This document shows positions 1 through 64,000 of a DNA stretch of 64,000 nt, in pieces. The notes under the pieces were generated by a model. The model did not search any database. It was not told where the DNA came from and saw only the letters and a program-made list of their open reading frames with translations. The position numbers and the translations under genes were made by a program. Location: NCBI GenBank assembly GCA_963731735.1, contig CAVSWO010000002.1, positions 270,106 to 334,105 on the forward strand. The letters are read 5' to 3'. Positions within the stretch are counted from its first letter, which is position 1; each line of letters begins with the position of its first letter. This DNA comes from Candidatus Kerfeldbacteria bacterium (GTDB lineage: Bacteria > Patescibacteriota > Patescibacteriia > SBBC01 > CAIJZX01).

Positions 1-497
1 CCGATTGATTGGGCCACCGACTGAATGCGTTCAGCCGAGACGCACATGTCCGGACTCGGAACAGTCCGGGCGGACGCACCGGGCTGCCAATCAACGATCA
101 CCAGCCGACCGCCGGGTTGGAGCATACGATGGATCTCGGTTAAGACGTCTTTGTATTTCTTGGTTTGACTTAGTAAATTTACAGCTAGCCCAGCGTTCAG
201 GCTATTTTGTCCAACGCCGCGCGCGCCTTCGTACAATTCCAAATTCGTCCAGACCGCTTTATAGTTAGTCAGGCGCTTGGCTTTCAAGGCGCTCATAGCC
301 GCCGAGAGCTGCGCTTTGACGACATCAAACAACAGAACTTGCCCGTCCGGACCAACCGCCTTGGCCATCAGACTCGAAAAAAATGCCGTTCCGTCTGTTC
401 CAAAGTCTCCGACGTGCATGCCGGGACGCAAATTCAGTTGCGCCACAATTTGATCAGCGTCGAGCGGTTGGGATTGGGCGGGTGGCATGGTATCCAT
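1..497 (-). CDS. class I SAM-dependent methyltransferase, 3' truncated by the window edge
   Basis: Reverse-strand ORF from the ATG at 497 translates MDTMPPAQSQPLDADQIVAQLNLRPGMHVGDFGTDGTAF...LLFDVV...PGGRLVIVDW. It has a glycine-rich SAM-binding motif and acidic-loop pattern. It is not in the ORF track because it runs off the edge. Confidence 0.6.
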   Translation of the reverse strand, partial: MDTMPPAQSQPLDADQIVAQLNLRPGMHVGDFGTDGTAFFSSLMAKAVGPDGQVLLFDVVKAQLSAAMSALKAKRLTNYKAVWTNLELYEGARGVGQNSLNAGLAVNLLSQTKKYKDVLTEIHRMLQPGGRLVIVDWQPGASARTVPSPDMCVSAERIQSVAQSI

Positions 498-504
498 AGC
501 AGAT

Positions 505-1143
505 TTATTTCTTACGCCGCGCATTGACTTTTCGCGCGCCGTTCATCGGTTTGAAAGTCACGCGATGAATCGGACTCGGACCATGCTGTGCGAGTAACGC
601 TTCATGACGAGAGGTGCCGTAGCCTTTGTGTAAATGAAATTCATAGAGGGGGTGAACCCGGTGCTCGGTCCGCATCAGGGTATCGCGGACGACTTTAGCC
701 ACAATCGAAGCGGCCGCAATCGATAAAACTTGGGCGTCACCATCAATCACGGCTTTAACGGGTTTTTTGCCGTAGGACAACGGAACCGCATCAACCAGCA
801 CCGCATCGGGACGAATGTGGAGTTTCTTCAAGGCATCCAGCAGGGCTTTTTTGTTGGCCCGCACAATTCCATACTGGTCAATATACTGTGACGGTACGAC
901 GCCAACCGCCCAGGCCACCGCCTGCTTGGTAATCTGGACGAACAACGTTTCCCGCTGCTTGACCGTCAGTTTTTTCGAATCATTGATCAGCCCCGGTGAG
1001 AAATCCGGACCTAAAATTACCGCGCCCGCTACCAAGGGTCCGGCCCAGGCGCCCTTACCGGCTTCATCTAAACCGGCCACGTGCGCATGGCCAGCCGCCC
1101 ACAGCCGTTGTTCTTCTTTACGATGGGGTTTGGTTTTGGGCAT
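505..1143 (-). CDS. rnhB: ribonuclease HII
   Basis: AGLDEAGKGAWAGPLVAGAV catalytic motif (DEAGRG-like) and RNase HII-typical length. The start was taken at MPKTKPH (1143); the ORF extends to 1167. Confidence 0.85.
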   Translation of the reverse strand: MPKTKPHRKEEQRLWAAGHAHVAGLDEAGKGAWAGPLVAGAVILGPDFSPGLINDSKKLTVKQRETLFVQITKQAVAWAVGVVPSQYIDQYGIVRANKKALLDALKKLHIRPDAVLVDAVPLSYGKKPVKAVIDGDAQVLSIAAASIVAKVVRDTLMRTEHRVHPLYEFHLHKGYGTSRHEALLAQHGPSPIHRVTFKPMNGARKVNARRKK

Positions 1144-1564
1144 GTGCGTGTACGTTTCCTCCACCATCAGTATACCCCAACTGCCGCCGGGCGACCATAA
1201 TGCAGGCGCCGTTCGCCATGACTACAAGTCCGAGCTGCTGAGCTTTTTGCCGGATGGCGTCGGATTCCGCCCCGGGTTGAAACCACAGTTTTTTAATGCC
1301 GGCCGCGGCGGCATCCTCGAGAATTTGTAGGCCCACCTCCGGCGGCACGACCACCGACACGACATCCGGTTTCGGTTCAATCGATTGCAAATTCGCCGCG
1401 GCCGGCACGCCATCAAGTTCCTGAAGTTTTGGATTGACCGGCACGACGGTAAATCCCGCTGTCCGTAAATCACGAAACACTTTATGGCCGTACTTATTCG
1501 GATTGGCGGAAGCGCCGACTACCGCAAATCGAAAATTGGGTTGTAGAAAGTCCGTCGGCTCCAT
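1118..1564 (-). CDS. CoA-binding domain protein (YccU/YneT-like)
   Basis: FAVVGASANPNKYGHKVFRDLRTAGFTVVPVNP is a classic CoA_binding fold start. It overlaps the rnhB start. Confidence 0.7.
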   Translation of the reverse strand: MEPTDFLQPNFRFAVVGASANPNKYGHKVFRDLRTAGFTVVPVNPKLQELDGVPAAANLQSIEPKPDVVSVVVPPEVGLQILEDAAAAGIKKLWFQPGAESDAIRQKAQQLGLVVMANGACIMVARRQLGYTDGGGNVHAHAQNQTPS

Positions 1565-1601
1565 AGCAATAGTCTACGCTTATGGACGGCTACAATCAAA
1601 T

Positions 1602-2846
1602 TCAGTTTTTTGCCTGTCCTGAGTCGGTCTGGATCGCCTCGGCTAACCGCTGGAGCGCGACGATGTATGCTCCGGTTCGTAAAGACACTTGGTGCCGCTG
1701 CGCGGCTTGCCAGGTTTCGTCGAAGGCGGTGGTCATGATGGGTTTGAGTTTTTCCCAAACTTGCTGCTCGGTCCAGCGCTGGTTCTTCATATTCTGCTCC
1801 CATTCAAAATAGGATCCCGTCACGCCGCCGGCATTGGCTAAAATATCTGGCACGACATGAATTCCTCGTTCATGCAGAATCGTATCAGCTTCAGGCGTGG
1901 TTGGGCCATTGGCTAATTCAATCACCGCCGCGGCTTTCACGTCCGGGGCGTTGGTTTTGGTCAGCACGTGTTCGAGCGCGGACGGAATCAGCAAATCAAC
2001 CTCCAGCTTTAGGAGTTCATCATTGTGGATACTGGCTGTCCCATCCAATCCGGTTACGCTGCCAGTGGACTGCTTGTGCGCCAGGATCGCGGCGATATCC
2101 AGTCCATCCGGTTGATAAATGCCGCCGCTTGAATCGGACACTGCCACAACCTTGAAGCCATCGGCTTGTAAGATCTTGGCCGCAAAGGCGCCGACATTGC
2201 CAAATCCCTGAATCGCTACGGTTGTTCCACGCGGAACACGATTGAGTTTTGTCAGTAATTCCTGAATTATATAGACGCCGCCCTGGCTGGTTGAGGTTTC
2301 GCGTCCGGCGGAACCACCCTGATCGATCGGTTTGCCGGTAAAGGCCGCCGGCGTCGGTTGGCCCGCCAAACGGGAATATTCGTCAGTCATCCAGGCCATA
2401 ATTTCCGGCGTGGTATAGACATCCGGAGCCGGGACATCAACCGTCGGTCCGAGATTCGGATACATGGCTTGCACCCATCCGCGTGCTAACCGTTCGAGTT
2501 CGGTCTTCGAAAGATCGCGTGGATTCACGGTCACCCCACCCTTACCTCCGCCGTAGGGAATGCCAACCACCGCGGTTTTCATGGTCATCCAAAAAGCCAG
2601 GGCTTTAACCTCATCAATGTTTGTATCCGGATGAAAACGGATCCCGCCTTTATAGGGACCGCGGGCATTATTGTGTTGCACGCGGTAGCCGGTGTACACC
2701 TTGGTTGAACCATCGTCCAACCTGACCGGAATGGAAAGCTCAATCAGTCGCTGGGGCTGCGACAAAATGTCGAGCACACGCGCGTCAAGTTTCATGACCG
2801 CGGCGGCGGCTTGGAATTGGGCTAAAGCGGAAGCAAAGGGTTGCAT
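1602..2846 (-). CDS. gdhA: NAD(P)-specific glutamate dehydrogenase
   Basis: KGGIRFHP and GGGKGG Glu/Leu/Phe/Val dehydrogenase signatures. The start is at MQPFAS (the ATG at 2846), giving about 415 aa. Confidence 0.9.
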   Translation of the reverse strand: MQPFASALAQFQAAAAVMKLDARVLDILSQPQRLIELSIPVRLDDGSTKVYTGYRVQHNNARGPYKGGIRFHPDTNIDEVKALAFWMTMKTAVVGIPYGGGKGGVTVNPRDLSKTELERLARGWVQAMYPNLGPTVDVPAPDVYTTPEIMAWMTDEYSRLAGQPTPAAFTGKPIDQGGSAGRETSTSQGGVYIIQELLTKLNRVPRGTTVAIQGFGNVGAFAAKILQADGFKVVAVSDSSGGIYQPDGLDIAAILAHKQSTGSVTGLDGTASIHNDELLKLEVDLLIPSALEHVLTKTNAPDVKAAAVIELANGPTTPEADTILHERGIHVVPDILANAGGVTGSYFEWEQNMKNQRWTEQQVWEKLKPIMTTAFDETWQAAQRHQVSLRTGAYIVALQRLAEAIQTDSGQAKN

Positions 2847-2850
2847 AGTT

Positions 2851-3834
2851 TTATGAATTTGTAGGTTGTTGATGACGAAAGGGCGTCGTAACGCCCCAGT
2901 CCACCACGCCGCCCCGACCGAGACGGCCCAGTGATTGAAAGTATGTATAGAGTCCAAGTGCGGCCTTGGCGCCTTCGCCGGCCGAGATGACGATTTGCTT
3001 TTGGGCGATTGTGGTCACATCACCAGCCGCGTAAAGGCCGGGAATATTGGTGGCGTTCGTTTGCGGATCGACAATCACCTGACGTCGAGCATCGTGAGCG
3101 GCTAAGTGTTCAGCCAACTTCGAATGCACCACATATCCAATTTCCACGAAAACACCGCTGACATCAATCGAATGCTTGGCGCCTGCTTGTTCATAGGTCA
3201 GGCCCTCGACTGCAGTTTTCCCTTCAACCGATAGCGTCTTGGCTCCCAAAGCGACGGTCACCTTCGCTTCTGCCAATGTCCGTTCAATCAGGACGCGTTC
3301 GCCGCGAAGTTCAGTGTGATGGGTCAGCAACGTAACCTGATTATCAGCGGCTAGTAGGAGGGCCGCGTCCATTGCGCTGTTCCCGCCCCCCACTACAGCC
3401 ACCCGTTGCTGATGAAATTTCGTGGCGTCGCAACTGGCGCAATATGAAACACCCTTGCCAATCAATTGGTCTTCTCCCGGTACATCAAGGTGCCGGTGCG
3501 AAAGTCCATGCGCTAATAAGACGGCTGTGCTTTGATACTCCTGGTTCCGAGCTTGGACCTGAAATCCCTGAGAATTTTTTTCAATGGCGTACACCTCGTC
3601 AATCACGACCCGGGCGCCATCTCGTTCGGCTTGCCGCTGCATATTTTTCATTAACGCCAAGCCGTCGATGTGATCAATCCCTGGATAATTTTCAATTTTT
3701 GCGGTGGTGGCTGCTTGACCGCCGATGTCCTGTGAGATCACTAGCGTCTGTAGGCCGCGCCGGGACGCAAACAACGCCGCCGTTAAACCAGCGGCGCCGC
3801 CGCCGACGATAATCACGTCGGTCGTTTGACTCAT
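2851..3834 (-). CDS. trxB: thioredoxin-disulfide reductase
   Basis: N-terminal FAD motif IIVGGGAAG, redox-active CASC (SYCASCD) and the second dinucleotide motif VVGGGNSA. The start is at MSQTTDV. Confidence 0.9.
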   Translation of the reverse strand: MSQTTDVIIVGGGAAGLTAALFASRRGLQTLVISQDIGGQAATTAKIENYPGIDHIDGLALMKNMQRQAERDGARVVIDEVYAIEKNSQGFQVQARNQEYQSTAVLLAHGLSHRHLDVPGEDQLIGKGVSYCASCDATKFHQQRVAVVGGGNSAMDAALLLAADNQVTLLTHHTELRGERVLIERTLAEAKVTVALGAKTLSVEGKTAVEGLTYEQAGAKHSIDVSGVFVEIGYVVHSKLAEHLAAHDARRQVIVDPQTNATNIPGLYAAGDVTTIAQKQIVISAGEGAKAALGLYTYFQSLGRLGRGGVVDWGVTTPFRHQQPTNS

Positions 3835-4157
3835 CCGGTGTGTTTGGCTAGTTCGGATTGTAGGGCCTGTTTCTGGTGAACACCGATACCCTGCCAAACC
3901 ATTTGTCCGTGCTTAAATATTGCCAGGGTAGGAATTGAAAGAACATTGTACTGCCCGGGGACGGTCGGATTTTCGTCAACTTCCATTTTGACAAATTTAA
4001 CTTTGTCACCCATCTCTTTCGAGAGTTCATCGATTATCGGGCCCTGAATTTTACACGGTGTACACCAGGTAGCCCAAAAATCTACTAACACTGGAACTTG
4101 CTGTTCTTCCAGCACCTCCGACTTGAAATTTTGATCGGTACCGACAATTTCGGCCAT
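3831..4157 (-). CDS. trxA: thioredoxin
   Basis: The WCTPCK active site within a thioredoxin fold, 108 aa. There is a 4-nt overlap with trxB. Confidence 0.9.
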   Translation of the reverse strand: MAEIVGTDQNFKSEVLEEQQVPVLVDFWATWCTPCKIQGPIIDELSKEMGDKVKFVKMEVDENPTVPGQYNVLSIPTLAIFKHGQMVWQGIGVHQKQALQSELAKHTG

Positions 4158-4175
4158 AGACTTTTCTCCTTGTGG

Positions 4176-4427
4176 CTAGGTCGCCTTAGTAAACAAAGAA
4201 GTTAATTTAGCAATGTCATCCGGTGTGACTGTCCGGTTCTTTCGAATGCGTTCAAGCTCACGTTGGAATATTAGCGAAGCAACGTTTTCAATGCCAGCCC
4301 GTATAGCACTGACTTGCGTCAGGACATCGCTGCACGGTCGGCGATCATTCAACATCTGCTCAACGGCTTCAAGTTGTCCAACCAGTCGATGAATTCTTGC
4401 CCCCAGTGTACGGGAAGATTTTCGCAT
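4176..4427 (-). CDS. CsoR/RcnR/FrmR-family (DUF156) transcriptional repressor, single-Cys variant
   Basis: The N-terminal LxxRLxRIxGQLxAVxxML and RRPCSDVLTQVSAIRAG core are typical of CsoR-family four-helix repressors. Only one Cys is present and the C-terminal His/Cys ligands are absent. Confidence 0.75.
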   Translation of the reverse strand: MRKSSRTLGARIHRLVGQLEAVEQMLNDRRPCSDVLTQVSAIRAGIENVASLIFQRELERIRKNRTVTPDDIAKLTSLFTKAT

Positions 4428-4436
4428 ATATGCACA

Positions 4437-4457
4437 ATATACCCCCTGGGGGTTTAT
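4437..4457. promoter_or_regulatory. C5/G5 palindromic operator (ATATACCCCCTGGGGGTTTAT) upstream of the CsoR-like gene
   Basis: A near-perfect inverted repeat with C- and G-tracts lies 10-30 nt upstream of the start codon at 4427. It resembles known CsoR/RcnR-family operators. Confidence 0.55.
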
Positions 4458-4543
4458 GTCAAGTCGATCGTTTTAGTGTCGTTAAATGTTAACTGAAATA
4501 TAACAGCATTGTTCCACGGGGAACAATCAGCCAAAAAAACCCT

Positions 4544-4618
4544 GGTGGACCATAGCGGAGTCGAACCGCTGACCTCTGCAATGCGAATGCAGCGCTCTAC
4601 CAACTGAGCTAATGGCCC
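4544..4618 (-). tRNA. tRNA-Ala (anticodon CGC)
   Basis: Cloverleaf with a G3:U70 Ala identity pair, anticodon loop TTCGCAT and an encoded CCA. Confidence 0.85.
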
Positions 4619-4713
4619 AAGTGTTAGGTTTTCAATGTTCCTCGCGGAACATTTTATATATTATGAATGTTCCACGAGGAACAATCATAAATATCTTTAA
4701 TTTTTCTAAATAT

Positions 4714-4789
4714 TGGTGGACCCTACCGGGATCGAACCGGTCACCTCTTCCATGCCATGGAAGCGCTCTACCAGATGAGCTAAGGGCCC
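4714..4789 (-). tRNA. tRNA-Ala (anticodon GGC)
   Basis: G3:U70, anticodon loop ATGGCAT, TTCGATC T-loop and an encoded CCA. Confidence 0.85.
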
Positions 4790-4801
4790 AAGAATAAAGT
4801 T

Positions 4802-4877
4802 TGGTACCCCCACCAGGATTTGAACCTAGATTTATCCCTTAGGACGGGACCGTTCTAATCCATTGAACTATGGGGGC
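4802..4877 (-). tRNA. tRNA-Arg (anticodon CCT)
   Basis: Acceptor GCCCCCA/TGGGGGT, anticodon loop GTCCTAA, T-loop TTCAAAT and CCA. Confidence 0.7.
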
Positions 4878-4910
4878 AAGTGAGGAACAATGTTCCTTTG
4901 CGTCGTAAAA

Positions 4911-5117
4911 CTATATCAGTTTAAAGAGCCTCGCTCCCAAGTCGCCAAAAAAATTATGATTTAAGTCGTAGAAATACAATCCGACTAATATTCCAGCAAT
5001 TACAAGAGTAAAAGCAAAAACAGTCAGGAGATCCTTTTTGATACCAAAATTTTGTTGTTCCATAAGCTTCATCAGTGTACAGAAAAACCTAAAAAAATCA
5101 ATTATTGTCATTGACAT
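4911..5117 (-). CDS. small hydrophobic hypothetical protein (68 aa)
   Basis: ORF with one predicted TM segment in an AT-rich spacer. There is no homology signal. Confidence 0.3.
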   Translation of the reverse strand: MSMTIIDFFRFFCTLMKLMEQQNFGIKKDLLTVFAFTLVIAGILVGLYFYDLNHNFFGDLGARLFKLI

Positions 5118-5181
5118 TTTCCCTTATTTCTGCTATAATTATTTTAGCGTAAAACAAATAACAACTTTTATATAGGCATGT

Positions 5182-7863
5182 TTGCGTGGCTTACTAACCG
5201 CCGCAAAAAAATTGTTGCATTCAGTCGTTCGCTGGAGCAGCCCTTTCTGGCATCACATCCTACGATGGTCGTCACGATTGGGATTTTTAGTTACCTTAGC
5301 TTTCGCAAAAGCGGGGATTGCAGTTTTGCAATTTGTTCTTGAAACACCCATTTACCTTCGGCATTATCCAACACGCTCTTTTGAAATTCTGGCATTACGT
5401 GATCAGTCGCAAAGTTTTCTTGAATCGTATTCTCTCCATTTACGGAAATACCGTCTTTCAATTTTAGTTACGCTTGGGCTGTTTATTGTATTGATGGGGC
5501 AGCTTTTTGTATTTGGTTACGGTGTCTATCGAGCAGGCAGGCCAACTCAGGTCATTGCCCAAACCAATGTTGTGACACTAACTGATGTCTGGGACAGAAC
5601 TGGAATAAAAAATGAGCCATGGACGTTTGATGGATTTGGATGCGTGTCGGGAACTACGACATTCAGTTGTGAAGCTGATAATACTCGGCTGCTTGCCAGT
5701 TTTTCAAATAACTCAAGTGGTGGAACGGTTTGTCCCGCTACAGATAGTTATCGACGTAGTGGCATGCAATTTTCATTATCTAGCATTCCGAACGCGGCAA
5801 TTATTACAAAGGTTGAATTGCTCGTCACCGTTTTTGATCCCAGTGCAAATTCTATTTCAATTGGACGAAGCACGACTGATAATGGTAGTGGTTTAAGTTG
5901 CGCATCTTTTTATAATGACTTCTTGGCGAACACGTACATAACCACTTCGACTTTTTCAACCGCCGTTGCGAAGACACTAGATTTAGGTGCAACCGCAAAA
6001 ACTGATGTTCAATCTCGTCTCAATACCACAGATGCCATATCAATTTCTTTTGGAAATACGGGGACTGATAGTGTTACGCTTGATTCATTAGAAACCGCAA
6101 ACCCGCCACAGCTTCGCGTCACCTACACATCCGCCCCGTCTGCTCCGTCTGCCCCATCCGTTTCGAGCAGTACCTCACACAGTATTACCTGGAGTTGGAC
6201 AGATAACGCCACCGAAGAAACCCAATATGACCTCCATGACGGCTCGCATCAAGCCGTTTCCGGATGCAGCGCCCTACCGGCGAATTCAATAAGCTGTACA
6301 GAAACCGGACTATCGCCCAATACCAATTATTCTCGTCATGTTCAAGTAACGGATCCGATTGGCACGACCGAAGGGGGCAGCGCGTCCGGATACACGGCCG
6401 CCGCTGATCCGGCGGTAACAAGTGATCGCTCGACCGCGACCTGGTATACGTCGGGGGCTTTCACCTTTTCCAATGCGGCTGCCTGGGGCGCGGGGGGCGT
6501 AGAGTATTATCGCTATGTTTGGAACACATCGTCCACCTTTGCATTTACTGGGAGTGAGTCAACCTGGAGCTCCCTCGATGCAAATTGTCCTGGCGGAACG
6601 TGCGATGTATCCGGCACAAGTTTGCCATTGACCACCAACACGGATAGTCCGAGTTGGTATCTTCACCTCCAGAGTTATAATGGGAATGACCAAGCGGCAA
6701 CTAGCCAATCTTTTGGTCCATATTATTTCGATAGTACCGGTCCAACCGCGCCCAGCAACATCAATGACGGAACGGGCGCTGATATTGACACTACCACAGC
6801 AACGTCACAACTGAGCGCCAACTGGACGGCGGCTAGTGATGTGGGTTCGGGACTTGATCACTATGAATATGCTATCGGCACCAGTGCCGGCGGAACACAG
6901 GTCAGTGCCTTTACCAGTGCCGGAACAAATACCACCGTCACAAAAACCGGATTAACGCTCAACGTCGGAACAACGTATTATTTTTCAGTCCGAACCGTTG
7001 ATACCGCCAGTAATGTCAGTGCCACTCAGAGCAGTGATGGGGTTACCGTTGTGGCTAGTACCGCATCGCCATCCACGCCCGACTCCTCCATAAGTACGCC
7101 GACTATATCCAGTCCGAGTGATGGACAGTCAGTCAATGAACCATACCCAGAGATACGCGGTAGCGGTCCAAGCACCGCTGATATATTTATCGTCGTTGAT
7201 CGAGTGATCAATGTGGTCGTGCGGGCAGATGCGAGTGGAAATTTCAGCGCCCGATTACAATCACCGTTGGTTGAGGGTTCGCACGCCGTGTTTGTTCGAG
7301 CGCGAGTCGGGAGCAACGTCAGTCCCGAGTCGTCACCCATTACCGTCATCCGATCAGGTGGCGGAATTCCGGTCACAATTCGTCATCGATATATTACTGA
7401 CGGTACGAATCCGTCCGTCACCTTTGAGGGTGTGGCTCCCACGAACTCCACGGTCCAGATCCTACTCGATGAAAGTATTTATCAAACATTTTTTGCCGGA
7501 CCTTCGACAACTACTGCCTATGGTTTTTTGAAAACCGTGACCGTGCCCGATAACATTGCCGCCGGACAACACACGCTGAGTTTTATTGCGATTAATGCCA
7601 ACGGAAAAGCCAGTTACGAAACCGGCCAAACGACGTTTACTAAATCCTCGTCGGTGGTGGATGCGCCAGACATCAGCTATAGCAACGCCTCAGAATATGT
7701 TGTGCAATCCGGAGATTCGCTTTGGAGTATTGCTGCAAAATTTTTGGGTGATGGACAAGCTTGGCCGCAAATCCAGCAAGCGAATGAGGCCCAGTATCCC
7801 AGCCTGACAACTCAACCACACCTTATATATCCAGGTTGGGTGCTCCATATACCTTCCGGCTAA
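5182..7863 (+). CDS. large membrane-anchored surface protein with FN3-like repeats and a C-terminal LysM domain
   Basis: N-terminal TM segments, an SAPSAPSAPS linker with S/T-rich FN3-like modules, and a C-terminal LysM (YVVQSGDSLWSIAAKFLGDGQAWPQIQQAN). The true start is uncertain. Confidence 0.7.
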   Translation: MRGLLTAAKKLLHSVVRWSSPFWHHILRWSSRLGFLVTLAFAKAGIAVLQFVLETPIYLRHYPTRSFEILALRDQSQSFLESYSLHLRKYRLSILVTLGLFIVLMGQLFVFGYGVYRAGRPTQVIAQTNVVTLTDVWDRTGIKNEPWTFDGFGCVSGTTTFSCEADNTRLLASFSNNSSGGTVCPATDSYRRSGMQFSLSSIPNAAIITKVELLVTVFDPSANSISIGRSTTDNGSGLSCASFYNDFLANTYITTSTFSTAVAKTLDLGATAKTDVQSRLNTTDAISISFGNTGTDSVTLDSLETANPPQLRVTYTSAPSAPSAPSVSSSTSHSITWSWTDNATEETQYDLHDGSHQAVSGCSALPANSISCTETGLSPNTNYSRHVQVTDPIGTTEGGSASGYTAAADPAVTSDRSTATWYTSGAFTFSNAAAWGAGGVEYYRYVWNTSSTFAFTGSESTWSSLDANCPGGTCDVSGTSLPLTTNTDSPSWYLHLQSYNGNDQAATSQSFGPYYFDSTGPTAPSNINDGTGADIDTTTATSQLSANWTAASDVGSGLDHYEYAIGTSAGGTQVSAFTSAGTNTTVTKTGLTLNVGTTYYFSVRTVDTASNVSATQSSDGVTVVASTASPSTPDSSISTPTISSPSDGQSVNEPYPEIRGSGPSTADIFIVVDRVINVVVRADASGNFSARLQSPLVEGSHAVFVRARVGSNVSPESSPITVIRSGGGIPVTIRHRYITDGTNPSVTFEGVAPTNSTVQILLDESIYQTFFAGPSTTTAYGFLKTVTVPDNIAAGQHTLSFIAINANGKASYETGQTTFTKSSSVVDAPDISYSNASEYVVQSGDSLWSIAAKFLGDGQAWPQIQQANEAQYPSLTTQPHLIYPGWVLHIPSG

Positions 7864-7867
7864 CCGA

Positions 7868-7896
7868 TTGACACCGAGCCACGAGGCGCCTACACT
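7868..7896 (+). promoter_or_regulatory. sigma70-like promoter TTGACA-17-TACACT upstream of the bactofilin gene
   Basis: A consensus -35 and a near-consensus -10 with 17-bp spacing. It is followed by a 7-2-7 palindrome CTGTACTAGAGTACAG (7904-7919), a possible operator. Confidence 0.5.
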
Positions 7897-7943
7897 AGAA
7901 CCGCTGTACTAGAGTACAGTCTTGATTTCTATCATTTTCGTGT

Positions 7944-8336
7944 ATGGCGATTTTTCAGCGCGACGGCGCCGACCAGGGAACAGATAAAGAAACAATTATT
8001 GGACCAACCGTCAAAGTCGACGGGAATTTTGTCGGAGCGGGCAACGTGATGGTTGAGGGTCACGTCTCCGGTAGCCTGAAGACCAGCAAAGATTTACGGA
8101 TCGGCGAGGGCGCCACACTCAAAGCCGATATTGAAGCCGCCAATATTTTTTTGGCGGGTGAAGTCCGCGGTCAAGTCAAGTGCCATGGCCGACTAGAGAT
8201 CGCAGCCACCGGAAAGATTTTTGGCAATGTCGATACCAAGACCATCGCGATCGCGCATGGGGCGGTCATGCATGGGAAAGTTACGATGGCGGCCGAAGGG
8301 CACCCGGCGCCGAAGAAGTCCTCCGAGCCAGAATAA
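7944..8336 (+). CDS. bactofilin (polymer-forming cytoskeletal protein)
   Basis: Beta-helical DUF583 repeat pattern: VDGNFVGAGNVMVEGHVSGSLK...IFLAGEVRGQVKCHGRLEIAATGKIFGNVD. Confidence 0.8.
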   Translation: MAIFQRDGADQGTDKETIIGPTVKVDGNFVGAGNVMVEGHVSGSLKTSKDLRIGEGATLKADIEAANIFLAGEVRGQVKCHGRLEIAATGKIFGNVDTKTIAIAHGAVMHGKVTMAAEGHPAPKKSSEPE

Positions 8337-8341
8337 TTTCG

Positions 8342-9085
8342 ATGTACGCTTACCTGGTTGATAACCTGGGTCAGGATCGGCATCTCCAAGCCGAATTGTT
8401 TAAGGTTGAGGCCCGGTTAGCACAACTCGGTATTCAAGGACGAACGGAAAAGATCACTATCCTGAAAAATTTAGTCGAGTCGGCGCGGGATGCGGTTCGA
8501 CGCGGGGCAACAACCATCGTGGCCATTGGTTCCGATGCCACAGTTATCAAACTCTTACCGGTCGCGATTGAAGAAAATGTCTCGCTCGGGATTATTCCTT
8601 TGACGGCGCCATCATCGCTGGCCGAGTACCTGGGGATTCCGTTCGGCGCCGCTGCTTGCGACGTTTTGGCGCGTCGGATCGTGCGGCGCGTCGACGTTGG
8701 TAAAGCCGATAATCAATATTTTTTACGGGAAGCGCGGGTTGAATCCCGGACCCCGGTTGAATGTGACGGCGCCTACACGATTTCCATTGAAGATCCCCAG
8801 GCGCATATCGTGATTGGCAACCTCGGGCCAAACGATAGTCACGGCCAACCAACGGATGGGCGGCTGGAATTGCTTGTCCAAACCGACGCCGATTCCGGTT
8901 GGCCGTTTCGAAAATCTCAGGGCACCCAAAGCAGCGTCATTCCGATTCGGACGGCTAGCCTCAAAGGCAAGTCGGCTGACACATCCTTACTGCTTGATGG
9001 TGAGGTACTGGTCAAGGGCGCCACCACCATTGAGGTAGCCAAGAAAAAACTCGGTATCATCGTCGGCCGCGATCGGAAATTTTAA
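8342..9085 (+). CDS. DAGK_cat/YegS-like lipid kinase family protein
   Basis: The TTIVAIGSDATV segment takes the place of the GGDGT motif. The fold pattern is that of a diacylglycerol-kinase catalytic domain. The start was taken at MYAYLV after the bactofilin stop. Confidence 0.5.
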   Translation: MYAYLVDNLGQDRHLQAELFKVEARLAQLGIQGRTEKITILKNLVESARDAVRRGATTIVAIGSDATVIKLLPVAIEENVSLGIIPLTAPSSLAEYLGIPFGAAACDVLARRIVRRVDVGKADNQYFLREARVESRTPVECDGAYTISIEDPQAHIVIGNLGPNDSHGQPTDGRLELLVQTDADSGWPFRKSQGTQSSVIPIRTASLKGKSADTSLLLDGEVLVKGATTIEVAKKKLGIIVGRDRKF

Positions 9086-9105
9086 TCTGACAAAATTGGT
9101 CCGGA

Positions 9106-9134
9106 TTGACAATTGGGGTCTGTTTTCGTATACT
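9106..9134 (+). promoter_or_regulatory. sigma70-like promoter TTGACA-17-TATACT for infB
   Basis: A consensus -35 and a -10 with 17-bp spacing. The ATG at 9146 is only 12 nt downstream of the -10, giving a very short leader. Confidence 0.55.
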
Positions 9135-9145
9135 CTCGACGTTCT

Positions 9146-10954
9146 ATGAGTCCCGAAGCTATCAAAATTCCATCCGCACTGAGTGTCCGCGACTTCGCGG
9201 CCAAGCTTGGTATTCCAGTTACGACGGTCACCGCTGAACTGATTCGTAACGGCATCATGAAGTCGTTGAATGAGGAAATTGATTTTGATACGGCACAGAT
9301 TATCGCCGAAGACCTCGGAAAAAATGTGGCGCTGGACGAGCAGGTGGCGGACGAGAGCGGCACGATGTCCGTCAACGATTATTTGAAAGATGACACGGCC
9401 AACGCCACAATTGAACGACCGCCGGTGGTGGTCGTGATGGGTCACGTCGACCACGGGAAAACGTCGCTGCTGGATGCGATTCGCAAGACCAGCGTCACCG
9501 AAGATGAAGCGGGCGGTATTACGCAGCATATCGGCGCCTACCAAGTTACTGAGCAAGATCGACTCATCACCTTCGTTGATACGCCCGGCCATGAAGCCTT
9601 CACGCAAATGCGCGCCCGCGGCGCGAAAATCGCCGACGTGGCGATTTTAGTCGTGGCTGCCGATGACGGCGTCAAGCCTCAAACCAAAGAAGCCTTACAG
9701 ATTATTCACCAGACCGGTATTCCGTACCTGATCGCCATCACCAAGACTGATAAGGATGAGGCCCAACCGGATCGCGTCAAGAAAGAATTGGCGGAAAATC
9801 AGGTTCAGATTGAGGAATTCGGCGGCAAAACGCCGGTGGTTGCCGTTTCCGCGAAAACGCAAGCCGGCATTCATGAATTGCTTGAATCAATTATCCTGTT
9901 GTCTGATATCAACCGGGAAGCCCTGCTGGTGAATCCGGATCGATCCGCCATCGGTACTATTATTGAATCGCACGTCGACCCAAAACAAGGGCCGGTCGCG
10001 TCCGTGCTTGTCCAGTCCGGTACGCTGCATGTCGGTGACGAAGTGATTGTCGGCCAAGTCTACGGAAAAATCCGTTCGCTCAAAACCGATCGCGGGACTT
10101 CGACAAAGTCTGCTCCGCCTTCGATGCCGGTCCAAATTCTTGGGCTCAAGGCCGCGCCGCAAGTTGGTGATGTCCTGCGCGTCTCGGCGGCCGACGTCAA
10201 GGAACTCAAGAAGAAAAGTAAGTCACGCCAAATGAGCCACCACTTACAGTCAGTGGTCGGCCAACGGGCGGTGGCCACGAAGAAAAAAACTACTGATGAC
10301 GGCCAGGAAGAAACGCCGGAAATTAAGAAGCACCTGATAATTCTGAAGACCGATACGGTTGGTTCGGCCGAAGCCATCATTGAATCACTCAAAAAAATTC
10401 AACACCCGGAAGTGTCGGTTGAAATCATGCAGCGCGGTCTTGGGATCGTAACGGAATCCGATGTCCTCCGAGCCGAGGGCGCCAAGGCCACCATTTACGC
10501 CTTCCATGTTCCGATTTCTCCCAAAGCCGATCACTTGGCCCGCAGTAAGAATTTGACCATCAAGCCGTTCACGGTTATCTACGACTTATTGGATGACATT
10601 AAGCAGGCTTTGAACACCTTGTTACCGCCGGTCACAGTCCAAACCGAAATTGGCCGATTGCAGGTCCTGGCCATTTTCCGGAATGAAAATACTTTTCAGG
10701 TGGTGGGCGGTAAGGTTACGAGCGGGGAAATTCGTTTGCAATCCAACGTCCAAATCCTTCGGAAAGGACAACCCGTCAGCACCGGCAGAATTACGCAACT
10801 GCAGCAGAACAAGCAGAACGCGCAAACGGTCAGCCAGGGCAACGAGTGCGGGATGAAAATTGAAGGTGACCCGGTCATCCAGGTTGGCGATGAAGTCGTG
10901 GCCAGCGTCAGTCAAACACACGAACGCACAATAGACGACCCTGTCAGTGAGTGA
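9146..10954 (+). CDS. infB: translation initiation factor IF-2
   Basis: G-domain motifs [17 protein letters not shown] and TKTD, plus IF-2 C-terminal domains. It is compact and lacks a long N-terminal extension. Confidence 0.9.
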
Positions 10955-11297
10955 ACGGCTCGAAAAACTGAACAGTTTGGTCCAACGCGAAGTGGCGGAA
11001 ATTCTCCGACGCGAACTTGAGTTTGATCGCGATACAATGGTAACGGTCGCCCGAGCGGCCGTGGCGACCGACGCCGAAAGCGCCAAGGTCTGGATTTCGG
11101 TCTTGCCCAGCGATGCCGGAGAGGCGGCCCTGGCTAAAATAAACGGACATATCGGCCAGATCCAGAGCCTGCTCAACCGCCGACTGGTAATGAAATTTGT
11201 GCCAAAACTGACTTTTTTCCTCGATCATCAACAAACTAAGGCCGAGCACGTTAGCCAAGTTCTGGATCAACTAACTGACGAAGATCTCGGGAATTAA
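10947..11297 (+). CDS. rbfA: ribosome-binding factor A
   Basis: RbfA KH-like fold sequence (RLEKLNSLVQREVAEIL...MVTVARAAVATDAESAKVWIS). infB-rbfA synteny. Confidence 0.85.
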   Translation: MSERLEKLNSLVQREVAEILRRELEFDRDTMVTVARAAVATDAESAKVWISVLPSDAGEAALAKINGHIGQIQSLLNRRLVMKFVPKLTFFLDHQQTKAEHVSQVLDQLTDEDLGN

Positions 11298-11304
11298 TTG
11301 AGGT

Positions 11305-12126
11305 TTACAGCGGACTCCGAATGCTTTGGAGTTTCGGATTCGTCACTCGTGTGTACCGCTGGGTAGTCCGAATATTGTTATGTCCGAGCAGAACCTGCAC
11401 ATAGCGGATATCCACGCCGTTTTCGAGCAGGTGCGTCGCAAAGCTGTGTCGCAAGCTATGGAACGTGGCCGGTTTTTTGATATCCGCTTTGGCCAAGGCA
11501 TGTTCAAAAACTTTCTGGGCGGTTCGGGTCGTGAGCCTTCCACCCCAATCGCTGTGAAAAATAAAGTCTCCCTTATCTTTGCCGGAGACAAAACGCTTGA
11601 GCGCATCAATAAATTTATCAGGTAAAACACTGATCCGATCTTTTCGCCCTTTCGCCTGTTTCAGATGAATCGTTTTTTCGGCAAAATCCAGGTCTTGGAC
11701 TTTGAGGTTCACGACTTCGCTCACTCGTAATCCCGCGCCGTAGGCCAAGGCCAGGAGTAATTGGTGCTTCTGATTCTTGGTCTCGTCAAGCATTCGTCCA
11801 ATCTCTTCGCGCGATAAAACTATCGGCAGGCGCTGGCCACGCTTGGCGGTCTTTATTTCAAGCCGTGCCTCGTCCCGCACCACCTGGCGATAATAAAACT
11901 TTAGAGCACTTAAGCACAGATTCCGTGTTTGTGCCGACACGCCTTGCTGTTCCAACGACGCTAAAAATCGCCTGATCGTTTCCTCATTGATTGTGTCCGC
12001 ACGATTAGACACAAAAACGAAATACTCTCTTAAGAAGTGTAGGTAGATTTTCACGGTGCGGGGACTGTAGTTGCGTATACGAAGTTCGATCCCAGCCCGC
12101 TCCAATTCTGTTGTAATATTAAACAA
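11305..12126 (-). CDS. integron-integrase-like tyrosine recombinase (short, 273 aa)
   Basis: Catalytic residues are in LRVSE, HSLRHSFATHLL, LLGH and RYTRV. The N-terminal SAM-like domain is IntI-like (YSPRTVKIYLHFLREYFVF...FYYRQVV) and the C-terminal IRSPL is IntI-like. The gene is divergently placed next to the attI and cassette array. It lacks the roughly 35-aa IntI additional domain. Confidence 0.8.
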   Translation of the reverse strand: MFNITTELERAGIELRIRNYSPRTVKIYLHFLREYFVFVSNRADTINEETIRRFLASLEQQGVSAQTRNLCLSALKFYYRQVVRDEARLEIKTAKRGQRLPIVLSREEIGRMLDETKNQKHQLLLALAYGAGLRVSEVVNLKVQDLDFAEKTIHLKQAKGRKDRISVLPDKFIDALKRFVSGKDKGDFIFHSDWGGRLTTRTAQKVFEHALAKADIKKPATFHSLRHSFATHLLENGVDIRYVQVLLGHNNIRTTQRYTRVTNPKLQSIRSPL

Positions 12127-12200
12127 AACGGTGGCCCCTTTCCGCCACCAGCACTGTCTAATCCCAAACTAGCAAAAAGTCTTAAAATGAGCAATACTGG

Positions 12201-12241
12201 GGTTATTATCCGAACCAAGTTCGCATAATAACCAGTTGTAC
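12201..12241 (+). other. attI recombination site: palindrome GGTTATTATCCGAAC-CAA-GTTCGCATAATAACC followed by crossover core GTTGTAC
   Basis: The core GTTGTAC (12235-12241) is the exact complement of the first attC inverse core GTACAAC (12781-12787). It lies 75-115 bp upstream of the intI start. The same 52-bp sequence recurs at 52136-52187. Confidence 0.7.
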
Positions 12242-12334
12242 GAAAATTTGCCTCCCTATGTTGTAAGAAAAGCTAGGTCCGAGAGTATCGCTACTCCCGG
12301 ACCCATGTTATCGGAGATGATTCCTTGGAGCGCC

Positions 12335-12638
12335 CTAGACGAGAAGCTCGCTGGCCTGATCGCGGATCGTGTCCTCGATCTGACCCTTGAACATGCCCGC
12401 CAGCCAGGGGAGCTTGCCCGTGACAGTGACTTCTCGGTCACTCACGGTCAGCTGCCCCGAGACATCGAAGCCCATGGTACTGAAGCTGAACCTGGCACCG
12501 TTGTCATGCCAGCGCCTCCTCGAGGTTGCTGACCTGGTCACCATGGTCACGCTTGACGTTCGTCAGGAGCGTGCGAACTCGCTTGAGCGCTTCGGGCTTG
12601 CCGAGCCGATGAGGAATGGACACGCGAATGTCTGGCAT
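12335..12638 (-). pseudogene. cassette 1: PHA-granule-region/polyhydroxyalkanoic acid system family protein, frameshifted, inverted relative to the array
   Basis: MPDIRVSIPHRLGKPEALKRVRTLLTNVKRDHGDQVSNLEEA then a 1-nt insertion (gcgCtggcat) shifts the frame into WHDNGARFSFSTMGFDVSGQLTV...LPWLAGMFKGQIEDTIRDQASELLV. There is a GGAGG RBS 7 nt upstream. Family recognition is from memory of PF09650-like sequences. Confidence 0.55.
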
Positions 12639-12780
12639 CGCTCTACCTCCGAAAGGAGCAGTCAATTCACCATGAATTGACAAAGCAGGATAGCATAAGG
12701 ATTAGTTCGTGTCAAGAATGTCGGGTAACATGGAGACAACCACGCTTTTCTTTTACATATGCGGCGGTCGGCAAATCATC

Positions 12781-12913
12781 GTACAACAGCGCGTAGGCGG
12801 CTCGGGTTTCTGTGGCCGCCCGAAGGCCATCCCCTAGAAACCGCTCGCCTAAGTTCGCCGGTGATGGTACGATTGTATCACCGACGAACTTCGCCTACGC
12901 GCAATCGTTGTGT
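12781..12913 (+). repeat. attC site a (133 bp; R'' GTACAAC ... R' GTTGTGT)
   Basis: Imperfect palindrome with AAC-AGCGCGTAGGCG ... CGCCTACGCGCAATC-GTT. The central region holds two internal hairpins. Confidence 0.8.
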
Positions 12914-12965
12914 GAAATTTTTCCCGGGGCTACGGTATAGAATGATGCACTAAAGACCACCGTCA

Positions 12966-13922
12966 ATGAATACAATTTTAGACAGCGTTAAAGCGGTTAT
13001 TGTTAAATCAAAACACGTTAGAATAAATAAGGAGAGCCTCAAAGAGTTTTGTTTACAATTCAATGTAAACAAGAGCGTTCACTGGATGAATGGGTCTCCT
13101 TATAATTACTCAAAACTAGATGATCTGAAAAAACTGAATTATCTTTTTGTTTTCAATTCTATCAATTTCTGCTATTGGGGTACTCCAAAATGGACTGTAG
13201 AAAACAAGGGGAACAAATACGATGGTGCCTGGGCAATGATGGCGTCTTTAGGTAAAGCAATAGATGATAACATTCCCATTTTAGATGCGAAGTATCTTTC
13301 TACTTTAAGCGGAGACATTTTATCGAGAATTTTGCAGGGAAATGTTGCAATTCCCTTGTTCAAAGAGCGTCTACAAATACTGCATGAAAATGGAAATATA
13401 CTTGCAGAAAAATATAACGGGCAATTTTCGAAGTTATTACAAAAATCAAATCAAGACGCTTTACATATTTTAGAAATAATTACCACTGAATTCCCATCAT
13501 TTGATGATAGTGCGGAGTATGAAGGCCAAAAAGTGATGTTTCACAAGAGAGCTCAATTATTAATTGCTGATGTCTATAGAGCTTTTAACGGCAATGGATT
13601 CGGTGATATAAAGAACATTAACAATCTTTCTGCATTTGCCGATTACAAAATTCCACAAATCCTTAGAAAGCTAGGAGTTTTAGAATATACACCAGAATTA
13701 TCAGCAAAAATTGATAACAAGGTTCAAATTTCCCAAGGTAGCGATGAAGAGATTGAAATTCGCTCAAACATGATTTGGGCAGTTGAATTGATGAAAGAAG
13801 AATTGAAAACAAAAACTCCAAATATTACATCAATGGAAATTGATTCATATCTTTGGCTGTTAGGGCAAGACAAATCTCCTGATGATAAACCCTATCATTT
13901 AACTGAAACTATCTTTTATTAG
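12966..13922 (+). CDS. cassette 2: DUF2419/queuosine-salvage (Qng1-like) family protein
   Basis: 318 aa and AT-rich. It carries a HKRAQLLIADV motif and overall resembles the Q-salvage family from memory. It is bounded by attC a and attC b. Confidence 0.45.
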   Translation: MNTILDSVKAVIVKSKHVRINKESLKEFCLQFNVNKSVHWMNGSPYNYSKLDDLKKLNYLFVFNSINFCYWGTPKWTVENKGNKYDGAWAMMASLGKAIDDNIPILDAKYLSTLSGDILSRILQGNVAIPLFKERLQILHENGNILAEKYNGQFSKLLQKSNQDALHILEIITTEFPSFDDSAEYEGQKVMFHKRAQLLIADVYRAFNGNGFGDIKNINNLSAFADYKIPQILRKLGVLEYTPELSAKIDNKVQISQGSDEEIEIRSNMIWAVELMKEELKTKTPNITSMEIDSYLWLLGQDKSPDDKPYHLTETIFY

Positions 13923-13941
13923 TGGCCCCGAGAAAAACTAC

Positions 13942-13998
13942 ACACAACAGCGCGTATACGATATGCTTCGCACGATCGTATACGCACAAACGTTAGGC
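13942..13998 (+). repeat. attC site b (minimal, 57 bp; R'' ACACAAC ... R' GTTAGGC)
   Basis: ACACAAC-AGCGCG-TATACGAT-[12-nt loop]-ATCGTATAC-GCACAAAC-GTTAGGC. R'' is the reverse complement of the preceding R' GTTGTGT. Confidence 0.8.
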
Positions 13999-14030
13999 GC
14001 AACTGCCTATTAATTACTAAGGAAAAAACT

Positions 14031-14267
14031 ATGGCTAAACAATACGTTTGTACTAATTGTGGTTATACAGGAGCTCCAAAAAAGATTACCAAGGGAAGCA
14101 TTCTAATCGAGATTATCCTTTGGTTATTTTTGATAGTACCTGGGCTTATCTATTCTATCTGGAGATTAACCACAAAGTACGATGCTTGTCCCAAGTGCAA
14201 GAATCCAACAATGATCCCGGTTGATTCCCCAAAGGGACAAAAGTTAGTCGAGGAACACAAACAATAG
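14031..14267 (+). CDS. cassette 3: small membrane zinc-ribbon protein (CxxC...CxxC, 78 aa)
   Basis: CTNCGY and CPKC pairs flank a TM helix. It lies between attC b and attC c. Confidence 0.5.
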   Translation: MAKQYVCTNCGYTGAPKKITKGSILIEIILWLFLIVPGLIYSIWRLTTKYDACPKCKNPTMIPVDSPKGQKLVEEHKQ

Positions 14268-14276
14268 GCAGCAGCG

Positions 14277-14612
14277 CCTAACAGCGCGTATCTGAAATTA
14301 CCACCATGGAACTAAGTGATTTCATCAAACAGAGTGTTAGGGAAGTTATGAAAGGAATGTCGGAAGCCCAAACTAACACTCATAAGTTTGGGATTAACAA
14401 TGACAACGGAAATGGCATTGAGTTTGATATTGCCGTGACATCCGAGACATCAAAAACTGGTGGCGGCAAGGTATCTATATTAAAAGTAGTCGACATTGAT
14501 GGGAACATTAAGAAATCTGAGTCTCGGATTCATAGAATAAAATTCACACTTATCCCAAGAGGAAAAAGAAACCCAACAAGTTAATAACTTCAGATACGCG
14601 CAAACGTTGTAT
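14277..14612 (+). repeat. attC site c, 336 bp, enclosing a complete ORF (R'' GCCTAAC ... R' GTTGTAT)
   Basis: The L arms GTATCTGAA (14289-14297) and TTCAGATAC (14589-14597) are exact complements. They flank the ORF 14306-14584. R'' GCCTAAC is the reverse complement of attC b R' GTTAGGC. Confidence 0.7.
14306..14584 (+). CDS. hypothetical protein (92 aa) encoded inside the attC c palindrome
   Basis: AT-rich ORF that fills the loop between the paired L arms. The stop TAA abuts the 3' arm. Confidence 0.45.
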   Translation: MELSDFIKQSVREVMKGMSEAQTNTHKFGINNDNGNGIEFDIAVTSETSKTGGGKVSILKVVDIDGNIKKSESRIHRIKFTLIPRGKRNPTS

Positions 14613-14683
14613 GAAATATACTTTTCCTTTCCGCCTGACGGCTATCGCTTTTCCTACATGAGCAAATTTGATTTCGCCTAGAC

Positions 14684-15667
14684 ATGTCCATGCTACCAAA
14701 ATTTATACTATTCGGAACTGGAAATCCTGAAATCGAGGCGTCGATTCAGCCTGTACTTGGCCTTCGAGGATGGTCAAGTCTAAGTTCGAACGAAAAAGAA
14801 ATTGTTCGCCAACAGCTTGAAAATAGTGGTTGGCTTGGTGAATATTCTAGAGAAATTTTTCACACCATAGAACACCTAAATCATAAGTATTTACGGCTAC
14901 TGCCAGGTAAGCATCTTCACGCGATTGCGCCTAAAATTGATTATGGTCGTGGGTTTGGAAGCGGTGATGAATACGAAAGGATAAAAGCTGCTCTGATTGA
15001 TTTCCAACACATATTAGTACAAGAAAGGTCCGAGTCAGTTGTGTACTATATGCTTTCTTATTTTGCGAGTTTACACATTGACAATAATTACTATCAATGG
15101 GCGAAGCAAGCAAAAACCGCGAAAGAAAGGCGAGACAATCTGCAGAAAGCATTTGAAAAATTTGGCAGGCTTGCAAATTGTTTAAATCACATATTTGAAC
15201 AATTCTCAGTGAATGTAACCCTGACGAGAAATGGTCTTGTGCCAAGACAAGACGAAAAGATTACTGAGCTAATTTATGTGCCAACTTTGCAGATTCTTGC
15301 CGATCCCAAATGGGAAAATGTTAGTAAAGATTTAGGGGACATGTTTTCAGCCTATCGGGACGAGAATTACCCTGAAACAATTACTGCTGCCCATAGAGCA
15401 GTGCAACGCTTTTTGCAAATATTAGTTGGTGAAGAGGGTAAAAATGCTAAGGGAGAAGTTGGCAAATTGTTTAGTAAGGCAAAGACGGAAGGACTAATCC
15501 CAGTCAACCGATTTACCGAACCAATTATTTCAACGATCCAGGGGTTCATCGTTTCAGAGCGTTCAACAAAAAGCACAGCGAAACCGACGGTGTCTGATGC
15601 TGGGCCCACGGACGCACTGCTCGTCATGAATGTTGTAATGGTGCTTTTACAACATTGTTTGCAGTAA
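14684..15667 (+). CDS. cassette 5: hypothetical protein (327 aa), possible Abi-like/defence-type protein
   Basis: AT-rich ORF with no firm motif. The C-terminus has a weak resemblance to Abi_C-type abortive infection proteins. Confidence 0.4.
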   Translation: MSMLPKFILFGTGNPEIEASIQPVLGLRGWSSLSSNEKEIVRQQLENSGWLGEYSREIFHTIEHLNHKYLRLLPGKHLHAIAPKIDYGRGFGSGDEYERIKAALIDFQHILVQERSESVVYYMLSYFASLHIDNNYYQWAKQAKTAKERRDNLQKAFEKFGRLANCLNHIFEQFSVNVTLTRNGLVPRQDEKITELIYVPTLQILADPKWENVSKDLGDMFSAYRDENYPETITAAHRAVQRFLQILVGEEGKNAKGEVGKLFSKAKTEGLIPVNRFTEPIISTIQGFIVSERSTKSTAKPTVSDAGPTDALLVMNVVMVLLQHCLQ

Positions 15668-15754
15668 GAATCGCAGTTGATTATCAATATCAAACATCAA
15701 ATTTGCTCATTCAAAAAAGCGTCTGATACAATCAGGAAAGGAAAAGTATAAATC

Positions 15755-16503
15755 ATACAACAGCGGATATGAGACGGAGGAAATCGGGTTTGGTTCTCTC
15801 CAACCAAAACAAAGAACCCCTGTCGCGTTCCGGAGAGGAACTGGGGTTCGTGCGGCGACACGGGGTCGCAATAAGGAGCACGGGTCTCAGTCGCTAGACC
15901 TGCACGGTCTGCAACGTGAGCCGGTGCCGCATGATCACCGCGCGGCGAGAAGGCGGGTCGGTGACACAGAAGATCACCTGGCCGTCTTCCTCGATCACGC
16001 TCTCCAGCTCCATGCCGTTGAGAGGCGCCGGGTAAGACACCCCCGCAGAGATCTGGTAGAGAATGCCAGCCGCCTTCGGCCGCTCGGGGAACGGGAACTT
16101 CCGTTCACCAACTTGCAGGAAGCGGCACTCGAACGTGACCGACCCGGAGTAGTCGGTGACCGACGGGTCATTGATGCCCTTAGGCTTGGTCACGTCGAAG
16201 GTGTGATGCTCTTCCACCACCTTCACGTCGACAGGAAGAGCGGCCCAGTTCTTGAGCGTCTCGATGATCGGGTTCATTTGGTACCTCCCCTGAGTGTGTG
16301 GTCGCGTCAGAAAGCCGTGGTCACACACCAAGAGAAGTACTCCAGTAGAATGAACAACGGAAAAGCATAGCACTGTTACGCCCAAATGTCAATACCAAAA
16401 CCAAACCCGATTTCCTCCGTCCAAATTGCTGCTTCGCCTCGGCGGTGGTAATATTGTACCGCCGGAACGAAGCAGCAACTTCTCATATCCGCAAACGTTG
16501 TCC
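15755..16503 (+). repeat. attC site h, 749 bp, enclosing a reverse-oriented ORF (R'' ATACAAC ... R' GTTGTCC)
   Basis: Arms GGATATGAG/CTCATATCC plus a second perfect 23-bp arm pair ACGGAGGAAATCGGGTTTGGTT / AACCAAACCCGATTTCCTCCGTC flank 15800-16400. R'' is the complement of attC c R' GTTGTAT. Confidence 0.7.
15894..16277 (-). CDS. hypothetical protein (about 127 aa, high GC) inside attC h, opposite orientation
   Basis: ORF starting MNPIIETLKNW with a GGGGAGG RBS 8 nt upstream. There is no recognised domain. Confidence 0.45.
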   Translation of the reverse strand: MNPIIETLKNWAALPVDVKVVEEHHTFDVTKPKGINDPSVTDYSGSVTFECRFLQVGERKFPFPERPKAAGILYQISAGVSYPAPLNGMELESVIEEDGQVIFCVTDPPSRRAVIMRHRLTLQTVQV

Positions 16504-16590
16504 GACATACATTTTTATCCCCTTTCGTTCATTTCCCGCGCGGTTCTTTTGGGAGTATAATTAACTTGTTAACAATAACTAGGATTTTTT

Positions 16591-17352
16591 ATGCATAAAC
16601 GACAAGGTATTATTTGGGCTCCGGTCCTCATCATAATTGCAACGGTTGGGGTTGCTGGAATAGCGACTTACTTTTTAATACGTGCTGGCAATACCAATCC
16701 GTCCGAAAATGGCAACACGAATGTTGCGGTGGTAAATCAGGCGAACAACAACGCTACCGCAAACCTCAACACCAACGACGCTACAAACACGAACCAGGTA
16801 GTGAATAACAATGCCAGCGCGAACACGAATACAACAGTGAATACGAACACGGTGAGCAACACCAATGCCGCAATCGATCCCTATACCGGATGGGAAACAT
16901 TATTGAATGAGCCTTACGACGTGCAGTTCAGGTACCCAAACACCTACTTTGTCTCAAGTAATCATTACGGGGTCACGGACCCAGCCAAAGCCGAAGCGTT
17001 CTTTTTCCGAAAAACATCCACCAACTACAATGGTGTACCGACGCTGGATGTTTCGGCCAACCTTACGTTACCTGCTGGCCAGACCCTCAAACAGCTAGCT
17101 GAATCCATTTATAACAGTAATAAGGATAAAGACTACGTTACAACGGATCTGAGTGAAGTAACGTATGATGGAAATGCTGGTTACGCATTCGGGCTCAAAA
17201 CAGGCTATTCCGATCCGAATGGATATCAAGCACTCGATTCAGTTGGCGGACGAGTCGTAATTCTTCAGCACAACAGCAAAATCTTTCGGTTCTTGCAAAC
17301 AGGCGCTGATGCAACACTTGAAAGCATTCTGAACAGCATAGATTTTCAATAG
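16591..17352 (+). CDS. cassette 7: secreted/membrane-anchored protein with an N/T-rich linker (253 aa)
   Basis: N-terminal TM (IIWAPVLIIIATVGVAGIATYFLI), a low-complexity N/T-rich region, then a globular domain. It is a paralog of 19154-19798. Confidence 0.6.
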   Translation: MHKRQGIIWAPVLIIIATVGVAGIATYFLIRAGNTNPSENGNTNVAVVNQANNNATANLNTNDATNTNQVVNNNASANTNTTVNTNTVSNTNAAIDPYTGWETLLNEPYDVQFRYPNTYFVSSNHYGVTDPAKAEAFFFRKTSTNYNGVPTLDVSANLTLPAGQTLKQLAESIYNSNKDKDYVTTDLSEVTYDGNAGYAFGLKTGYSDPNGYQALDSVGGRVVILQHNSKIFRFLQTGADATLESILNSIDFQ

Positions 17353-17403
17353 CTATTGAGAGCCGCGCGGGAAATTCTCTTTAAGAGATAAAAATGTACG
17401 ATC

Positions 17404-17511
17404 GGACAACAGCGCGCATACGCCATCCTTCTCCCGCTTTGGCGCTACGGCTCCGCCGATATTCTAGCGCCACGCTCATTTCGGACGGCGTATGACGCGC
17501 AAACGTTGTCC
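17404..17511 (+). repeat. attC site d (108 bp; R'' GGACAAC ... R' GTTGTCC)
   Basis: GGACAAC-AGCGCG-CATACGCC ... GGCGTATGACGCGCAAAC-GTTGTCC. R'' complements attC h R'. Confidence 0.8.
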
Positions 17512-17583
17512 GACATATATTTTTTGGAAATTTCCCGCGCGGCTCTTTGGGAGTATAATGGGAGTGTTTAATTATCACGGAAT

Positions 17584-18234
17584 ATGACAACACGCAAACG
17601 ACTGTTTTTGATCACTATCGGTACCATCTTGCTTGTTATTGTCGTTTGGGTAGCGCTTCCGTTCAATTGGGCAATCATGACGACAAGCAAGGTTACCGCA
17701 CCGGCCGGGGGCGATTTTACGCTATCTATGGTGACTCATGCGGATCAGAAAGAGTCGGACTGCATGCGAACAAAAAGCATCCGAATTGCCACTGATTCAG
17801 TGGAGGGTCAAATAATTAAAGTTTACAACACCAATTGGGATGTAATAGTTCAAGACTTGATACTTCCTACATTTGGGTCTCCAATCGAACGAATAACCCA
17901 GGTCAAACAAGAAATGTCGCAGAGAGCCGTCGGGATCATATCATACGACTCTTGGAATTATATTTCATCGATTTGGGACGGAGACACGCCCCAGCGTCTC
18001 GGCGATAGCTGGCTTGAGCCAATTACTGGTTTTACATGTTGGGTTGGCCAAGCGTCAGATCTCGCGTGGCTAAAACTTCCAAGCCGCCTAGACTCGTATT
18101 GGGAAGTATTTCCGTCTACCCCTCCCGGCACATACAAACTAACCGTGACGGATCCTTTTGGAAAACCTCATGCTCTTTCACTCACGGTCACGAAGCCAAT
18201 TTCTGATAATGACTACAAATGGTCAATAAAATAG
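17584..18234 (+). CDS. cassette 8: membrane-anchored hypothetical protein (216 aa)
   Basis: N-terminal TM followed by a globular region. There is no motif. Confidence 0.5.
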   Translation: MTTRKRLFLITIGTILLVIVVWVALPFNWAIMTTSKVTAPAGGDFTLSMVTHADQKESDCMRTKSIRIATDSVEGQIIKVYNTNWDVIVQDLILPTFGSPIERITQVKQEMSQRAVGIISYDSWNYISSIWDGDTPQRLGDSWLEPITGFTCWVGQASDLAWLKLPSRLDSYWEVFPSTPPGTYKLTVTDPFGKPHALSLTVTKPISDNDYKWSIK

Positions 18235-18261
18235 TTGCGCAGGAAGTTTTTTTGAACTACC

Positions 18262-18328
18262 ATATACGGTCGGACAACAGCGCGTATGCGATATACTACG
18301 TACAATCGCATACGCGCAAACGTTGTAC
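18262..18328 (+). repeat. attC site e (minimal, 67 bp; R'' GGACAAC ... R' GTTGTAC)
   Basis: GGACAAC-AGCGCG-TATGCGAT-[12-nt loop]-ATCGCATAC-GCGCAAAC-GTTGTAC. Confidence 0.8.
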
Positions 18329-18345
18329 GAAATGCTTTAACTAAT

Positions 18346-18915
18346 ATGAAAACAACAATTATTGTAATGTACGGTCCGCCTGGTGTTGGCAAGTTTACAA
18401 TTGGCAAACAGCTTTCCAAGAAAACAGGTTTTCGTTTCTTCAATGGACATAGACTTGCCGATGTCGTACATAGTATTTTCGAATTTGGAACGAAAGAATT
18501 TATTGAAACAACAAATTTTCTTTGGCTAAATCTTTTTTCAAAACTAGTAAAAAGCCAACCTCGGGGCCTAATTATTAGTTTTGTCTATGGTGTGCAAACC
18601 CTCGAAGGCAAAAAGGATGATCTGTTTTGCAAAAAATTTATAGCTGTAGCCAAAAGAAACGATGCCAAGATCCACTTCATTAAACTCACCTGTTCTGATG
18701 ACAGGCTCTACAGACGTGTTCAAAATAAGTCAAGAAGAAGATATGGGAAATTGACATCGGCAAGTCTTCTGAAAAAAATCCGAAATAACTACAAGGTTGA
18801 TGAAGAAATTCCTTTTGTTAAAAGTATAGAGATTGATACAACTACTTATACGCCTAAACAAACGGCGGATCGAATTATTGCCAAATTAAACCTTGCCTCT
18901 TTAAAACGTCGTTAA
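18346..18915 (+). CDS. cassette 9: P-loop NTPase / small kinase-like protein
   Basis: Walker A GPPGVGKFT near the N-terminus and an adenylate/zeta-toxin-like kinase size of about 190 aa. The start was taken after the attC e R' site. Confidence 0.55.
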   Translation: MKTTIIVMYGPPGVGKFTIGKQLSKKTGFRFFNGHRLADVVHSIFEFGTKEFIETTNFLWLNLFSKLVKSQPRGLIISFVYGVQTLEGKKDDLFCKKFIAVAKRNDAKIHFIKLTCSDDRLYRRVQNKSRRRYGKLTSASLLKKIRNNYKVDEEIPFVKSIEIDTTTYTPKQTADRIIAKLNLASLKRR

Positions 18916-18922
18916 AGCACTC

Positions 18923-19061
18923 CGTACAACAGCGCGTAACCGACGCGGTTTCTGGCGACCGGCGGAGCCGTTCGCTTCCGAAACCGCTACATTTGCTGGT
19001 GTTGTCCGCTAAAGCGGAGTATTCTAACACCAGCAACGTCGGTTACGCGCAAACGTTGTCC
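18923..19061 (+). repeat. attC site f (139 bp; R'' GTACAAC ... R' GTTGTCC)
   Basis: A conserved frame. The central module CGGTTTCTGG...CGAAACCGCT plus TTGCTGGTGTT...AACACCAGCAA is shared with attC g. Confidence 0.8.
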
Positions 19062-19153
19062 GACATACATATTTATCTTATTGAATTGGTTTCCCGCGCG
19101 GCTCCTTCCAGAGTATAATAAGATTGTTTAAAATACTTAATTAAGTATATTTT

Positions 19154-19798
19154 ATGAAATACCGACAAGGTATCGTTTGGGCACCGGTGCTCATCATTAT
19201 CGGTGCAGTTGTGGTAGCAGGTTTTACAACCTTTTTCTTGATTCAGGCCAACCAATCCGACAATGAAAACGTGAATGTTGCGCTGGCAAATCAGGCGAAT
19301 AGCAATCTCAGCGTTAACACAAATACGAATGTTTCGACTGTCCCAACTGGATGGAAGGTGTTTACAAATGATTATGCAAAGTATTCTTTTCAGTACCCAA
19401 CAACACTTATAATCAGTGATTGCAGTAATAAATTAGGAAGTTACGTATTAGCTCCAGGGGGATCGTGCGAAAATGAAACATTTGGGCCAGGTTTTTCAGT
19501 TTTACTTCATTCAGAGCCAACATACAATGAAGATGAGACATACGAAGAAATTAAAAAGTTAATTACAAATCCGCAAACAAGCTCCGTGCCAATTGATGGT
19601 ATGCTTGGTCGTCGATTGCAAGGTGTTCAAAAAATAGAGGACCCAGTTTTTCCGGACCAAAAAGAGAAATACTCCGACTACGTTTTTGTTCAAGCCAGGG
19701 GCAACTTCTATACCATTGCAAGTGTTTCTTTGACATCGGAACCATTTCGGTATACTGACTTTGAGAATTTCCTTGCGACCTTTAAATTCACGAATTAG
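19154..19798 (+). CDS. cassette 10: secreted protein, paralog of the cassette 7 protein
   Basis: MKYRQGIVWAPVLIIIGAVVVAGFTTFFLIQAN parallels MHKRQGIIWAPVLIIIATVGVAGIATYFLIRAG. It shares the same N-rich linker. Confidence 0.6.
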   Translation: MKYRQGIVWAPVLIIIGAVVVAGFTTFFLIQANQSDNENVNVALANQANSNLSVNTNTNVSTVPTGWKVFTNDYAKYSFQYPTTLIISDCSNKLGSYVLAPGGSCENETFGPGFSVLLHSEPTYNEDETYEEIKKLITNPQTSSVPIDGMLGRRLQGVQKIEDPVFPDQKEKYSDYVFVQARGNFYTIASVSLTSEPFRYTDFENFLATFKFTN

Positions 19799-19905
19799 CT
19801 GTAAAGATAATTATCTAGTTTTTCGAAGATGGATTTACTTCAACTCTCTGTTTAGCTGCGAGTGAAATTCTCTTTTGAAGATAAAATGTACGATCGGACA
19901 ACAGC

Positions 19906-20067
19906 GCGTAGAGGAAATCTTTGGTTTTAGCAAGATTTCTGGTAATATCAATGCATTAGTAGCTCTTTTTGAGCCTATCGGCTTACCGCAAATCGGCTGT
20001 CCGCCCCGTGGTGAGCGAGTGTACCACAGTGCGGCCAGCCGACTTCCTCTACGCGCAAACGTTAGCT
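19906..20067 (+). repeat. attC site i (162 bp; R'' GGACAAC ... R' GTTAGCT)
   Basis: L arms GTAGAGGAA/TTCCTCTAC. The central module is nearly identical to that of attC j. Confidence 0.8.
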
Positions 20068-20183
20068 GACATATTCCTTTTCTTTTCCAGCTAACGCCGG
20101 TGCGGGTAAAAAATCTTTCAAATTTCTCTTTTAAGGTCAACGCTTCTTGCAATAATCTGGTTTATTCAATAACATAATAATAT

Positions 20184-20624
20184 ATGTCAATCGAGCACGG
20201 CGGCCCATCCCCTGAGGAGATGGGGTTAAGTCAAGAGACAACTGAATCAAAACTTCCACCCGAAGCATTGGATGCGATGACAGATTATTGGGAGGAACAA
20301 CAAACAAAGTTTATAGGACAGATGGCCGACGGATCCGGCAGAAATTTTGATGTCGATATATCGCGGACAAATGCCTATTTAGAAAAGATTGACCAGGCAG
20401 ATTATTTTACACCCGCCGAAGTTAAAAAGACCGTCGATGGCAAAGAAGTAACTTCTCCGGAACGTTCAGTATTTGATTTTTTTAAGAAAAAGCTCGCGGG
20501 CTTAGAATACGCCATTGAACAGGGAGATGACCTTAAGACTATTCAGGAATACGAGAAACAGGCAAAGCAGATGAGAATGGCAGTTGAGGCGCTGGAGAAA
20601 ATCCGACCCAAAGACAGTGAGTAG
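20184..20624 (+). CDS. cassette 11a: hypothetical acidic protein (146 aa)
   Basis: ORF with a plausible composition. No motif was recognised. Confidence 0.45.
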   Translation: MSIEHGGPSPEEMGLSQETTESKLPPEALDAMTDYWEEQQTKFIGQMADGSGRNFDVDISRTNAYLEKIDQADYFTPAEVKKTVDGKEVTSPERSVFDFFKKKLAGLEYAIEQGDDLKTIQEYEKQAKQMRMAVEALEKIRPKDSE

Positions 20625-20835
20625 CTTTATAGCAAAATGGCCGCCAGTGATAACTATTGCCTCTTTTGTTGGCTTGCTTATTCTGATGGCTGGCATCTTT
20701 GCTTGGGCAACAGGTACCAATTTGGGGTCGGTCACGAACGCAGTGGTTACATTGCTATCAATTGTTGGTCTCATAGTTCTTTTGGCGCTAACATTTGTTT
20801 CAAAAAACCCTAAAAAGCCAGACCAGAAGCAGTAG
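20617..20835 (+). CDS. cassette 11b: small two-TM membrane protein (start uncertain, GTG/TTG)
   Basis: Two hydrophobic helices (ITIASFVGLLILMAGIFAWA and AVVTLLSIVGLIVLLALTFV) and a lysine-rich tail. It overlaps the stop of 11a. Confidence 0.35.
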   Translation: MSSFIAKWPPVITIASFVGLLILMAGIFAWATGTNLGSVTNAVVTLLSIVGLIVLLALTFVSKNPKKPDQKQ

Positions 20836-20897
20836 AAAAATTCGAAAGTTTTTTACACGCCTTCTCTTAACAGAGAAGAAAAGAAAGGGAATACGAT

Positions 20898-21070
20898 CAG
20901 CTAACAGCGCGTAGAGGAAATATTTAGTTTCAGCAAGATTTCTGATAATATCAATATACTCGAAACTCTTTTGGAGCCTAATGACTTGCCACAAATCGGC
21001 TGTCCGCCCGGTGGTGAGCGAGTGTACCACAGTGCGGTCAGCCGACTTCCTCTACGCGCGAACGTTGTAC
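20898..21070 (+). repeat. attC site j (173 bp; R'' AGCTAAC ... R' GTTGTAC)
   Basis: R'' is the exact complement of attC i R' GTTAGCT. It shares a roughly 120-nt central module with attC i. Confidence 0.8.
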
Positions 21071-21093
21071 GAAATATAGTCATCCCCCCTACT

Positions 21094-21717
21094 TTGACCA
21101 ATTCAACAAAAATAAAGGCAATAGTATTTGATTTTGGCGATGTGATTTGCTTTTGGGATGATCAGATCTGGAGCGATGAGGAGTTGCGATTACGTGGAAT
21201 CAATGGAGAGGAGCTGAGGAACCTGATGTATGAATATATGCGTCATGGTGGCGAGGGAAAATATCATAGCTTCCTTGACTACTATGATACTCATCAGCAC
21301 GGTTCTAACATCGAAAGAAAAGTCATTGCTGGCTTGTACGAGGACCGGGAACAAACAGGTAAACTTGATCCCAAGATGGTCAATCTCATTACAAAACTAA
21401 AGTCTCGATACAAAATTGGGTTGCTTTCAAACTATACCAAAGGACTTGAAGACTTCTTGATAAACCGATTCAAGATTCACCACCTTTTTGACGCTGTAGT
21501 CAGCTCATACACGATTCGGATTAGAAAGCCCGCGATTGATGCGTATCATTATGTCGCAAAAGAATTATCAGAGCAGGTTGAGCATTGTCTTTTCGTCGAT
21601 GATAAGCAAAAAAACGTTGACGTAGCACTTGAGGCAGGCATGGAGGCAATCCTCTTTTCAGGTTTCGATGACCTTGTGAAAGAAATGGAGCAACAATTTG
21701 GTATCAGCATTTCCTAA
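21094..21717 (+). CDS. cassette 12: HAD-superfamily hydrolase
   Basis: Motif I FDFGDV, motif II LSNYTKG, a conserved K in IRKP and motif IV FVDDKQKNVD. There is no ATG after the attC, so a TTG start is assumed. Confidence 0.6.
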   Translation: MTNSTKIKAIVFDFGDVICFWDDQIWSDEELRLRGINGEELRNLMYEYMRHGGEGKYHSFLDYYDTHQHGSNIERKVIAGLYEDREQTGKLDPKMVNLITKLKSRYKIGLLSNYTKGLEDFLINRFKIHHLFDAVVSSYTIRIRKPAIDAYHYVAKELSEQVEHCLFVDDKQKNVDVALEAGMEAILFSGFDDLVKEMEQQFGISIS

Positions 21718-21759
21718 CTACAGCGCTTTCAGGAGGAGTTCGGGGGGATGACTAAACTC

Positions 21760-21902
21760 CGTACAACAGCGCGTAACCGCCGCGGTTTCTGGCGACCTGG
21801 CAAAGCCGCTCGCTTTCGAAACCGCTACATTTGCTGGTGTTTTCCGCTGGCGCGGAGTAGTGATAACACCAGCAACGTCGTATACGCGCAAACGTTAGGT
21901 GA
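21760..21902 (+). repeat. attC site g (143 bp; R'' GTACAAC ... R' GTTAGGT)
   Basis: R'' complements attC j R' GTTGTAC. The central module is homologous to that of attC f. Confidence 0.8.
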
Positions 21903-22017
21903 AATTTTCGAAACGAGATTTTTTTATTCGGAGGTTTTGAATTTGGCACTAAAAAGAGGGGCCCGCGGATACAGTATCCTTGGGCCCCGAATTTCGACTG
22001 ACTCACAGAGATTGCAG

Positions 22018-22329
22018 TTACTTCATGGGGTATTCACGAAGCAGCTGCTGATGAAGGAGATATGCAAGCTGCTGACGCCCCATCGATCCTGATGCTCTGG
22101 GCACTGCGAGGACGGGATGGTTGGAGCCACGTTTCAGCTTTGGATGCTCCAGCCCCCAGTACAACCCCAGAGCCGCGGGCCCCTTGACCTGCTTGATCCA
22201 CTTGTCGAGATGATGCTCGGCAACCCTCCGTGCTACCTCATCCGGTACCACAGGTTCTTCCCAGGTCTCACAGCACCGTTCCACGATGTCGTCGATGAGA
22301 AGCGGTCGAACCTTTTTCTCGTCTATCAT
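22018..22329 (-). CDS. cassette 13: hypothetical protein (103 aa), reverse orientation
   Basis: Only a protein-like ORF between attC g and the terminal attC remnant. Confidence 0.3.
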   Translation of the reverse strand: MIDEKKVRPLLIDDIVERCCETWEEPVVPDEVARRVAEHHLDKWIKQVKGPAALGLYWGLEHPKLKRGSNHPVLAVPRASGSMGRQQLAYLLHQQLLREYPMK

Positions 22330-22480
22330 GGCGACACCTCCCAGAAGTCCGTAGCGAAAAGAATGAACTGGTACAGATCTGTCAGAACAAAGAATAATTA
22401 GTCTATTTTCACAAATCTGTCAAGGGGAGCATGAACAAATTCAAAACCCTTTTACTTATAGGGCTCGTTTCGAAAAAATC

Positions 22481-22500
22481 ACCTAACAGCGCGTATCTGG
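22481..22500 (+). repeat. terminal attC remnant (5' half only: ACCTAAC-AGCGCG-TATCTGG)
   Basis: R'' ACCTAAC is the exact complement of attC g R' GTTAGGT. No matching 3' arm was found before nrnA. Confidence 0.6.
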
Positions 22501-22608
22501 CTCCGGCTTGACGAGTCGGCTAACTTTCGCTAAGCTGAGCGGCTTTATGTCCCGTTAGAGGTACCCGATAAAGACGGCCTCGATTCCTGGCGACATATTC
22601 TGCACTCT

Positions 22609-23640
22609 ATGTTCACCTCTAATGGGATTATGCATCCGTATCATCATCACGCCCTCCAATTCCAGCGTCTGCTCCAGGGTCGTCAGCGCATTCTCGTCAC
22701 GATTACCAAGGATCCCGATGGAGACAGCATCGGTTCGATGTTGGCCATGTGCCATGCCTTGCAGCAACTCGGTAAAACCTGCACTTGTTTTTCACCGGAC
22801 CGGATCCCGGCCATGTTTAGTTACTTGCTGGGTCCCCATCCGGTCATGCGCGAACTGCCGGATCACGTCCACGACTATGATGCCGTTATCATTTTTGATA
22901 CCGGAGATATAAAACGGACGCCGCTGGTGGCGTCGCTGGTCAAGCGTCAGCCGGAAAAAACCCTGGTGATGAATATTGATCACCACCCGACGGTAACCGA
23001 TTGGCAGGGTCAGCCGGCGGTTGATCAGAACATTATCGACACCCAAGCCGGTGCCACGACCGAAATGCTGTTTCATATGTTTGACGCGTTGCGGATCCCG
23101 ATCAATCGCCATGCCGCCACCTGTCTCCTAACCGGTATCCTGACCGACACCGGGCACTTCACCAACCAAGGTACGAGTATACATTCCTTGGAAGTTGCGG
23201 CTCGGTTGATGGCCAAGGGTGCGCAGCACCACGTCATCACTCAAGCCACCATGCGCAACAAAAATCTCGGCACGTTAAAACTTTGGGGCCGCGCCTTGTC
23301 GCGGTTATGGCTAAACCCGCGGACCGGCATTGTGACTACCGCCCTGACCTTAAAAGATTTTTCGGAATGCGGCGTTGACTACAAAGCCGGTACCGGCATC
23401 TCGAATTTTTTGAACGGCCTAGATGAAGGAAAAATGGCGCTGGTCCTGCACGAAGAACCGGGCGGAAAAATTAAGGGCAGTCTGCGGACTACGCATCCCG
23501 ACATGAACGCGGCCGTGTTTGCCGAGCAATTCGGCGGCGGGGGACATCCAAAGGCGGCCGGTTTTGTAGTCCGCGGATCACTGGTTGAAACAAGCCATGG
23601 GTGGATGATTCAGCCTCTAGCCAAATCAGGAAACTCGTGA
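22609..23640 (+). CDS. nrnA: DHH-DHHA1 family nanoRNase/pAp phosphatase (NrnA-like)
   Basis: N-terminal DHH region (ITKDPDGDSIGS, IIFDTGD, NIDHHP), a C-terminal DHHA1 region and the GGGGH motif. Synteny is with rbfA once the integron is subtracted. Confidence 0.75.
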   Translation: MFTSNGIMHPYHHHALQFQRLLQGRQRILVTITKDPDGDSIGSMLAMCHALQQLGKTCTCFSPDRIPAMFSYLLGPHPVMRELPDHVHDYDAVIIFDTGDIKRTPLVASLVKRQPEKTLVMNIDHHPTVTDWQGQPAVDQNIIDTQAGATTEMLFHMFDALRIPINRHAATCLLTGILTDTGHFTNQGTSIHSLEVAARLMAKGAQHHVITQATMRNKNLGTLKLWGRALSRLWLNPRTGIVTTALTLKDFSECGVDYKAGTGISNFLNGLDEGKMALVLHEEPGGKIKGSLRTTHPDMNAAVFAEQFGGGGHPKAAGFVVRGSLVETSHGWMIQPLAKSGNS

Positions 23641-23652
23641 TAGACTCGGCCC

Positions 23653-24255
23653 ATGTCTGACCCACTCAAGAACCAAATGTTGATTCCGACCGTGCTGGAA
23701 AAAACTTCCTACGGCGAACGGGCGTTTGATATTTATTCACGCCTGTTAAAAGAACGGATTATTTTCGTTGGCACGCCGATTGACGACCATGTGGCGAATT
23801 TAATTATTGCCCAGTTGCTCTACCTAGACAGCGAAGATCATCAGAAAGATATCAAACTCTACATTAATACGCCGGGCGGATCGGTGACTGCCGGATTGGC
23901 GATTTACGATACCATGCAATATATCCAGCCCGACATCCAAACAACCTGCGTCGGGATGGCCGCCTCGATGGGCGCTTTACTGCTGGCTGCCGGCGCCAAA
24001 GGTAAACGCTTCGCTTTACCGAACGCTGAAATCATGATTCACCAAGTCATGGGTGGCGCGGAAGGTCAGGCCTCGGATATCAAAATACGAGCCGAACATA
24101 TTTTGAAAATCCGCGACCGGATGAATAAAATTATGGCCAAGCATACCGGCCAGACCCTCAAGACGATTGAGCAGGACACCGAACGCGATTATTTCTTGGA
24201 ACCGGAGGCGGCTAAGAAATACGGATTGATCGACAAGATTATCGAGCGAAAATAA
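23653..24255 (+). CDS. clpP: ATP-dependent Clp protease proteolytic subunit
   Basis: The ClpP catalytic-triad context is [11 protein letters not shown] (Ser) and MIHQVMGG (His). Length is about 200 aa. Confidence 0.9.
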
Positions 24256-24309
24256 GCGCCCGGCGTAGGGGTTGACAGATTTTCTGACAGGAGTACAGTC
24301 GGGAATACA

Positions 24310-24490
24310 TTGTTGTTGCTCATTTTAGTGTTGCGATATTCGGGGGCGGCCTAGCCGTGCCGTATAAGTAAGGCAGGGGATCCGTCTATTTGAGGGTCCC
24401 ACGTGGTTCAGGATAGAACGCAGTCTCGACCGCAACTATCCTGGCTTTCCACACACAAAACGGCATGCATGGAACAGCCGCCCCCGTTAT
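24310..24490 (+). ncRNA. candidate structured small RNA (6S-like): long interrupted closing stem GGGGGCGGC...GCCGCCCCC with internal hairpins
   Basis: TTGACA-16-TACAGT promoter at 24273-24302. The long-range complementarity 24342-24362 with 24462-24485 and the internal hairpin CAGGATAG...CTATCCTG point to a structured RNA. No credible ORF is present. Confidence 0.3.
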
Positions 24491-24657
24491 TCTTTGGTTG
24501 GCAGTCTTCCTGCCCATCGTCTCCCCTTTGATTTCTCCAACCGGGATGGAGGTGTTGCGAACGATTCGTGCCGCAGCTTGAGCTGCATTTTGCGTGTCCA
24601 CCGTTGTATCACAAGCCTCCAACGTCGCCACTGCCTGGCGGCAGGAGAAAAACAATC

Positions 24658-25059
24658 ATGGAAGGTCTTCCCACGGTGCTGTCAGCACCCACAACGGAAC
24701 GGACCGCTCCTCAGCGGTCGAAGTGCGTCTACGATCCGATCAAGATCGACCGGCTCCTGAATCAGCTGGATACCACCACGGGATTCGTCAAGAATCCCAA
24801 CGCCCTGTTTCGTGACGGCCTGACGGCGATGAGTATCGCCTGTCGGAACGATCGACGGCAGATCGTTCGTCCGCGCTTCATGCGTGAGGTCATCTTCCAG
24901 CTGGAATCCATGCTAAACCAATTTCCGGTCAACCGTCGTCGCGAGGAGGGCCGGATCATGCAGGGCTCGCTGGATGGCTACTCCACCGATCCGTGTCTGC
25001 GTGATGACCCGGAACTCCTGGAGTCGTGCCACAAGATGATCGCTTCGTTCCGCAGCTAG
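24658..25059 (+). CDS. hypothetical protein (133 aa)
   Basis: AGGAG RBS 8 nt upstream of the ATG. A terminator follows. Confidence 0.45.
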   Translation: MEGLPTVLSAPTTERTAPQRSKCVYDPIKIDRLLNQLDTTTGFVKNPNALFRDGLTAMSIACRNDRRQIVRPRFMREVIFQLESMLNQFPVNRRREEGRIMQGSLDGYSTDPCLRDDPELLESCHKMIASFRS

Positions 25060-25085
25060 ACCGCTGCCACAACACAAACCCTGAC

Positions 25086-25125
25086 CGGCGCCAAGTGCAA
25101 CATTGCTTGGCGCCTTTTTTCTTAT
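25086..25125 (+). terminator. rho-independent terminator (GGCGCCAAG...CTTGGCGCC followed by TTTTTTCTT)
   Basis: 9-bp GC-rich stem followed by a T-run. Confidence 0.6.
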
Positions 25126-25307
25126 AAAAGCCTCGGGAACTTGCTTGGGAGCATAAAGCGTGCTAGAGTGGGTCCGAATCTATCTCATGATGATGATTAC
25201 CCCGAAACCACAATCTCACGCAAACCTTGTCCGCATGTTTATGACGGATGGATTGGTGGCTGCAGCTTGGTCGGCCGGGGATTTTACCCATTTACCATTA
25301 CTTTCCC

Positions 25308-26837
25308 ATGTCACTGACAGCAATTTGGGCGCTGATCGCCCTGGTCGGTATTCCCGGCGGCATGATCGCCGGTTACTTCCTGCGTCGCGCCTGGGCCGTT
25401 CGTGAGGCTCAATCGTCGGAAGCGCGCGCCCAAGCGATAATCGACGAAGCAAAAAACAAAGAACGTGATGTCCTGCTGAAAGCCAAGGAGCAGGCTTTGC
25501 ATATTGTCGAAGAAGCCAAGCAAGAGGAAAACAAGCGACGATCTGAGCTGACCCATTTGCAGGAGCGTTTGGAAAAACGCGAATCAATGTTTGACCAGAA
25601 GCTGCTGGATCTCGAGCAGAAGCAAAAGGAGGCGGCCGATACATCAAAGGCTTTTGAACAGAAAATGACGGAGGTTCAGAAAATTCGCGATGAACAGGTT
25701 CAAAAACTTGAAAAGGTCGCTCAGCTCTCAATGGATGAAGCTCGCGGAGTGTTGATGGAAAACGCTGAAATTCGCGCCAAGGATGAACTCCTGAACCGAA
25801 TCCGCAAATTGCAAAATACCTCCGAAGAGGAAATCGATAAAGAGGCCAAAAAATTGATTGCCACGGCTATGCAGCGGCTGGCCTCGCCCATGTCATCCGA
25901 ATCCAATACCACGGTGGTTGATCTGCCAAACGAAGAAATGAAGGGGCGGATTATTGGAAAAGAAGGCCGCAATATCAAGGCCCTGGAGAACCTGACCGGC
26001 GTTGAAATCATTATTGACGAAACTCCGGACTCGATCGTCATTTCCGGATTCAATTTGGTTCGACGCCATTTGGCCAAGCGGGTGCTGGAAAAATTAATGT
26101 CCGACGGCCGCATTCACCCGGGTCGAATTGAAGATGTGGTTGAACAGGTTCGGAAAGAAATGGCCTCCGAAATGCGTAAGGCGGGTGAACAGGCCGCCTA
26201 TGAAGCCGGCGTAACCGGACTCGACCCGCGGCTCTTGCAACTGCTCGGCCGCCTGAAGTACCGCACCAGTTACGGTCAAAACCAGTTACATCACTCGGTT
26301 GAAGTCGCCTTACTTTCCGGCCTGCTGGCCGAAGAGCTCGGCGCGAATGTGGCCGTGGCAAAAAAAGGCGCTTTACTGCACGACATCGGTAAGGCGGTTG
26401 ACCATGAAGTCCAGGGCGCGCACACCCAGCTCGGGTATGAGATTATGAAAAAGTACGGCTTACCGGAAGAAGTCGCCTATATCGCGATTGCTCACCACGA
26501 AGATACCGTCAGCACGCTTGAACAAGCCGTGGTTAAAACCGCCGACGCTTTATCTGGCGCTCGTCCGGGCGCCCGGAAAGGCACCTTCGAAAATTACGTC
26601 CAGCGTTTAACTGAACTGGAAGGCATCGCCAAAGCTGAACCGGGTGTTGAGCGCGCCTTCGCGATCCAAGCTGGTCGTGAAGTCCGGGTGATCGTCAAAC
26701 CTGATCAAATTGATGACTATCAGGCCACCAAGCTTGCCCAGAGTATCGCCGAACGGATCGAAAAAGAAATGCAGTATCCGGGTGAGATTAAGGTGATGGT
26801 CATCCGAGAGAAGCGGGTAATTCAATACGCCCGATAA
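25308..26837 (+). CDS. rny: ribonuclease Y
   Basis: N-terminal TM, a coiled-coil region, a KH domain (IIGKEGRNIKALENLTGV) and an HD domain (HSVEVA...LHDIGKA). The start is at MSLTAIW. Confidence 0.9.
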   Translation: MSLTAIWALIALVGIPGGMIAGYFLRRAWAVREAQSSEARAQAIIDEAKNKERDVLLKAKEQALHIVEEAKQEENKRRSELTHLQERLEKRESMFDQKLLDLEQKQKEAADTSKAFEQKMTEVQKIRDEQVQKLEKVAQLSMDEARGVLMENAEIRAKDELLNRIRKLQNTSEEEIDKEAKKLIATAMQRLASPMSSESNTTVVDLPNEEMKGRIIGKEGRNIKALENLTGVEIIIDETPDSIVISGFNLVRRHLAKRVLEKLMSDGRIHPGRIEDVVEQVRKEMASEMRKAGEQAAYEAGVTGLDPRLLQLLGRLKYRTSYGQNQLHHSVEVALLSGLLAEELGANVAVAKKGALLHDIGKAVDHEVQGAHTQLGYEIMKKYGLPEEVAYIAIAHHEDTVSTLEQAVVKTADALSGARPGARKGTFENYVQRLTELEGIAKAEPGVERAFAIQAGREVRVIVKPDQIDDYQATKLAQSIAERIEKEMQYPGEIKVMVIREKRVIQYAR

Positions 26838-26891
26838 GTTGTCGCCCCGCCGGGTTGCGTCTGCAACCCGGCGGGGCCGCTGCTCGCCGTT

Positions 26892-27680
26892 ATGCGAATA
26901 TTATTTCTCGGAGATATTGTCGGGAAGCCCGGCCGACGAGCGATCCAAACCTTGTTGCCGGAGTTACGAACGGCGCTCCGAGTAGACACCGTGATTGCGA
27001 ACGTTGAGAATCTGGCGCACGGCAAAGGCATAACCCGTGTCACCTGGGGCGAGGTCCAGGCGGCCGGCGTTGACATTGGCACTGGCGGCAACCATATTTT
27101 TTCTAAACCCGAAGCGACCGAATTGCTTGATCGGGATCAGGCGCCAATTGTTCGACCGCTGAATTTTCCGAACCCACCAGCCGGACAGGGGCAAAAAACC
27201 TTTCAGGTTGGCCAAAAAAAGCTGTGCGTGATAAACTTGCTGGGCGAACACGGAATGCCCTTTGCACCTGTGGAAGGACCCTTCGCCGTGATGGCGGGTA
27301 AACGGGCGGATTTGGCGCAGCAGGCGGATGCGGTGATTGTCGATCTGCACGCTGAAGTGACCAGTGAAAAAGTCGCGATGGGATGGTATCTCGACGGGCA
27401 CGCCAGCTTGGTAGTCGGCACCCATACGCATGTGGCAACCGCTGACGCTCGAATTCTCCCGAAAGGTACCGGGTATGTGACTGATCTTGGTATGGTCGGT
27501 TTGCGCGATTCTTCGCTCGGCGTTGATAAAGATTTATCAATTCAACGCTTCGTGACCGGGCGTTCGGTACCATTTGAAATTCCGGAGCATGGAATCGTGG
27601 CGCTGAACGGCATACTGGCAGATATTCAACAGGGTCGGACTAGTACCATCGAACGTATTTATCGAGAAACAACTATTTAA
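26892..27680 (+). CDS. ymdB: YmdB-like metallophosphoesterase (2',3'-cyclic nucleotide phosphodiesterase)
   Basis: MRILFLGDIVGKPGR start and TIGR00282-like conservation. The rny-ymdB pairing is conserved. Confidence 0.8.
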   Translation: MRILFLGDIVGKPGRRAIQTLLPELRTALRVDTVIANVENLAHGKGITRVTWGEVQAAGVDIGTGGNHIFSKPEATELLDRDQAPIVRPLNFPNPPAGQGQKTFQVGQKKLCVINLLGEHGMPFAPVEGPFAVMAGKRADLAQQADAVIVDLHAEVTSEKVAMGWYLDGHASLVVGTHTHVATADARILPKGTGYVTDLGMVGLRDSSLGVDKDLSIQRFVTGRSVPFEIPEHGIVALNGILADIQQGRTSTIERIYRETTI

Positions 27681-27685
27681 CGCAT

Positions 27686-28009
27686 ATGAATAAGATTGAA
27701 CTGGCGGAAAAAATGGCGGAGAAACTCGGCGTCACGAAAAAGCAAGCTGAGGATATGCTGAATGTGTTTGAAGAAGTCGTGACTGAAACTTTACAGGCTG
27801 GCGCGGAAGTTACGCTGACCGGTTTCGGCACCTTTATGAGCAAGAAGCGTGAAGCCCGGATGGGCGTCAACCCGCAACGACCAGGTGAAAAAATCCAGAT
27901 CCCGGCCGTCACCATTCCAAAATTTAAAGCCGGTAAATCGCTCAAGGATGCATTAAAAGCCGGGGGGACAACTCCAGCTGCGCCTACGACGCCGCCGACA
28001 AATCTCTAA
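27686..28009 (+). CDS. hup: DNA-binding protein HU with a short A/P/T-rich C-terminal tail
   Basis: HU fold sequence (MNKIELAEKMAEKLGVTKKQAEDMLNVFEEVVTETL...GFGTF...RNPQT-like arm). Confidence 0.85.
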   Translation: MNKIELAEKMAEKLGVTKKQAEDMLNVFEEVVTETLQAGAEVTLTGFGTFMSKKREARMGVNPQRPGEKIQIPAVTIPKFKAGKSLKDALKAGGTTPAAPTTPPTNL

Positions 28010-28219
28010 AGATTGCCTCTCAACGCCGCGCCCTCTGGCAGGGCGCGGCTTGAATATCCAAAACACCTCGTGGTGACCCGCGAAGCTTGTCCGCCATATT
28101 TTGCGTTCGACGCAAAGGGGGGCGGGGACTCGTCAGGCGGCCTGATCCCCGCCTGCCTTAGCGGTGCGGCGGACAGGCGGCTTCGCCGGAAACCTTTCTA
28201 CGTAAGAGGCAGTTGCTCT

Positions 28220-28589
28220 GCCTGGGCAGCGCCGACCTGCCACTGGCAGCTCGGCGAACATTCGGACGGCGTTCCACTTGTCCTCACTTCTGCCCGTCTC
28301 GCTTCGCTCGACCCATTTCGCTAGCGGCCGCTAGCTCAAAACACCTCGTGGTGACCCGCGAAGGACTCGAACCTTCAACCCACTGCTTAAGAGGCAGTTG
28401 CTCTGCCTGGGCAGCGCCGACCTGCCACTGGCAGCTCGGCGAACATTCGGACGGCGTTCCACTTGTCCTCACTTCTGCCCGTCTCGCTTCGCTCGACCCA
28501 TTTCGCTAGCGGCCGCTAGCTCAAAACACCTCGTGGTGACCCGCGAAGGACTCGAACCTTCAACCCACTGCTTAAGAGGCAGTTGCTCT
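28220..28589. repeat. two tandem 185-bp repeat units (plus a degraded third copy at 28060-28219), each containing the 3' two-thirds of tRNA-Lys and a 16-bp perfect palindrome GCTAGCGGCCGCTAGC
   Basis: The sequence 28220-28404 is repeated at 28405-28589. Each unit carries tggtgacccgcgaaggactcgaaccttcaacccactgcttaagaggcagttgctct, which is tRNA-Lys from the CCA end through the D-stem. Confidence 0.75.
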
Positions 28590-28608
28590 ACCATTGAGCT
28601 AGCGGGCC
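28534..28608 (-). tRNA. tRNA-Lys (anticodon CTT)
   Basis: Cloverleaf with anticodon loop CTCTTAA, T-loop TTCGAGT and an encoded CCA. It lies at the end of the tandem repeat. Confidence 0.8.
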
Positions 28609-28631
28609 GCCAGCAAGTGTTTTGAATGATT

Positions 28632-28706
28632 TGGTGCCGCGGGTCAGAATCGAACTGACGACGCCAGCCTCTTCAGGGCTGCGCTCTACCATTGAGCTAC
28701 CGCGGC
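28632..28706 (-). tRNA. tRNA-Phe (anticodon GAA)
   Basis: Acceptor GCCGCGG/CCGCGGC, anticodon loop CTGAAGA, T-loop TTCGATT and CCA. Confidence 0.85.
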
Positions 28707-28756
28707 CTAAGCTTTGGGCTCCGCCAGCGTAGCGGAGTTTGATATTTTTTTCAAGT

Positions 28757-28845
28757 TGGTGGACCCTACCGGGCTCGAACGTCCGGTAGTACGGAAGCCA
28801 TACTATTGCTTCCGTTCTTCGGACCCTCCGCGTTGCCATAAACGA
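28757..28845 (-). other. aberrant tRNA-like element / tRNA pseudogene
   Basis: The 3' end CCCGGTAGGGTCCACCA is identical to that of tRNA-Ala(GGC). The T-arm carries a 3-nt insertion, the putative anticodon loop is 9 nt, and there is no complementary 5' acceptor strand. Confidence 0.4.
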
Positions 28846-28880
28846 AATGCTTGGAAAGAATGGGCGGGATCCCGCTCCGG

Positions 28881-28956
28881 TGGTGGACCGTGCCGGACTC
28901 GAACCGGCCACCTCCGCGTTGCAAACGCGGCGCTCTACCAGATGAGCTAACGGCCC
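28881..28956 (-). tRNA. tRNA-Ala (anticodon TGC)
   Basis: G3:U70, anticodon loop TTTGCAA, T-loop TTCGAGT and CCA. Confidence 0.85.
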
Positions 28957-29029
28957 CCCACCGGGGCATGAAATTACGGCGCTCGGACCTTACCCCGCCG
29001 CGCGGAAATGTGTTACGAGCCGTAACACG

Positions 29030-29275
29030 CTACTGATTTTTGATGAACGATCCGAAAATTGCTCGCAAGATGGCCTGGAGTCCGCCCGTTACCCAGAGCA
29101 ACGCACCAATGATAATCAGCAGGCCAATCAATTTAACAAACAACCGGGTTCCTCCCTCGGTCCCAAGATGCGCTTCCGCCCATTCAATCGGACCAATGAA
29201 ACGATAGATGGCTTCACTTTTAATGACCAGGACGGCTCCCACGGCTATAATGGCGATGATAATGAGGAAATACAT
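29030..29275 (-). CDS. small membrane protein (81 aa, 2 TM)
   Basis: Two strongly hydrophobic helices. There is no RBS, so this may be a leaderless transcript. Confidence 0.35.
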   Translation of the reverse strand: MYFLIIIAIIAVGAVLVIKSEAIYRFIGPIEWAEAHLGTEGGTRLFVKLIGLLIIIGALLWVTGGLQAILRAIFGSFIKNQ

Positions 29276-29365
29276 AGAAATTGTTTGGGCCTTGGTGGGG
29301 ACGAGAGGAGTCGAACCCCTGGCCTTCTCGGTGTAAACGAGACGCTCTCCGTTTGCTTCACTGCT

Positions 29366-29442
29366 TCTTGGTGGGGACGAGAGGAGTCGAACCCCTGGCC
29401 TTCTCGGTGTAAACGAGACGCTCTAACCAACTGAGCTACATC
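29366..29442 (-). tRNA. tRNA-Val (anticodon TAC)
   Basis: Anticodon loop TTTACAC, T-loop TTCGACT and CCA. It is flanked by the inverted repeat TTGCTTCACTGCTTCT / AGAAGCAGTGAAACAA and by partial tRNA copies (a 3' part at 29293-29346 and a 5' part at 29519-29544). Confidence 0.8.
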
Positions 29443-29635
29443 CCCAGAAGCAGTGAAACAATCGGCCGGGGCGCATGAATGCTTATGAAAGCGCCCGTCT
29501 CGTCGCGTCTGACGCGACTCGACCCAACTGAGCTACATCCCCGATAACTGGCCTACTCTACCAAAAATGCGGCCGAAAGACAATGGATGCATTCGTCCGT
29601 GAATGATGGTGCGGACGAGGGGACTGTCGACTGCG

Positions 29636-29917
29636 TCACCTGGTGACTTCGTCGACTAGACCTACCAGACGTTTTTTCGTGAAGGCTCGTCCAGAGCCTG
29701 ACTTGAGATAGTGTTCAAAATTCGCGGCTGATTGCCTGTCAATAAACCCGCCATACCAAACCAAGGTAAGGGGCCGATAGAATTTTGTGACGGGAGAGTG
29801 GCCATCGTTGTGTTCAGAAATTCTTCGGCGAAGATTGCTGGTCAGACCAACATACTGAAAACTTTTCTTTTTCGATTGGAGGATGTAAACAAAAAACATG
29901 GCCATACTGATCGCCAC
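29636..29917 (-). CDS. GIY-YIG nuclease family protein (small, UPF0213-like)
   Basis: FFVYILQSKKKSFQYVGLTSNLRRRISEHN contains the GIY-(10)-YVG motif. Confidence 0.7.
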   Translation of the reverse strand: MAISMAMFFVYILQSKKKSFQYVGLTSNLRRRISEHNDGHSPVTKFYRPLTLVWYGGFIDRQSAANFEHYLKSGSGRAFTKKRLVGLVDEVTR

Positions 29918-29972
29918 CTAGAGATAGCCTAGCAGTTTACATGCCGGAGTCAAGCTTTGCTTGACAAAGGCA

Positions 29973-30060
29973 TGGTGCGGACGAGAGGACTCGAACCTCC
30001 AACCCCTTGCGGGGACTAGCCCCTCAAGCTAGCGCGTATACCAGATTCCGCCACGTCCGC
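29973..30060 (-). tRNA. tRNA-Leu (anticodon GAG), long variable arm
   Basis: 88 nt. Anticodon arm CTAGC-TTGAGGG-GCTAG, variable arm TCCCCGCAAGGGGT and CCA. Confidence 0.8.
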
Positions 30061-30193
30061 AAATATTGCAGCGGCAAGCGTAGCACACTCAATGGAATTT
30101 GCAAGCGCGTGGGCTTGTCTTTTCCTGACAAATACCCTAAAGTCTCGGAGGAGAAATTCGCTCTTCACAAGCTCGTCCTGTCCAGGAGGATGC

Positions 30194-31021
30194 ATGACCA
30201 CGACACAATCTTCGAGGCTCTCTCTGGAGCAGTTGGCTAACCAAGCCGCGACCCAGATCAAGCAGCGAACACGGGTTGATCACCGGGTGGCATTGGTAGC
30301 CGGTTCCGGATGGGGCGCGGCCACCAGCCAACTCGGCGTCACTCACGACGAATGCCCAATGACCGATTTGCCGGGTTTTTCTGCGCCCACGGTTGATGGT
30401 CACGCCGGACTGATCAGTAGCGTCCAGGTTGGCCCCAACCGCGTCCTGGTATTTCGCGGACGACGGCACCGATATGAATTCCCGGTTGATGACTACGTCT
30501 GTATGGATGCGATTGTGCATAGTGTTGTCACCGCGTATAGCGCCGGGTGCCGGGACATCATATTGACCAACGCGGTTGGCGGACTGAACCCAAACTATAC
30601 AATTGGACAGGCCGTCCTGATCGCCGATCAGAATGGGGCAATTACTGCCGCACCATCGCCCTTACGCGGCGGACCGACCGAGAATTTCCTGAACTGTAAC
30701 CAGGTGTACGATCCGGCCTTACTCCAACTCGCTCAGCAAGTCGAACGCTTGGATCGGGGAGTCTACGCGCAAATCCGCGGACCGCAATTCGAAACGCCGC
30801 ATGAAATTCGTTTCTTGCGGCTCAACGGAATCGATTTGATAGGCATGTCAATAATCCAGGAGGCGCTGATGGCCCACCGGCTTGGCATGCGGGTGCTGGG
30901 CATTTCCTTGGTAACCGACCGGCCGGGCGACGATGTTTCCCACCATGAAGTCCAGCGTGTCGTACATCAACGCGCTCCCTATCTGGGAAAACTTCTCCAA
31001 CAAATCGTTGAGCGCATCTAA
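30194..31021 (+). CDS. purine nucleoside phosphorylase / MTA phosphorylase family (PNP_UDP_1)
   Basis: VALVAGSGWG phosphate-binding start and DLIGMSIIQEA...LGISLVTD. AGGAGG RBS before the ATG at 30194. Confidence 0.75.
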   Translation: MTTTQSSRLSLEQLANQAATQIKQRTRVDHRVALVAGSGWGAATSQLGVTHDECPMTDLPGFSAPTVDGHAGLISSVQVGPNRVLVFRGRRHRYEFPVDDYVCMDAIVHSVVTAYSAGCRDIILTNAVGGLNPNYTIGQAVLIADQNGAITAAPSPLRGGPTENFLNCNQVYDPALLQLAQQVERLDRGVYAQIRGPQFETPHEIRFLRLNGIDLIGMSIIQEALMAHRLGMRVLGISLVTDRPGDDVSHHEVQRVVHQRAPYLGKLLQQIVERI

Positions 31022-31073
31022 CTGCCTCAACTAAAACGATTTTCGAGCGTCACGGATACCGTGACGCTTTTTC

Positions 31074-31385
31074 TTACTTCTTTTCCTTCAGCTGCCGGGC
31101 GCGCGGACGGCGGACGTGGTACAGTTTGGCCCGTCGGGTCTTGGCCGTCTTGACCAATTCCAGCTTGGCGATGATTGGTGAATGGATTGGAAAAATACGC
31201 TCAACCGCGATGCCGTCACTGATTTTGCGAACCGTAAAAGTGGCGGTTGGACCGGTGCCGTGTTTGCGCGCCAGCACCAGGCCTTCAAACACCTGGATCC
31301 GTTCTTTTTCACCTTCTTTGACCTTTTGGTGCACCCGGACGGTCTGGCCCGGTTTAATATCTGTGCGTTCGAGAGAGGTTGCCAT
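31074..31385 (-). CDS. rplS: 50S ribosomal protein L19
   Basis: [45 protein letters not shown]19 signature. Confidence 0.9.
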
Positions 31386-31448
31386 AAACAGAAAAATTTG
31401 AGAACCACCAGACTGTACCGGAAAGTCGGTATTTCGTCAAGCCAAGGC

Positions 31449-32378
31449 TTAGGTCACCCGGGTCAGGTATTGTTGGAGATCGTCCGGAAGCGGCGCTTCG
31501 AACCGTAGGCTGCTGCCGTCTAAATCGACAAATCCCAGGAGGGTCGCGTGTAAAAACAATCGCGGAGGCTCAAGTCTGAGTTTTTTTTGCCCGCGGCGGC
31601 GATAGAGTTTATCCCCGAGTAACGGGTGGCTAATAGCTTTGAAGTGGACCCGGATTTGGTGACTCCGGCCGGTCAGAGTTCGAACCCGAACCAAGGTGAA
31701 GTTTTTAATATAACGCTCGACCGTAAATCGGGTGTCGGCTTCTTTGCCTTCTTTACTGTTCGGACGGGCGACCATTAATCCAGATTTATCTTTTTTTCGT
31801 GCGATGGCGAACGCAATCCGACCGCTGGTGTGCGTTATCCGGCCGAGCACCAAGGCGATATATTCTTTGATGATTGTGTGGTCTTGAAATTGTCGTTTGA
31901 GATGATCGAAGGCAGCCTGGGTTTTGGCGATTACCATCACGCCGGAAACGTCGCGATCAAGACGATGAACAATGCCGGGTCGCTGTTCCGGACGGTCACC
32001 AACCGTGGCAATGTTCGAATCATGATCGACCGCCCAGTCGGCCACGGTCCGTTCATGAATTGACGGGCCACCGTGGACTACCCAGCCCGACGGTTTATTG
32101 ATGACGAGTACATTGGTGTTTTCGAAGAGAATGTTCGGCTCGGTCAATGGCGCGTCGCGGACTGTTTCATGATAGGCAACCGTTAGATCACCGAAGCTGA
32201 TCGTGTCACCCGGTTTAACTTTGTGATGCGAGTTGACGGCCTGGCCGTTGACTTGGACCGTCCCGCCTTTGATGTGTTTCTGTAATTGTGAACGGGAAAT
32301 ATCGGTATGCTGAGCCAGAAATACATCAAGTCGCATTGGAGTTTCTTCAGCTGGCACAACAATTGATTGGGGAGACAT
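31449..32378 (-). CDS. RluA-family 23S rRNA pseudouridine synthase (RluD-like) with an S4 domain
   Basis: S4 domain (RLDVFLAQHTDISRSQLQKHIKGGTVQVNGQ) and the catalytic HRLDRDVSGVMVIAKT. The start was taken at MSPQS. Confidence 0.8.
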   Translation of the reverse strand: MSPQSIVVPAEETPMRLDVFLAQHTDISRSQLQKHIKGGTVQVNGQAVNSHHKVKPGDTISFGDLTVAYHETVRDAPLTEPNILFENTNVLVINKPSGWVVHGGPSIHERTVADWAVDHDSNIATVGDRPEQRPGIVHRLDRDVSGVMVIAKTQAAFDHLKRQFQDHTIIKEYIALVLGRITHTSGRIAFAIARKKDKSGLMVARPNSKEGKEADTRFTVERYIKNFTLVRVRTLTGRSHQIRVHFKAISHPLLGDKLYRRRGQKKLRLEPPRLFLHATLLGFVDLDGSSLRFEAPLPDDLQQYLTRVT

Positions 32379-32550
32379 GTGGCCATTGTACCACGGCTTG
32401 GTATGCTTTTGGGCGGGCTGCATTGACTTCGAACCCGGAACATGGTACAGCACACCGTAGAGAGCTTGGCCAGATGCAACCTGTGGTATACTGCAGGTGC
32501 TCAAATAAACCCTCCGAGCGATTTTTCATCATATATTTAGCAAAAGGGAT

Positions 32551-35520
32551 ATGCCTATGTTTATCAAAGCACGAACGGCCTGGCGCCGAAAATCTCTCCG
32601 TCAGCGCACCTGGCGAGCGTTGAATATTCTGGCCATGGCCGCCCTGGTCTTACACTACGGCGCCTTTGTTGCTTTGGCTCCGCAATCTGCGCAAGCCGCG
32701 AGCGGCAGTATCTGGACTACTACAAGTTCCTGCGGGTCGCCGCAAAACGTCAACCAATACAACGTCGGTGAGACGGTTTACATTCATGGAGATGGCTTTC
32801 CTCTGGGAGATTATGATTGGGCCATCACCGGTTTGCCAGGCCAGGCCTCAACTGATCCGAATATTGACGTTGCCTCATCCATCTTGGCGGGTTCAAAATT
32901 TCATGTTGATGCTTCCGGACAGTTTTGTTTTGATGCTTACGAAATTCAAGTTGGCGATTCCGGCGAGTATCAAGTAAAATTCGAAAATGTTAAAGGTGAC
33001 AATCTTCATATAAAGGGTGATTCAAATGACCCCCAGGGCGGCGAAGACCCTCTCTACAATCTGCATGGATACAAGTGGAATGACCTGAACGGGAATGGCC
33101 AGCGAGATTGCCAAATCTTCGACCAGGCCGCGTCAGTAGTGAATGATTCCTGTGAACCGTTGCTCGGCGGCTGGACGATCCAACTCTGGCAGAATGAACA
33201 AAAGGTCGATGAAATGCAAACCTGCTCACTGGCTGATACCCAGGATGAGAAAAACGCTTGCTTTGGTCATGAAGTCGGCTGGTACTGGTTCATGAATTTA
33301 CCGGCCGGCGACTATACGATTTGTGAAGTCCCGCAGGCCGGTTGGACGCAGACCTTCCCGGTCGATCCGAACTGTCATCAGGTATCGCTCCCGAATGATT
33401 TACCGCAAACGGAAAATGCGGTCTTGGCGCCGGAATACAACTTCGGCAACCACCAAGACCAGTGCCGCCCCGGCGCCTCCTGGGCTGAAACCGTCGTGGA
33501 TGCAAGCCAGGGTACGCTGAAGAACGGTAATCCAATCACCGACAGTGCCCGGACTGACCCGAACGCGGCGCTCGGGGCCGCCGATTTTCCGGCAGCGGGC
33601 AGCTTCTTCAGTCTCGGTCAGAATGGCTGGATCACACTGGGCTTCAATCACCCCGTGCTTGATGCGCAAGGCGATGATTTGTCTTTCCACGAAGCGACGA
33701 ACGGGCGCAATGCGTACCCGAATGCGTACCCGCTTGAATCAGCGCTCGTGCAGGTAAGTCAGGACCTGTCAGAATGGAAAGATGTCGGCACGGTAACCAG
33801 CGAACCCGGCGGTGACGGCGTCATGACGCTCGACTTCAGCGGCACCGGGTACCAGTGGATCAAATATGTGCGCCTGTCTGATACCACCAATTACGCCCTC
33901 CATCAGTCGACGGCGGACGGCTACGATCTCGACGCAGTCGATGCCACCTATGAAATGTGCGCCAGTGGTTCAGTTGAGGGCTACAAGTGGCATGATCGGA
34001 ACGGCAACGGGGTTTTGGATAACGGCGAGGAACCGATGGCTGACGTCCGCATTCAAACCCTCCATGGGTTATTCGATGTGACTGATGCCAATGGCTACTA
34101 TCGGATTGACGCGATCCCAGTCGGCACTGAATCCATCATCGAATTTACCCCGGATGGCTGGTTCAACACTAATCATAATAACGTGGCTTTCGACGTCCCG
34201 ATTACGGCCAATCAAACGACTCGCGTCGACTTCGGCAACTACCAAAAATCCTCAATCAGCGGCATGAAGTTCAACGACCTGAATGGAAACAGTCAGAATG
34301 ACGAAGAACCGGGACTGGAAAACTGGACGATCACGCTCTGGAAGTGGAATGACTATCTCGGCCAGTACGCCGAAGAAGCCCAAACCACCACTGATCAAAA
34401 CGGGCAATACACGTTTAGTGATTTAGTGCCGGGTAAGTACCAGGTTTCCGAGGAACAACAAGCTGGCTGGACACAAACCTTTCCGGTTGGCAGCGGTCTG
34501 TACGATGATATTCAGCCGCTGTCTGGCGAGCAGCTGACCGGCTATGACTTTGGCAACTATCAACGGCCACAGATTGTGACCGAAGGTGCGCCGGATCTGA
34601 ACATCACCAAAACCAATGATGCCGAGACCTTCGTGAATCCCGGCGATACCGTTGGCTACACCGTGGCTGTAACAAATACCGGCCTGGCGACCGCCTACGC
34701 GGTCAGTTTAACGGACACCCTGCCGGATGGTTTCAGTTTCGTGAGCGGGTCAGCAAACATCACACCGGATTCAACCGTCGGGCAAACCACTAGCTGGAGC
34801 CTGGGCGACATCGATCCCAACCAAACCGTCACCGTCACTTATAACGCGACCGTGGACGATAACGCAGCCGCCGGAACCTATACCAATACGGCTACGGCCA
34901 GCACCAGTGTTGAACCCCAGGTGCTTGAGGAGTCTGCCCGAGGGTTTGGTGAATTACGCGCCGCCACCGTCGGACCGGTGGCTACGCCCGGCACCCAAAC
35001 CGTCAGCGTTACGGCCAGCTCGGACGTGTCGGTCCATGTCCCGCGAGTCTTGGGAGAACAGGCCAACCCGGAACTCACGCTCACCAAAGTTGTTGACCCA
35101 AGCGTCACCAACCCGGGTAAAACCGTGACCTATAGCGTGGTCGTTGAAAACATCGGACAAGCCGATGCGGTCAATGTCGTTATCATTGACACCCTACCGG
35201 GTGGGCTGACCTATGCCGATACCGGCGACCAGAGTCGGACCTGGACCTACGATGTGCTCGGCGCCGGTGAGTCAAAAATTTTGACCTTCCCCGTTAAAGT
35301 CAGTTCCTCGATCGCGGCCGGCGATTACGTCAACACGGCCAAGCTCACCGCCGACAACAACGATCCGCTAACTGCCAGCGCCAAATTGACCGTCAAAGTT
35401 CCGCAGGTACTCGGCCTGGCTGACACGGGCGTCGGACCACGCGACTACCTAATTTTCAGCTTCGGTCTGCTGAGCCTCATGTCGTGCTTCGTCCTGCTGC
35501 GACGGCAGACTCGCGCGTAA
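32551..35520 (+). CDS. cell-wall-anchored surface protein with SdrD-B/CnaB-like and DUF11 repeats and an LAXTG (sortase E type) sorting signal
   Basis: Signal peptide ending AQAAS. Repeats GYKWNDLNGNGQRD, GYKWHDRNGNGVLDNGEEP and GMKFNDLNGNSQNDEEP. DUF11-like LTDTLPDGFSFVSGS and VIIDTLPGGLTY. C-terminal LADTG followed by a hydrophobic stretch and an RRQTRA tail. Confidence 0.75.
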   Translation: MPMFIKARTAWRRKSLRQRTWRALNILAMAALVLHYGAFVALAPQSAQAASGSIWTTTSSCGSPQNVNQYNVGETVYIHGDGFPLGDYDWAITGLPGQASTDPNIDVASSILAGSKFHVDASGQFCFDAYEIQVGDSGEYQVKFENVKGDNLHIKGDSNDPQGGEDPLYNLHGYKWNDLNGNGQRDCQIFDQAASVVNDSCEPLLGGWTIQLWQNEQKVDEMQTCSLADTQDEKNACFGHEVGWYWFMNLPAGDYTICEVPQAGWTQTFPVDPNCHQVSLPNDLPQTENAVLAPEYNFGNHQDQCRPGASWAETVVDASQGTLKNGNPITDSARTDPNAALGAADFPAAGSFFSLGQNGWITLGFNHPVLDAQGDDLSFHEATNGRNAYPNAYPLESALVQVSQDLSEWKDVGTVTSEPGGDGVMTLDFSGTGYQWIKYVRLSDTTNYALHQSTADGYDLDAVDATYEMCASGSVEGYKWHDRNGNGVLDNGEEPMADVRIQTLHGLFDVTDANGYYRIDAIPVGTESIIEFTPDGWFNTNHNNVAFDVPITANQTTRVDFGNYQKSSISGMKFNDLNGNSQNDEEPGLENWTITLWKWNDYLGQYAEEAQTTTDQNGQYTFSDLVPGKYQVSEEQQAGWTQTFPVGSGLYDDIQPLSGEQLTGYDFGNYQRPQIVTEGAPDLNITKTNDAETFVNPGDTVGYTVAVTNTGLATAYAVSLTDTLPDGFSFVSGSANITPDSTVGQTTSWSLGDIDPNQTVTVTYNATVDDNAAAGTYTNTATASTSVEPQVLEESARGFGELRAATVGPVATPGTQTVSVTASSDVSVHVPRVLGEQANPELTLTKVVDPSVTNPGKTVTYSVVVENIGQADAVNVVIIDTLPGGLTYADTGDQSRTWTYDVLGAGESKILTFPVKVSSSIAAGDYVNTAKLTADNNDPLTASAKLTVKVPQVLGLADTGVGPRDYLIFSFGLLSLMSCFVLLRRQTRA

Positions 35521-35596
35521 GCGCTGCCTCCGAAAGGCTTCGGCAAATAACACCACGCCCCCAGTCGGGGGCGTGGTGTTTGTAAAAAGTCTTGGC

Positions 35597-35672
35597 TGGT
35601 GGGCGACAGAGGAGTCGAACCTCTGACCTTCACAATGTCAATGTGACGCTCTAACCAACTGAGCTAGCCGCC
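35597..35672 (-). tRNA. tRNA-Val (anticodon GAC)
   Basis: Anticodon loop TTGACAT, T-loop TTCGACT and CCA. Confidence 0.85.
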
Positions 35673-35743
35673 CACGCCGGCCCACGATACCACAGCTTTG
35701 TCCGCAGCTCAAGTAGGGGCGCGGCATTGCCGGTACCGGGTTA

Positions 35744-35820
35744 TGGTGGGCGGACATGGATTCGAACCATGGACCGGTCGGATATAAGCCGACTGCTCTA
35801 ACCAACTGAGCTATCCGCCC
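35744..35820 (-). tRNA. tRNA-Ile with unusual anticodon TAT (UAU)
   Basis: Canonical cloverleaf GGGCGGA...TCCGCCCACCA. Anticodon arm GTCGG-CTTATAT-CCGAC gives UAU at positions 34-36. T-loop TTCGAAT. Confidence 0.7.
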
Positions 35821-35877
35821 TAACATGAACAATAAAAACCAAGCGGAGTGTACACCCCCGACTCATCCTTTTCAAGT

Positions 35878-36843
35878 CTAGGCTTCGATCGTCTTGCGAT
35901 CTTCCATGAAGTTGGTCAGGCGCGATGTCCAGGCGCCGATCCGACTGCCCGGCTTGCCCTCCAACAAGCGACGGTAGATGATTGTCCAACAAGCGAAACT
36001 AAAGGCACTCTCAATTGCGTAGACCAGGGCCAGCGAACCAAGGATGATGAAGAGTTCGGTAAACGATCCTGGCGTTGGGATCAATAGGGTCACAATCCCG
36101 GCCACCACGATGGTGGCAGCCAAATTGATGAAGTAGATGATGATCGCCAGTTCAATACTAACCAGCCAGTTTTGGGTAAACATCCGCCAGGCTTTGCGAA
36201 GACTCTCGATAATGTTCTGGCCACCCAGCACGATAAATGCGGTGGCGTATTTTGTTAAGAAGGAAACGATGATCGTGACCGGTAGGCTGACCAGCAGCGC
36301 TCCGATGGTGAAGGTTGTTAGCCACTGCGGTTGCTTATACAAAAAGTAAGCAATGGCCGGTAAGCCCGCCAAGATAACCCACATCCCCCAAATGAAAAGT
36401 TTCGTAATAATGTTCAGTCCAACAATCCGCCAGAAGGTGTCGCCGCCCACGGACAGCCCATCAAATAATCCGGTCGGTTTGCGTTCATCCGACTTGCCAA
36501 CGATCCGAACCAACGCCCCTTGGGAAATAAAGACCAGCCAAAAAACCGCTACCATCGTCAGCAGAATAGCCGCCAGGAAGCCGAGGGCGTAGAGGAAATT
36601 GCCGGTGAAAAAATTCTTGAGTGCCTCAAGGAATTTATCGGCGCCGCCGGCCTGGACCACCTCTCGAAAAGCCGCTAAGTTGTCTTGGAGCCAGCTTGGA
36701 GAGCTGGTATTCCGAAACAAAATATCGGTTTCCCCGCCATAGGCGAATAAACCGGCAAAAAATCCGAGAAACCAAAGGTATTTTTTCCGCCAAACGATGC
36801 TGAGCGCTTGTTGGAGGACTTGGCGGCGATAGAATGAGGCCAT
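35878..36843 (-). CDS. polytopic membrane protein, hypothetical (321 aa)
   Basis: Roughly six hydrophobic segments. No motif. Confidence 0.5.
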   Translation of the reverse strand: MASFYRRQVLQQALSIVWRKKYLWFLGFFAGLFAYGGETDILFRNTSSPSWLQDNLAAFREVVQAGGADKFLEALKNFFTGNFLYALGFLAAILLTMVAVFWLVFISQGALVRIVGKSDERKPTGLFDGLSVGGDTFWRIVGLNIITKLFIWGMWVILAGLPAIAYFLYKQPQWLTTFTIGALLVSLPVTIIVSFLTKYATAFIVLGGQNIIESLRKAWRMFTQNWLVSIELAIIIYFINLAATIVVAGIVTLLIPTPGSFTELFIILGSLALVYAIESAFSFACWTIIYRRLLEGKPGSRIGAWTSRLTNFMEDRKTIEA

Positions 36844-36919
36844 AAATTTGTGTTTTGCTGCTGACAGTATACAAAAAGAACCCGAGAATGTCTATCTCGG
36901 GCGGCGATCCCAGGTACGG

Positions 36920-38770
36920 CTAAGCCTTGGCTGTCGGTTTCGGGCCCAGCAGCTCTTCGAACGCATCACGTTCGATGGTTTCCTTGCTCAGTAGCTCTTC
37001 AGACAGTTTTTCGAGCTCCGCTTTGTGCTCGTGCAGAGTCTTTTCGGCGATTTGGCGGGCGTGGGTCAATAAACGATCCATTTCCTGATCAATTGACTGA
37101 GCAATTTTTTCCGAGTAATCGCGCTGTTCATGAATCTCCCGGCCCAAGAATACCATTTCCTCTCGTTCACCAAACGTCCGCGGTCCAAGTTTACTCATGC
37201 CATAGCGGGTTACGATTTGGCGGGCCAAACGCGTGGCGTTTTGCAGGTCGCTGGAGGCGCCGGTTGAAACTTCATGGAAAATCATGTCTTCAGCTACTTG
37301 TCCGGCCAGCATAACCGCCATGTCGCTCATGAATTCACTCAGCCGCCGGTAGCTGCGATCCTGGGTTGGGGTTTTCAGGGTAAATCCTCCGGCCCGACCG
37401 CGGGCGATAATCGAAACTTTTTGGACCGGATCTGTATCGGGGAGGAAATGCGCCACGATCGCATGGCCGCCTTCGTGGTAAGCGGTAATCCGTTTTTCCT
37501 CATCCGACATCACCTTGCTCTTGCGTTCCGGTCCCAGCAGAACTTTTTCCATGGCATTCACGCAATCTACGAACGTGACCGCGGTCCGACGATCGCGAGC
37601 GGTAATGATCGCCGCCTCATTCAACATATTTTCCAGGTCCGCCCCGGAGAACCCGGCTGTCCGTTCGGCCAGCTGCCGAATATTGACGCTCTGCTCGAGG
37701 GGTTTCTTAACGGCGTGCACTTTCAGGATTGCCTCACGTTCATTGATGTCCGGCAGGTCGATCGTGACGCGGCGGTCAAACCGTCCCGGCCGCAACAGCG
37801 CTGGATCAAGCGTATCGGGGCGGTTGGTGGCGGCAATCACAATCACATGCGTGTCCGTGTCAAAGCCGTCCATTTCAACCAATATCTGGTTAAGGGTCTG
37901 TTCGCGTTCATCGTGGCCCCCGCCAAGTCCGGCACCGCGTTGACGACCGACCGCGTCGATTTCATCGATAAAGACAATGCTGGGCGCGGTTTTCTTGGCA
38001 CGACGGAAGAGGTCGCGCACGCGCGAAGCTCCGACGCCGACGAACATTTCCACGAATTCCGAACCAGAAATATTATAAAAAGGTACATCCGCTTCTCCGG
38101 CCACCGCTTTAGCCAGTAATGTTTTTCCGGTTCCAGGCGGCCCAACCAGTAAAGCGCCCTTGGGAATTCGCGCGCCTAAATCAGTGAAACGTTTCGGGGC
38201 CTTCAAAAATTCCACAATTTCTTGCAGCTCTTCTTTCGCCTCATGCGCGCCAGCCACGTTTTTAAAGGTAACGCGTTTTTTCTTGCTCGGCGTATCCGCT
38301 TCGCGTTGTGAGACTTGTCCAAAACTCATAGCCCGGCTGTTCTGTCCCTGAACTTGGCGGAAGGTCAGCCAAATAAATCCGCCGATAATTAAAATCGGCA
38401 GTAAAATCGGCAGCACCGTATTGAACAGAAACACCGAGCCTGAATTGTCTTTGACCGATCCAGTGACCGCGATCAGCGCTTCCGGCGAAACACCGAGATT
38501 GGTGGCGGCGGTTGTCCAATCAACCGTCGGTTCTTTGCGAGACTCTTGCTTGGTTCCATCTTTGAGCGTCACATTCAATTGGTCGCCGTTAATATCAACG
38601 ACTTTGACTTTCTCGTCCTGAATTTCCTGAACGACTTGTCCGAGCGTCACCACGTCCGGTTTTGATCCGGACAAACTGACCGTGCTCAAAACAAAGCTTA
38701 AGACCACCAGGGAGACCAGGAAGATAATAATATTCTTAAACAGGGGGTTCGTGCGCGGTGATCGAGGCAT
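36920..38770 (-). CDS. ftsH: ATP-dependent zinc metalloprotease FtsH
   Basis: Walker [12 protein letters not shown] and the Zn-binding HEGGHA. The start is at MPRSPRT, directly downstream of the promoter. Confidence 0.9.
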
Positions 38771-38783
38771 AGAGAACAGGCGG

Positions 38784-38812
38784 AGTATAGCGATGAATGG
38801 CCCTTTTGACAA
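38784..38812 (-). promoter_or_regulatory. sigma70-like promoter TTGTCA-17-TATACT for ftsH
   Basis: On the minus strand. The -10 lies 13 nt upstream of the ATG at 38770. Confidence 0.5.
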
Positions 38813-38866
38813 GCCCCGGCGGACCAGTCTACACTATCGGCAACCCATTTCGAAAGGAGGATCGAA

Positions 38867-39553
38867 TTGGACTTTACGCACCTCCCAATTCTGAACTCAG
38901 CCGAGGAAATATCTTCGGTCCTGGGGCTGTGCCTGGACGCGGTGCTCCGAGCCAGAGTTGATCTCCAATTTGAGGATCGGCAGGATACCGCCGAAAATTT
39001 CGCCAATCTGGTTTTGGCGGATGCCCTGGCCACCGGTTTCCATTCGGCCGGTTCGCACCAGAGTGTGGCGCTCGATCCGTCGCGTGAGCGGGATGCTTTG
39101 CTGCATTTCGAACCTCCGCTTGCCCGTTTTCGAACGGGTATCCGGATTGGCACGCGCTGTCTCTTCGTACTGAGTCAGCAGGATCGGCCACCGGCTGGAA
39201 CCTCGGGCCAGTTGTTGGCGCTGGGTAGCAGCGCCTTTCGAGCCGCGGCGGCGAATGTGCCAACCGCGGAAGAAACCTTGGTGCAAACCTACAACCGGCT
39301 CTGCCGATTGTTTCCTGCGTACGTCAGGGTGACAGCGCACGCTGGAATGAATCTCGGATTTCACGACCTGCCGAAACGACTCCTCCAGCCCACTGAACCG
39401 GTGGGCACTATCGACGACTTTCTGGAGGCACTGGCAGCCTATACGCGATCGCTGGACCATCCAGACTGGACCAGACTGCAACAGATAGTTGTCCAGCGCC
39501 GATCCATCGATCCGCACTTCCATTTCGAACTCCCGCCGGAACCTACCCACTAG
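38867..39553 (+). CDS. hypothetical protein (228 aa, TTG start)
   Basis: AAGGAGG RBS 7 nt upstream of the TTG. It was preferred over the antisense ORF 38897-39550. Confidence 0.4.
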   Translation: MDFTHLPILNSAEEISSVLGLCLDAVLRARVDLQFEDRQDTAENFANLVLADALATGFHSAGSHQSVALDPSRERDALLHFEPPLARFRTGIRIGTRCLFVLSQQDRPPAGTSGQLLALGSSAFRAAAANVPTAEETLVQTYNRLCRLFPAYVRVTAHAGMNLGFHDLPKRLLQPTEPVGTIDDFLEALAAYTRSLDHPDWTRLQQIVVQRRSIDPHFHFELPPEPTH

Positions 39554-39615
39554 GCCGGCGGTTTTTCTTGCGTCAACCGTTTTCGAGGGGGGATTTGTGC
39601 GTAAAGGTGTGGATT

Positions 39616-39637
39616 GGTATAATCCCCCCTGGGGGGA
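39616..39637 (+). promoter_or_regulatory. extended -10 (TGGTATAAT) overlapping the perfect C6/G6 palindrome TCCCCCCTGGGGGGA; further C-tract repeats downstream to 39680
   Basis: The perfect 15-bp inverted repeat lies immediately after the -10. It is consistent with a CsoR-family operator. More C4-5 tracts sit in the 80-nt leader. Confidence 0.55.
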
Positions 39638-39702
39638 GTAGGATATCCCCAGGAGTTATCCCCGAATACCCCGACCCCCATTTGTGCATAGCTCAAAAAC
39701 GT

Positions 39703-39978
39703 ATGAAAAACCTCCAAGATTCAAGGAAATCGGCCGGTCATCGGTTGGCCATCGTTGAGGGGCATCTGAAGAAAGTCCGGCGGATGGTGGATGAAGGCGG
39801 ATACTGTATCGAAATTATTCACCAATCCCGAGCCATCCAGCAAGCGCTCAAGAAATTTGACGAACATATTCTTCATCAGCATTTGCGAACCTGCGTCCGC
39901 CGTGATATGCAGGATAGCCGAGGCACAAGCTCAGAAAAAACAATTCAAGAATTAATGGAAATATTTGAACGCCTATGA
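39703..39978 (+). CDS. csoR: CsoR-type Cu(I)-sensing transcriptional repressor (C-H-C ligand set)
   Basis: YCIEIIHQ (Cys) plus HQHLRTCV (His and Cys) gives the CsoR x-C-H-C fingerprint. The start is at MKNLQD. Confidence 0.75.
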   Translation: MKNLQDSRKSAGHRLAIVEGHLKKVRRMVDEGGYCIEIIHQSRAIQQALKKFDEHILHQHLRTCVRRDMQDSRGTSSEKTIQELMEIFERL

Positions 39979-40970
39979 CGATGCGCATTGCCGGAGTCGA
40001 ACTCGAGGCCTGGGAGCAGGAAAAATTGAAGGACGTGTTTAGCGGTGGCATCTACTCCGATCGCCACTTGGCGGAAGCCGGGGACCTGGGTGATCCGGAA
40101 ATTCTGCTGACTTTCATTAATAGTCCGATTGATGCCAAGGCGTTACAGCATTTTCCTTCACTCAAACATATCGCCACCCTATCGACCGGTTATGATCATA
40201 TTGATTTGGCAGCCTGTCGAGAGCGCGGCATCGTCGTCAGCAACGTCCCGAGCTATGGTGAGAACACGGTGGCCGAGCAGGCTTTCGCCTTACTCTTGGC
40301 GCTCACTCGGAAAATTGTTCCGAGTGTCGAGCGGACGCGAGCCGGCAGCTTTCATTTGGATGAATTGCGCGGCACGGATTTGGCCGGCAAAACATTTGGC
40401 GTCATCGGTAGCGGTCGGATCGGGCAGCATGTTATGAAAATTGCCAAGGGGTTCGGGATGCGGGTCTTGGCCTTTGACATTCATCCCCGACCGGAGTTGG
40501 CTGCGCAACTCGATTTCACCTATCTAGAACTTGATGAACTTTTGCGGCAAAGTCAGGTGGTTAGTCTGCACGCACCGGCCACACCGGAAACCCACCACCT
40601 GATCGACGAGCGCCGCCTACGCTTGATGCCGCCGGAGGCCTACCTGATCAACACCGCCCGCGGAACATTAATCGACACCCAGGCCTTGTTACAAGTTTTG
40701 AATGACGGGCACCTGGCCGGAGTCGGCTTGGATGTCTTGGAAGAAGAGTGCTCGATTCGAGAGGAACGGGAATTATTGTCACCGGTCTTTCAAGCCAAGT
40801 GTGATCTCAAAACACTCCTGGCTGATCATGTCTTGCTGGGTCATCCGCGGGTACTGATCACGCCGCACAATGCCTTTAACACGGTTGAGGCGCTCCAGCG
40901 AATTCTCGAGACAACCATCAAAAATGTCCAAGCCTTCCAAGCCGGCCAACCGCAGAACGTGGTAACCTAG
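39975..40970 (+). CDS. D-isomer-specific 2-hydroxyacid dehydrogenase family protein
   Basis: NAD-binding GVIGSGRIGQHV, a catalytic Arg-Glu-His pattern and about 330 aa. Confidence 0.8.
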   Translation: MTMRIAGVELEAWEQEKLKDVFSGGIYSDRHLAEAGDLGDPEILLTFINSPIDAKALQHFPSLKHIATLSTGYDHIDLAACRERGIVVSNVPSYGENTVAEQAFALLLALTRKIVPSVERTRAGSFHLDELRGTDLAGKTFGVIGSGRIGQHVMKIAKGFGMRVLAFDIHPRPELAAQLDFTYLELDELLRQSQVVSLHAPATPETHHLIDERRLRLMPPEAYLINTARGTLIDTQALLQVLNDGHLAGVGLDVLEEECSIREERELLSPVFQAKCDLKTLLADHVLLGHPRVLITPHNAFNTVEALQRILETTIKNVQAFQAGQPQNVVT

Positions 40971-41013
40971 GCATGGAGGTGGATACGCAAACTATGCTAG
41001 GCTACACTCCAGT

Positions 41014-41223
41014 ATGACAACGCCCGCGCCCCAAAACGAAGCTCCGCTGGAATCCGTGACCGATCCGGTCTGCGGACGAGTACTCGAAGCCGCTCACGCC
41101 GCCCAGGTTTATGAGTTGCGCGATCAGCGATATTATTTTGACTCGGCTGAGTGCCTGCAAAAATTCATTGAAGATCCCGAAAAATATATCGAGGTTCCCG
41201 ATCAGGAACCCGATGAAGATTAA
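41014..41223 (+). CDS. YHS-domain (TRASH-like metal-binding) protein
   Basis: DPVCGRVLE...YYFDSAECLQKF matches the YHS domain pattern. Confidence 0.65.
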   Translation: MTTPAPQNEAPLESVTDPVCGRVLEAAHAAQVYELRDQRYYFDSAECLQKFIEDPEKYIEVPDQEPDED

Positions 41224-41237
41224 TTGATACTCGCCCT

Positions 41238-41987
41238 ATGGAAGAACAACCAAACCTGACCAAGCGTGAGCGCAAAGAATTGCGTCGCCAAGAAAAACTG
41301 GCCCAACGCCAGACCGGTGCCCGACAGCAGACGATGAAGCGCGTCTGGACGTGGGGCGGTACGATTCTCGGGCTCGGCTTGCTAATTTGGGGCATGGTCT
41401 ATCTGGCCCAAAGCAATTCGTCAGGTTCAACCACCGCCACCGGAAAACTCGACCCCGTCACCGCCAGTGATCACCTGCGTGATAACGCCGATGCGCCGGT
41501 CGTGATGGTTGAATATGGAGATTATCAGTGTCCGGCTTGCGGGACCTATGAAAAGGTTGTTGAGCAGCTGTCGAGTGATTTTGGCGATCAGTTAGCGGTC
41601 GTTTTCCGTAACTATCCGCTCAAAACAATTCACGCGAATGCCGAGGCGGCCGCTCGAGCGGCCGAGGCGGCTGATAAACAGGGTGCCTTCTGGGCTTACC
41701 ATGACCTGCTCTATGACCGACAAAATGATTGGTCGCAACTCCCGAACACCAAAAGCACGTTCGAGGGCTATGCCCAGGAACTCGGCCTCGATGTTGAACA
41801 GTTCAAATCGGATCTCGATAGCCAGGCGGTCAAGGATAAAATCGCGTCAGATGTTGCCAGCGGCGATCGGGTCAGTCTCTCGGGGACGCCGACATTCTTC
41901 CTGAATGGCGAGGCGATCAAGAACCCGGGTAGCCTCGAGGAATTCAGCGCCTTGATCAAGGCGAAGCTCCCGGCCACGAATTCATGA
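41238..41987 (+). CDS. DsbA-like thiol:disulfide oxidoreductase, membrane-anchored
   Basis: N-terminal TM and a thioredoxin fold with the CPAC active site (YGDYQCPACG). Confidence 0.8.
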   Translation: MEEQPNLTKRERKELRRQEKLAQRQTGARQQTMKRVWTWGGTILGLGLLIWGMVYLAQSNSSGSTTATGKLDPVTASDHLRDNADAPVVMVEYGDYQCPACGTYEKVVEQLSSDFGDQLAVVFRNYPLKTIHANAEAAARAAEAADKQGAFWAYHDLLYDRQNDWSQLPNTKSTFEGYAQELGLDVEQFKSDLDSQAVKDKIASDVASGDRVSLSGTPTFFLNGEAIKNPGSLEEFSALIKAKLPATNS

Positions 41988-42421
41988 GCCGGCTCACCCG
42001 TCTGGCATTACCGTTGCTAGTGCTGGGGGTGATTGGTTTGGCTGACGCAACTTACCTGACGGTCCAACATTACCGGCAGGCGATGGTGCCGTGCTTTGTC
42101 GGCACGGCTTGCGAAACGGTTACCACCAGTTCATATGCCACGCTTGGACCGGTGCCGCTGGCGTTGCTGGGTGCCATCTATTACCTGGTCATTACCCTCG
42201 GCACCGTCGCGACGCTCGAGGCGCGACGCTGGGATTGGTTGCACATGCTTTGGGGACTGACGATCGGGGGTTTTCTGTTTAGCCTCTACTTGCTCTACCT
42301 CCAATCCTTTGTGCTGCACGCCTATTGCATTTACTGCCTCCTTTCGGCCGGCACTTCAATTGGGTTGTTTGGGTACAGCCTTTGGGCGTATACTCACTAT
42401 CGTAAAACATTAGAAATATAA
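41984..42421 (+). CDS. vitamin K epoxide reductase (VKOR) family protein
   Basis: Four-TM protein with loop Cys pairs (C...C) and the active-site CIYC. It is translationally coupled to the DsbA-like gene. Confidence 0.75.
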   Translation: MSRLTRLALPLLVLGVIGLADATYLTVQHYRQAMVPCFVGTACETVTTSSYATLGPVPLALLGAIYYLVITLGTVATLEARRWDWLHMLWGLTIGGFLFSLYLLYLQSFVLHAYCIYCLLSAGTSIGLFGYSLWAYTHYRKTLEI

Positions 42422-42425
42422 ACCT

Positions 42426-42947
42426 ATGGACATCACTTCCAGTACACCCAACGAATCAATGCGCGCCCCGCACCATTGGCCGATTTTTGGCCTGGTTCGG
42501 CTCGGACTCGGCTGGACATTCTTATGGGCCTTCCTCGATAAAACTTGGGGGTTGGGCTTCGCGACTGAAGCCGGAAAGGCTTGGCTGGACGGCGCTTCAC
42601 CCACCACCGGATTTTTGAAGTTCGCAACCAGCGGGCCGTTGTCCGGATTTTACCAGGCGTTGGCCGGTCAGACGTGGGTGGATTGGCTGTATATGCTGGG
42701 CCTCCTGTTGATTGGCTTGGCCTTACTGTTCGGCATGGGACTACGAATCGCCGGATGGTCGGCCGCCCTGATGATGCTGCTATTTTGGAGCGCCGCCTTA
42801 CCGCCGGAAAATAATCCATTCCTGGACGAACATATCATCTACATATTCCTGCTGATCGGCATTGCCGTCCGACCTGCCACTTTTGCCTGGGCCAGTTGGC
42901 ATCCGGGTTGGATGAAAGTCGTCGGCCGACATCGCTGGCTCGAATAG
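42426..42947 (+). CDS. DoxX-family membrane protein
   Basis: DoxX-like four-TM pattern (RLGLGWTFLWAFLDK...). Confidence 0.6.
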   Translation: MDITSSTPNESMRAPHHWPIFGLVRLGLGWTFLWAFLDKTWGLGFATEAGKAWLDGASPTTGFLKFATSGPLSGFYQALAGQTWVDWLYMLGLLLIGLALLFGMGLRIAGWSAALMMLLFWSAALPPENNPFLDEHIIYIFLLIGIAVRPATFAWASWHPGWMKVVGRHRWLE

Positions 42948-42954
42948 TCGAGTC

Positions 42955-43572
42955 ATGTCCGAGACGGTCACGGTCGACCACCATGCATCCCGTCGGCTGC
43001 TGTTGAGTTTTGGGGCGGCACTCGCGGGAGTTGGTATCCACTACGGTGCGTTGATCATGGCCGACCGGTTCGTTGACCATTATCCCCGAGTGCCGGATGT
43101 GCTGATGGACCGGTTACCACGCGTTGATTTCGGCTGGTGGGGTGAAGCCTATTTCTTTCTGCTGATCATCGCGCTGGCAGCCATCTACTTTGGTAAGCAG
43201 CGGCGCGGGCTGAATCGCGCTTTTCTGACCCTGGCAATTTTTTACACGCTCCGGGCTGGATTCTTACTACTGCTCCCGATTGGTGCCCCGGCGGGTGCCG
43301 CCGCGCTGACTGATCGGCTCAATCTTTGGGGATTCGCCGAGCACGCCTACTTTCCCGGCGGCCATGTCGGTATTCTTTTTTTGCTGGCCTTGCAAATTAC
43401 CGATCGAACCTGGAGAAGAGTGCTATTGATCGGCGCGCTGGTGTTTGGGCTTGGGACTATTCTGGCCAAAACGCATTACACCGGGGACTTGCTCGGCGGA
43501 TGGTTATTGGCTTATGCGATCGTGGCTTGGTCGCGGCTCCATCCAGCACAGCTCGAATCTGACGTCGCTTGA
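42955..43572 (+). CDS. PAP2-superfamily membrane phosphatase-like protein
   Basis: PAP2 motifs FPGGHVG (PSGH-like) and KTHYTGD (H...D) within a six-TM frame. Confidence 0.55.
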   Translation: MSETVTVDHHASRRLLLSFGAALAGVGIHYGALIMADRFVDHYPRVPDVLMDRLPRVDFGWWGEAYFFLLIIALAAIYFGKQRRGLNRAFLTLAIFYTLRAGFLLLLPIGAPAGAAALTDRLNLWGFAEHAYFPGGHVGILFLLALQITDRTWRRVLLIGALVFGLGTILAKTHYTGDLLGGWLLAYAIVAWSRLHPAQLESDVA

Positions 43573-43639
43573 GAACGGCCTGCCGGGTTCTCTCGGTGGG
43601 GCTTTTTTAAAAAGCCCCAGCAGAAATGGCTGGGGCGCG

Positions 43640-44239
43640 TTAGGAGAGTTGTTGGAGCAGTCGGTAAACCTGATGTTCATATCGAGCACCGGCCAGCGCT
43701 CGATGTGGCCGCGGTTCCGGCTCCAATCCCAGATACTGGCCGATTTTGGAGAGCGACAAGGTCTGGATTTGACCGCCGAGAAAATTCGCTTTCAGGCGAT
43801 CGCTGGCTACCGACATCAGGCAGTGCCAGTGATAGTCTCCCCGCCAGTCCAGTTCGAACCGGTCGTAGTAGTGATTCAGCCAGTAGAATTCGAACGATAC
43901 GTTGTAGGCCCAGGGTGTACACCCGGTCGTAAAGGCGTTGAATGCCTGCAGCGCGGGGGCGACCTCCATGGCATCGCGCCAAACCGGCCAGGCAAAACCG
44001 TTGTACCGATTGAATGAAAGTTCTTGCTCGGATTTGCCGGCCGGGTTTTCGAGCTTGAGTTTCAATTCGAGCTCGTCCAAGCGGGTGAGCGATCGAGGGT
44101 CTACCTTGATCGCTCCAATCTCACAAATTTCTCCGCCGGTTGTCCAGCTGACACCGGTCGTTTCGACGTCGATGAAGACCATCGGCAATTCCCAAAAACT
44201 GCTGGTACCGATCGATCGTCGGCTACTCATCAGGCCCAT
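43640..44239 (-). CDS. DnaQ-like 3'-5' exonuclease domain protein
   Basis: Exo I motif FIDVETTG and a C-terminal HRALAGARYE (Exo III-like). Confidence 0.65.
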   Translation of the reverse strand: MGLMSSRRSIGTSSFWELPMVFIDVETTGVSWTTGGEICEIGAIKVDPRSLTRLDELELKLKLENPAGKSEQELSFNRYNGFAWPVWRDAMEVAPALQAFNAFTTGCTPWAYNVSFEFYWLNHYYDRFELDWRGDYHWHCLMSVASDRLKANFLGGQIQTLSLSKIGQYLGLEPEPRPHRALAGARYEHQVYRLLQQLS

Positions 44240-44319
44240 GGGAACGCTCCCGGGTTGGTGGAAGGTGCAAACAAAAGTGCCCGCACCTTACGGCCAGGCT
44301 CAACGGATGTCAAGCAGTA

Positions 44320-45543
44320 TTATTCGTACCGCAGCGCCTCGATCGGATCTTTGCGGGCCGCCCGAAAAGCCGGTAGTAGACCGAACAAGAGACCGACCCC
44401 GAGTGAAAAGCTGGTGGCGGTGAGAATTGAATTCCAATTGACAATAATTTCCAGGTCGGCTTTTTGTTTGACGATAATGCTGGCGATCAGCACAATCCCC
44501 ACCCCGATCGCGCCGCCAAGCAGGGAGATGATGGCCGACTCGGTCAGAAATTGGAACAAGATGCTGGCCCGGGTGGCACCCAGGGCTTTGCGTAAACCAA
44601 TTTCTTTGGTGCGTTCAGACACCGCCACCAACATGATATTCATGATCCCGATCCCGCCAACGATCAAAGAGATCGAGGCCAGCCCGACGATGGCGGTTGT
44701 GATCAAGCCTAAAATATTGTCGACGACTTTGAGTAAGTCTTCCTGCGTAAAGACCGTGAAATCTTCGACGCCGTGTTGCTGCTTCAGCAAGCCGGTTACC
44801 CTGTTTACAAAATCCTTGGTATTCACGTCCGGGTCGATTTTCATCACGATCCGGAAAATTTGGGCGTTGTCGTTGCTGGCTTTACCGGTCAGGTAGGGCA
44901 GCAGCGCCATCGAATTAAATTGGTCGCTACCGAAGGGACTGTTCGATTGTGCGTCTTCGACCACGCCAATCACCGAAAATTCATTTTTTCCGATGGTCAT
45001 GGTTTTACCGATGACCGCCGCGGCCGCCTGCCCGGGGAATAATTGGGCAGCTACTTTTTTGCCGAGTACAATGACGTTGTCATGGTTCGTGTTTTCCTCA
45101 GCCGTAAACACACGGCCGGCCGCGATTTTGACGGTCGTCAGGATAGAAAAATAATCAGGTTCCACTCCGACCAGCAACGCGCCATTGGCAATATTGTTGC
45201 CGGCGGCCGCTAACCCCGCTAAGAGCGAAACTGGCGTAATGGTTTGCACTTCCGGTTGTTGCTTGAGTAAACTGAGGTCGTCTTCCGTCAGCGTCGAGGC
45301 TCCGACCGAGGCGCTTGGGTTAAACCCGCCATTGCCGTCTTGAAGCTGCCCCGGCAACACGAAAAGCACATTAGTTCCAAGTTGTGTGACTTGATCAGAG
45401 ACGGACTTTTTAACGCCCTGGCCGAGGCCGATCAGGGCGATGATTTGCGCCACGCCAATAATCACCCCTAGCATGGTCAAAATCGATCGTGTTTTTTTCG
45501 ACCAAATCGATCGCAGGGCGTTGGTAAAGGCGTGACCAATCAT
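44320..45543 (-). CDS. ABC transporter permease (FtsX/MacB-like)
   Basis: N-terminal TM, a large periplasmic domain and a C-terminal FtsX-like four-TM region. Confidence 0.8.
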   Translation of the reverse strand: MIGHAFTNALRSIWSKKTRSILTMLGVIIGVAQIIALIGLGQGVKKSVSDQVTQLGTNVLFVLPGQLQDGNGGFNPSASVGASTLTEDDLSLLKQQPEVQTITPVSLLAGLAAAGNNIANGALLVGVEPDYFSILTTVKIAAGRVFTAEENTNHDNVIVLGKKVAAQLFPGQAAAAVIGKTMTIGKNEFSVIGVVEDAQSNSPFGSDQFNSMALLPYLTGKASNDNAQIFRIVMKIDPDVNTKDFVNRVTGLLKQQHGVEDFTVFTQEDLLKVVDNILGLITTAIVGLASISLIVGGIGIMNIMLVAVSERTKEIGLRKALGATRASILFQFLTESAIISLLGGAIGVGIVLIASIIVKQKADLEIIVNWNSILTATSFSLGVGLLFGLLPAFRAARKDPIEALRYE

Positions 45544-46223
45544 AGCAGTTTTCCGTCTTTCACATGGATGGTCCGGTGCGCCAAGCGCGCCAGCTCTTGA
45601 TTGTGGGTGACCATGACTAACGTTTTTCCCTGCTTGTTCAAATCAGTCAAAATTTGCAAAACCTCATCGCCAGACTTTGAATCAAGATTTCCGGTCGGTT
45701 CGTCAGCCAGGATGACTTTCGGGTCATTCATCAGGGCCCGAGCGATCGCCACCCGTTGACGTTCGCCGCCGGAAAGTTTCGGGACTTGGTGGTGCAGCCG
45801 GTGTTCAAGATGGACTAACTTCAGAAGTTCTTCGGCCCGCTGCTTGGCTTTGGTTTGGTGACGGAGATACGAGGCTGGGAGTGCCACGTTAGCCATCACG
45901 TCCAGATTCGGCAGCAAATTAAAATTCTGAAAAATAAATCCGATAAACTCGCTGCGTAAACGTGCCTGGGTTCGATCGGACATGTTCAACGAGACGGCTT
46001 GCCCATCGAGGGTATAAGTTCCGGTCGTCGGGCGATCAAGCAAACCAACAATATTCATCAGGGTTGATTTACCGCTTCCCGACGGACCCATAACGGCTAC
46101 AAATTCACCCGGCGCTACCGACAAACTGACATCGTCCAAGGCTCGGACGGTGGTTTCACCGAGCTGGAAAGTTTTGCTGACGTGCTGGAGATCAAGCAGA
46201 GACACAGGTTGCGAGTATAGCAA
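45540..46223 (-). CDS. ABC transporter ATP-binding protein (MacB/LolD-like)
   Basis: Walker A GPSGSGKST, signature LSGGERQRVAIARAL and Walker B ILADEPT. Confidence 0.9.
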   Translation of the reverse strand: MLYSQPVSLLDLQHVSKTFQLGETTVRALDDVSLSVAPGEFVAVMGPSGSGKSTLMNIVGLLDRPTTGTYTLDGQAVSLNMSDRTQARLRSEFIGFIFQNFNLLPNLDVMANVALPASYLRHQTKAKQRAEELLKLVHLEHRLHHQVPKLSGGERQRVAIARALMNDPKVILADEPTGNLDSKSGDEVLQILTDLNKQGKTLVMVTHNQELARLAHRTIHVKDGKLL

Positions 46224-46280
46224 AGACGGCCGCGCCCCGCCAGAGGCGGGGCGCGGCTGACCAGCAGATTCGTAAGGTCT

Positions 46281-47504
46281 TTAGGTGCTGGCTTCTTCGG
46301 TTGGCGCTTCAGCTGCAGCGGCTTCGGCTTGCGGTGCTTCATCTAAGCTGACGCCGGCTAAGGCTGGGTCGCTGACGCGTTCACCTTCGGCCGTCGATAA
46401 CCCGCGATCATCTTCCAGGGCTTTGACCGATAAGCCAAGACGGTGTTGGTCCGGTTCAATGGAGATAATTTTGAAATCGCGAACCTCATCAACCTTCAAG
46501 ACTTCGGCTGGATTCTGAATTTGTTTCTTGGACAATTCAGAAATATGGGCCAGTCCGTGAATTTCCTCATCGAGTTCCACGAAGGCGCCGAACGGATTGA
46601 GTTTCAGGACTTTGCCTTTGACGGTTTGGCCGATTTGGTATTTCTCAACCGCCGTTTTCCAGGGATCATCTTTGAGCTGTTTGAGCGACAGGGAGATCTT
46701 GGTGCCTTCGATACCGATAATTTTGGCTTTAACCGTATCGCCAACTTTGACGATATCGCGCGGATTCTCAACCCGCTGCCAGGCTAACTCAGAAATGTGA
46801 ATTAAGCCTTCCAGGTGCTCGCCAAATTCCACGAACGCGCCGAAATCAACCACCCCGGTGACTTGGCCTTCAATCGTGTCGCCAACATTGTAGCCGGCTA
46901 CGATTTGGGCGTGTTCCTTGGCCCAGGCGGCCTTTTCCGAAACAATCAGTTTGCCTTCGGCCTCGTTGACGTCAAGCACTTTGACGCGCAGCGTCTGGTT
47001 GATGAATTTTTGTAGCAGTTCTAAGATCCGTCCCTTATCACCACCCTCAACCCGAGGATAGTGTTCGGGCGTTAATTGCGAGACCGGCAAGAAGCCTTCA
47101 ATCCGGCCAACCATGACCATAATGCCGCCGCGGTTTGCGTCGGTCACCGTGACATCAATCACTTCACCCGAGTTCATTAGGCGAGTCAGCTCATCCCAGG
47201 CCTTCTGGTGTCCGGCCGAACGGAAGGAAAGTTCCATTTGACCTTGCTCATTTTCAAGTTCCAGGACGGTAGCCTGGACCCGATCACCAACTTTTAATTC
47301 AGAATATTCGCCGGATTCGTCGTAGAGTTCACGACCTCGGACAATGCCGGTAGTTAGGCCGTCAATATCAACGTGCGCTTCATTTTTTGAAACGCTTAAA
47401 ATCGTGCCTTGCACAATCTCACCGACCGCCGGTAGCTTCGGTAAAGAGGCGTCGGCTAATAGACGCTCCATTTCATTTATCGGGGTCTGCGTAGCAGTAG
47501 CCAT
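46281..47504 (-). CDS. rpsA: 30S ribosomal protein S1 (four S1 domains)
   Basis: Repeated S1 RNA-binding domains (G.V.G.V..I...G.FV.L). Confidence 0.85.
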   Translation of the reverse strand: MATATQTPINEMERLLADASLPKLPAVGEIVQGTILSVSKNEAHVDIDGLTTGIVRGRELYDESGEYSELKVGDRVQATVLELENEQGQMELSFRSAGHQKAWDELTRLMNSGEVIDVTVTDANRGGIMVMVGRIEGFLPVSQLTPEHYPRVEGGDKGRILELLQKFINQTLRVKVLDVNEAEGKLIVSEKAAWAKEHAQIVAGYNVGDTIEGQVTGVVDFGAFVEFGEHLEGLIHISELAWQRVENPRDIVKVGDTVKAKIIGIEGTKISLSLKQLKDDPWKTAVEKYQIGQTVKGKVLKLNPFGAFVELDEEIHGLAHISELSKKQIQNPAEVLKVDEVRDFKIISIEPDQHRLGLSVKALEDDRGLSTAEGERVSDPALAGVSLDEAPQAEAAAAEAPTEEAST

Positions 47505-47567
47505 ATAATCATTGTTTACCCTTCAAACCATCGAGTTCGAAAGTCCGGGCGACGCCGGGGCGCTCGG

Positions 47568-48470
47568 GTGAAAAACGGCGTTTTCTTCGTCAATCAATAC
47601 GCCGGTCACTCTAGCGGAAAACCGAGATATTTGCAAGTCCCGGCAATTGACGGTATCGGATTGCCCTGCTGTAATAGGGTTATGGGGGCATCGCGATCAA
47701 TTCCCAGTCGACGCATGAGCGTCCGGTCACCGGGCGGCAGCTTGGGGCATTCAAGCTCGCCGGAGCATCGAAGTTTTCATCTGAGCCGGCCTGAGAAGAA
47801 GGCTTTTACGCAATCGGCTTTTGAAAAATATCAGCCGCAAGAATATCAGCAGCATGCCAAGCAACATTCTCCGGCCGACGTCCAAGACGCCGATCGGGAG
47901 TTTTATTTACGGCAAGTGCAGGGCGGTCGAACGCTTGAAACCCGCGAGGACGTAGAAAAATTTGCCCGCGGTTTTCTGAAGGACGCGCACGCCGAAGGTG
48001 CGCGCTTACGCGGTGGTCTGAATACAGAACGTCGGGAGTATGAGCAGGCTAAACAACTGGCCAAAGAATACTTGAAAAAACATACCGACCAGCCCGATCC
48101 CCATAAAGTTCATCACTCAATAATGACCGCCATGCGCGACCGCCTCGGTATTCAACATGGTCCCGCCCCGGCCGCTGAATTCAAACCCGCCTGGCAAGCG
48201 CCCGAACCGCTTGGCCTTGATACATCGCCGGCGACACCCGAACCGACCGGAGGGAGTCCGGCCACCCCAGTATTTAATCCAGCCTCGCAAGCCTTTATCG
48301 GCGGACGCTTAGGTCAGGTCAGCAAACCGGCGGCCCCGGCTTCCACCGCAGTCCCGGCCAATCAACCCCCGCCGGAGCCGCCGTCACCGACCCCGGCCGC
48401 CCCCGCTCCGACGCCAAACAACGACCCGGCCATCCCCGATCCGGATGACGCGCAAGCGCTCCCAATTTAG
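47568..48470 (+). CDS. hypothetical protein with a proline-rich C-terminus (start uncertain)
   Basis: Long ORF. The C-terminus is PEPPSPTPAAPAPTP low-complexity sequence. Confidence 0.35.
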   Translation: MKNGVFFVNQYAGHSSGKPRYLQVPAIDGIGLPCCNRVMGASRSIPSRRMSVRSPGGSLGHSSSPEHRSFHLSRPEKKAFTQSAFEKYQPQEYQQHAKQHSPADVQDADREFYLRQVQGGRTLETREDVEKFARGFLKDAHAEGARLRGGLNTERREYEQAKQLAKEYLKKHTDQPDPHKVHHSIMTAMRDRLGIQHGPAPAAEFKPAWQAPEPLGLDTSPATPEPTGGSPATPVFNPASQAFIGGRLGQVSKPAAPASTAVPANQPPPEPPSPTPAAPAPTPNNDPAIPDPDDAQALPI

Positions 48471-48560
48471 GCCGTTTTTTGCCCGCCGCAGCCATTGCCA
48501 GATAGGCGGTTTTCTGCTAAACTCAGGGCATTCTCGATTGATATCGAACGCAGTCTTCGT

Positions 48561-49169
48561 ATGATTATTTCTTCACTTGGCGATGCCGGAATTCGCCTCC
48601 AAACCAAAGAAGCCGTGGTCGTGATTGACCCCCCGGCCGCCAGCACCGGTCTCAAGGTTAGTCGTTCCAGTGCCGATATCGTCGCCCAAACGCAAGTTGA
48701 GCGACGTGATCTCAGCAACGTCACTTCTCCGGGACTGGTTATCACCACGCCGGGCGAGTACGAATTGAAACAAGTGTTTATTTACGGTTTGGCGCTGGCG
48801 TCTGATCCCGGAAAAATTCATTTCCGGATTGAGGCTGAAGGGTTAAGCCTTGGACACTTGGGCGATCTAACCGGCAACTTGCAAAATGGCGAACTTGAGG
48901 CGCTTGAGGGGGTTGATATATTGTTTGTACCAATCGGCGGAAAAGATACGCTCAGCGCTGAAGCCGCGGCTAAGCTTATTAGCCAAATCGAACCGCGCGT
49001 GGTTGTTCCAATACAATATAAAATAACCGGCCTGAAGATTGCTTATGATGATGTGGCTGGATTTTTGAAGGAAATGGGTTCGAAGGATGTGCAACCGGAA
49101 GCCAAGTGGAAAATCGCGAAAAAAGATTTACCGGCCGAAGAAACCCAAGTAGTTTTATTGTCCGCATGA
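48561..49169 (+). CDS. MBL-fold metallo-hydrolase
   Basis: Beta-lactamase-fold pattern resembling UlaG/Zn-dependent hydrolases. The start was taken at MIISSLGD. Confidence 0.55.
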   Translation: MIISSLGDAGIRLQTKEAVVVIDPPAASTGLKVSRSSADIVAQTQVERRDLSNVTSPGLVITTPGEYELKQVFIYGLALASDPGKIHFRIEAEGLSLGHLGDLTGNLQNGELEALEGVDILFVPIGGKDTLSAEAAAKLISQIEPRVVVPIQYKITGLKIAYDDVAGFLKEMGSKDVQPEAKWKIAKKDLPAEETQVVLLSA

Positions 49170-49588
49170 GTCCGTCCACAGCCAATCGAAAAAGAACTCC
49201 GGGCACACGCGTGCCCGTTCGGGTCGTATCCGGAAAACAGGCCGCCCCGGCCCCATCCGCTCCGCCCGCTCCGGAGGCCACCAAACCGGCAAACACAAAA
49301 CCCGCCCCAACGCCGTCCGGCTCACCACGCAAACCGGTCCAGCAGCTTCCGGTCGAGCACCGCAAGCGGCTGATGTGGGGGATTGTCGCCGGGCTGATGC
49401 TATTCGTGGTCTTTGGTTGGGCCATGAGTCTCGGGCACGTGCTGCGACAGGACGGGAAACAACCCTCCTTGGTGACACAACTGACCGACCTCTTTAAAAC
49501 CTTTCAATTGCCTTCAGCCAAGGCTGAGCCGCGTTCTCCAGAAATCAAACAGCTTGATCAGCAAGTTTTTCCGCAATTTCAACAGTAA
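49166..49588 (+). CDS. hypothetical membrane protein (1 TM, Pro/Ala-rich N-terminus)
   Basis: ATGA overlap with the upstream gene. It has one TM helix and sits immediately upstream of gyrA. Confidence 0.45.
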   Translation: MSPSTANRKRTPGTRVPVRVVSGKQAAPAPSAPPAPEATKPANTKPAPTPSGSPRKPVQQLPVEHRKRLMWGIVAGLMLFVVFGWAMSLGHVLRQDGKQPSLVTQLTDLFKTFQLPSAKAEPRSPEIKQLDQQVFPQFQQ

Positions 49589-49591
49589 CCT

Positions 49592-52060
49592 ATGGCCGAT
49601 AAACAACCCGCTCCGACGAATCCGATTGGAAAAATAGAGGTCCGCCCGATTGTCACCGAGATGCAGGAGTCGTACCTCGATTACGCCATGAGCGTGATCG
49701 TGGCCCGCGCCCTGCCGGATGTTCGCGACGGATTAAAACCGGTCCACCGCCGCATCTTGTACGCCATGTGGGATATTGGTCTGCGGCCGGGATCGAAATA
49801 TCGAAAATCTGCCACCGTGGTCGGTGAAGTGCTCGGGAAATACCATCCGCACGGGGACGTCGCCGTCTATGATTCGATGGTGCGCATGGCCCAAGAGTTC
49901 GCCATGCGGTATCCGCTGGTTGACGGCCAAGGGAACTTTGGTTCGATGGACGGCGACAGTCCGGCGGCCATGCGGTATACCGAGGCGCGACTCGGACGCA
50001 TCGCGGCGGAAATGCTGACGGATATTGAAAAAGACACGGTTGATTTCGTCCCCAACTACGACGGTTCGCACAAAGAACCGCGCGTTTTGCCGGCCAAGTT
50101 GCCGAACTTACTCCTGAACGGGACCGTCGGCATCGCCGTCGGCATGGCCACCAATATCCCTCCGCACAACCTGACCGAGTTGGTTGATGCCGCGACGCAC
50201 TTAATCGATCACCCGAATGCATCGATCGATGATTTAGCGGCGATTGTGACCGGTCCGGATTTTCCGACCGGCGGCGTAATCTATAACCTGCAGGATATCA
50301 AGACCGCCTACGCCACCGGGAAAGGCGCCATCGTGATGCGCGCCAAGACTGAAATCGTTGAGGCTAAGGGCAGCGCCTTCAATATCATTGTGACCGAAAT
50401 TCCGTATCAGGTGAATAAGGCCACCTTACTTGAGCAAATCGCCAATGCGGTCCGCGATAAAAAAATTGACGGCATCAAAGATCTCCGCGATGAGTCGAAT
50501 AAAGAAGGTGTTCGCATCGTAATTGAGCTCAAGAAGGACGCGTATCCGAAGAAAGTTTTGAATCGCCTATTTACGCTGACCCAGCTGCAAGAAACCTTCC
50601 ATGTCAACATGTTGGCGCTGGTGGACGGCATTCAGCCGCGCGTGCTGACGCTGAAAATGGTGCTTGAAGAATATATCAAACACCGTCAGTCAGTGGTTCG
50701 CCGCCGAGCGGAATACGAACTCCGGGGCGCTAAAGACCGCGACCATATTTTGAAGGGCTTGCTGATTGCCTTGGCGCATATTCAGGAAGTTATCCGCACC
50801 ATTCAGAAGTCGAAGGACAAAGATGAGGCCAAGGCCAATTTGATCAAGAAGTTTAAATTAACCGACCCGCAAGCCACGGCGATTCTGGAAATGCGTCTGC
50901 AACAGTTGGCCAACCTGGAGCGTCTCAAAATTGAACAAGAACACAAGGAAAAATTGGCGCTGATCAAGGAGCTTGAAGCTCTGTTGGCTTCACCCAAGAA
51001 AATTTTAGGGGTCATTAAAGACGAACTGGCCGAAATCAAAGCCAAGCACGGCGATGCACGCAAGACCGAAATCGTACCGGGCGCGGTTGGCTCCTTTACG
51101 CAAGAAGATTTAATTCCCAATGAGTCGACGATCGTGGTCATCACCCGCGATGGCTATATTAAACGCGTCGCACCGGATCAATTCAAGAGCCAGGGTCGGG
51201 GCGGCAAAGGCGTGATTGGCTTGACCACGAAAGAAGAAGATATGGTGGCACATTTCTTGGCGACCACCACCCATGCCGACATGTTGTTCTTCACCAACCG
51301 AGGCCGAGTTTTCCAATTGAAGGCGTACGACGTGCCGGTTGCCTCTCGCACCTCCAAGGGTCAGGCGATTGTGAACTTTCTGCAACTGCCGGGGGAAGAG
51401 AAGGTCAACGTGGTACTCTCCAACGCCGACTTAAAATCCTATAAATTCTTGGTGATGGTCACCAAAGCCGGGGTGATTAAAAAAGTCACGACTGATGCAT
51501 TCAAAAATGTTCGTCGAAACGGATTGCTGGCGATCAAGCTCAAGGCCGGTGATTCATTGCGCTGGGTAAAACCTTCCAGTGGCAAAGATGACATTGAACT
51601 GATTAGCTCAAACGGACAGTCGATCCGCTTCAAAGAGTCCGGCATTCGCCCGATGGGTCGCGGCGCCAGCGGCGTCCGCGGAATGCGGCTTAAATCCGGC
51701 GATGAGATTGCCGGCATGGACCTGGTAACTGATGGGAAAGCGGAGGCCAACGAGCAGTTATTGGTCGTGATGGCAAACGGGTTCGGCAAGCGCACCCCGC
51801 TGAAAGAATACAAGGTTCAGGGCCGCGGCGGATCCGGAATTCGGACCGCGAAAATCACTGACAAGACCGGCAAAGCGGTGGCGGGCTTCATCGTCAACGC
51901 CAAGCTTGAACAAAACGATATTATTATCATCTCGAACAAGGGTCAGGTTATTCGGACGCCACTAAAATCCGTTTCGGTGCTTGGTCGCGACACGCAAGGC
52001 GTAAGAATTATGCGGTTTAATAACGTCAATGATAAAGTTGCCTCGGTAGCGTTCGTGTAA
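49592..52060 (+). CDS. gyrA: DNA gyrase subunit A
   Basis: Active-site region [14 protein letters not shown]-like [11 protein letters not shown] and C-terminal beta-pinwheel repeats. 822 aa. Confidence 0.95.
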
Positions 52061-52135
52061 ACGTAACGCGACGAAGCGCCGCTATGGCGTATCCCGGCGG
52101 CAGAAATTCCAGGGCTGGTAAACCCGAGAAATATA

Positions 52136-52187
52136 CGCAATACTGGGGTTATTATCCGAACCAAGTTCGCATAATAACCAGTTGTAC
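52136..52187 (+). other. second copy of the attI sequence (identical about 52 bp, including the palindrome and the GTTGTAC core)
   Basis: Exact repeat of 12191-12242. It is followed by a cassette cluster whose first attC inverse core is GTACAAC. Confidence 0.7.
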
Positions 52188-52244
52188 GAAATTGACTTTT
52201 TCCTTTAAACTGGAAATTAACTACTTAGTATATTCAACAAATCT

Positions 52245-52622
52245 GTGGATCAACTTCCTGTAGTTCAGGCTCAAAATAATAGCTCCAATTGGTTTAAACG
52301 CTGGTGGTGGATTTTCCCTGTATTTTCGGGGCTCGTTTATGGCCTGTGGCTGGTCCTCGCTAAGATGCTCTATTGGAACATTGCCAGAAAGTGGAATTTT
52401 CTCGCAGCTGGTTTGGCAATTTTCGTTGGGCTACTTTCTGTGCTCTTTTGGCGACGCGGCATTACGGGAAAAATTATAACCCTACTGACCATCACAACAA
52501 TTGGTTTTTTCTCGTACATAGTTATTGGAGCCGCCCGACCAGCTATCTATGAAAAAGCTTACACTTTCCATCTCCAGAAGTATTGTCGATTCAAACTTGT
52601 GCCCAAGATAATGATTGTATAG
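52245..52622 (+). CDS. cassette ORF: small membrane protein (125 aa)
   Basis: AT-rich with three hydrophobic helices. Confidence 0.45.
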   Translation: MDQLPVVQAQNNSSNWFKRWWWIFPVFSGLVYGLWLVLAKMLYWNIARKWNFLAAGLAIFVGLLSVLFWRRGITGKIITLLTITTIGFFSYIVIGAARPAIYEKAYTFHLQKYCRFKLVPKIMIV

Positions 52623-53130
52623 AAATATTTCAAGTCCTTCCGCGATAATTGAAAGTATGAAACCGTATGGTGATCCTCGACTTCAAGCTATAACATACAA
52701 TGTGCCGACGTCATCAACGTTTAATGTCAATTACTCCTGGGGCAGCCGGGAGGTAACGCGTTCAGGGTCGGTTCGACGAGTTTGTGTATCAAAAGAGTAC
52801 TACCAAACCAATAAACAAGAATACTACCTCTGGACAGGCATACAAGAGTATGAATCTGCGGCATCGTGTAGTTGCGTCGCTCAGCGATGTGCGAATACCA
52901 AGTATGTGATTGGTGAATACCCAGAAACCCCAACAGAAAATCCTACAGGAACAATTACGAAAACACCGCAGCCCGCCAAAGTAATAGACTCAAAACCCCC
53001 TTCGACACCAATTGGTGACCAAGGCCCAACGATCAACGATGTCCAAGTTAGCTACAATGCTACCCAGGCCACTATTTTATCGGTAACTGTAAGAAGCAGA
53101 CGGCATCGTAAACTACGGATCGAGTACTAA
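52615..53130 (+). CDS. cassette ORF: hypothetical protein (171 aa)
   Basis: AT-rich. It overlaps the upstream ORF by 8 nt, so this is a two-gene cassette. Confidence 0.45.
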   Translation: MYRNISSPSAIIESMKPYGDPRLQAITYNVPTSSTFNVNYSWGSREVTRSGSVRRVCVSKEYYQTNKQEYYLWTGIQEYESAASCSCVAQRCANTKYVIGEYPETPTENPTGTITKTPQPAKVIDSKPPSTPIGDQGPTINDVQVSYNATQATILSVTVRSRRHRKLRIEY

Positions 53131-53305
53131 CTATGGCTCATTTATTAGTAAAAGGAATACACTACTAACCATTCCATTAGCTTTGACGCATATCAAGGAC
53201 AAACGTATCACTACGCGATCCGCAGTTGCCTTCCTCTGACCTCCACAACATGCACCAGCACCGGCGATGGTGTTTTCAGTATCCAATAAAGGAAAAGCGA
53301 GCACC

Positions 53306-53405
53306 GTACAACAGCGCGTATACGCCATCCTTCTCTCGCTTAGGCGGTAATGATATTATACCGCCACGCTCGTTCCGGACGGCGTATGACGCGCGAACGT
53401 TAAGT
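53306..53405 (+). repeat. attC site k (100 bp; R'' GTACAAC ... R' GTTAAGT)
   Basis: GTACAAC-AGCGCG-TATACGCC ... GGCGTATGACGCGCGAAC-GTT. The central module is about 85% identical to attC d in array 1. Confidence 0.75.
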
Positions 53406-53467
53406 GAAATTGAGGATTTGTCCAAAAAATATATAAGGGCAAAAAATTATTTAATAACTAGATAAAC

Positions 53468-54234
53468 ATGAAAGACCATTACGATAGTTTTTATAAGAAA
53501 AGTTCAGAAAAATTTAAAAAATACGAGTTTCATGGACATGGCAAATTGGTTACTGGGGAAAAACCAAATTTTTTTGAGTATCTTAAAAAGTTTGGAAATA
53601 AAAATTTTAAAGTATTAGATTTAGGATGTGGCTCTGGCGAACTAACACTCAAACTTTCTCCGTTTTTTAAGGAAATTGTTGGCATAGACCCTTTTGATGA
53701 TTATATAAAATCGGCAGAAAATTTGAAAAGGACAATCAAAGTTGGAAATGTCATTTTTAAGGTAGCAGATGGAAAAAATTTACCTTTTGAAATACCGGCC
53801 GCCATTTTGATATTGTTTCAGCTCTAGAGGACCGCTTTCTGCCAACATTGATTTTATTAGAGAAAGTTTTCGTGTTTTAAAAAAGGGGGTGATAATTTAT
53901 CCAAGAAACTATTGGCGAAAAGGATAAAATTGAACTCAAAAAAATTTTTGGAAGAGGGCAAAATTATCCCAATAGTGAAAAAAACAAAAATTCGTAATCA
54001 GTAAAAGAATTATTAGCACAATCCGGAATGAAACTCGTTGAATCAAAATATTTTAAATTTTATCAAGCTTATTCATCAATCAACGATGTTGTAGTAATTC
54101 TTGAAAGAGCCCCCATAATTCCAGATTTTGATAAAACAAAAGACAAAGCACATCTTGAAGAAATTGATAGGAAACTTAATGGTAGTGGTATAAAATTAAG
54201 TAGTCACAGATTATTTTGGGTAGCTGAAAAATAA
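53468..54234 (+). pseudogene. class I SAM-dependent methyltransferase cassette gene disrupted by frameshifts
   Basis: The first frame gives VLDLGCGSGELT (motif I). The protein continues in other frames (…FRVLKKGG…, then MKLVESKYF…) across 53828-54234. Confidence 0.5.
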
Positions 54235-54317
54235 TTTTTTGCCCGATTTTAATAATGAAGAACAAATCCTCAAACTCAAGCCACGCTGCGCTCTCACTCC
54301 CTTCGTTCGTTCGGGGC

Positions 54318-54417
54318 GTATAACAAGGGATATACGGTTCAGCCCTCGGCTCGGGCTTCACCCAAATTTTTCTTCCACTTCGTTCCAGAAAAACTTCGTA
54401 TATCCCTAACGTTATCG
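54318..54417 (+). repeat. attC-like site l (100 bp; variant with AAGGGA in place of AGCGCG; R'' GTATAAC ... R' GTTATCG)
   Basis: Arms GGGATATACG/CGTATATCCC in an AAC...GTT frame. Its R'' does not complement the preceding R' GTTAAGT. Confidence 0.55.
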
Positions 54418-54480
54418 AAATGTTGCTATTGACGAATTAGTACCTTCGGTTCTAAGATCGCGTATTCGATCTTTCACAAC

Positions 54481-54809
54481 GAAATATTCTTAGGGGGCGT
54501 ACTAAAAAGGAGGTCATCGATGTTTCGTAGCTTTAAGGCCCTCATGGTAGGTACGTGGACTTGTGCACTTTCTTCTTGAATTTGGGGGTCTGCTGGAGTC
54601 CTGGGCTTAAGTTCCAAGCCAGTCAACACCTCGGCGATTCTCACTGGTACTTGTCTTGTGATCCTCGTCATTGTGGTTGTCATCATTGACTATTTGTAAC
54701 CGCCAGACGACATGGTGTGCAAAATGCAACCCATCAAGACCCCTGACCCCCTTCGTCCTTTTTCCGAGGAGATGGTAACGACATCATTCTCGCCCCCTAA
54801 GAATATTTT
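54481..54809 (+). repeat. cassette content flanked by 19-bp inverted repeats GAAATATTCTTAGGGGGCG / CGCCCCCTAAGAATATTT(T)C, with a strong-RBS 19-aa ORF (MFRSFKALMVGTWTCALSS) inside
   Basis: Near-perfect terminal IRs. AAAGGAGG lies 7 nt before the ATG at 54520. An antisense ORF 54474-54686 overlaps it. Confidence 0.4.
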
Positions 54810-54838
54810 CTCTATAAGAAACGCTGCGCAACACATCT

Positions 54839-54955
54839 GACAACAGCGCGTATACGAAATTGCGCGGGTGTCCGCTTCCCGCCTCCGTTTTACTTCGGCG
54901 GGCAAGCGCGGTAGTATACACCCGCGCAATGCGTATGACGCGCAAACGTTAGACG
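54839..54955 (+). repeat. attC site m (117 bp; R'' TGACAAC ... R' GTTAGAC)
   Basis: ACAAC-AGCGCG-TATACG ... CGTATGACGCGCAAAC-GTTAGAC. Confidence 0.75.
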
Positions 54956-54962
54956 CCATAAT

Positions 54963-55313
54963 ATGAAAAGAACAACTCTAACTTCTGTCATAGTTCTTAC
55001 ACTGATAATTTTGTTTTTGGCCGTTCCAAAACCGTACTCACTCTCAACAAACGTAAAGTCGTGCGATAAGAAAAATTCAGCTGAACAAAATGTAAATTCT
55101 GCACCAACGGATACCAATACATTTTTTAGGGATTATATACCTACACCATCTCTCATTTATGTGGATGAAAGCTCGGGGTGGTGTGCCGGGATAATTTATC
55201 CGACAAATAAGGAAAGAGAGTTAGATGCTTTTAATAACAGTTGCAACATGGTAACAAAAGGTTGGGATTGTTTAGGAATTAAATTTTCTAAAAAAGAATC
55301 AATTGCTTTATAG
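54963..55313 (+). CDS. cassette ORF: secreted hypothetical protein (116 aa)
   Basis: Signal-peptide-like N-terminus and AT-rich composition. It lies between attC m and attC o. Confidence 0.5.
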   Translation: MKRTTLTSVIVLTLIILFLAVPKPYSLSTNVKSCDKKNSAEQNVNSAPTDTNTFFRDYIPTPSLIYVDESSGWCAGIIYPTNKERELDAFNNSCNMVTKGWDCLGIKFSKKESIAL

Positions 55314-55328
55314 CTTACATATTACGAC

Positions 55329-55401
55329 GCCTAACAGCGCGTATACGCCCCGACCTTCGCCAAGGCTACGGCGGGCAGCATATGACGCGCAAACGTTAGA
55401 C
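55329..55401 (+). repeat. attC site o (73 bp; R'' GCCTAAC ... R' GTTAGAC)
   Basis: GCCTAAC-AGCGCG-TATACGCC ... GCATATGACGCGCAAAC-GTTAGAC. Its R'' differs by 1 nt from the complement of attC m R'. Confidence 0.75.
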
Positions 55402-55438
55402 AAAAAACTCCCCCGAGCGCCTAAGCGTTCGGGGGATT
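55402..55438 (-). terminator. rho-independent terminator for the minus-strand gene 55421-55909
   Basis: On the minus strand: CCCCCGAACGCTTAGGCGCTCGGGGGAG followed by TTTTTT. Confidence 0.6.
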
Positions 55439-55909
55439 GGTATCTTCACACTCGGATTCCTTCCAAACCTCTTGGGTTTGGCCGTAGATACCGGGAATCA
55501 CCCAGAGTTGTCCGTCAAAAGCCGTAACAACGCGGGCAATATCGCCAGTCTCCTTGTGGCGAACCCAGCGTTGCCCGGTTGATCCCGAGCGCTTCTTTCG
55601 ACGCGGCATAGCGGTACCTCCGTCCGTGGTCTCAAGACTGAACGGCGACCAAATTGCAATCGCCCGTTTGGTGCGACTTCGGCAAACACGCGTCAATTGA
55701 CGAAACCGACTTCGAAAGCCCAGCGAATCGAGCTCGAGCAAAGCCGAATGCAACATTTCCCAACGAATCGTGATCGGTAACGGTCGATCCTCCCTGATAC
55801 AGGCCTGTTCGTACTGGCTGCGTTGCCAGTAGAGTTCGATCACCAGCAGTAGCCGTTGCGTTTTGGCCACCAAATCTTCAAAGTCGTTGGGAGGTTGCGC
55901 CTGGGTCAT
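55421..55909 (-). CDS. hypothetical protein (162 aa)
   Basis: Only a high-GC ORF with a downstream terminator. Confidence 0.4.
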   Translation of the reverse strand: MTQAQPPNDFEDLVAKTQRLLLVIELYWQRSQYEQACIREDRPLPITIRWEMLHSALLELDSLGFRSRFRQLTRVCRSRTKRAIAIWSPFSLETTDGGTAMPRRKKRSGSTGQRWVRHKETGDIARVVTAFDGQLWVIPGIYGQTQEVWKESECEDTNPPNA

Positions 55910-56012
55910 GGCATACCTCCGAGGGTGGAAAGGGCTTGCCAGAGGGCAGATTCTCGGCTAGACTACGGCCAGATTCGCCCCTTGGCGTTCATTATCCATC
56001 AACCTAGCACTC

Positions 56013-56210
56013 ATGGGACTTCCTGCCAAACGACGTACCAAACAGAGTAAGCGCGAACGAGCCGCCCACTTCGCCTTGAAACCGCAAGGTTTAACCACCT
56101 GCTCACACTGCAAGCGACGTATTCGACCGCACCGGGTCTGCCCGCATTGCGGGTATTATCAGGGCCGGGCCGTCGTCGCCAAGAAAACCAAGACTAAGTC
56201 GGCCGCGTAA
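56013..56210 (+). CDS. rpmF: 50S ribosomal protein L32
   Basis: The N-terminal LPAKRRTKQSKRERAAH and Cys cluster CSHCKRRIRPHRVCPHCGYY. Confidence 0.85.
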   Translation: MGLPAKRRTKQSKRERAAHFALKPQGLTTCSHCKRRIRPHRVCPHCGYYQGRAVVAKKTKTKSAA

Positions 56211-56219
56211 CGCACGACT

Positions 56220-56669
56220 ATGTCCAACCGTCACCTGGCGCGCACCATTGCCATGCAAACACTCTACGAGTGGGATTTTAATGGTCGCAAACCGGTTGAC
56301 GCCGTTGCCCTGCTCAAAGGCAATCAACACGAATTCGCCCCCGATTTTTCCGACGACGGTTTTTCTGAATCGTTGATTCGGGGTGTTTTTGATCACCTCG
56401 ATGAAATCGACGCGATCATTACCAAGTACGCACCGGAATGGCCGCTCGAACAAATTACGATTGTTGATCGCAATATTTTACGGATCGGCGTTTTTGAACT
56501 GAAATTCTCACCGGATGTGCCCCCCAAAGTGGCTATCAACGAAGCGATTGAAGTGGCCAAAGGTTTTGGCGGCGAATCATCCGGAAAATTTGTGAACGGC
56601 GTCTTGGGAGCGATTTATCGAGATCAGCAGGCTCAGGCGCCAACTCCACCGACCACTCCGTCCGCATGA
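56220..56669 (+). CDS. nusB: transcription antitermination factor NusB
   Basis: [17 protein letters not shown] and [12 protein letters not shown] NusB motifs. Confidence 0.85.
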
Positions 56670-57358
56670 GCGCCCTGGAAGAACTTCAATCCGTCCTCGA
56701 ACACACGTTCGCCAATCCCGATTTATTGCGGCAGGCGCTGGTCCATCGTTCCTACATAAATGAGCATCCGGATTTTGCGCTGGGACACAATGAGCGTCTG
56801 GAATATCTCGGCGACGCCGTGCTCGAACTGGTGGTCAGCGACTACCTCTATCATCATTTTCCAAATCCTGAGGGTGATTTAACCAATTGGCGGGCGAGTT
56901 TGGTCAATGCGAAAAGTTTATCCGGGGTGGCCAAAGCCATCGATATGGACCAATGGTTGATGTTGAGTCGGGGTGAGGCCAAAGAAAAAAATTCCAAAGC
57001 CCGACAGAATATTCACGCTAATGCGGTTGAGGCCATCATCGGCGCGCTCTATCTTGATGGCGGCATCAAGCCGGCCGAAACATTCATCGCCAAACATATC
57101 TTGAGCAAGTTGGAGGAAATTTTGGACAAGCAGCTGTATGTTGATCCGAAAAGCAAATTCCAGGAGATGAGTCAGGCCGCCCTGGGCATTACGCCGAGTT
57201 ATAAAGTCTTACGCGAATGGGGGCCTGATCATGATAAGCATTTTTTGATGGGCGTCTACGTGGGTGAGGATGAAGTTGCAACCGGTGAAGGCGCCTCCAA
57301 ACAAGAAGCACAAGTCAGTGCTGCCCTGAATGGGCTGAAGGCCCGGGGCTGGGTTTAA
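56666..57358 (+). CDS. rnc: ribonuclease III
   Basis: RNase III signature [20 protein letters not shown] and a C-terminal dsRBD. Confidence 0.9.
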
Positions 57359-57362
57359 GCAC

Positions 57363-57857
57363 ATGGGCATTGAGCAGCTTTCTACCATCGTCAGCGGTAT
57401 ATTAATCATTGGCGGGTTAATCGCCATTGCCTTGCCGTTTGCGCCTTCGATTCCCAGCATTTGGTTCGGGATTTTTTTGTATGGTATCAGCCGCGGCTTC
57501 ACCGAGGTCGACTCGCAATTCATGGTTATGATTACCGGCATCGCGATTGCCACCTTGGTACTTGATTACACGCTGAGTCGCAGCGGCGTCCAACGGCTGA
57601 CGGCTGGGCCCTGGGGGGTGTTCGGAGCGGTGGTCGGAGGATTGGTCGGCGCGTTGTTTAATCCCATTATGACCTATGTGGTCGGGCCAATTTTGGGCGG
57701 TATCGTTTTTGAAATGCTGCGCGGCCGTGATCGAGTATTCAGTTATCAGTCCGGAAAATACACGATTGTAGCCTTCATGGGCGGAACTATAGTAAAATTA
57801 GTGGCGTCTATTATCATGATTGGCTTGTTCGTCCTTCGACTTCAGGGACGGGTGTAA
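57363..57857 (+). CDS. DUF456-family membrane protein
   Basis: Four-TM glycine-rich pattern. Confidence 0.55.
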   Translation: MGIEQLSTIVSGILIIGGLIAIALPFAPSIPSIWFGIFLYGISRGFTEVDSQFMVMITGIAIATLVLDYTLSRSGVQRLTAGPWGVFGAVVGGLVGALFNPIMTYVVGPILGGIVFEMLRGRDRVFSYQSGKYTIVAFMGGTIVKLVASIIMIGLFVLRLQGRV

Positions 57858-57866
57858 TTCTTCTCT

Positions 57867-60506
57867 ATGTATCTCGCGCGCCTCGCAATTCAAGGGTTTA
57901 AATCGTTCGCCCATAACGCGCAACTTGATTTCCAAGCTGGCATTACGGCCATTGTCGGGCCAAACGGTTCCGGCAAATCAAATGTGGCGGAAGCCATTCG
58001 CTGGGCCCTGGGCGAACAAAGCGCCAAAGCCGTCCGCGCCAAGCGGAGTGATGATGTGATTTTCGCCGGTTCGGATAAAAAATCCCGGCTGGGGGTAGCC
58101 GAAGTCGCCCTGCATTTGAATAATGAGGATCAGCGCGCGCCAGTACCGTACAGCGAATTGGTGCTCACCCGCCGCGTCTATCGAGACGGAGAGGGTGAAT
58201 ACCTGATCAATCATCAACCGTCTCGACTCCAGGATATTCAGCTCCTGCTGGCCCAGGCCAACTTTGGCCAACGCACGTATTCGGTCATCGGCCAGGGCAT
58301 GATCGATTCTTTTTTGCTTTCGAGTCCGCAAGAACGGAAGCATCTATTTGATGAGGCGGCCGGGGTCCGTCAATTCCAGCTCAAGAAGGAGCAGGCGATC
58401 TCAAAGCTCTCACACGCCAAGGAAAACCTGGCACAAGGTGAAGCAGTGATGGCCGAGATTGAACCGCGCCTTCGAAGTTTGACGCGACAAGTCAAACGTC
58501 TCGAACGGCGTGAAGAGGTTGAAAAAGAGCTTCAGGAAAAGCAACGCCTAGCGTTTGGATTACAATGGCAAACGCTTGACCATGAATTGCAAACGCTCCG
58601 TGATCAATTTACCGCCAGCGAAAAGCGTCGCCAAGAAATTGAGCATGAAACCCAAGCCATTCAAACCGAGTTAGAGACGATCGAACGTGAGCGTACGGGC
58701 TCCGAGGTTTTCGCGGAATTGCAGCAACGGTACAATAAAATTTTGGATCAAAAAAATGCCCAGGTGCAGGAACAGTCCGTCATCAAGGGAAAGCTGGAGT
58801 TAGCTATGAATGCGGCCGGTCAAGGCCAGACCGCCTTTCACCACCAACGCCTGCAGGAAATTAAACGCGGCTTGGGTCAGGTGATCGATGAGCTTGAACA
58901 GGTTACCCAAACCGAACACCGGGCCAGTGCCCAACTCCAACGCGAGCAAGAAGCAAAGCACCAATTGGACGAAGCTTTTCAGGGGCTGGAGGCCAAGCTG
59001 GCCGACATCAAGACGCCCCAGCCGGAAGTACTCAAGCGCCTCGGCCAGCGTTTTTCCGAATGGCACGAACGCCTGCAAGAATTACGCGAAGCCTTGGCGA
59101 TTGATCAGCCCGACTTGGAAGACGTCCGGCGGTCGGCCGCGCGCCTGGAAGATGAGGTCGAGGAGCTAGCCGGAGATATTGAACAGTTGCAGCCGGAAGG
59201 TTTGGATGTAGTTGGTTTTCAAAAATCATTGATACAACTCAGCCAGCAACAGCAACAGGCGGTTGAACGCGTGGCGGCCAGTCAGGCCGAACTCCAGCGC
59301 GCCCTTGATCAACGGCAGCGTCTTGAAGCCGACCAACACCGGCAACAAGCCGAGCTGGAAAAACTCGAACAGGAAGCTTCGCTGGATGAATTGGCAAAAA
59401 CAAATCCGGATGAAGCCTATGCGGCCTTAGCCAATCAAGCCAAGGTCATTGAAAAAAATATTTCTGACTTGGACCAGGCACTGGCCGAGGCCCGGAATCA
59501 GATAAATAATTTCAATTCCCAGGAAACGACCAAGAAGGATCGATTGTTTACTCTCCAAAAGTCGTTTCGGGATGCGCAACGCCAGCTCAATCTGGCCACC
59601 AGCAGCGCCAATGATTTACGGGTCGAGTTGGCCAAGGTTGAACAACGGGGCGAGGATTTAAAACGGGAGATTACTCAGGCTATGGGTGCCGAGGGGGTGG
59701 CAATGGTGACCATGGCGGCCAAAGAACAGCTGGCTGGCGATCCGGTCATGCTGGCTGAAGACATCGGGCACCTGCGGCGGCAGTTACAACTGATCGGCGG
59801 CATCGATGATCAAACCACTCACGAATATAAAGAGACGCAGGAGCGCTGGGATTTCTTGAGTAACCAGGCCGATGATTTGCGTCGGGCGATTCAATCGCTT
59901 GAGTCCGCCATCCACGATCTCGAGTCAACGATCAAACAGCGTTTTGATAAAGCCTTCAAAAAAATCAATCAAGAGTTTCACCAGTACTTCCGAACGCTGT
60001 TCAGCGGCGGTAAGGCGGAACTGGTGCTGCTGCAAGAAGTTGTGCAGCCTGAATCGGCTGATCAAGATGATCAGGACGAGGATGATGAAGAAGAACCGGT
60101 GTCCGCCCGCTCAGCTCACGCCGGCGAAAAGGTGATTACCGGAATTGAAATTCGGGCTACCCCGCCCGGGAAAAAGCTCCAAAGCATTGCGATGCTGTCC
60201 GGCGGTGAAAAGGCCTTAACCTCGATTGCGCTCCTGTGCGCAATAATATCCAACAATCCGTCGCCGTTTGTGGTGCTGGATGAGGTCGACGCGGCGTTAG
60301 ACGAGGCCAACAGCCAGCGCTTTGCGGCCATTCTCGAGCACTTGGCCAAGAAAACCCAGTTTATCGTCATCACCCACAACCGAGCCACCATGGAAAAGGC
60401 AAAAATCCTCTACGGCGTAACCATGGGTGATGATGGCGCATCGCAGGTCCTGTCGGTCAAAATGGAAGACGCGGAAGCCATTATCCAGCAGCACGGGAAT
60501 CGGTAG
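57867..60506 (+). CDS. smc: SMC-family chromosome segregation ATPase, short form (879 aa)
   Basis: N-terminal Walker A GPNGSGKSN with the SMC N-terminal head, a long coiled coil, a C-terminal signature LSGGEKALTSIALL and Walker B VLDEVDAALD. No canonical hinge motif was seen. Confidence 0.7.
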   Translation: MYLARLAIQGFKSFAHNAQLDFQAGITAIVGPNGSGKSNVAEAIRWALGEQSAKAVRAKRSDDVIFAGSDKKSRLGVAEVALHLNNEDQRAPVPYSELVLTRRVYRDGEGEYLINHQPSRLQDIQLLLAQANFGQRTYSVIGQGMIDSFLLSSPQERKHLFDEAAGVRQFQLKKEQAISKLSHAKENLAQGEAVMAEIEPRLRSLTRQVKRLERREEVEKELQEKQRLAFGLQWQTLDHELQTLRDQFTASEKRRQEIEHETQAIQTELETIERERTGSEVFAELQQRYNKILDQKNAQVQEQSVIKGKLELAMNAAGQGQTAFHHQRLQEIKRGLGQVIDELEQVTQTEHRASAQLQREQEAKHQLDEAFQGLEAKLADIKTPQPEVLKRLGQRFSEWHERLQELREALAIDQPDLEDVRRSAARLEDEVEELAGDIEQLQPEGLDVVGFQKSLIQLSQQQQQAVERVAASQAELQRALDQRQRLEADQHRQQAELEKLEQEASLDELAKTNPDEAYAALANQAKVIEKNISDLDQALAEARNQINNFNSQETTKKDRLFTLQKSFRDAQRQLNLATSSANDLRVELAKVEQRGEDLKREITQAMGAEGVAMVTMAAKEQLAGDPVMLAEDIGHLRRQLQLIGGIDDQTTHEYKETQERWDFLSNQADDLRRAIQSLESAIHDLESTIKQRFDKAFKKINQEFHQYFRTLFSGGKAELVLLQEVVQPESADQDDQDEDDEEEPVSARSAHAGEKVITGIEIRATPPGKKLQSIAMLSGGEKALTSIALLCAIISNNPSPFVVLDEVDAALDEANSQRFAAILEHLAKKTQFIVITHNRATMEKAKILYGVTMGDDGASQVLSVKMEDAEAIIQQHGNR

Positions 60507-60546
60507 ATCCCTCAGGGTGCCACAACTCTCAGTATTGCGGTTGCGC

Positions 60547-61821
60547 CTATTTTTGATTGCCTGCGACTGGAGCAACCGGCGCAGCCGCATCATTGCCGGT
60601 TTTTCCCGGTATCGGATCGTCGTCTTCCGTCTCACCGGCAGTAACGCGCAAGACTTCTTCAACGCTGGTCACCCCTTTGCGGGCCTTGAGTATGCCATCT
60701 TCGCGCAAGGTGCGCATTTTCAACGTTTGGGTAGCGTAGGTATGAATATCCAGATAGCTGGCTCCGTCGGTAATCATTTCGCGGATTTTTTTATCGGGTA
60801 CGAGGAGCTCAAAAATTCCGGTTCGGCCAAGGTATCCGGTATAGCCGCAAACTTCACAGCCGACTCCTTTCTTGAGACGGACCGTTTCGCTGACCGGAAT
60901 GCCGAGTTGTTGCTTGAGCGGAATTGAGGCTTCATATTCTTCGGCGCAAGTCGTGCACAGAACCCGAATCAAGCGCTGCGCCATGACACCAATCGTAGCC
61001 GAGCCAATCAGCACTCGCTCAACGCCCATATCAACCAGTCGGGTAATGGCGCCAACCGAGTCGTTGGTGTGGAGTGTCGTTAAAACCAAATGCCCGGTTA
61101 AGGCCGCTCGTACGGAGATGCTGGCGGTTTCGGTATCACGGACTTCGCCGAGTAGGATAATGTCCGGGTCTTGGCGCAGTAGTGATCGGAGGCCGGCCGC
61201 AAAGTCTAGTCCTGCGTCTGGATCGACCTGCGTTTGGCGAATGAGGGGAAGTTGGTATTCAATCGGATCTTCCAGGGTCACGATATCCTTATCGGCGGTG
61301 TTGATCGTATTCAGCGTCGCGTACAGGGTGGTCGTTTTTCCGGAACCATTCGGGCCGGTCACAAACATGATGCCGTAGGGTTGATGGATAAGCTGATTAT
61401 ACTGCTCTAAAATATCCGGCTCGAATCCGAGCGAAGGGAGACCAAGCAAAATGTTGGTTTTGTTCAAAATTCGCAAGGTCACGTTCTCGCCGTAGATGGT
61501 CGGGAAAATTGATACTCGAATGTCGAGCTGTTTATTGTCGGTTTCGATTTGGAAACGCCCGTCCTGGGGTTTGCGACGTTCGGCAATGTTGAGATTCGAC
61601 AGGACTTTAATTCGGGCTACCAACGGTTCGTGCAAACTAATCGGGTGAGTTTCCACTTCACGCAATACCCCGTCAATCCGGAATCGAATGCGGATTAAAT
61701 CATTCTCCGGCTCGATATGGATGTCCGAAGCATTATTCAAAACCGCCAAACGAATCAGGTTGGTAACCAGCTTGACGATGATGCCTTCGGAGGACTCTGT
61801 CTGTTCGTTTTTCTTGGCCAT
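60547..61821 (-). CDS. GspE/PilB-family type II secretion / type IV pilus assembly ATPase
   Basis: Walker A GPNGSGKTTTLYA, Asp box, Walker B ILLGEVRD, His box and the tetracysteine motif CTTC...CEVCGYTG. Confidence 0.85.
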   Translation of the reverse strand: MAKKNEQTESSEGIIVKLVTNLIRLAVLNNASDIHIEPENDLIRIRFRIDGVLREVETHPISLHEPLVARIKVLSNLNIAERRKPQDGRFQIETDNKQLDIRVSIFPTIYGENVTLRILNKTNILLGLPSLGFEPDILEQYNQLIHQPYGIMFVTGPNGSGKTTTLYATLNTINTADKDIVTLEDPIEYQLPLIRQTQVDPDAGLDFAAGLRSLLRQDPDIILLGEVRDTETASISVRAALTGHLVLTTLHTNDSVGAITRLVDMGVERVLIGSATIGVMAQRLIRVLCTTCAEEYEASIPLKQQLGIPVSETVRLKKGVGCEVCGYTGYLGRTGIFELLVPDKKIREMITDGASYLDIHTYATQTLKMRTLREDGILKARKGVTSVEEVLRVTAGETEDDDPIPGKTGNDAAAPVAPVAGNQK

Positions 61822-61962
61822 GTTTGCCGCTTCAGTATACCAGGTTTGCTGGCGGCTCACCACTCTATTTTTCACCTCAGGGTAGCAGTCAGGCCGAGGT
61901 CCGGATATTTGACACGGTCACCTGTCCGTGGTACCGTGGCCGAGCTAATATATTTCACGCTT

Positions 61963-62364
61963 ATGGTTGTTATTCGTCTCGCTCGCTTCGGCAAGAAAAG
62001 CCATCCGACCTTCCGGGTCATTGTTTCCGATAAACAGAAAGACACGAAAGGAACCTATCTGGAACAGCTCGGAACCTATAATCCACACACCCAGCCAGCC
62101 GCTTTGGATCTGAAGGAAGATCGCGTCAAGTACTGGTTGTCCGTTGGTGCTCAGCCATCCGATACCGTTCATAACTTGCTGGTAGAAAAAGGCTTGATCC
62201 AGGCTGACAAGCGCGTGATTGTTAAAGCGAAACCGGCGGCACCTGCCGAAGGTGAGGCCGCGCCAGCGTCAGAAACCCCGACGCCGGCCGAGCCAAAAGC
62301 TGAAACTTCCGCGCCGGAAGCGTCGCCGGAAAAGGCGGCCGTTGAATCCGAGAAATCGGCTTAA
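61963..62364 (+). CDS. rpsP: 30S ribosomal protein S16 with an A/P/E-rich C-terminal extension
   Basis: MVVIRLARFGKKSHPTFRVIVSDKQKDTKGTYLEQLGTYNP is the S16 signature. Confidence 0.9.
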   Translation: MVVIRLARFGKKSHPTFRVIVSDKQKDTKGTYLEQLGTYNPHTQPAALDLKEDRVKYWLSVGAQPSDTVHNLLVEKGLIQADKRVIVKAKPAAPAEGEAAPASETPTPAEPKAETSAPEASPEKAAVESEKSA

Positions 62365-62532
62365 CCTCAATTCCACTCCAACCCGCCGAGCCTGGCTTCG
62401 GCGGGTTGCTTGTTGGGCGGAAAACTAGAGTTGACACCGCTAATAGCAATGCTATGCTAGCGGCGTACCGCAATTGATCGACTTCCCTTGTCGAGTTGTC
62501 CGATCGAGCGGGATCATTCACAAAGAAACGTT

Positions 62533-62871
62533 ATGGAGAACGATCAAGCATTTGTTGAATACGTTGTGAAAGCCATGGTCGATCGGCCGGAAGACGTCTC
62601 AACGGACCGAACGGTTGACGAAATGGGCGTGCTGATCACCCTCAAGGTGAATCCGCAAGACCTCGGCCAAATCATCGGCCGCCAAGGCCAAACGGCCAAA
62701 GCGCTCCGGACCTTGCTCCGCGTTGTCGGTGCCAAGCACCACGCGCGAGTCAACCTCAAGATTTACGAACCGGAAGGGTATCGTAAGCACGGTGGAGATC
62801 GACCGATGGAACAGCCCCAGGCAGAAGCCCCGGCTGAAAACATTCCGGACGCCGACGAGCTGAAGATCTAA
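62533..62871 (+). CDS. KH-domain RNA-binding protein (KhpA-like, UPF0109)
   Basis: GQIIGRQGQTAKALRTLL is the KH GXXG core. It sits between rpsP and trmD. Confidence 0.75.
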   Translation: MENDQAFVEYVVKAMVDRPEDVSTDRTVDEMGVLITLKVNPQDLGQIIGRQGQTAKALRTLLRVVGAKHHARVNLKIYEPEGYRKHGGDRPMEQPQAEAPAENIPDADELKI

Positions 62872-62996
62872 ACTCGAATTCAAATCCATTAACCATGTCA
62901 TTCGCGAATGACATGGTTTTTGGTATACTGCTGGCATGCGTTTCGACTTCTCCGGCGAAGCCGGATCCGGCTTCGCCGGGCTTACACTGATATACA

Positions 62997-63644
62997 ATGG
63001 TGCGTTTTGATTTCTTAACAATATTTCCAGAAATATTTACCTCGTATCTCAACGAGAGTATTTTGCGGCGAGCGCAAAAAAAGAAAAAAGTGTCTTTTTA
63101 TTTCCATGACCTCCGAGATTTTACCACTGACAAACATCGCACCGTTGATGACCGAACATATGGCGGCGGGGTGGGTATGCTTATGAAGGTAGAACCAATC
63201 TTTACAGCGCTAAAAGCGCTTCCAAAAAATAAACGGCGCCGGGTGCTGTTAATGTCGGCCAAGGGGAAGACCTTTACGCAGGCAGATGCCAAACGACTCT
63301 CGAAATATACACAGATGGTAATTGTTTGTCCGCGCTACGAAGGGGTTGACGAACGGGTATTGAACTATGTCGATGAAGAGGTTTCGATTGGGAACTACGT
63401 GCTGACCGGCGGGGAATTGCCAGCCATGGTGGTGGCCGATGCGATTACCCGATTACTCCCGGGCGTCCTGGGAAAAGACGAATCGTCGGTGGATGAATCG
63501 CATACACAAGCTGGGGTAGTTGAGTATCCGCAATATACGCGGCCGGAAGTCTTCAAGCACAAGCGTGTCCCGAAAGATTTGCTTAGTGGTAACCATAAAA
63601 ACATCGCCACCTGGCGAAAAAGAATGAAACGTTATCGATCATGA
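62997..63644 (+). CDS. trmD: tRNA (guanine37-N1)-methyltransferase
   Basis: MVRFDFLTIFPEIF start, the SPOUT knot region VLTGGELPAMVVADAITRLLPGVLG and about 215 aa. Confidence 0.9.
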   Translation: MVRFDFLTIFPEIFTSYLNESILRRAQKKKKVSFYFHDLRDFTTDKHRTVDDRTYGGGVGMLMKVEPIFTALKALPKNKRRRVLLMSAKGKTFTQADAKRLSKYTQMVIVCPRYEGVDERVLNYVDEEVSIGNYVLTGGELPAMVVADAITRLLPGVLGKDESSVDESHTQAGVVEYPQYTRPEVFKHKRVPKDLLSGNHKNIATWRKRMKRYRS

Positions 63645-64000
63645 ATACAGAAATTGAAGCTAAATGGCTCGACATTGATTCAAAAAAATTTCGTGAAAAA
63701 TTAAACGAAGTTGGCGCCACTCTTGTCCATGCAGAAGTTTTAATGCGAAGAAAGAACTTTGATTATCCGGATAAGAGGCTAATGAAAGTTGGTGGGTGGA
63801 TACGTGTTCGAGATGAAGGTGATAAAATAACACTAAGCTATAAACAGCTTAATGACCGTTCTTTGCATGGCACTCAAGAGGTTGAAGTGACCGTTGATAA
63901 TTTCAATCGTACTTGCGAGCTACTCACTGATATAGGACTTGAGGCCTATACCTATCAGGAAACGAAGCGAGAGTCTTGGGAGTTGAGCGGCGCGGATATT
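63641..64000 (+). CDS. CYTH-domain (triphosphate tunnel metalloenzyme) protein, 3' truncated by the window edge
   Basis: EIEAKWL N-terminal motif (EXEXK) with an ATGA overlap with trmD. It runs off the window. Confidence 0.5.
   Translation, partial: MNTEIEAKWLDIDSKKFREKLNEVGATLVHAEVLMRRKNFDYPDKRLMKVGGWIRVRDEGDKITLSYKQLNDRSLHGTQEVEVTVDNFNRTCELLTDIGLEAYTYQETKRESWELSGADI

Follow-up and report, generated by a model that had tools for sequence, protein, structure and literature searches.

Canonical attC sites are non-coding and 57–141 bp long (PMC3053210), and the sites called 'long' in the literature measure 115–132 bp (PMC3607928). We analysed an array of attC-type sites in a 64-kb stretch of DNA (the window), in which two candidate giant sites, c and h, were found. 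The sites of this array share several features with canonical ones such as the VCR of Vibrio cholerae and attC-aadA7: the AAC...GTT ends, the imperfect R''/L'' and L'/R' inverted repeats, an unpaired asymmetric spacer, a variable terminal structure and the position of the array beside a divergent tyrosine recombinase. Moreover, R''(n+1) is complementary to R'(n), and the bottom strand is the stabler one in short sites. Sites c and h differ from canonical sites in their size (337 and 749 bp), in the whole gene inside, in L arms with no extrahelical base and in a partner enzyme with no IntI-specific domain.

Foreign ORF-bearing DNA also interrupts attC sites in the case of IS1111-attC elements and group IIC-attC introns. 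Such elements bring their own transposase or reverse transcriptase, and both their ends and their target positions are defined. Here, in contrast, the genes are unrelated and always in an apical loop, and site c is conserved with covarying arms. The reverse-oriented, self-promoted cassettes of sedentary chromosomal integrons (e.g. toxin–antitoxin) offer another comparison. The unit in site h is likewise predicted to be transcribed from its own promoter against the array, but it sits in the recombination site instead of the cassette body, and it holds a single gene with no toxin or antitoxin domain. Neither genes within attC loops nor Patescibacteria with integrons were described in the literature searched; because its coverage was incomplete, this is no more than absence of evidence.

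Cassette array and recombinase

The array (12781–21903, forward strand) is chromosomal and belongs to an uncultured bacterium of small genome size, probably a patescibacterium. It comprises ten attC-type sites of 57–749 bp with the consensus xxxxAAC-A-GCGCGTA...TACGCGC-AAAC-GTTxxxx. A tyrosine recombinase of 273 aa (11305–12126, reverse strand; Pfam Phage_integrase, 1.1e-46) is encoded divergently from the cassettes. It is XerA/IntI-like and matched P. abyssi XerA (4A8E, 1.3e-44) and VchIntIA (2A3V, 5.7e-44) about equally. The NCBIfam profile XerA_Arch (NF040815) scored 226.4 bits, above its cut-off of 220, and the integron integrase profile TIGR02249 scored 219 bits in two stretches, below its cut-off of 265. 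Residues 191–202 of the recombinase span residues 193–246 of VchIntIA, so the ~40-residue insert of IntI is missing. From Xer proteins, the enzyme differs by its position at the head of a cassette array. Because the recombinase is Xer/IntI-like and lacks the IntI-specific domain, the array is, judged by its sequence, integron-like rather than a proven integron.

A region read from the sequence as attI-like (12184–12245, forward strand) contains GTTGTAC (12235–12241), which matches R'' (GTACAAC) of the first attC of the array. A second array in the window is headed by a 95% identical copy of this region (52130–52191).

In all ten array sites, R''(n) was the reverse complement of R'(n-1). This junction rule, which the initial annotation had claimed for c and h with their neighbours, was also kept across giant sites in the related loci L034, L041, L006 and L013 (four arrays). 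The invariant AAC and GTT triplets were present in 13 of 13 window sites, c and h included, and the degenerate RYYYAAC/GTTRRRY positions were only partly fitted (e.g. GTTGTAT, ATACAAC). Between the R and L boxes, the unpaired spacer was constantly asymmetric, with 1 nt (A) on the 5' side and 4 nt (AAAC) on the 3' side. An extrahelical base (a 1-nt bulge in the L box) occurred in only 4 of the 13 sites. For short sites, the bottom strand folded more stably than the top strand in 10 of 11 cases. The minimal short sites noted earlier are present in the array; those of 57 bp lie at 13942–13998 and 18272–18328.

Both strands of the 64-kb window were scanned for AAC...GTT with 11/11 complementary arms at the right offsets, and the matches were confined to the two arrays. 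The same scan returned 19896–21070 as a formal 'site', because several array sites have identical L arms and halves of two of them can pair. Beyond the array, there is a truncated half-site (22481–22499), a lone 5' half with the L'' of site c. In strain L001, which is 99.7% identical, the queuosine-salvage cassette is preceded by a different site, and therefore the arrays were rearranged recently. The first and last cassettes of the array face against its direction, as the ORF h unit does. An Rfam scan of 11–24 kb returned nothing relevant, and PADLOC gave no match for the 78-, 92-, 327-, 127- and 103-aa proteins.

Structure of the giant sites

The sites of this lineage would fold into a three-way junction: R''-A-L'' (11 nt), branch hairpin 1, a short linker, branch hairpin 2 (base AARTT/AACTT) and L'-4 nt-R'. 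The giant sites appear to keep every conserved part, with the gene occupying the apical loop of one branch hairpin. The arms of c and those of h pair only with each other, the R''-L'' half with the L'-R' half, and in all 12 giant sites examined the minimum-energy fold paired the distal arms. Top and bottom strands of giant sites folded about equally well, and in the folds of isolated c and h, too, the distal arms were paired. It had been considered that the 5' and 3' arms belong to two separate degenerate attC sites. This was refuted by the lack of nearby partners, by the folds and, for site c, by covariation across the gene in seven diverged copies.

Five further gene-bearing giant sites were found in related arrays, with unrelated genes in branch 1 or branch 2. 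At L041:3929–4662, both hairpin loops are filled with a gene. One backbone (arms CGGGCTAGCCG) holds four different inserts. The remaining branch hairpin, the linker and the junction motifs were intact in every giant site, and the eight Trypco2 copies (see below) and the five other embedded genes are all oriented like the array. As far as the compared sequences tell, the gene-in-hairpin layout is conserved and recurs in related arrays. The claim of giant attC sites with a complete ORF inside was borne out in arms, ORFs and junctions, and we consider c and h probably to be one attC-type site each, with a gene in the apical loop of one branch hairpin.

Site c and the Trypco2 gene

Site c (14276–14612, forward strand) consists of R'' GCCTAAC (14276–14282), A, L'' (14284–14294, extended to 14300), the gene, the 3' arm (14585–14601), AAAC and R' GTTGTAT (14606–14612). 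Its length is 337 bp, where 336 bp had been given; the 749 bp of site h were correct. A repeat search found the arms 14284–14300 and 14585–14601 to be 94% complementary over 17 nt, 284 nt apart. They are the sole long pair that spans ORF c, in agreement with the claim that these arms pair only with each other. L'' and L' are complementary in 11 of 11 positions with no extrahelical base.

ORF c (14306–14584, forward strand; 92 aa) lies in the apical loop of the branch-2 hairpin. The arms bracket it as described in the initial annotation, with small corrections to the distances. The 5' arm, placed there at 14289, has its GTATCTGAA start at 14288, and the ATG follows 9 nt past the end of the GTATCTGAA arm, not 16 nt. 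The 4 nt that separate the stop codon from TTCAGATAC are also part of the stem.

The protein matched the Pfam family Trypco2 (PF19631) with 38.8 bits (cut-off 24.2), residues 1–84 covering positions 1–78 of the 78-position profile. Twelve homologues were found. The dN/dS of the Trypco2 gene was 0.03–0.16 and synonymous sites were saturated, which marks ORF c as a real gene under strong purifying selection. By the same values, neutral sites have diverged more than the non-coding arms.

Eight diverged copies of ORF c (61–90% amino acid identity) lie in other metagenomic arrays between the same kind of arms. The layout was seen in L002-5, L006, L011, L034, L013/L035 and L043, and the neighbouring genes differ. 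Hence, the suggestion that the ORF is mobilised together with its recombination site fits: the Trypco2-bearing site stands behind different genes in different arrays. Distant Trypco2 genes of other phyla had no such arms around them. The arms were lost in two relatives, with a decayed relic in L040 and none in L007. An 'empty' site of 102 bp with identical L arms was found at L013:1860–1961.

In an alignment of the arms only (seven Trypco2-bearing sites), 95.4% of cells were paired, compared with 17–44% in slid controls. Seven pairs had changed on both sides, and the covariation score was reached by 0 of 500 shuffles. At stem-2 position 3, the sense strand reads A.C in four of the seven copies, corresponding to G.T on the bottom strand. 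In L006, L011, L002, L013 and L043, stem 2 (14–20 nt exact) extends from immediately ahead of the ATG to within the final codons and the stop. We also considered stem 2 (GTTACAA...TTGTAAC) as the former R'/R'' pair of an inner cassette, as well as a circular permutation. Both readings were rejected, as the neighbouring sequence gives no inner L boxes.

Two different giant sites, site c and L041:3929–4662, are both followed immediately by the 327-aa cassette. Homology begins precisely at AAACGTTGTAT, and the cassette boundary coincides with the R' of the giant site.

Site h and its inserted unit

Site h (15755–16503, forward strand; 749 bp) begins with R'' ATACAAC, A and L'' (15763–15773), followed by the branch-1 stem (15773–15795/16399–16421). 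Its 3' part contains the branch-2 hairpin (16423–16481), L' (16482–16492), AAAC and R' GTTGTCC (16497–16503). The outer arms (15763–15774/16481–16492, 12 nt) and the inner arms (15773–15795/16399–16421, 23 nt) are both 100% complementary. L'' and L' pair in 11 of 11 positions, again with no extrahelical base. The perfect 23-bp arm pair and the reverse-oriented ORF with its own RBS were thus as originally described.

The apex of branch 1 contains a transcription unit of 590 bp (15809–16398, reverse strand), delimited by L012 homology and GC content. The predicted signals are a -35 box (TTGACA, 16387–16392), a -10 box (TATGCT, 16364–16369) and a leader hairpin (16285–16337), followed by GGAGG, the ORF and a terminator (15814–15849) with a T-tract. 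The GC content of the unit is 59% and the GC3 of ORF h 84%, compared with 40% in the cassette body. The L012 homology is coextensive with the unit: it sets in at the -35 box and ends with the terminator T-tract.

ORF h (15894–16277, reverse strand) encodes 127 aa, predicted to be all-beta, with GGAGG ahead of the start. Among 1.8 billion representatives, one true homologue was found, the rest being weak matches to long repetitive proteins. It is 46% identical and has a conserved promoter, leader and terminator. The doubt raised earlier, that the embedded ORFs might be non-coding or not conserved, is removed by this homologue for h and by the purifying selection on Trypco2 for c. L012 is the sole context in which a homologue of the h unit was seen; it is only 1027 bp long, with no convincing half-sites. 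ORF h had no match in Pfam, NCBIfam or PADLOC, and comparison of its AlphaFold (AF2) model (pLDDT 68.8) with the PDB gave no similar fold at E ≤ 0.001. No contig was obtained by exact look-up of ORF h or P0022, and neither the h arm nor relatives of ORF h turned up in scans of viral contigs. In the fetched loci, no other copy of the h arms was found except in L001 (same strain), and site h is known from one instance only.

A 7-nt direct repeat (AACCAAA) flanks the insert, which has no inverted repeats at its termini, the 23-nt inverted repeat being part of the attC stem. The first copy of the direct repeat (15802–15808) is at the insert edge and, read on the minus strand, also forms the end of the T-tract of the unit's terminator. 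The second copy (16399–16405) starts the 3' arm of the branch-1 stem. Site h minus 15809–16405 is a canonical two-branch site of 152 bp, which folds at -63.0 (bottom) versus -58.6 kcal/mol (top). By its composition and its edges, site h is evidently a normal 152-bp two-branch site, the 6-nt apical loop of which received a foreign 590-bp unit complete from promoter to terminator.

The histories of the two sites differ: c is old and conserved, whereas h is a recent one-off insertion. Site c would be an inherited arrangement, in which the Trypco2 gene in the branch-2 loop and its arms travelled together; at least eight diverged arrays contain them, with a different cassette gene ahead in each. 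In site h, the GC-rich foreign unit would have been joined into the 6-nt loop of the 22-bp branch-1 stem. We infer that this joining occurred at the 7-nt microhomology, one repeat copy being the end of the unit's own terminator T-tract.

Alternative explanations

A giant site could be a cassette fusion: if the halves between two successive attC sites were deleted, the 5' half of the first and the 3' half of the second would remain, and the ORF would be an ordinary cassette gene stripped of its own boundaries. Several array sites have identical L arms, so halves of two could pair, and the lone 5' half with the L'' of site c (22481–22499) would fit this. However, every giant site would then require two precise deletions with both ends in the loop of one and the same branch hairpin, and the other hairpin, linker and junction motifs are intact throughout. 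Genes are found in branch 1, branch 2 or both, and no inner half-site remnants were seen. The h insert is foreign in composition and bounded by a 7-nt repeat, and its removal leaves a perfect 152-bp site. Even with fusion as the origin, the covariation shows that pairing between the arms has been maintained ever since. We regard this explanation as very unlikely. Mobile elements that target attC hairpins (IS1111-attC, group IIC-attC introns or single-strand transposons of the IS200/IS605 type) appear just as improbable. Elements inserting specifically into attC sites were reportedly described by Post and Hall and by Leon and Roy in 2009, the repeat around the h insert could be a target duplication, and the CGGGCTAGCCG backbone carries four different inserts. 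Yet the embedded ORFs contain no transposase, reverse-transcriptase or HUH domain (Pfam/NCBIfam), ORF h has no matching fold, the inserts lack terminal inverted repeats and the embedded genes are mutually unrelated. Moreover, the homology between the h unit and L012 stops at promoter and terminator instead of at element ends, and one repeat copy is the terminator T-tract itself.

The arms might also be kept as a transcript stem around the ORF, the giant sites being dead for recombination. Such a stem would pair the leader and RBS region with the 3' end of the gene and control translation, processing or stability. The extent of stem 2 from the ATG region to the stop codon in five loci agrees with this, and long terminal structures are poor substrates in model systems (PMC8946536). 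Against it, the covarying part includes the L arms, which are common to all short sites and have a fixed spacing to AAC/GTT. The A.C at stem-2 position 3 is a G.T on the bottom strand, and the R' of the giant site is the exact cassette boundary. Such an RNA or regulatory role of the arms, in sites dead for recombination, is unlikely. An invertible gene switch, in which the recombinase acts on the inverted half-sites as duplex DNA and flips the gene relative to the array promoter, is hardly credible. The halves are indeed inverted repeats 0.3–0.7 kb apart, the enzyme is Xer-like and ORF h is opposite to the array, but none of the eight Trypco2 copies or the five other embedded genes is turned against the array, and ORF h with its own predicted promoter needs no switch.

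Proposed mode of action

If c and h are single attC-type sites with a gene in one hairpin loop, the distal arms would pair whenever the bottom strand is single-stranded over 0.3–0.8 kb (as lagging-strand template or during DNA uptake). This would bring R''/L'' beside L'/R', and the Xer/IntI-like recombinase could exchange strands at G|TT. The embedded gene would move as part of the site, inseparable from its cassette. A likely side effect is that folding becomes rarer and the cassette more stable. We infer that giant sites may still be competent for recombination today and that the bottom strand would be the one used, as the stabler bottom strand of short sites and the G.T pairs in stem 2 indirectly suggest. 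In model integrons under replicative conditions, recombination was up to four logs lower with long variable terminal structures (PMC8946536). The recombination chemistry may differ here, because the L arms of c and h have no extrahelical base and the IntI domain by which such bases are read is absent from the recombinase.

It is possible, though doubtful, that the apical loops of attC hairpins are a place where new genes enter cassettes, the gene-bearing site then being propagated onto new genes. Loops would be break-prone and sequence-tolerant, and so able to take up DNA, and a loaded site could spread onto new genes like any lineage-specific attC. If true, one route by which cassettes grow or arise would be visible here, and the four genes on arm type CGGGCTAGCCG and the eight genes ahead of the Trypco2 site would be explained.

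Implications

IntegronFinder caps the attC length at ~200 bp by default. Because of such a cap, detection tools would miss giant sites, misplace cassette boundaries and misassign genes. The sites described here suggest that the variable terminal structure can reach hundreds of bases under selection, that a gene can hitchhike on the recombination site itself and that cassettes can gain genes without a second attC, which bears on the old question of how cassettes are made. The array also suggests that candidate-phyla bacteria possess an integron-like system whose recombinase has no IntI domain.

Genes enclosed in attC-type sites

The main array comprised 10 sites on the plus strand, from 12781 to 21903, with the common pattern xxxxAAC-A-GCGCGTA...TACGCGC-AAAC-GTTxxxx. 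R'' and L'' form the 5' half of such a site, and L' and R' the 3' half. The initial annotation had claimed that two giant sites, c and h, enclose complete ORFs and still obey the junction rule, by which R'' is the reverse complement of the preceding R'. This reading holds and the finding is real. Arm pairs, folds and a window-wide scan confirmed both gene-enclosing sites apart from minor coordinate corrections, and the rule was kept in every consecutive pair, c and h included. The short sites were 57–172 bp long. In most of them the predicted fold was a three-way junction carrying two branch hairpins; in 10 of 11, the bottom strand was more stable than the top.

Site c (14276–14612) has arms at 14284–14300 and 14585–14601, the sole long inverted pair spanning the 92-aa ORF c (14306–14584). 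Site h (15755–16503) has a perfect outer pair of 12 nt, a perfect inner pair of 23 nt and an intact second hairpin (16423–16481); inside it lies the 127-aa ORF h (15894–16277, minus strand). The distal arms were paired in the predicted folds of both sites. When the whole window was scanned on both strands, 11/11 arm matches at the correct AAC/GTT spacing were confined to the two arrays. An 11-nt stretch in ORF c (GAAGTTATGAA, 14342–14352) was 91% complementary to the stop-codon region (14581–14591), an alternative closing stem in the window copy, where stem 2 is shortened by deletions.

Sites of the second array lie at 53306–53408, 54318–54417, 54838–54957 and 55329–55404 (also described as a cluster of three at 53306–55404). 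At its far end the main array has a single unpaired 5' half-site, ACCTAAC-A-GCGCGTATCTG (22481–22499), with the same L'' as site c. Downstream of it there is no matching 3' half, and a chromosomal gene of the DHH family is located at 22609. The first (12238–12913) and last (21898–22480) cassettes carry GC-rich genes opposed to the array direction: a PHA_gran_rgn gene divided between two frames (12335–12550 and 12504–12683) and a 103-aa ORF with no family match (22018–22329). Like the insert in site h, these genes look compositionally foreign among the 40%-GC cassettes. Outside the arrays, a 185-bp unit is tandemly duplicated (28198–28567; two copies, 99% identity).

Conservation of site c

ORF c covers the whole Trypco2 domain, which was originally defined by its position next to trypsin-like peptidases in conflict systems (PMC7159879). 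The initial annotation had proposed searching other metagenomes and genomes for the embedded ORFs. Other metagenomes and MAGs yielded close homologues (61–90% amino acid identity; loci L002-5, L006, L011, L034, L013/L035 and L043), every one flanked by R''-L'' and L'-R' halves. The family layout was R''-A-L''(11), small hairpin 1, linker, 5' arm of stem 2, ATG to stop, 3' arm of stem 2 and L'-4 nt-R'. Stem 2 of several copies starts a little ahead of the ATG and extends into the final codons.

Covariation was tested on an alignment of the arms alone from seven copies. Paired cells made up 95.4% of the alignment, seven pairs had changes on both sides, and the covariation score was reached by 0 of 500 shuffles. 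Slid controls were only 17–44% paired. The genes of the same copies had a dN/dS of 0.03–0.16 with saturated synonymous sites, meaning that ORF c is a real gene and that the non-coding arms are under selection.

The genes adjoining the Trypco2 sites were different in each array. The L040 copy was a decayed relic, the L007 copy lay in a ribosomal-protein operon without arms, and L013 has a 102-bp gene-free site with identical L arms. Distant Trypco2 genes of other phyla had no such arms.

A foreign unit in site h

ORF h had one homologue only (46% amino acid identity, locus L012) and no match to a family, fold or defence system. The homology with L012 ran from the -35 box through the terminator T-tract, with none beyond; the promoter (TTGACA-17-TATGCT), leader hairpin, Shine-Dalgarno sequence and terminator were kept. 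The 590-bp unit had a GC content of 59% (GC3 84%), and the cassette body 40%. A direct repeat of 7 nt, AACCAAA (15802 and 16399), flanks it, and one copy is the end of the unit's own terminator T-tract. With 15809–16405 removed in silico, what remained was a two-branch site of 152 bp that resembled its neighbours, its stem being 22 bp and its loop 6 nt long. We read site h as a recent insertion, which would have arisen by illegitimate joining at microhomology at the hairpin apex.

The leader hairpin (16285–16337, minus strand; L012:375–410) is formed around a repeated GACCA motif and showed a compensatory change (GTGTG/CACAC vs GTTTG/CAAAC). The hairpin may act as an operator or as an RNA element.

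Further gene-bearing sites and evidence for use of the crossover points

A scan of the fetched related arrays found five further gene-bearing sites: L034:3695–4270 (154 aa), L034:6950–7371 (117 aa, stop codon within L'), L006:1576–1996 (92 aa), L041:2982–3566 (155 aa) and L041:3929–4662 (74 aa in branch 1 and 116 aa in branch 2). Their embedded proteins were mutually unrelated. The arm type CGG[G/A]CTAGCCG was common to four of the five, with the A variant in L034:3695–4270. In predicted folds, which the initial annotation had proposed for the bottom strand, the L arms were paired in 12/12 giant sites, and the junction rule held across them. In L041:3929–4662, the hairpin-1 3' arm, a linker and the hairpin-2 5' arm lie between the two genes. 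L034 (CAYPXF010000002.1) is labelled an uncultured gammaproteobacterial MAG (35% GC); its array, of the same attC type, adjoins an ars operon, and no recombinase was seen within 8 kb. Either this contig was mis-binned or arrays of this type occur across phyla.

The 327-aa cassette that follows site c, whose gene is from a family with precomputed PF14355 hits, had a counterpart in L041 (85% identity) immediately after another giant site. The 5' homology edge was exactly at AAACGTTGTAT and the 3' edge right after R'' (ATACAACAGCG; window 15668–15773 vs L041:5727–5865). The gene thus keeps its R'' but has a 63-bp site in L041 where the window has the 749-bp site h. Hence, gene-plus-R'' and site interior can be re-associated, and the end of homology after ATACAACAGCG suggests an exchange at or near R''. 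A different site (L' CGGCTAGCCCG) preceded the queuosine-salvage cassette in L001, a 99.7%-identical strain of separate sample origin, and homology began at the GTTGTGT crossover (L001:1–70 vs window 12781–12913). This means that the arrays are dynamic, and it is evidence of recent cassette shuffling. Such edges are evidence, though not proof, of past use of the giant sites' crossover points; the sites need not have been giant at the time.

Recombinase and comparison with known systems

A 273-aa tyrosine recombinase (11305–12126, minus strand) heads the plus-strand array, with infB and rbfA ahead of it. It scored above the NCBIfam XerA_Arch cut-off (226 bits vs 220) and below that of the integron-integrase model (219 vs 265 bits, in two stretches). 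Against the PDB, P. abyssi XerA and V. cholerae IntIA matched equally well, and the IntIA alignment was broken at the IntI-specific insert (residues 191–202 vs chain 193–246). The enzyme is a predicted XerA/IntI-like recombinase without the IntI-specific domain of roughly 40 residues. Consequently, standard integron finders would call the array an attC cluster without integrase. The contig of origin measures 822,872 bp and the nearest named homologues came from Patescibacteria and Parcubacteria, so that the host is probably a candidate-phyla bacterium. GC was about 54% in the chromosome vs about 40% in the cassettes. A 62-nt attI-like sequence occurs twice (12184–12245 and 52130–52191, 95% identity) and ends in GTTGTAC (12235–12241 in the first copy), which matches R'' of the first attC. 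The second copy heads the small second array, which is not accompanied by a recombinase gene.

Known insertions into attC include IS1111-attC elements and group IIC-attC introns. They encode their own enzymes, whereas the window inserts are without such enzymes. Full-text literature searches turned up no description of ordinary genes within the loops of attC sites. Sites c and h share most structural features of attC but depart in length, coding centre and lack of extrahelical bases, and their partner enzyme fails the IntI test. The published attC size range is 57–141 bp (PMC3053210), and sites called 'long' measure 115–132 bp (PMC3607928). Under replicative conditions, long terminal structures in model integrons lower recombination by as much as 10,000-fold; delivery of the site as single-stranded DNA avoids this loss (PMC8946536). 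This exception would be compatible with giant-site function in organisms relying on DNA uptake.

Going by sequence and predicted fold, c, h and the related giant sites are attC-type sites with genes in their apical loops, and may still recombine today. One family shows conserved, covarying gene-bearing loops and another a newly formed one, and the arrangement recurs in related arrays.

Follow-up and report, generated by a model that had tools for sequence, protein, structure and literature searches.

The genetic code has its classic hard case in telling the isoleucine codon AUA from the methionine codon AUG, and the solution taught for bacteria is lysidine, which the essential enzyme TilS makes. 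A survey detected TilS in 98.18% of the bacteria covered and termed it 'evolutionarily stable' (PMC6063277). [quoted passage not shown] Nine species from three clades were reported to lack tilS and to carry a TAT tRNA-Ile gene instead (PMC3575796), and TAT tRNA genes were listed for 19 species (PMC4013482). A further 371 TAT tRNA-Ile sequences in metagenomes were noted as orphans in 2013 (PMC3575796).

Mycoplasma mobile is the sole characterised bacterial case. There, an unmodified U34, the IleRS residue Arg865 and discrimination between AUA and AUG at the level of the ribosome were shown experimentally (Taniguchi et al. 2013, PMC3575796), and charging depends on Arg865, the equivalent of E. 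coli W905R (PMC3575796). Bifidobacterium and Neorickettsia, which also have a TAT tRNA-Ile gene and no tilS, depend for charging on an IleRS of the eukaryotic type (PMC3575796), acquired horizontally. Lactobacillus casei and Lactobacillus plantarum, Cyanothece and Ferrimonas encode a UAU tRNA-Ile and keep tilS (PMC3575796). A U34 tRNA, and not one with a modified C34, reads AUA in the eukaryotic cytoplasm, where the anticodon of tRNA-Ile(UAU) is pseudouridine-A-pseudouridine, and a U34 tRNA also reads it in TiaS-less archaea that have a TAT tRNA-Ile gene; these cases differ in belonging to other domains of life, with other IleRS types and other modification enzymes.

Here we describe a gene-encoded UAU tRNA-Ile in an uncultured, ultra-small bacterium of the Candidate Phyla Radiation (CPR; Patescibacteria) that is Kerfeldbacteria-like. 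The analysis was centred on a 64-kb window, by which we mean the whole stretch of 64,000 nucleotides, and extended to the corresponding loci of other CPR bacteria, which are designated by L numbers. The gene resembles the tRNA-Ile2(UAU) of M. mobile in that a UAU anticodon written in the DNA appears to replace tRNA-Ile2(CAU) and TilS in a small, reduced genome, and in the presence of A37, which is t6A in M. mobile. Unlike the M. mobile state, an isolated loss inside the Tenericutes, the state in CPR bacteria is common to whole clades and occupies a conserved locus linked to ftsH; the former is known from experiments, whereas the latter is known here from sequence alone. The TAT tRNA-Ile gene is the feature shared with Bifidobacterium and Neorickettsia, whose solution rests on their acquired synthetase. 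It is likewise shared with L. casei, L. plantarum, Cyanothece and Ferrimonas, but these retain tilS, whereas the 64 kb read here have no tilS where relatives have it.

Results

The tRNA-Ile(UAU) gene

ARAGORN, run on the 64-kb window, called a tRNA-Ile(tat) whose ends are precisely 35744 and 35820; it lies on the minus strand, which also carries every other one of the window's 11 tRNA genes. Over its entire length (1-71) the Rfam model RF00005 matched 35747-35820 on the same strand at 71.6 bits (E=1.1e-13), the top score among the window's 11 Rfam tRNA matches. In RNA sense the 5' part of the gene reads GGGCGGA-TA-GCTC-AGTTGGTTA-GAGC-A-GTCGG-CTTATAT-CCGAC- and the 3' part -CGGTC-CATGG-TTCGAAT-CCATG-TCCGCCC-A-CCA. 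The stems of 7, 4, 5 and 5 bp contain zero mismatches, CCA is encoded in the gene and there is no intron. The 7-nt anticodon loop consists of C32 U33 U34 A35 U36 A37 U38. A preliminary sequence-only reading of this DNA had described a canonical cloverleaf and had read UAU from the loop CTTATAT, and both points are borne out by ARAGORN, by the Rfam score and by the perfect stems. It had also named ARAGORN as a check; the program returned tat and no other register, and on inspection of the sequence no alternative register exists. The strand, which that reading did not give, is the minus strand.

E. coli IleRS reportedly recognises A73, C4-G69, U12-A23, C29-G41, A37 and A38, determinants said to have been described by Nureki et al. 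in 1994. By inspection, the window tRNA has the isoleucine-type features A73 (its discriminator), C4-G69, U12-A23, C29-G41 and A37, with U and not A at position 38, and outside position 34 its identity is predicted to be that of an isoleucine tRNA. The E. coli genome holds no close counterpart of the whole sequence, the best matches being generic tRNA-Lys and tRNA-Phe genes at 77-79%.

Genomic context

On the minus strand the order of features is ftsH, a DUF7847 gene, tRNA-Ile(UAU), tRNA-Val(GAC), a 13-bp hairpin and a convergent gene for a DUF11 surface protein. The anchor gene of the locus, ftsH (36920..38812, minus strand), was recognised by the Pfam families Peptidase_M41, AAA and FtsH_ext. 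Between it and the tRNA lies the gene for a DUF7847 membrane protein (35878..36843, minus strand), which serves as a lineage marker of the locus. Its product had no match in the Pfam library that was scanned, and PF25231 is precomputed on a protein identical to it. Its nearest named relatives are labelled 'Candidatus Kerfeldbacteria bacterium' (54% and 46% identity), and homologs lie on the downstream side of ftsH in L001-L019, among them the tilS-bearing loci L007 and L010.

The tRNA-Val(GAC) gene (35597..35673, minus strand; ARAGORN and Rfam) lies 70 bp downstream of tRNA-Ile(UAU) and is probably co-transcribed with it; the same order of the two genes is present in L082, L087, L092, L094 and L042. 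A consensus scan, the single source of this call, gave a sigma-70-like promoter match (TTGAAA, 17 nt, TACACT) at 35847..35875 on the minus strand, ending 26 nt upstream of the 5' end of tRNA-Ile(UAU). A small hairpin with a T-run overlaps this match and could alternatively be the terminator of the ftsH-DUF7847 transcript. Between tRNA-Val and the convergent DUF11 gene, a G+C-rich hairpin of 13 bp (ACACCACGCCCCC/AGTC/GGGGGCGTGGTGT; 35550..35579, no strand assigned) is a candidate bidirectional terminator, which the terminator scan missed because its T-run is weak.

The region directly upstream of ftsH (38813..39567, 755 bp, no strand assigned) is the usual place of tilS in tilS-bearing CPR relatives. 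In the window it holds a plus-strand ORF of 228 amino acids (38867-39553) that is divergent from ftsH, is conserved in L082 and L092 and has no Pfam match; it is probably a real gene. Long minus-strand ORFs upstream of ftsH were also considered as genes and rejected, their translations being Arg-rich nonsense. The gene for ribosomal protein S1, rpsA (46281..47504, minus strand; four Pfam S1 matches), is located 7.5 kb upstream of ftsH on the same strand. In other CPR lineages rpsA directly precedes either (hpt-like)-tilS-ftsH or ftsH itself.

The remainder of the co-oriented tRNA array, with the genes for Leu(GAG), Val(UAC), Ala(UGC), Phe(GAA) and Lys(CUU), was placed by ARAGORN at 28534..30060 on the minus strand. 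It includes no CAU tRNA, and its order is conserved with L094, L042 and L021. Elsewhere in the window a partial duplicate of a tRNA-Lys and an integrase reflect some mobile-element activity.

Housekeeping genes fill much of the window, among them those for FtsH, RNase Y, YmdB, ClpP, IF-2, GyrA, SMC and RNase III, as well as NusB, RpsA, S16, PilB and RNase HII. The FtsH protein is no more than 51-64% identical to its counterparts in the 80 loci kept from GTDB species representatives, and its best matches are Patescibacteria/CPR sequences from Uhrbacteria, Magasanikbacteria, Parcubacteria and Kerfeldbacteria. The window comes from the chromosome of a CPR bacterium that is Kerfeldbacteria-like. 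The locus is in strict synteny with L082, L087, L090, L092 and L094, the G+C content around it (0.53-0.56) is that of the rest of the core region, and a megablast search of 30-42 kb against a phage collection gave no match. The tRNA does not have the features of an accessory tRNA borne by a phage or an island.

AUA codon usage

Another check proposed by the sequence-only reading was a count of AUA codons. Across 26 genes of the window, of which 25 have a Pfam match, AUA accounts for 53 of 11,212 codons, or 4.7 per 1000, a frequency similar to the 4.9 per 1000 of E. coli (PMC12514573). It makes up 7.3% of the isoleucine codons, and 20 of these 26 genes contain it, including ftsH, gyrA, infB, clpP and smc. 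AUA is a sense codon in use and requires a decoder.

The informative AUA of ftsH (residue 310) aligns with isoleucine in 71 of 80 homologs. At conserved columns of orthologs from the lineage, AUA stands against Ile five times, Val four times, Met and Leu three times each, and Ser and Thr once each; these counts are compatible with isoleucine, the sample (n=17) being too small to decide. In pairwise alignments AUA lies opposite Met in 16% of cases, versus 2.4% for AUU/AUC, an excess that may reflect the single ATA/ATG transition between the two codons.

Conservation of the UAU tRNA among CPR bacteria

A UAU tRNA adjoins ftsH in 25 distinct CPR organisms, comprising 19 GTDB-representative CPR loci, five relatives from the window's lineage and the window's own organism. 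In the 19 representative loci ARAGORN found the tRNA-Ile(tat) 40-5000 bp downstream of ftsH; the labels of these loci include Taylorbacteria, Jorgensenbacteria, Nomurabacteria, Paceibacterota and Minisyncoccales, besides others. The sequence-only reading had called a genomically encoded UAU tRNA rare, a description that fits the published literature, with its nine tilS-less species in one account and 19 species in another, and does not fit the gene's own phylum, where these 25 organisms have it.

The order ftsH, DUF7847, tRNA-Ile(UAU) was found in every locus of the window's own lineage that was fetched. These are L082/L083 (from a metagenome), L086 (the same organism as the window, from a Logan assembly), L087-89 (Kerfeldbacteria GCA_016193315.1), L090/91, L092/93 and L094 (GCA_040960375.1). 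In the lineage relatives the adjacent DUF7847 protein is 34-62% identical to that of the window.

Twenty UAU tRNAs were aligned. The cloverleaf fits 99.0% of the stem cells, and 17 of the 21 stem pairs have changed on both sides, with compensatory changes in all four stems. The covariation score was 0.83 versus 0.19 +/- 0.02 for shuffled alignments and at most 0.15 for slid controls. Positions 32-37 (CUUAUA) and A73 are invariant in this alignment and U12-A23 is present in 19 of the 20 sequences; the UAU tRNAs do not share a single D-loop type. Six orthologs from the lineage agree with the alignment. At position 38, 14 of the 20 CPR UAU tRNAs have C, four have A and two have U, and A38 is found in all four tRNA-Ile2(CAU) genes compared (E. 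coli, L007, L010 and L024). An invariant UAU loop carried on stems that change by compensation points to a working tRNA and to selection on the UAU anticodon itself. The gene is intact and under purifying selection on both structure and anticodon.

tilS and tRNA-Ile2(CAU) at the ftsH locus

Nine other CPR loci (L007, L009, L010, L012, L020, L023, L024, L062 and L076) have an ORF of the PP-loop type, with an SGGxDS motif, 88-245 bp upstream of ftsH. In all six that were tested (L007, L010, L012, L023, L024 and L076) it matches Pfam ATP_bind_3 (PF01171) at about 1e-54 to 1e-60, and one of the six also has the TilS substrate domain; database relatives of these ORFs are named 'tRNA lysidine(34) synthetase TilS'. 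None of the nine tilS-bearing loci has a UAU tRNA. An HMM built from CPR TilS seeds found no TilS match in the readable flanks of the 25 UAU organisms, and no CAU tRNA is present in their flanks. At the CPR ftsH loci compared, tilS and the UAU tRNA are mutually exclusive. A cluster of sequences upstream of ftsH in many CPR loci ('c0') was considered as a divergent TilS and proved to be ribosomal protein S1.

A search for tilS and for a CAU tRNA-Ile2, as the sequence-only reading had advised, found neither in the 64-kb window, and the slot upstream of ftsH is without tilS. No TilS was detected in the window by the HMM or by tblastn with CPR TilS seeds, and none of its 11 tRNAs as called by ARAGORN has a CAU anticodon. 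A remnant of tilS upstream of ftsH was sought in 38780-39620 with tblastn and hmmsearch --max, and nothing better than E~0.07 was found. The window represents about 8% of its source contig of 822,872 bp. A TilS profile searched against 5.8 billion proteins gave 7852 matches, of which the best 120 were all Moranbacteria-like.

Three of the tilS loci (L007, L010 and L024) have a CAU tRNA in the slot downstream of ftsH. The one in L024 matches an E. coli CAT gene that is annotated in RefSeq as tRNA-Ile, with 86.5% identity across 97% of the L024 sequence, and its anticodon arm is shared by the one in L007; on these grounds the downstream CAU tRNAs are identified as tRNA-Ile2(CAU). The layout ftsH-DUF7847-tRNA of L007 and L010 is that of the window, but with tilS and CAU against no tilS and UAU. 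The window tRNA thus shares with the canonical tRNA-Ile2(CAU) its codon, its slot (L007, L010, L024), A73, U12-A23 and its overall architecture, and differs from it in T34 in the gene, in the absence of tilS from the slot and in having U38 instead of A38. Since position 34 is T in the gene, lysidine is neither needed nor possible, and the canonical pairing of a CAU gene with TilS is not what the window holds: T is encoded at position 34 and TilS has no match in the window.

The upstream side of ftsH differs as well. The arrangement rpsA-(hpt-like)-tilS-ftsH is found in L009, L010 and L012, and in the UAU loci L030 and L048 rpsA is followed directly by ftsH, a junction that looks like a clean excision of tilS. 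In a rough neighbour-joining tree of the single gene ftsH, the UAU loci form two separate clades. The basal positions are taken by lineages with tilS and CAU (Kazan, Peregrinibacteria, Doudnabacteria and L010) and by a Chloroflexi outgroup, some members of which have tilS. This topology, being that of a single-gene tree, weakly suggests a derived UAU state with more than one origin. The identity of the locus favours descent of the UAU gene from Ile2 over descent from Ile1(GAU).

Discussion

As a single gene, the tRNA described here is of a known kind, a bacterial tRNA-Ile(UAU) that decodes AUA, and its presence is what one would expect in this lineage. The sequence-only reading had taken it to imply a different strategy of AUA decoding, possibly with loss of tilS, and the strategy is supported by a tRNA that is real and conserved and by the use of AUA at 4.7 per 1000 codons. 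It is likely that tRNA-Ile(UAU) is the AUA decoder of this genome, in place of TilS and lysidine, as in M. mobile. AUA would be read by an Ile2-type gene with UAU in its DNA, and not by a CAU tRNA whose anticodon TilS converts to lysidine-AU. The UAU tRNA holds the conserved slot downstream of ftsH that is the Ile2(CAU) slot of the tilS-bearing CPR relatives, and this state, with UAU in the slot and tilS absent from its usual place, is that of both the Kerfeldbacteria-like lineage and a large Paceibacteria-like clade.

On the analogy of M. mobile, the tRNA would be charged with isoleucine by an IleRS adapted to U34 (PMC3575796), U34 would pair with the A of AUA, and misreading of AUG through U-G wobble would be curbed by the ribosome together with competition from tRNA-Met. 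Neither the window nor any one of the 96 loci compared encodes an IleRS. The anticodon loop, with C or U and not A at position 38, or a modification of U34 may also contribute to protection against AUG misreading. Changes at positions 32 and 38 tune the affinity of a tRNA on the ribosome, and it is a speculation that the shift at position 38 could be part of the fidelity solution. From synteny we infer that tilS and tRNA-Ile2(CAU) would be absent from the rest of the genome too; genome-wide loss has the standing of an extrapolation because the part of the contig that was read is 64 kb (about 8%).

The tRNA could have this same function with a modified U34, so that the modification and not the ribosome blocks AUG misreading, a variant that we regard as somewhat unlikely. 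In its favour, the U34 of bacterial split-box tRNAs is normally modified. Candidates would be a pseudouridine, as in eukaryotic tRNA-Ile(UAU), a group of the xm5U type or something new, and the possibility of a modification was raised for M. suis (PMC3575796). A gene with S4 and PseudoU_synth_2 domains lies at 31449-32504, 3.2 kb from the tRNA, and is syntenic in L082, L087, L092 and L094. We take this architecture to be the one expected of an rRNA enzyme of the RluD type; by its domains the synthase would be RluD-like, and its linkage to the tRNA means little because the whole neighbourhood is syntenic. Against the variant, the window contains no MnmE, MnmG or MnmA, and U34 is unmodified in the sole characterised bacterial case (PMC3575796).

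The tRNA could also be a redundant decoder, with tilS and tRNA-Ile2(CAU) encoded elsewhere in the genome and AUA read by both a lysidine-AU and a UAU tRNA, a transitional state that has been proposed for L. casei, L. plantarum, Cyanothece and Ferrimonas. Bacteria with such a double system exist, L. casei and L. plantarum among them (PMC3575796). The window covers only about 8% of the source contig, and a TilS on that contig is compatible with a profile search of which the best 120 of 7852 matches were seen. At the ftsH locus, however, tilS stands 88-245 bp from ftsH in nine of nine tilS loci and the slot is without tilS in 25 of 25 UAU organisms; the flanks of the latter contain no CAU tRNA, and UAU now occupies the CAU slot. 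We consider redundancy quite unlikely.

A pseudogene, a recent suppressor (C34-to-U in Ile2, or G34-to-U in Ile1 as in Bacillus subtilis) or a tRNA of a mobile element or phage without a core role is extremely improbable: one point mutation can yield UAU, as in a tilS suppressor of B. subtilis (PMC3575796, PMC3919564), and the partial tRNA-Lys duplicate and integrase lie elsewhere in the window, but the conservation signature, a UAU loop invariant in 25 organisms while the adjacent protein is 34-62% identical, with compensatory changes in all four stems, excludes a pseudogene or recent suppressor, and a mobile origin is opposed by the syntenic housekeeping context, the normal G+C content and the lack of a phage match.

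The comparison of loci allows a wider and more tentative proposal, to which we lean slightly less than to its negation: large parts of the CPR would have dropped TilS and lysidine, and at least two FtsH clades would have rewritten Ile2 at the ftsH locus from CAU to UAU, with A at position 38 giving way to C or U. On the unusual ribosome of the CPR, this shift at position 38 may adjust the tRNA to guard against misreading of AUG. Such a clade-wide change from CAU and TilS to UAU in the CPR may be undescribed; no paper linking lysidine with Patescibacteria/CPR, or tilS with 'candidate phyla radiation', was found in a search outside of which subscription journals lay.

If whole CPR clades use a UAU tRNA, TilS would be unreliable as a universal bacterial marker or drug target, and these genomes will be rated incomplete by annotation pipelines in which a CAU tRNA-Ile2 is expected. 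If the proposal is true, the 371 orphan metagenomic TAT tRNA-Ile sequences may gain a plausible home. There would also be dozens of natural sister lineages, with CAU and TilS versus UAU at one locus, in which the co-evolution of IleRS, anticodon loop and ribosome during a change of decoding strategy could be studied. At the level of lineages, where a large bacterial group appears to read AUA differently, the pattern contradicts a generalisation of the textbooks and provides a comparative system ready for use.

Position 38 of the anticodon loop

Among the 20 aligned CPR tRNA-Ile(UAU) genes (alignment A1, column 39), tRNA position 38 is C in 14, A in four and U in two. The window tRNA-Ile(UAU) carries U at this position (window 35782). 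All Ile2(CAU) genes compared, namely that of E. coli and those of the tilS-bearing CPR loci L007, L010 and L024, have A38. Judged from these sequences, a non-A residue at position 38 may be an adaptation of the anticodon loop that accompanies U34.

tilS and CAU tRNAs at other CPR ftsH loci

In a group of Uhrbacteria/Magasanikbacteria-like ftsH loci (L001–L005, L008, L014, L015, L019 and L032), rpsA is directly followed by ftsH without an intervening tilS, and neither tRNA-Ile(UAU) nor a CAU tRNA was found within 10 kb in these loci. In the candidate division Kazan locus L023, a cluster of three tRNA(CAU) genes (7442–8747) closely precedes tilS-ftsH; the three may represent the initiator, the elongator Met and the Ile2 tRNAs, adjoining the enzyme that modifies one of them. 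Several TPA_asm records, L002, L005, L008, L017, L022 and L058 among them, are titled ‘uncultured Gammaproteobacteria’ or ‘Candidatus Saccharibacteria’. The FtsH loci in these records are nevertheless of CPR type and group with Parcubacteria or ABY1-like genomes, and the taxonomic titles of such records look unreliable.

Genes and composition of the surrounding window

The sole RNA-modification gene near tRNA-Ile(UAU) encodes an RluD-like protein with S4 and PseudoU_synth_2 domains (window 31449–32504, minus strand). All the lineage relatives have this gene no more than a few kb from their tRNA-Ile(UAU) (L082 16958–17899; L087 17846–18775; L092 13089–14021; L094 15295–16203), a nearness that most likely reflects plain synteny.

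The Rfam search also identified a pair of tRNA-Lys(CUU) sequences (window 28534–28608 and 28349–28422, both on the minus strand), an intact gene and a second one that is only a partial copy (33.8 bits, model positions 10–63), spaced by ~115 bp. The partial copy repeats exactly, in direct orientation, ~75 nt from the 3' part of the intact gene together with ~20 nt downstream of it. This repeat resembles an att-type scar or a small duplication.

A low-G+C stretch lies within window 11305–22000 (0.40–0.48 vs ~0.54 elsewhere), bordered by a tyrosine recombinase gene (Phage_integrase, 11305–12126, minus strand). It includes genes for a queuosine-salvage protein (Q_salvage, 12966–13922) and a HAD hydrolase, an AAA_18 kinase-like open reading frame, and several open reading frames without a Pfam match; this region is a possible genomic island. 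A second low-G+C stretch, at window 52000–56000 (G+C 0.40–0.46), includes few long open reading frames, and neither of the two that were checked had a Pfam match.

Methionine opposite AUA codons in orthologs

When the window genes were compared with their orthologs in the window's own lineage (L082, L087, L090, L092 and L094), Met was found opposite 16% of AUA codons vs 2.4% of AUU/AUC codons. The mutational proximity of ATA and ATG is probably behind this excess; the same excess of Met opposite AUA would also be expected from leaky discrimination between AUA and AUG.

Follow-up and report, generated by a model that had tools for sequence, protein, structure and literature searches.

The copper-sensing repressor CsoR of this Candidatus Kerfeldbacteria locus raises the question of what such a sensor controls where no copper exporter lies beside it. 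In the 64-kb stretch of DNA analysed here (the window), an earlier note had read csoR as governing a YHS/DsbA/VKOR/DoxX/PAP2/2-hydroxyacid dehydrogenase cluster rather than a copper exporter. Our analysis instead suggests, with a probability of about 0.6, that a tiny, uncultivated, Kerfeldbacteria-like Patescibacterium has here a cop operon, serving copper homeostasis, from which the exporter has been lost and in which CsoR controls read-through into the Dsb genes. The features on which this reading draws are collected in Table 1.

Table 1. Features of the csoR locus, numbered by position in the window.
Feature	Position	Strand	Score or remark
Gene of 228 aa 5' of csoR, no assigned function	38867-39553	+	
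Terminator-like hairpin CCGCCGG...CCGGCGG + U-run	39533-39569	+	Fold -18.5 kcal/mol, z -2.78
G-tract half-site AGGGGGGATT	39586-39600	+	Overlaps -35-like TTGTGC (39595-39600), 17 nt 5' of the -10
Extended -10 TGgTATAAT	39615-39623	+	Direct sequence reading
Putative CsoR operator TAATCCCC-CCTGG-GGGGAGTA	39620-39640	+	8-5-8 inverted repeat, one arm mismatch
csoR leader, GGATATCC box + three C-tract boxes	39641-39679	+	
Leader C-tract TTATCCCC	39656-39663	+	
Leader C-tract ATACCCC	39666-39672	+	Unchanged in all 9 loci (alignment A1, invariant columns A92, T93, C95-98)
Leader C-tract GACCCCC	39673-39679	+	
csoR, Cu(I)-sensing repressor, CsoR/RcnR family, 91 aa	39703-39978	+	PF02583 77.7 bits
D-isomer-specific 2-hydroxyacid dehydrogenase (2-HADH)	39975-40970	+	PF02826 196 bits, PF00389 93.6 bits
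Candidate internal promoter TGGATA-N17-TACACT, 2-HADH/YHS 43-nt gap	40980-41008	+	Pattern search
Stand-alone YHS-domain protein, cytoplasmic, 69 aa	41014-41223	+	PF04945 39 bits (cut-off 30.3)
Membrane-anchored DsbA/MdbA-like thiol-disulfide oxidoreductase	41238-41987	+	PF13462 91 bits, PF01323 62.5 bits
VKOR, four transmembrane helices, 145 aa	41984-42421	+	PF07884 93.5 bits
Divergent DoxX-family membrane protein, 173 aa	42426-42947	+	Pfam DoxX 18.4 bits, under cut-off
PAP2-superfamily membrane protein, sphingomyelin-synthase (SMS)/PDCT-like branch	42955-43572	+	PAP2 24.3 bits, sub-threshold
Intrinsic terminator, 9-bp stem + T6	43579-43608	+	Fold -19.4 kcal/mol, z -3.70

Read from the ATG at 39703, the regulator has every residue of the Cu(I) fingerprint, Y34, C35, H60, C64 and E83 aligning with Y35, C36, H61, C65 and E81 of M. 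tuberculosis CsoR. The CsoRs of M. tuberculosis, Geobacillus, Streptomyces and Thermus are its top solved-structure matches, and it departs from its family at none of the columns that 90% or more of 58 homologues conserve, C35, H60 and C64 included. The canonical C-H-C site previously claimed for this protein is present, together with the Tyr and Glu residues. Upstream, the -10 element is one of only two TGgTATAAT-type sites that a pattern scan found in the window, and its TA(T/C)AAT is invariant across nine distinct loci (alignment A1). As had been noticed before, it overlaps a perfect 15-nt palindrome, T-CCCCCC-T-GGGGGG-A (39623-39637, 7+1+7 by direct reading). The putative operator encloses this palindrome and extends over both the -10 and the probable start of transcription. 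At the family level, the operator is an 8-5-8 inverted repeat, TAATCCCC-N5-GGGGAGTA, which is kept in the nine loci (alignment A1, invariant columns); the right arm here, GGGGAGTA, differs by one mismatch from the GGGGATTA of the eight others. The repeat occurs once in 64 kb, against 0.17 copies expected by chance, and a repeat search found no second operator within the window; each related locus has one copy, always 5' of csoR. The upstream half-site includes a 10-nt perfect complement to AATCCCCCCT at 39621-39630, and most relatives keep a GGGGGATTTGTG-like sequence. The additional C-tract repeats that had been reported in the leader correspond to three boxes at 39656-39679, which may be auxiliary CsoR half-sites; folding of the leader RNA gave no significant structure (z -0.37). 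Experimentally defined type 2 CsoR sites of streptomycetes, with the consensus ATATACCCCTNAGGGGTATAT (PMC3902906), have the same layout as this operator. These features support reading the protein as a genuine CsoR of the Cu(I) type whose own promoter is overlain by a conserved operator; repressor and operator both look fully functional.

Six tightly packed, co-directional genes lie 3' of csoR; the seven counted earlier are reached only when csoR is included. Some do overlap, as described, with ATGA junctions at csoR/2-HADH (start over stop) and dsbA/vkor and remaining gaps of 43, 14, 4 and 7 nt, so that spacing across the array runs from -4 to 43 nt. Pfam matches and the translations bear out the assignments of the first four genes. 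The 2-HADH, paired with csoR in every close relative, is nearest to fermentative D-lactate dehydrogenases (top solved structures 5Z20 and 3KB6). The YHS protein, presumably the remaining Cu-binding protein, has orthologues in two related loci, in one of them (L010, the other being L004) immediately 3' of csoR, and many CopA homologues carry YHS as an N-terminal domain. DsbA shows an N-terminal anchor, a CPAC active site and GTPTFF, and its orthologues sit 3' of copA in relatives. VKOR lacks a fused thioredoxin domain and, aligned to Synechococcus VKOR (4NV6), conserves the loop Cys pair, the Ser-Ser and CIYC; it would re-oxidise DsbA. The DoxX and PAP2-like assignments hold at the level of homologue families, the window proteins themselves being sub-threshold. 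PF07681 is matched by 31 of 41 DoxX homologues, and the AlphaFold model of the window protein is helical (pLDDT 91.7). In L002, L008 and L014 the orthologous gene comes after dsbA and before vkor. A role for the window protein in 'thiol repair' is speculative. Homologues are named in sources as DoxX or as thiosulfate:quinone oxidoreductase subunit. The PAP2-like protein alone scores under the Pfam cut-offs for PAP2, PAP2_3 and PAP2_C, but its 40 homologues match PAP2 (32/40), PAP2_C (29/40) and AtPDCT1_2 (14/40), with R100, G136-H137 and H174-Y175...D178 invariant in the family; no orthologue of this gene was found at the relatives' loci.

The reported absence of CopA and CopZ was borne out across the 64-kb window. 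Pfam found neither of them, nor any P-type ATPase, among the large ORFs, tblastn queries taken from the relatives (CopA, CopZ and DsbD-cupredoxin) gave no match, and the motifs DKTGT and GMxCxxC were absent from all six frames. The syntenic positions of copA, copZ and the cupredoxin gene are all empty, and both junctions recur, ungapped and at 99.8-99.98% identity, in the independent contigs L001 and L019; an independently assembled read set confirms the junctions. For the rest of the genome, where the earlier note had advised looking for copA, the 120 best CopA homologues, all with 46% identity or more to a Kerfeldbacteria CopA, included none matched to the 822,872-bp source contig; a copA could lie elsewhere, as a divergent P1B ATPase (below ~46% identity) or on another contig.

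Comparison with relatives altered the interpretation of the order csoR-2HADH-dsbA-vkor. Six distinct relatives, with CsoRs 74-81% identical, share the promoter/operator and the ftsH...macB synteny, and csoR-2HADH-copA-...-dsbA-...-vkor is found in 6/6 of those with enough contig. In all six, a gene for a P1B-1 Cu+-ATPase (motifs CxxC, CPCx6P, YNx4P, MxxSS and DKTGT) separates 2-HADH from dsbA, and copZ and a DsbD/cupredoxin gene lie upstream. The 228-aa gene, which had no Pfam or NCBIfam match, has tblastn homologues in L002 (3679-4380, E 1e-15) and L017 (E 2e-17); the relatives have this homologue ahead of the DsbD_2/cupredoxin and copZ genes that the window lacks. These relatives argue against a regulon designed without an exporter; judged by its sequence, the window is a derivative with secondary loss of copA and copZ. 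Twelve CsoR homologues apparently share a contig with a CopA orthologue (exact bp match between records), and more distant CsoR loci, in Woesebacteria and Anaerolineae, likewise have copA and DsbD-cupredoxin as neighbours. The gap from copA to dsbA is only 2-15 nt in four relatives, which supports a clade-wide, conserved connection of DsbA-VKOR with the cop operon; the 3' end of copA contained no promoter-like sequence in these four. The whole ftsH...macB region is syntenic, and gene order by itself is no proof that the genes are functionally coupled. The housekeeping genes gpsA, DHODH and PNPOx embedded between copA and vkor in relatives argue against an array under copper control only.

Strong hairpins flank the array only. 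Neither outer structure had its fold equalled in 200 shuffles, and a T-run scan recovered both. The upstream hairpin would insulate the csoR promoter from the 228-aa gene; the downstream terminator lies directly 3' of the PAP2-like gene, back-to-back with that of a convergent RNase T-like gene. The earlier note had named two kinds of element that might separate csoR from the genes behind it. Fold and T-run scans found no internal terminator between csoR and YHS/DsbA/VKOR/DoxX/PAP2, and because none lies between 2-HADH and yhs, read-through from PcsoR is expected. A candidate promoter does precede yhs. It matches the sigma-70 consensus at 8/12 positions and contains an overlapping TGcTAGGCT (40995-41003); in the window, TACACT and TACGCT -10 hexamers also precede tRNA genes and the 228-aa gene. 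We infer that it is active, giving a near-leaderless yhs mRNA.

The ancestral layout would have been PcsoR/operator - csoR - D-LDH-like 2-HADH - copA - [yhs] - dsbA - [doxX-like] - vkor, with the DsbD/cupredoxin gene and copZ upstream. Deletion of copA and of these two upstream genes would have left the sensor, operator, 2-HADH, YHS and DsbA-VKOR-DoxX, the PAP2-like gene being added at the end. By analogy with characterised CsoRs, apo-CsoR tetramers on the operator would block RNA polymerase until the binding of Cu(I) at C35', H60 and C64 makes the repressor dissociate. Transcription would then run from ~39630 to the terminator at ~43606, yielding a ~4-kb csoR-2HADH-yhs-dsbA-vkor-doxX-pap2 mRNA. 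We infer from the sequence that the array is co-transcribed and responds to Cu. Since the internal promoter probably gives the Dsb genes basal expression, copper would boost extracytoplasmic thiol oxidation rather than switch it on; read-through copper induction of DsbA-VKOR-DoxX is plausible.

A tentative alternative would confine CsoR control to csoR, 2-HADH and perhaps yhs, with DsbA-VKOR-DoxX-PAP2 as housekeeping oxidative-folding and membrane genes that use mainly an internal, constitutive promoter and adjoin cop genes only through conserved order. The candidate promoter and its -10 hexamer, similar to those before tRNA genes, fit this, as do the interspersed housekeeping genes of relatives, pilin genes 3' of vkor in L003, L008 and L014, and DoxX-like homologues elsewhere that lack a DsbA or copper linkage. 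MdbA-like oxidoreductases are also enriched in CPR bacteria, where MdbA-VKOR pairs are usually read as pilin-folding housekeeping (PMC6744442). Yet the 8/12 match is modest, read-through from PcsoR is still expected, and in four relatives the close copA-dsbA spacing and the lack of a promoter-like sequence in the copA 3' end also speak against it. It is unlikely, though less so than what follows, that nothing was lost and CsoR acts in trans on an exporter elsewhere, using a further operator beyond the window: only 64 kb of the contig were inspected, and CsoRs commonly control several operators, three in S. lividans for example (PMC3902906). Against this stand the lack of a second operator in those 64 kb, the empty syntenic positions, and the CopA homologues, none of the best 120 lying on the source contig while the CopAs of 12 relatives match their CsoR contigs.

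Decay of csoR and its operator into a relic without a regulatory role, after the loss of copA, seems improbable. The sensor has lost the exporter and chaperone that it would usually serve and one operator arm has a new mismatch, but the conserved CsoR residues, the reading frame, the coupling to 2-HADH, the promoter, the accessory boxes and the 8-5-8 geometry are all intact. We give very little credence to a non-metal signal, whether persulfide/reactive sulfur (as for CstR) or aldehyde (as for FrmR). Thiol and disulfide genes downstream would suit it, as would the rhodanese, thioredoxin and TrxR genes beside csoR in the Woesebacteria locus L011, and some members of the CsoR family, TTHA1953 among them, do govern sulfur pathways (PMC10318464). 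The complete x-C-H-C plus Tyr/Glu fingerprint, the best-matching structures, the ranking of weak NCBIfam matches (RicR > FrmR > RcnR) and orthologues directly on copA/copZ operons all point to copper instead.

The preferred reading, a cop operon without its exporter, can be set beside known systems. With the CsoR cop operons of M. tuberculosis (cso operon csoR-Rv0968-ctpV), B. subtilis and S. lividans (csoR/copZA), the locus shares a C-H-C Cu(I) site with Tyr/Glu second shell in a small repressor of the four-helix-bundle family, and autoregulation, the promoter being overlain by a G/C-tract pseudopalindrome that lies between AT-rich dyads. In this clade's relatives, too, csoR lies directly 5' of a CPC-type Cu+-ATPase with copZ near; in the source genome ATPase and chaperone are absent. 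The operator arms are TAATCCCC/GGGGATTA rather than the TACCCC/GGGGTA of the known operons. Unlike those, the locus has a D-lactate-dehydrogenase-like gene translationally coupled to csoR, and DsbA, VKOR and DoxX genes in the same co-directional array. The DoxX-SseA-SodA membrane oxidoreductase complex of M. tuberculosis ties a DoxX-family integral membrane protein to thiol homeostasis. That family is the common feature; the cluster here has no SseA or SodA partner, and its DoxX belongs to a divergent clade whose homologues elsewhere adjoin unrelated genes. The MdbA-VKOR pair of Actinobacteria and CPR bacteria, linked to pilus assembly and not to copper, has the same membrane-anchored DsbA-like CxxC protein beside a stand-alone four-Cys VKOR, with pilin genes nearby as in the window's relatives (PMC6744442). 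The searchable literature yielded no description of this pair placed directly 3' of csoR-copA as in this clade.

Among proteobacteria, Salmonella scsABCD and the dependence of E. coli on DsbC under copper are cases that join copper to Dsb proteins, and DsbRS-dsbDEG of P. aeruginosa is a copper-induced Dsb system (bioRxiv 10.1101/2020.08.17.255257). Those systems sense through an envelope two-component system (or Cpx) and deploy the reducing or isomerising DsbD/E/G and ScsC, whereas here a cytoplasmic CsoR is the proposed sensor and an oxidising DsbA-VKOR pair the proposed output. The common concept would be that copper stress raises extracytoplasmic thiol-disulfide oxidoreductases, protecting exported cysteines.

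The csoR gene heads an array of seven co-directional genes ending in a PAP2-like gene, an arrangement proposed in the earlier note and confirmed by mapping the ORFs and by reading the sequence itself. CsoR matched PF02583 with 77.7 bits (cut-off 22.8). Its top solved-structure matches (2HH7, 4M1P, 4ADZ and 3AAI) are all CsoR proteins, the best of them coming from Cu(I) sensors of M. tuberculosis, Geobacillus, Streptomyces and Thermus. Residues Y34, C35, H60, C64 and E83 align with Y35, C36, H61, C65 and E81 of the M. tuberculosis protein, so that the canonical C-H-C sensor expected at this position is indeed encoded, with its x-C-H-C ligands and second-shell Tyr and Glu all present. All 58 homologues share the C, H and C ligands without exception and, when aligned with these homologues, the window protein deviates at none of the columns that are at least 90% conserved. 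A His at the N-terminal 'W' position, as in RcnR and InrS, is absent from it. Judged by these residues, the window CsoR appears to be a functional sensor of the Cu(I) type. In an FCPU426 homologue that is 68% identical, the second-shell Tyr is replaced by Gln; a YHS gene directly follows its csoR, and its operator is the same as that of the window.

Features of the csoR array, of the rest of the window and of related loci (window positions unless a locus handle, L002 to L016, is given)
Feature	Position	Strand	Remarks
tRNA gene clusters	4546-4877; 28360-30060; 35600-35820	-	11 genes in all
Large putative surface proteins	5182-7863; 32551-35520
Overlapping ORFs upstream of csoR	38867-39553; 38897-39550	+; -
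Upstream terminator	39533-39569	+	hairpin and U-run; -18.5 kcal/mol, z -2.8
AGGGGGGATT	39586-95		perfect complement of 39621-30
TGgTATAAT	39615-39623
Operator copy	39620-39640		TAATCCCC-N5-GGGGAGTA
Perfect palindrome	39623-39637		T-CCCCCC-T-GGGGGG-A
GGATATCC/TATCCACA box	within 39641-39679
AT(A/C)CCCC box	39666-72		leader
csoR	39703-39978	+	91 aa; ATG 39703 is the start used by orthologues
2-hydroxyacid dehydrogenase	39975-40970	+	ATGA overlap with csoR
YHS protein gene	41014-41223	+
DsbA-like protein gene	41238-41987	+
VKOR gene	41984-42421	+	ATGA overlap with dsbA
DoxX-like protein gene	42426-42947	+
PAP2-like protein gene	42955-43572	+
Downstream terminator	43579-43608	+	hairpin and T6; -19.4 kcal/mol, z -3.7
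FCPU426 csoR homologue	L010 2394-2669
DsbD_2-cupredoxin fusion genes	L002 4446-5808; L004 4107-5311; L006 6699-7862; L008 5667-6882; L014 4646-5866; L016 1401-2629; L011 8823-9842; L013 8647-9765
Tandem VKOR paralogues	L006 12234-13145
VKOR frame found by tblastn	L016 8544-8933
Woesebacteria csoR locus	L011 3910-5286; 9971-17013

CsoR, the dehydrogenase and the YHS, DsbA-like and VKOR proteins all score above curated Pfam cut-offs. The D-lactate-dehydrogenase-like 2-hydroxyacid dehydrogenase (2-HADH) has both its catalytic and NAD-binding domains (PF02826, 196 bits; PF00389, 93.6 bits). Its nearest solved structures are fermentative D-lactate dehydrogenases (D-LDHs), and every NCBIfam equivalog stayed below its cut-off. 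Nearly all close relatives (orthologues in loci L002-L018) show translational coupling of its gene to csoR; in L008/L009 it starts 35 nt past the csoR stop. We know of no rationale for having a dehydrogenase of fermentation in second place in a copper operon. The YHS protein matches PF04945 with 39 bits (cut-off 30.3) and has the conserved Cys in DPVCG. The DsbA-like protein matches PF13462 (91 bits) and PF01323 (62.5 bits), and its translation contains a CPAC active site and the cis-Pro loop GTPTFF; from its Lys/Arg-rich N-terminus, followed by a hydrophobic anchor, we infer a predicted extracytoplasmic topology. VKOR matches PF07884 with 93.5 bits (cut-off 27.5), and its C37 and C43 loop pair, Ser-Ser and C114-I-Y-C117 align to the Synechococcus VKOR structure. 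Quinone biosynthesis genes are often absent from bacteria of the candidate phyla radiation (CPR), which bears on the electron acceptor of VKOR. Among the relatives, one has two tandem VKOR paralogues, and in another the VKOR frame was found by tblastn where the gene caller had instead annotated a 50-aa opposite-strand ORF.

Taken alone, the DoxX- and PAP2-like proteins are sub-threshold, with 18.4 bits against a PF07681 cut-off of 23.6 and 24.3 bits against a cut-off of 27.2, respectively. PF07681 (DoxX) is matched by 31 of 41 close homologues of the former, with no rival family, and the database names of these homologues are DoxX or TQO subunit. A Foldseek search of its model (pLDDT 91.7) against the PDB gave no match, there being no solved DoxX structure for comparison. 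A general DoxX-Dsb linkage was rejected, since homologues in a Parcubacterium and in Glycomyces are without DsbA or VKOR neighbours. In the Parcubacteria loci L020-L025, a close homologue is paired not with DsbA/VKOR but with a Ferric_reduct-like membrane protein, so that the part played by the DoxX-like clade in membrane redox processes may be a more general one. The 40 homologues of the PAP2-like protein match PAP2 (32), PAP2_C (29) and AtPDCT1_2 (14), and R100, PGGH137 (motif C2) and H174-YTG-D178 (motif C3) are invariant in the family; together, these matches and motifs place the last gene in the sphingomyelin-synthase/PDCT-like branch of PAP2. Searching its sequence against the PDB gave no match, and no orthologue occurs in the relatives' loci. 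The family is rare (217 cluster representatives at E <= 1e-3 among 1.84 billion), and some members are embedded in proteins of 350-675 aa.

A search for intrinsic terminators on the plus strand between 38800 and 43700 gave only two convincing candidates, one straddling the stop codon of the gene upstream of csoR and the other directly after the PAP2-like gene. Terminators separating csoR from the later genes, which the earlier note had named as grounds against its reading, were not found there. The sole sizeable gap in the array (43 nt, between 2-HADH and yhs) holds TGGATA-N17-TACACT and an overlapping TGcTAGGCT, a candidate internal promoter. Within the window, tRNA genes are preceded by hexamers of the TACACT/TACGCT type, as is the 228-aa gene next to csoR. 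Several of the tRNA genes, which form three clusters, are preceded by TTGnnn-N17-TG-n-TAnnnT promoters, and these were of help in judging local promoter usage. Immediately upstream of csoR, long ORFs overlap on opposite strands. The public gene call (L001, an independently assembled contig matching the window) took the minus-strand ORF; homologues in relatives were found only for the plus-strand 228-aa product (E 1e-15 to 2e-17). Elsewhere in the window, and unrelated to the copper-sensor locus, two large putative surface proteins carry domains typical of the cell surface, fn3 and LysM in one and SdrD_B/DUF11/SpaA-like in the other.

A perfect palindrome overlapping the csoR promoter had been proposed, and it is present, overlapping the TGgTATAAT element. 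Comparison of nine distinct csoR loci (the window, six Kerfeldbacteria-type relatives, L017 and one FCPU426 locus) revealed a conserved unit, TATAAT-CCCCCC-N3-GGGGATTA. The predicted CsoR operator is an 8-5-8 inverted repeat, TAATCCCC-N5-GGGGATTA, lying over the -10 element and the presumed start of transcription; in the window copy, one arm (GGGGAGTA) carries a mismatch. The 64-kb window contains this motif a single time, where 0.17 occurrences would be expected by chance, and each related locus has one copy, in every case before csoR. At exact-core level, no second operator was found ahead of the relatives' DsbD-cupredoxin/copZ genes. The layout of the window operator agrees with that of CsoR type 2 operators, which have been defined by experiment as ATATACCCCTNAGGGGTATAT, with two tetramers binding to each G-tract pseudopalindrome (PMC3902906).

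Further conserved elements flank this operator. GGGGGATTTGTG, which lies over the -35 region, is conserved among the relatives, and so, in the alignment of the nine loci, is a GGATATCC/TATCCACA box. An AT(A/C)CCCC box in the leader is invariant, its window copy lying ~35 nt downstream of the main palindrome. The leader RNA folded no better than shuffled sequence (z -0.37) and no Rfam family was found in the region, so a riboswitch or attenuator was rejected and the C-tracts more probably serve as half-sites on the DNA than as part of an RNA element. Both boxes and the G-tract over the -35 may act as auxiliary CsoR half-sites for higher-order binding. With such accessory half-sites, the inverted repeat defines a predicted clade-specific CsoR operator for uncultivated Patescibacteria.

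The closest CsoR homologues, 74-81% identical and labelled Candidatus Kerfeldbacteria or Patescibacteria, are encoded in the same neighbourhood as in the window (ftsH ... csoR ... macB/ftsX). Six distinct genomes had enough sequence to judge (L002/3, L004/5, L006, L008/9, L014/15 and L016). The synteny comparison called for in the earlier note showed that, in all six, the gene order is csoR - 2-HADH - copA - ... - dsbA - ... - vkor, with the Cu+-ATPase gene copA between 2-HADH and dsbA; a DsbD_2/cupredoxin fusion gene and an HMA (copZ, copper-chaperone) gene lie upstream of csoR. In L017/18 the upstream portion of this layout is visible. The relatives' ATPases bear the P1B-1 Cu+ signature (CxxC, CPCx6P, YNx4P, MxxSS and DKTGT). 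In four of the six, dsbA starts 2-15 nt past copA, and the 3' ends of the relatives' copA genes showed nothing resembling a promoter. Twelve CsoR homologues share a contig, as judged by its length, with a CopA orthologue, and copA and a DsbD/cupredoxin gene are adjacent to the more distant csoR loci of a Woesebacterium and an Anaerolineae. A scan of genome contigs with CsoR gave only four distant loci (43-69% identity). The order csoR-ldhD-copA-dsbA-vkor defines a conserved layout in uncultivated Patescibacteria.

Around these genes the loci vary. A small HMA (CopZ-like) gene after the fusion gene accompanies csoR/copA in Kerfeldbacteria, and the Anaerolineae locus has both the fusion and an HMA gene; in the Woesebacterium, the fusion gene adjoins csoR and no separate small HMA gene was detected. 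In the Woesebacteria locus L011, the order is csoR - DUF1573 - unknown - rhodanese protein - cupredoxin - copA - thioredoxin - thioredoxin reductase, and a DsbA-DsbB pair is encoded 5 kb upstream; this is a second CPR lineage in which thiol-redox and cop genes cluster.

In the window, tblastn with the relatives' CopA, CopZ and DsbD-cupredoxin gave no match. There is no ATPase among the large ORFs, a P-type ATPase or HMA protein is likewise absent, and neither DKTGT nor GMxCxxC occurs in the six frames; the claim that CopA and CopZ are missing therefore holds within these 64 kb. A CsoR cop/cso operon has a P1B-type Cu+-ATPase, and usually a CopZ chaperone, under its operator. The ATPase is lacking from the window and present in all six relatives, so the window is a degenerate derivative of such an operon, not a functional member. 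Two contigs of an independently assembled run (ERR11594398) cover 38036-41228 (99.78% identity) and 41290-49697 (99.98% identity) without gaps and span both junctions. In a search for a deletion scar, tblastn found no remnant of copA, copZ or DsbD-cupredoxin, and nothing was recognisable in the 43-nt gap or its short ORF. GC content is uniform across the region (0.50-0.59), and horizontal acquisition is not indicated. Identities of FtsH, 2-HADH and CsoR put the window lineage among some four lineages that are roughly equidistant; copA is present in every one of them but that of the window, where its loss is the parsimonious reading. The source genome may possess a copper exporter that is divergent or lies on another contig. 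The window's proteins belong to an 822,872-bp contig, which is most of a genome of such type, and none of the best 120 CopA homologues (identity to a Kerfeldbacteria CopA of 46% or more) is on a contig of this length, which is indirect evidence. We conclude that the locus is a copA/copZ-deleted variant of the clade-typical CsoR cop operon, with DsbA-VKOR-DoxX genes in its tail, and that its headline feature is explained by ordinary gene loss. The earlier reading stands in that these genes occupy the tail of a CsoR array without an internal terminator, but not in that they are there 'rather than' a copper exporter, since the relatives carry copA.

In the most likely mechanism, apo-CsoR would occlude the promoter, Cu(I) would release CsoR from the DNA, and csoR-2HADH-yhs-dsbA-vkor-doxX-pap2 would then be transcribed through to the terminator, with basal expression of the Dsb genes probably coming from an internal promoter as well. 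The sensor and its operator seem to have been retained in the absence of the pump. We hypothesize, at odds of roughly one in five, that the CsoR regulon of the Kerfeldbacteria clade normally couples Cu(I) efflux with DsbA-VKOR(-DoxX) and D-lactate dehydrogenase, and that the sensor was kept by selection after pump loss and now lets copper switch on thiol oxidation outside the cytoplasm and a YHS copper buffer inside it. A bacterium with a minimal genome would then defend itself against copper without exporting it. In the main rival reading, DsbA, VKOR and DoxX are housekeeping neighbours of the cop genes. MdbA-like proteins with adjacent VKORs are a known CPR feature ascribed to pilin folding (PMC6744442), and pilin genes follow vkor in several relatives. 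Moreover, gpsA, DHODH and PNPOx are interspersed in the relatives' arrays, and DoxX-like homologues elsewhere adjoin neither Dsb nor copper genes. Should the Dsb genes be no more than neighbours, what is left is ordinary gene loss in a cop operon.

If, on the other hand, the array is truly one copper-derepressed transcript, it would be the first case found of a cytoplasmic CsoR governing an oxidising DsbA-VKOR pathway, as well as an example of a metal sensor outliving its exporter in a reduced genome, and would offer insight into how ultra-small, host-dependent bacteria cope with copper. The natural copA-deletion variant could be exploited in metatranscriptomes. We found no description in the literature of CsoR control of DsbA-VKOR, or of such a cluster in Patescibacteria. 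That copper can induce Dsb expression has been known for Proteobacteria, from DsbRS-dsbDEG (bioRxiv 10.1101/2020.08.17.255257).
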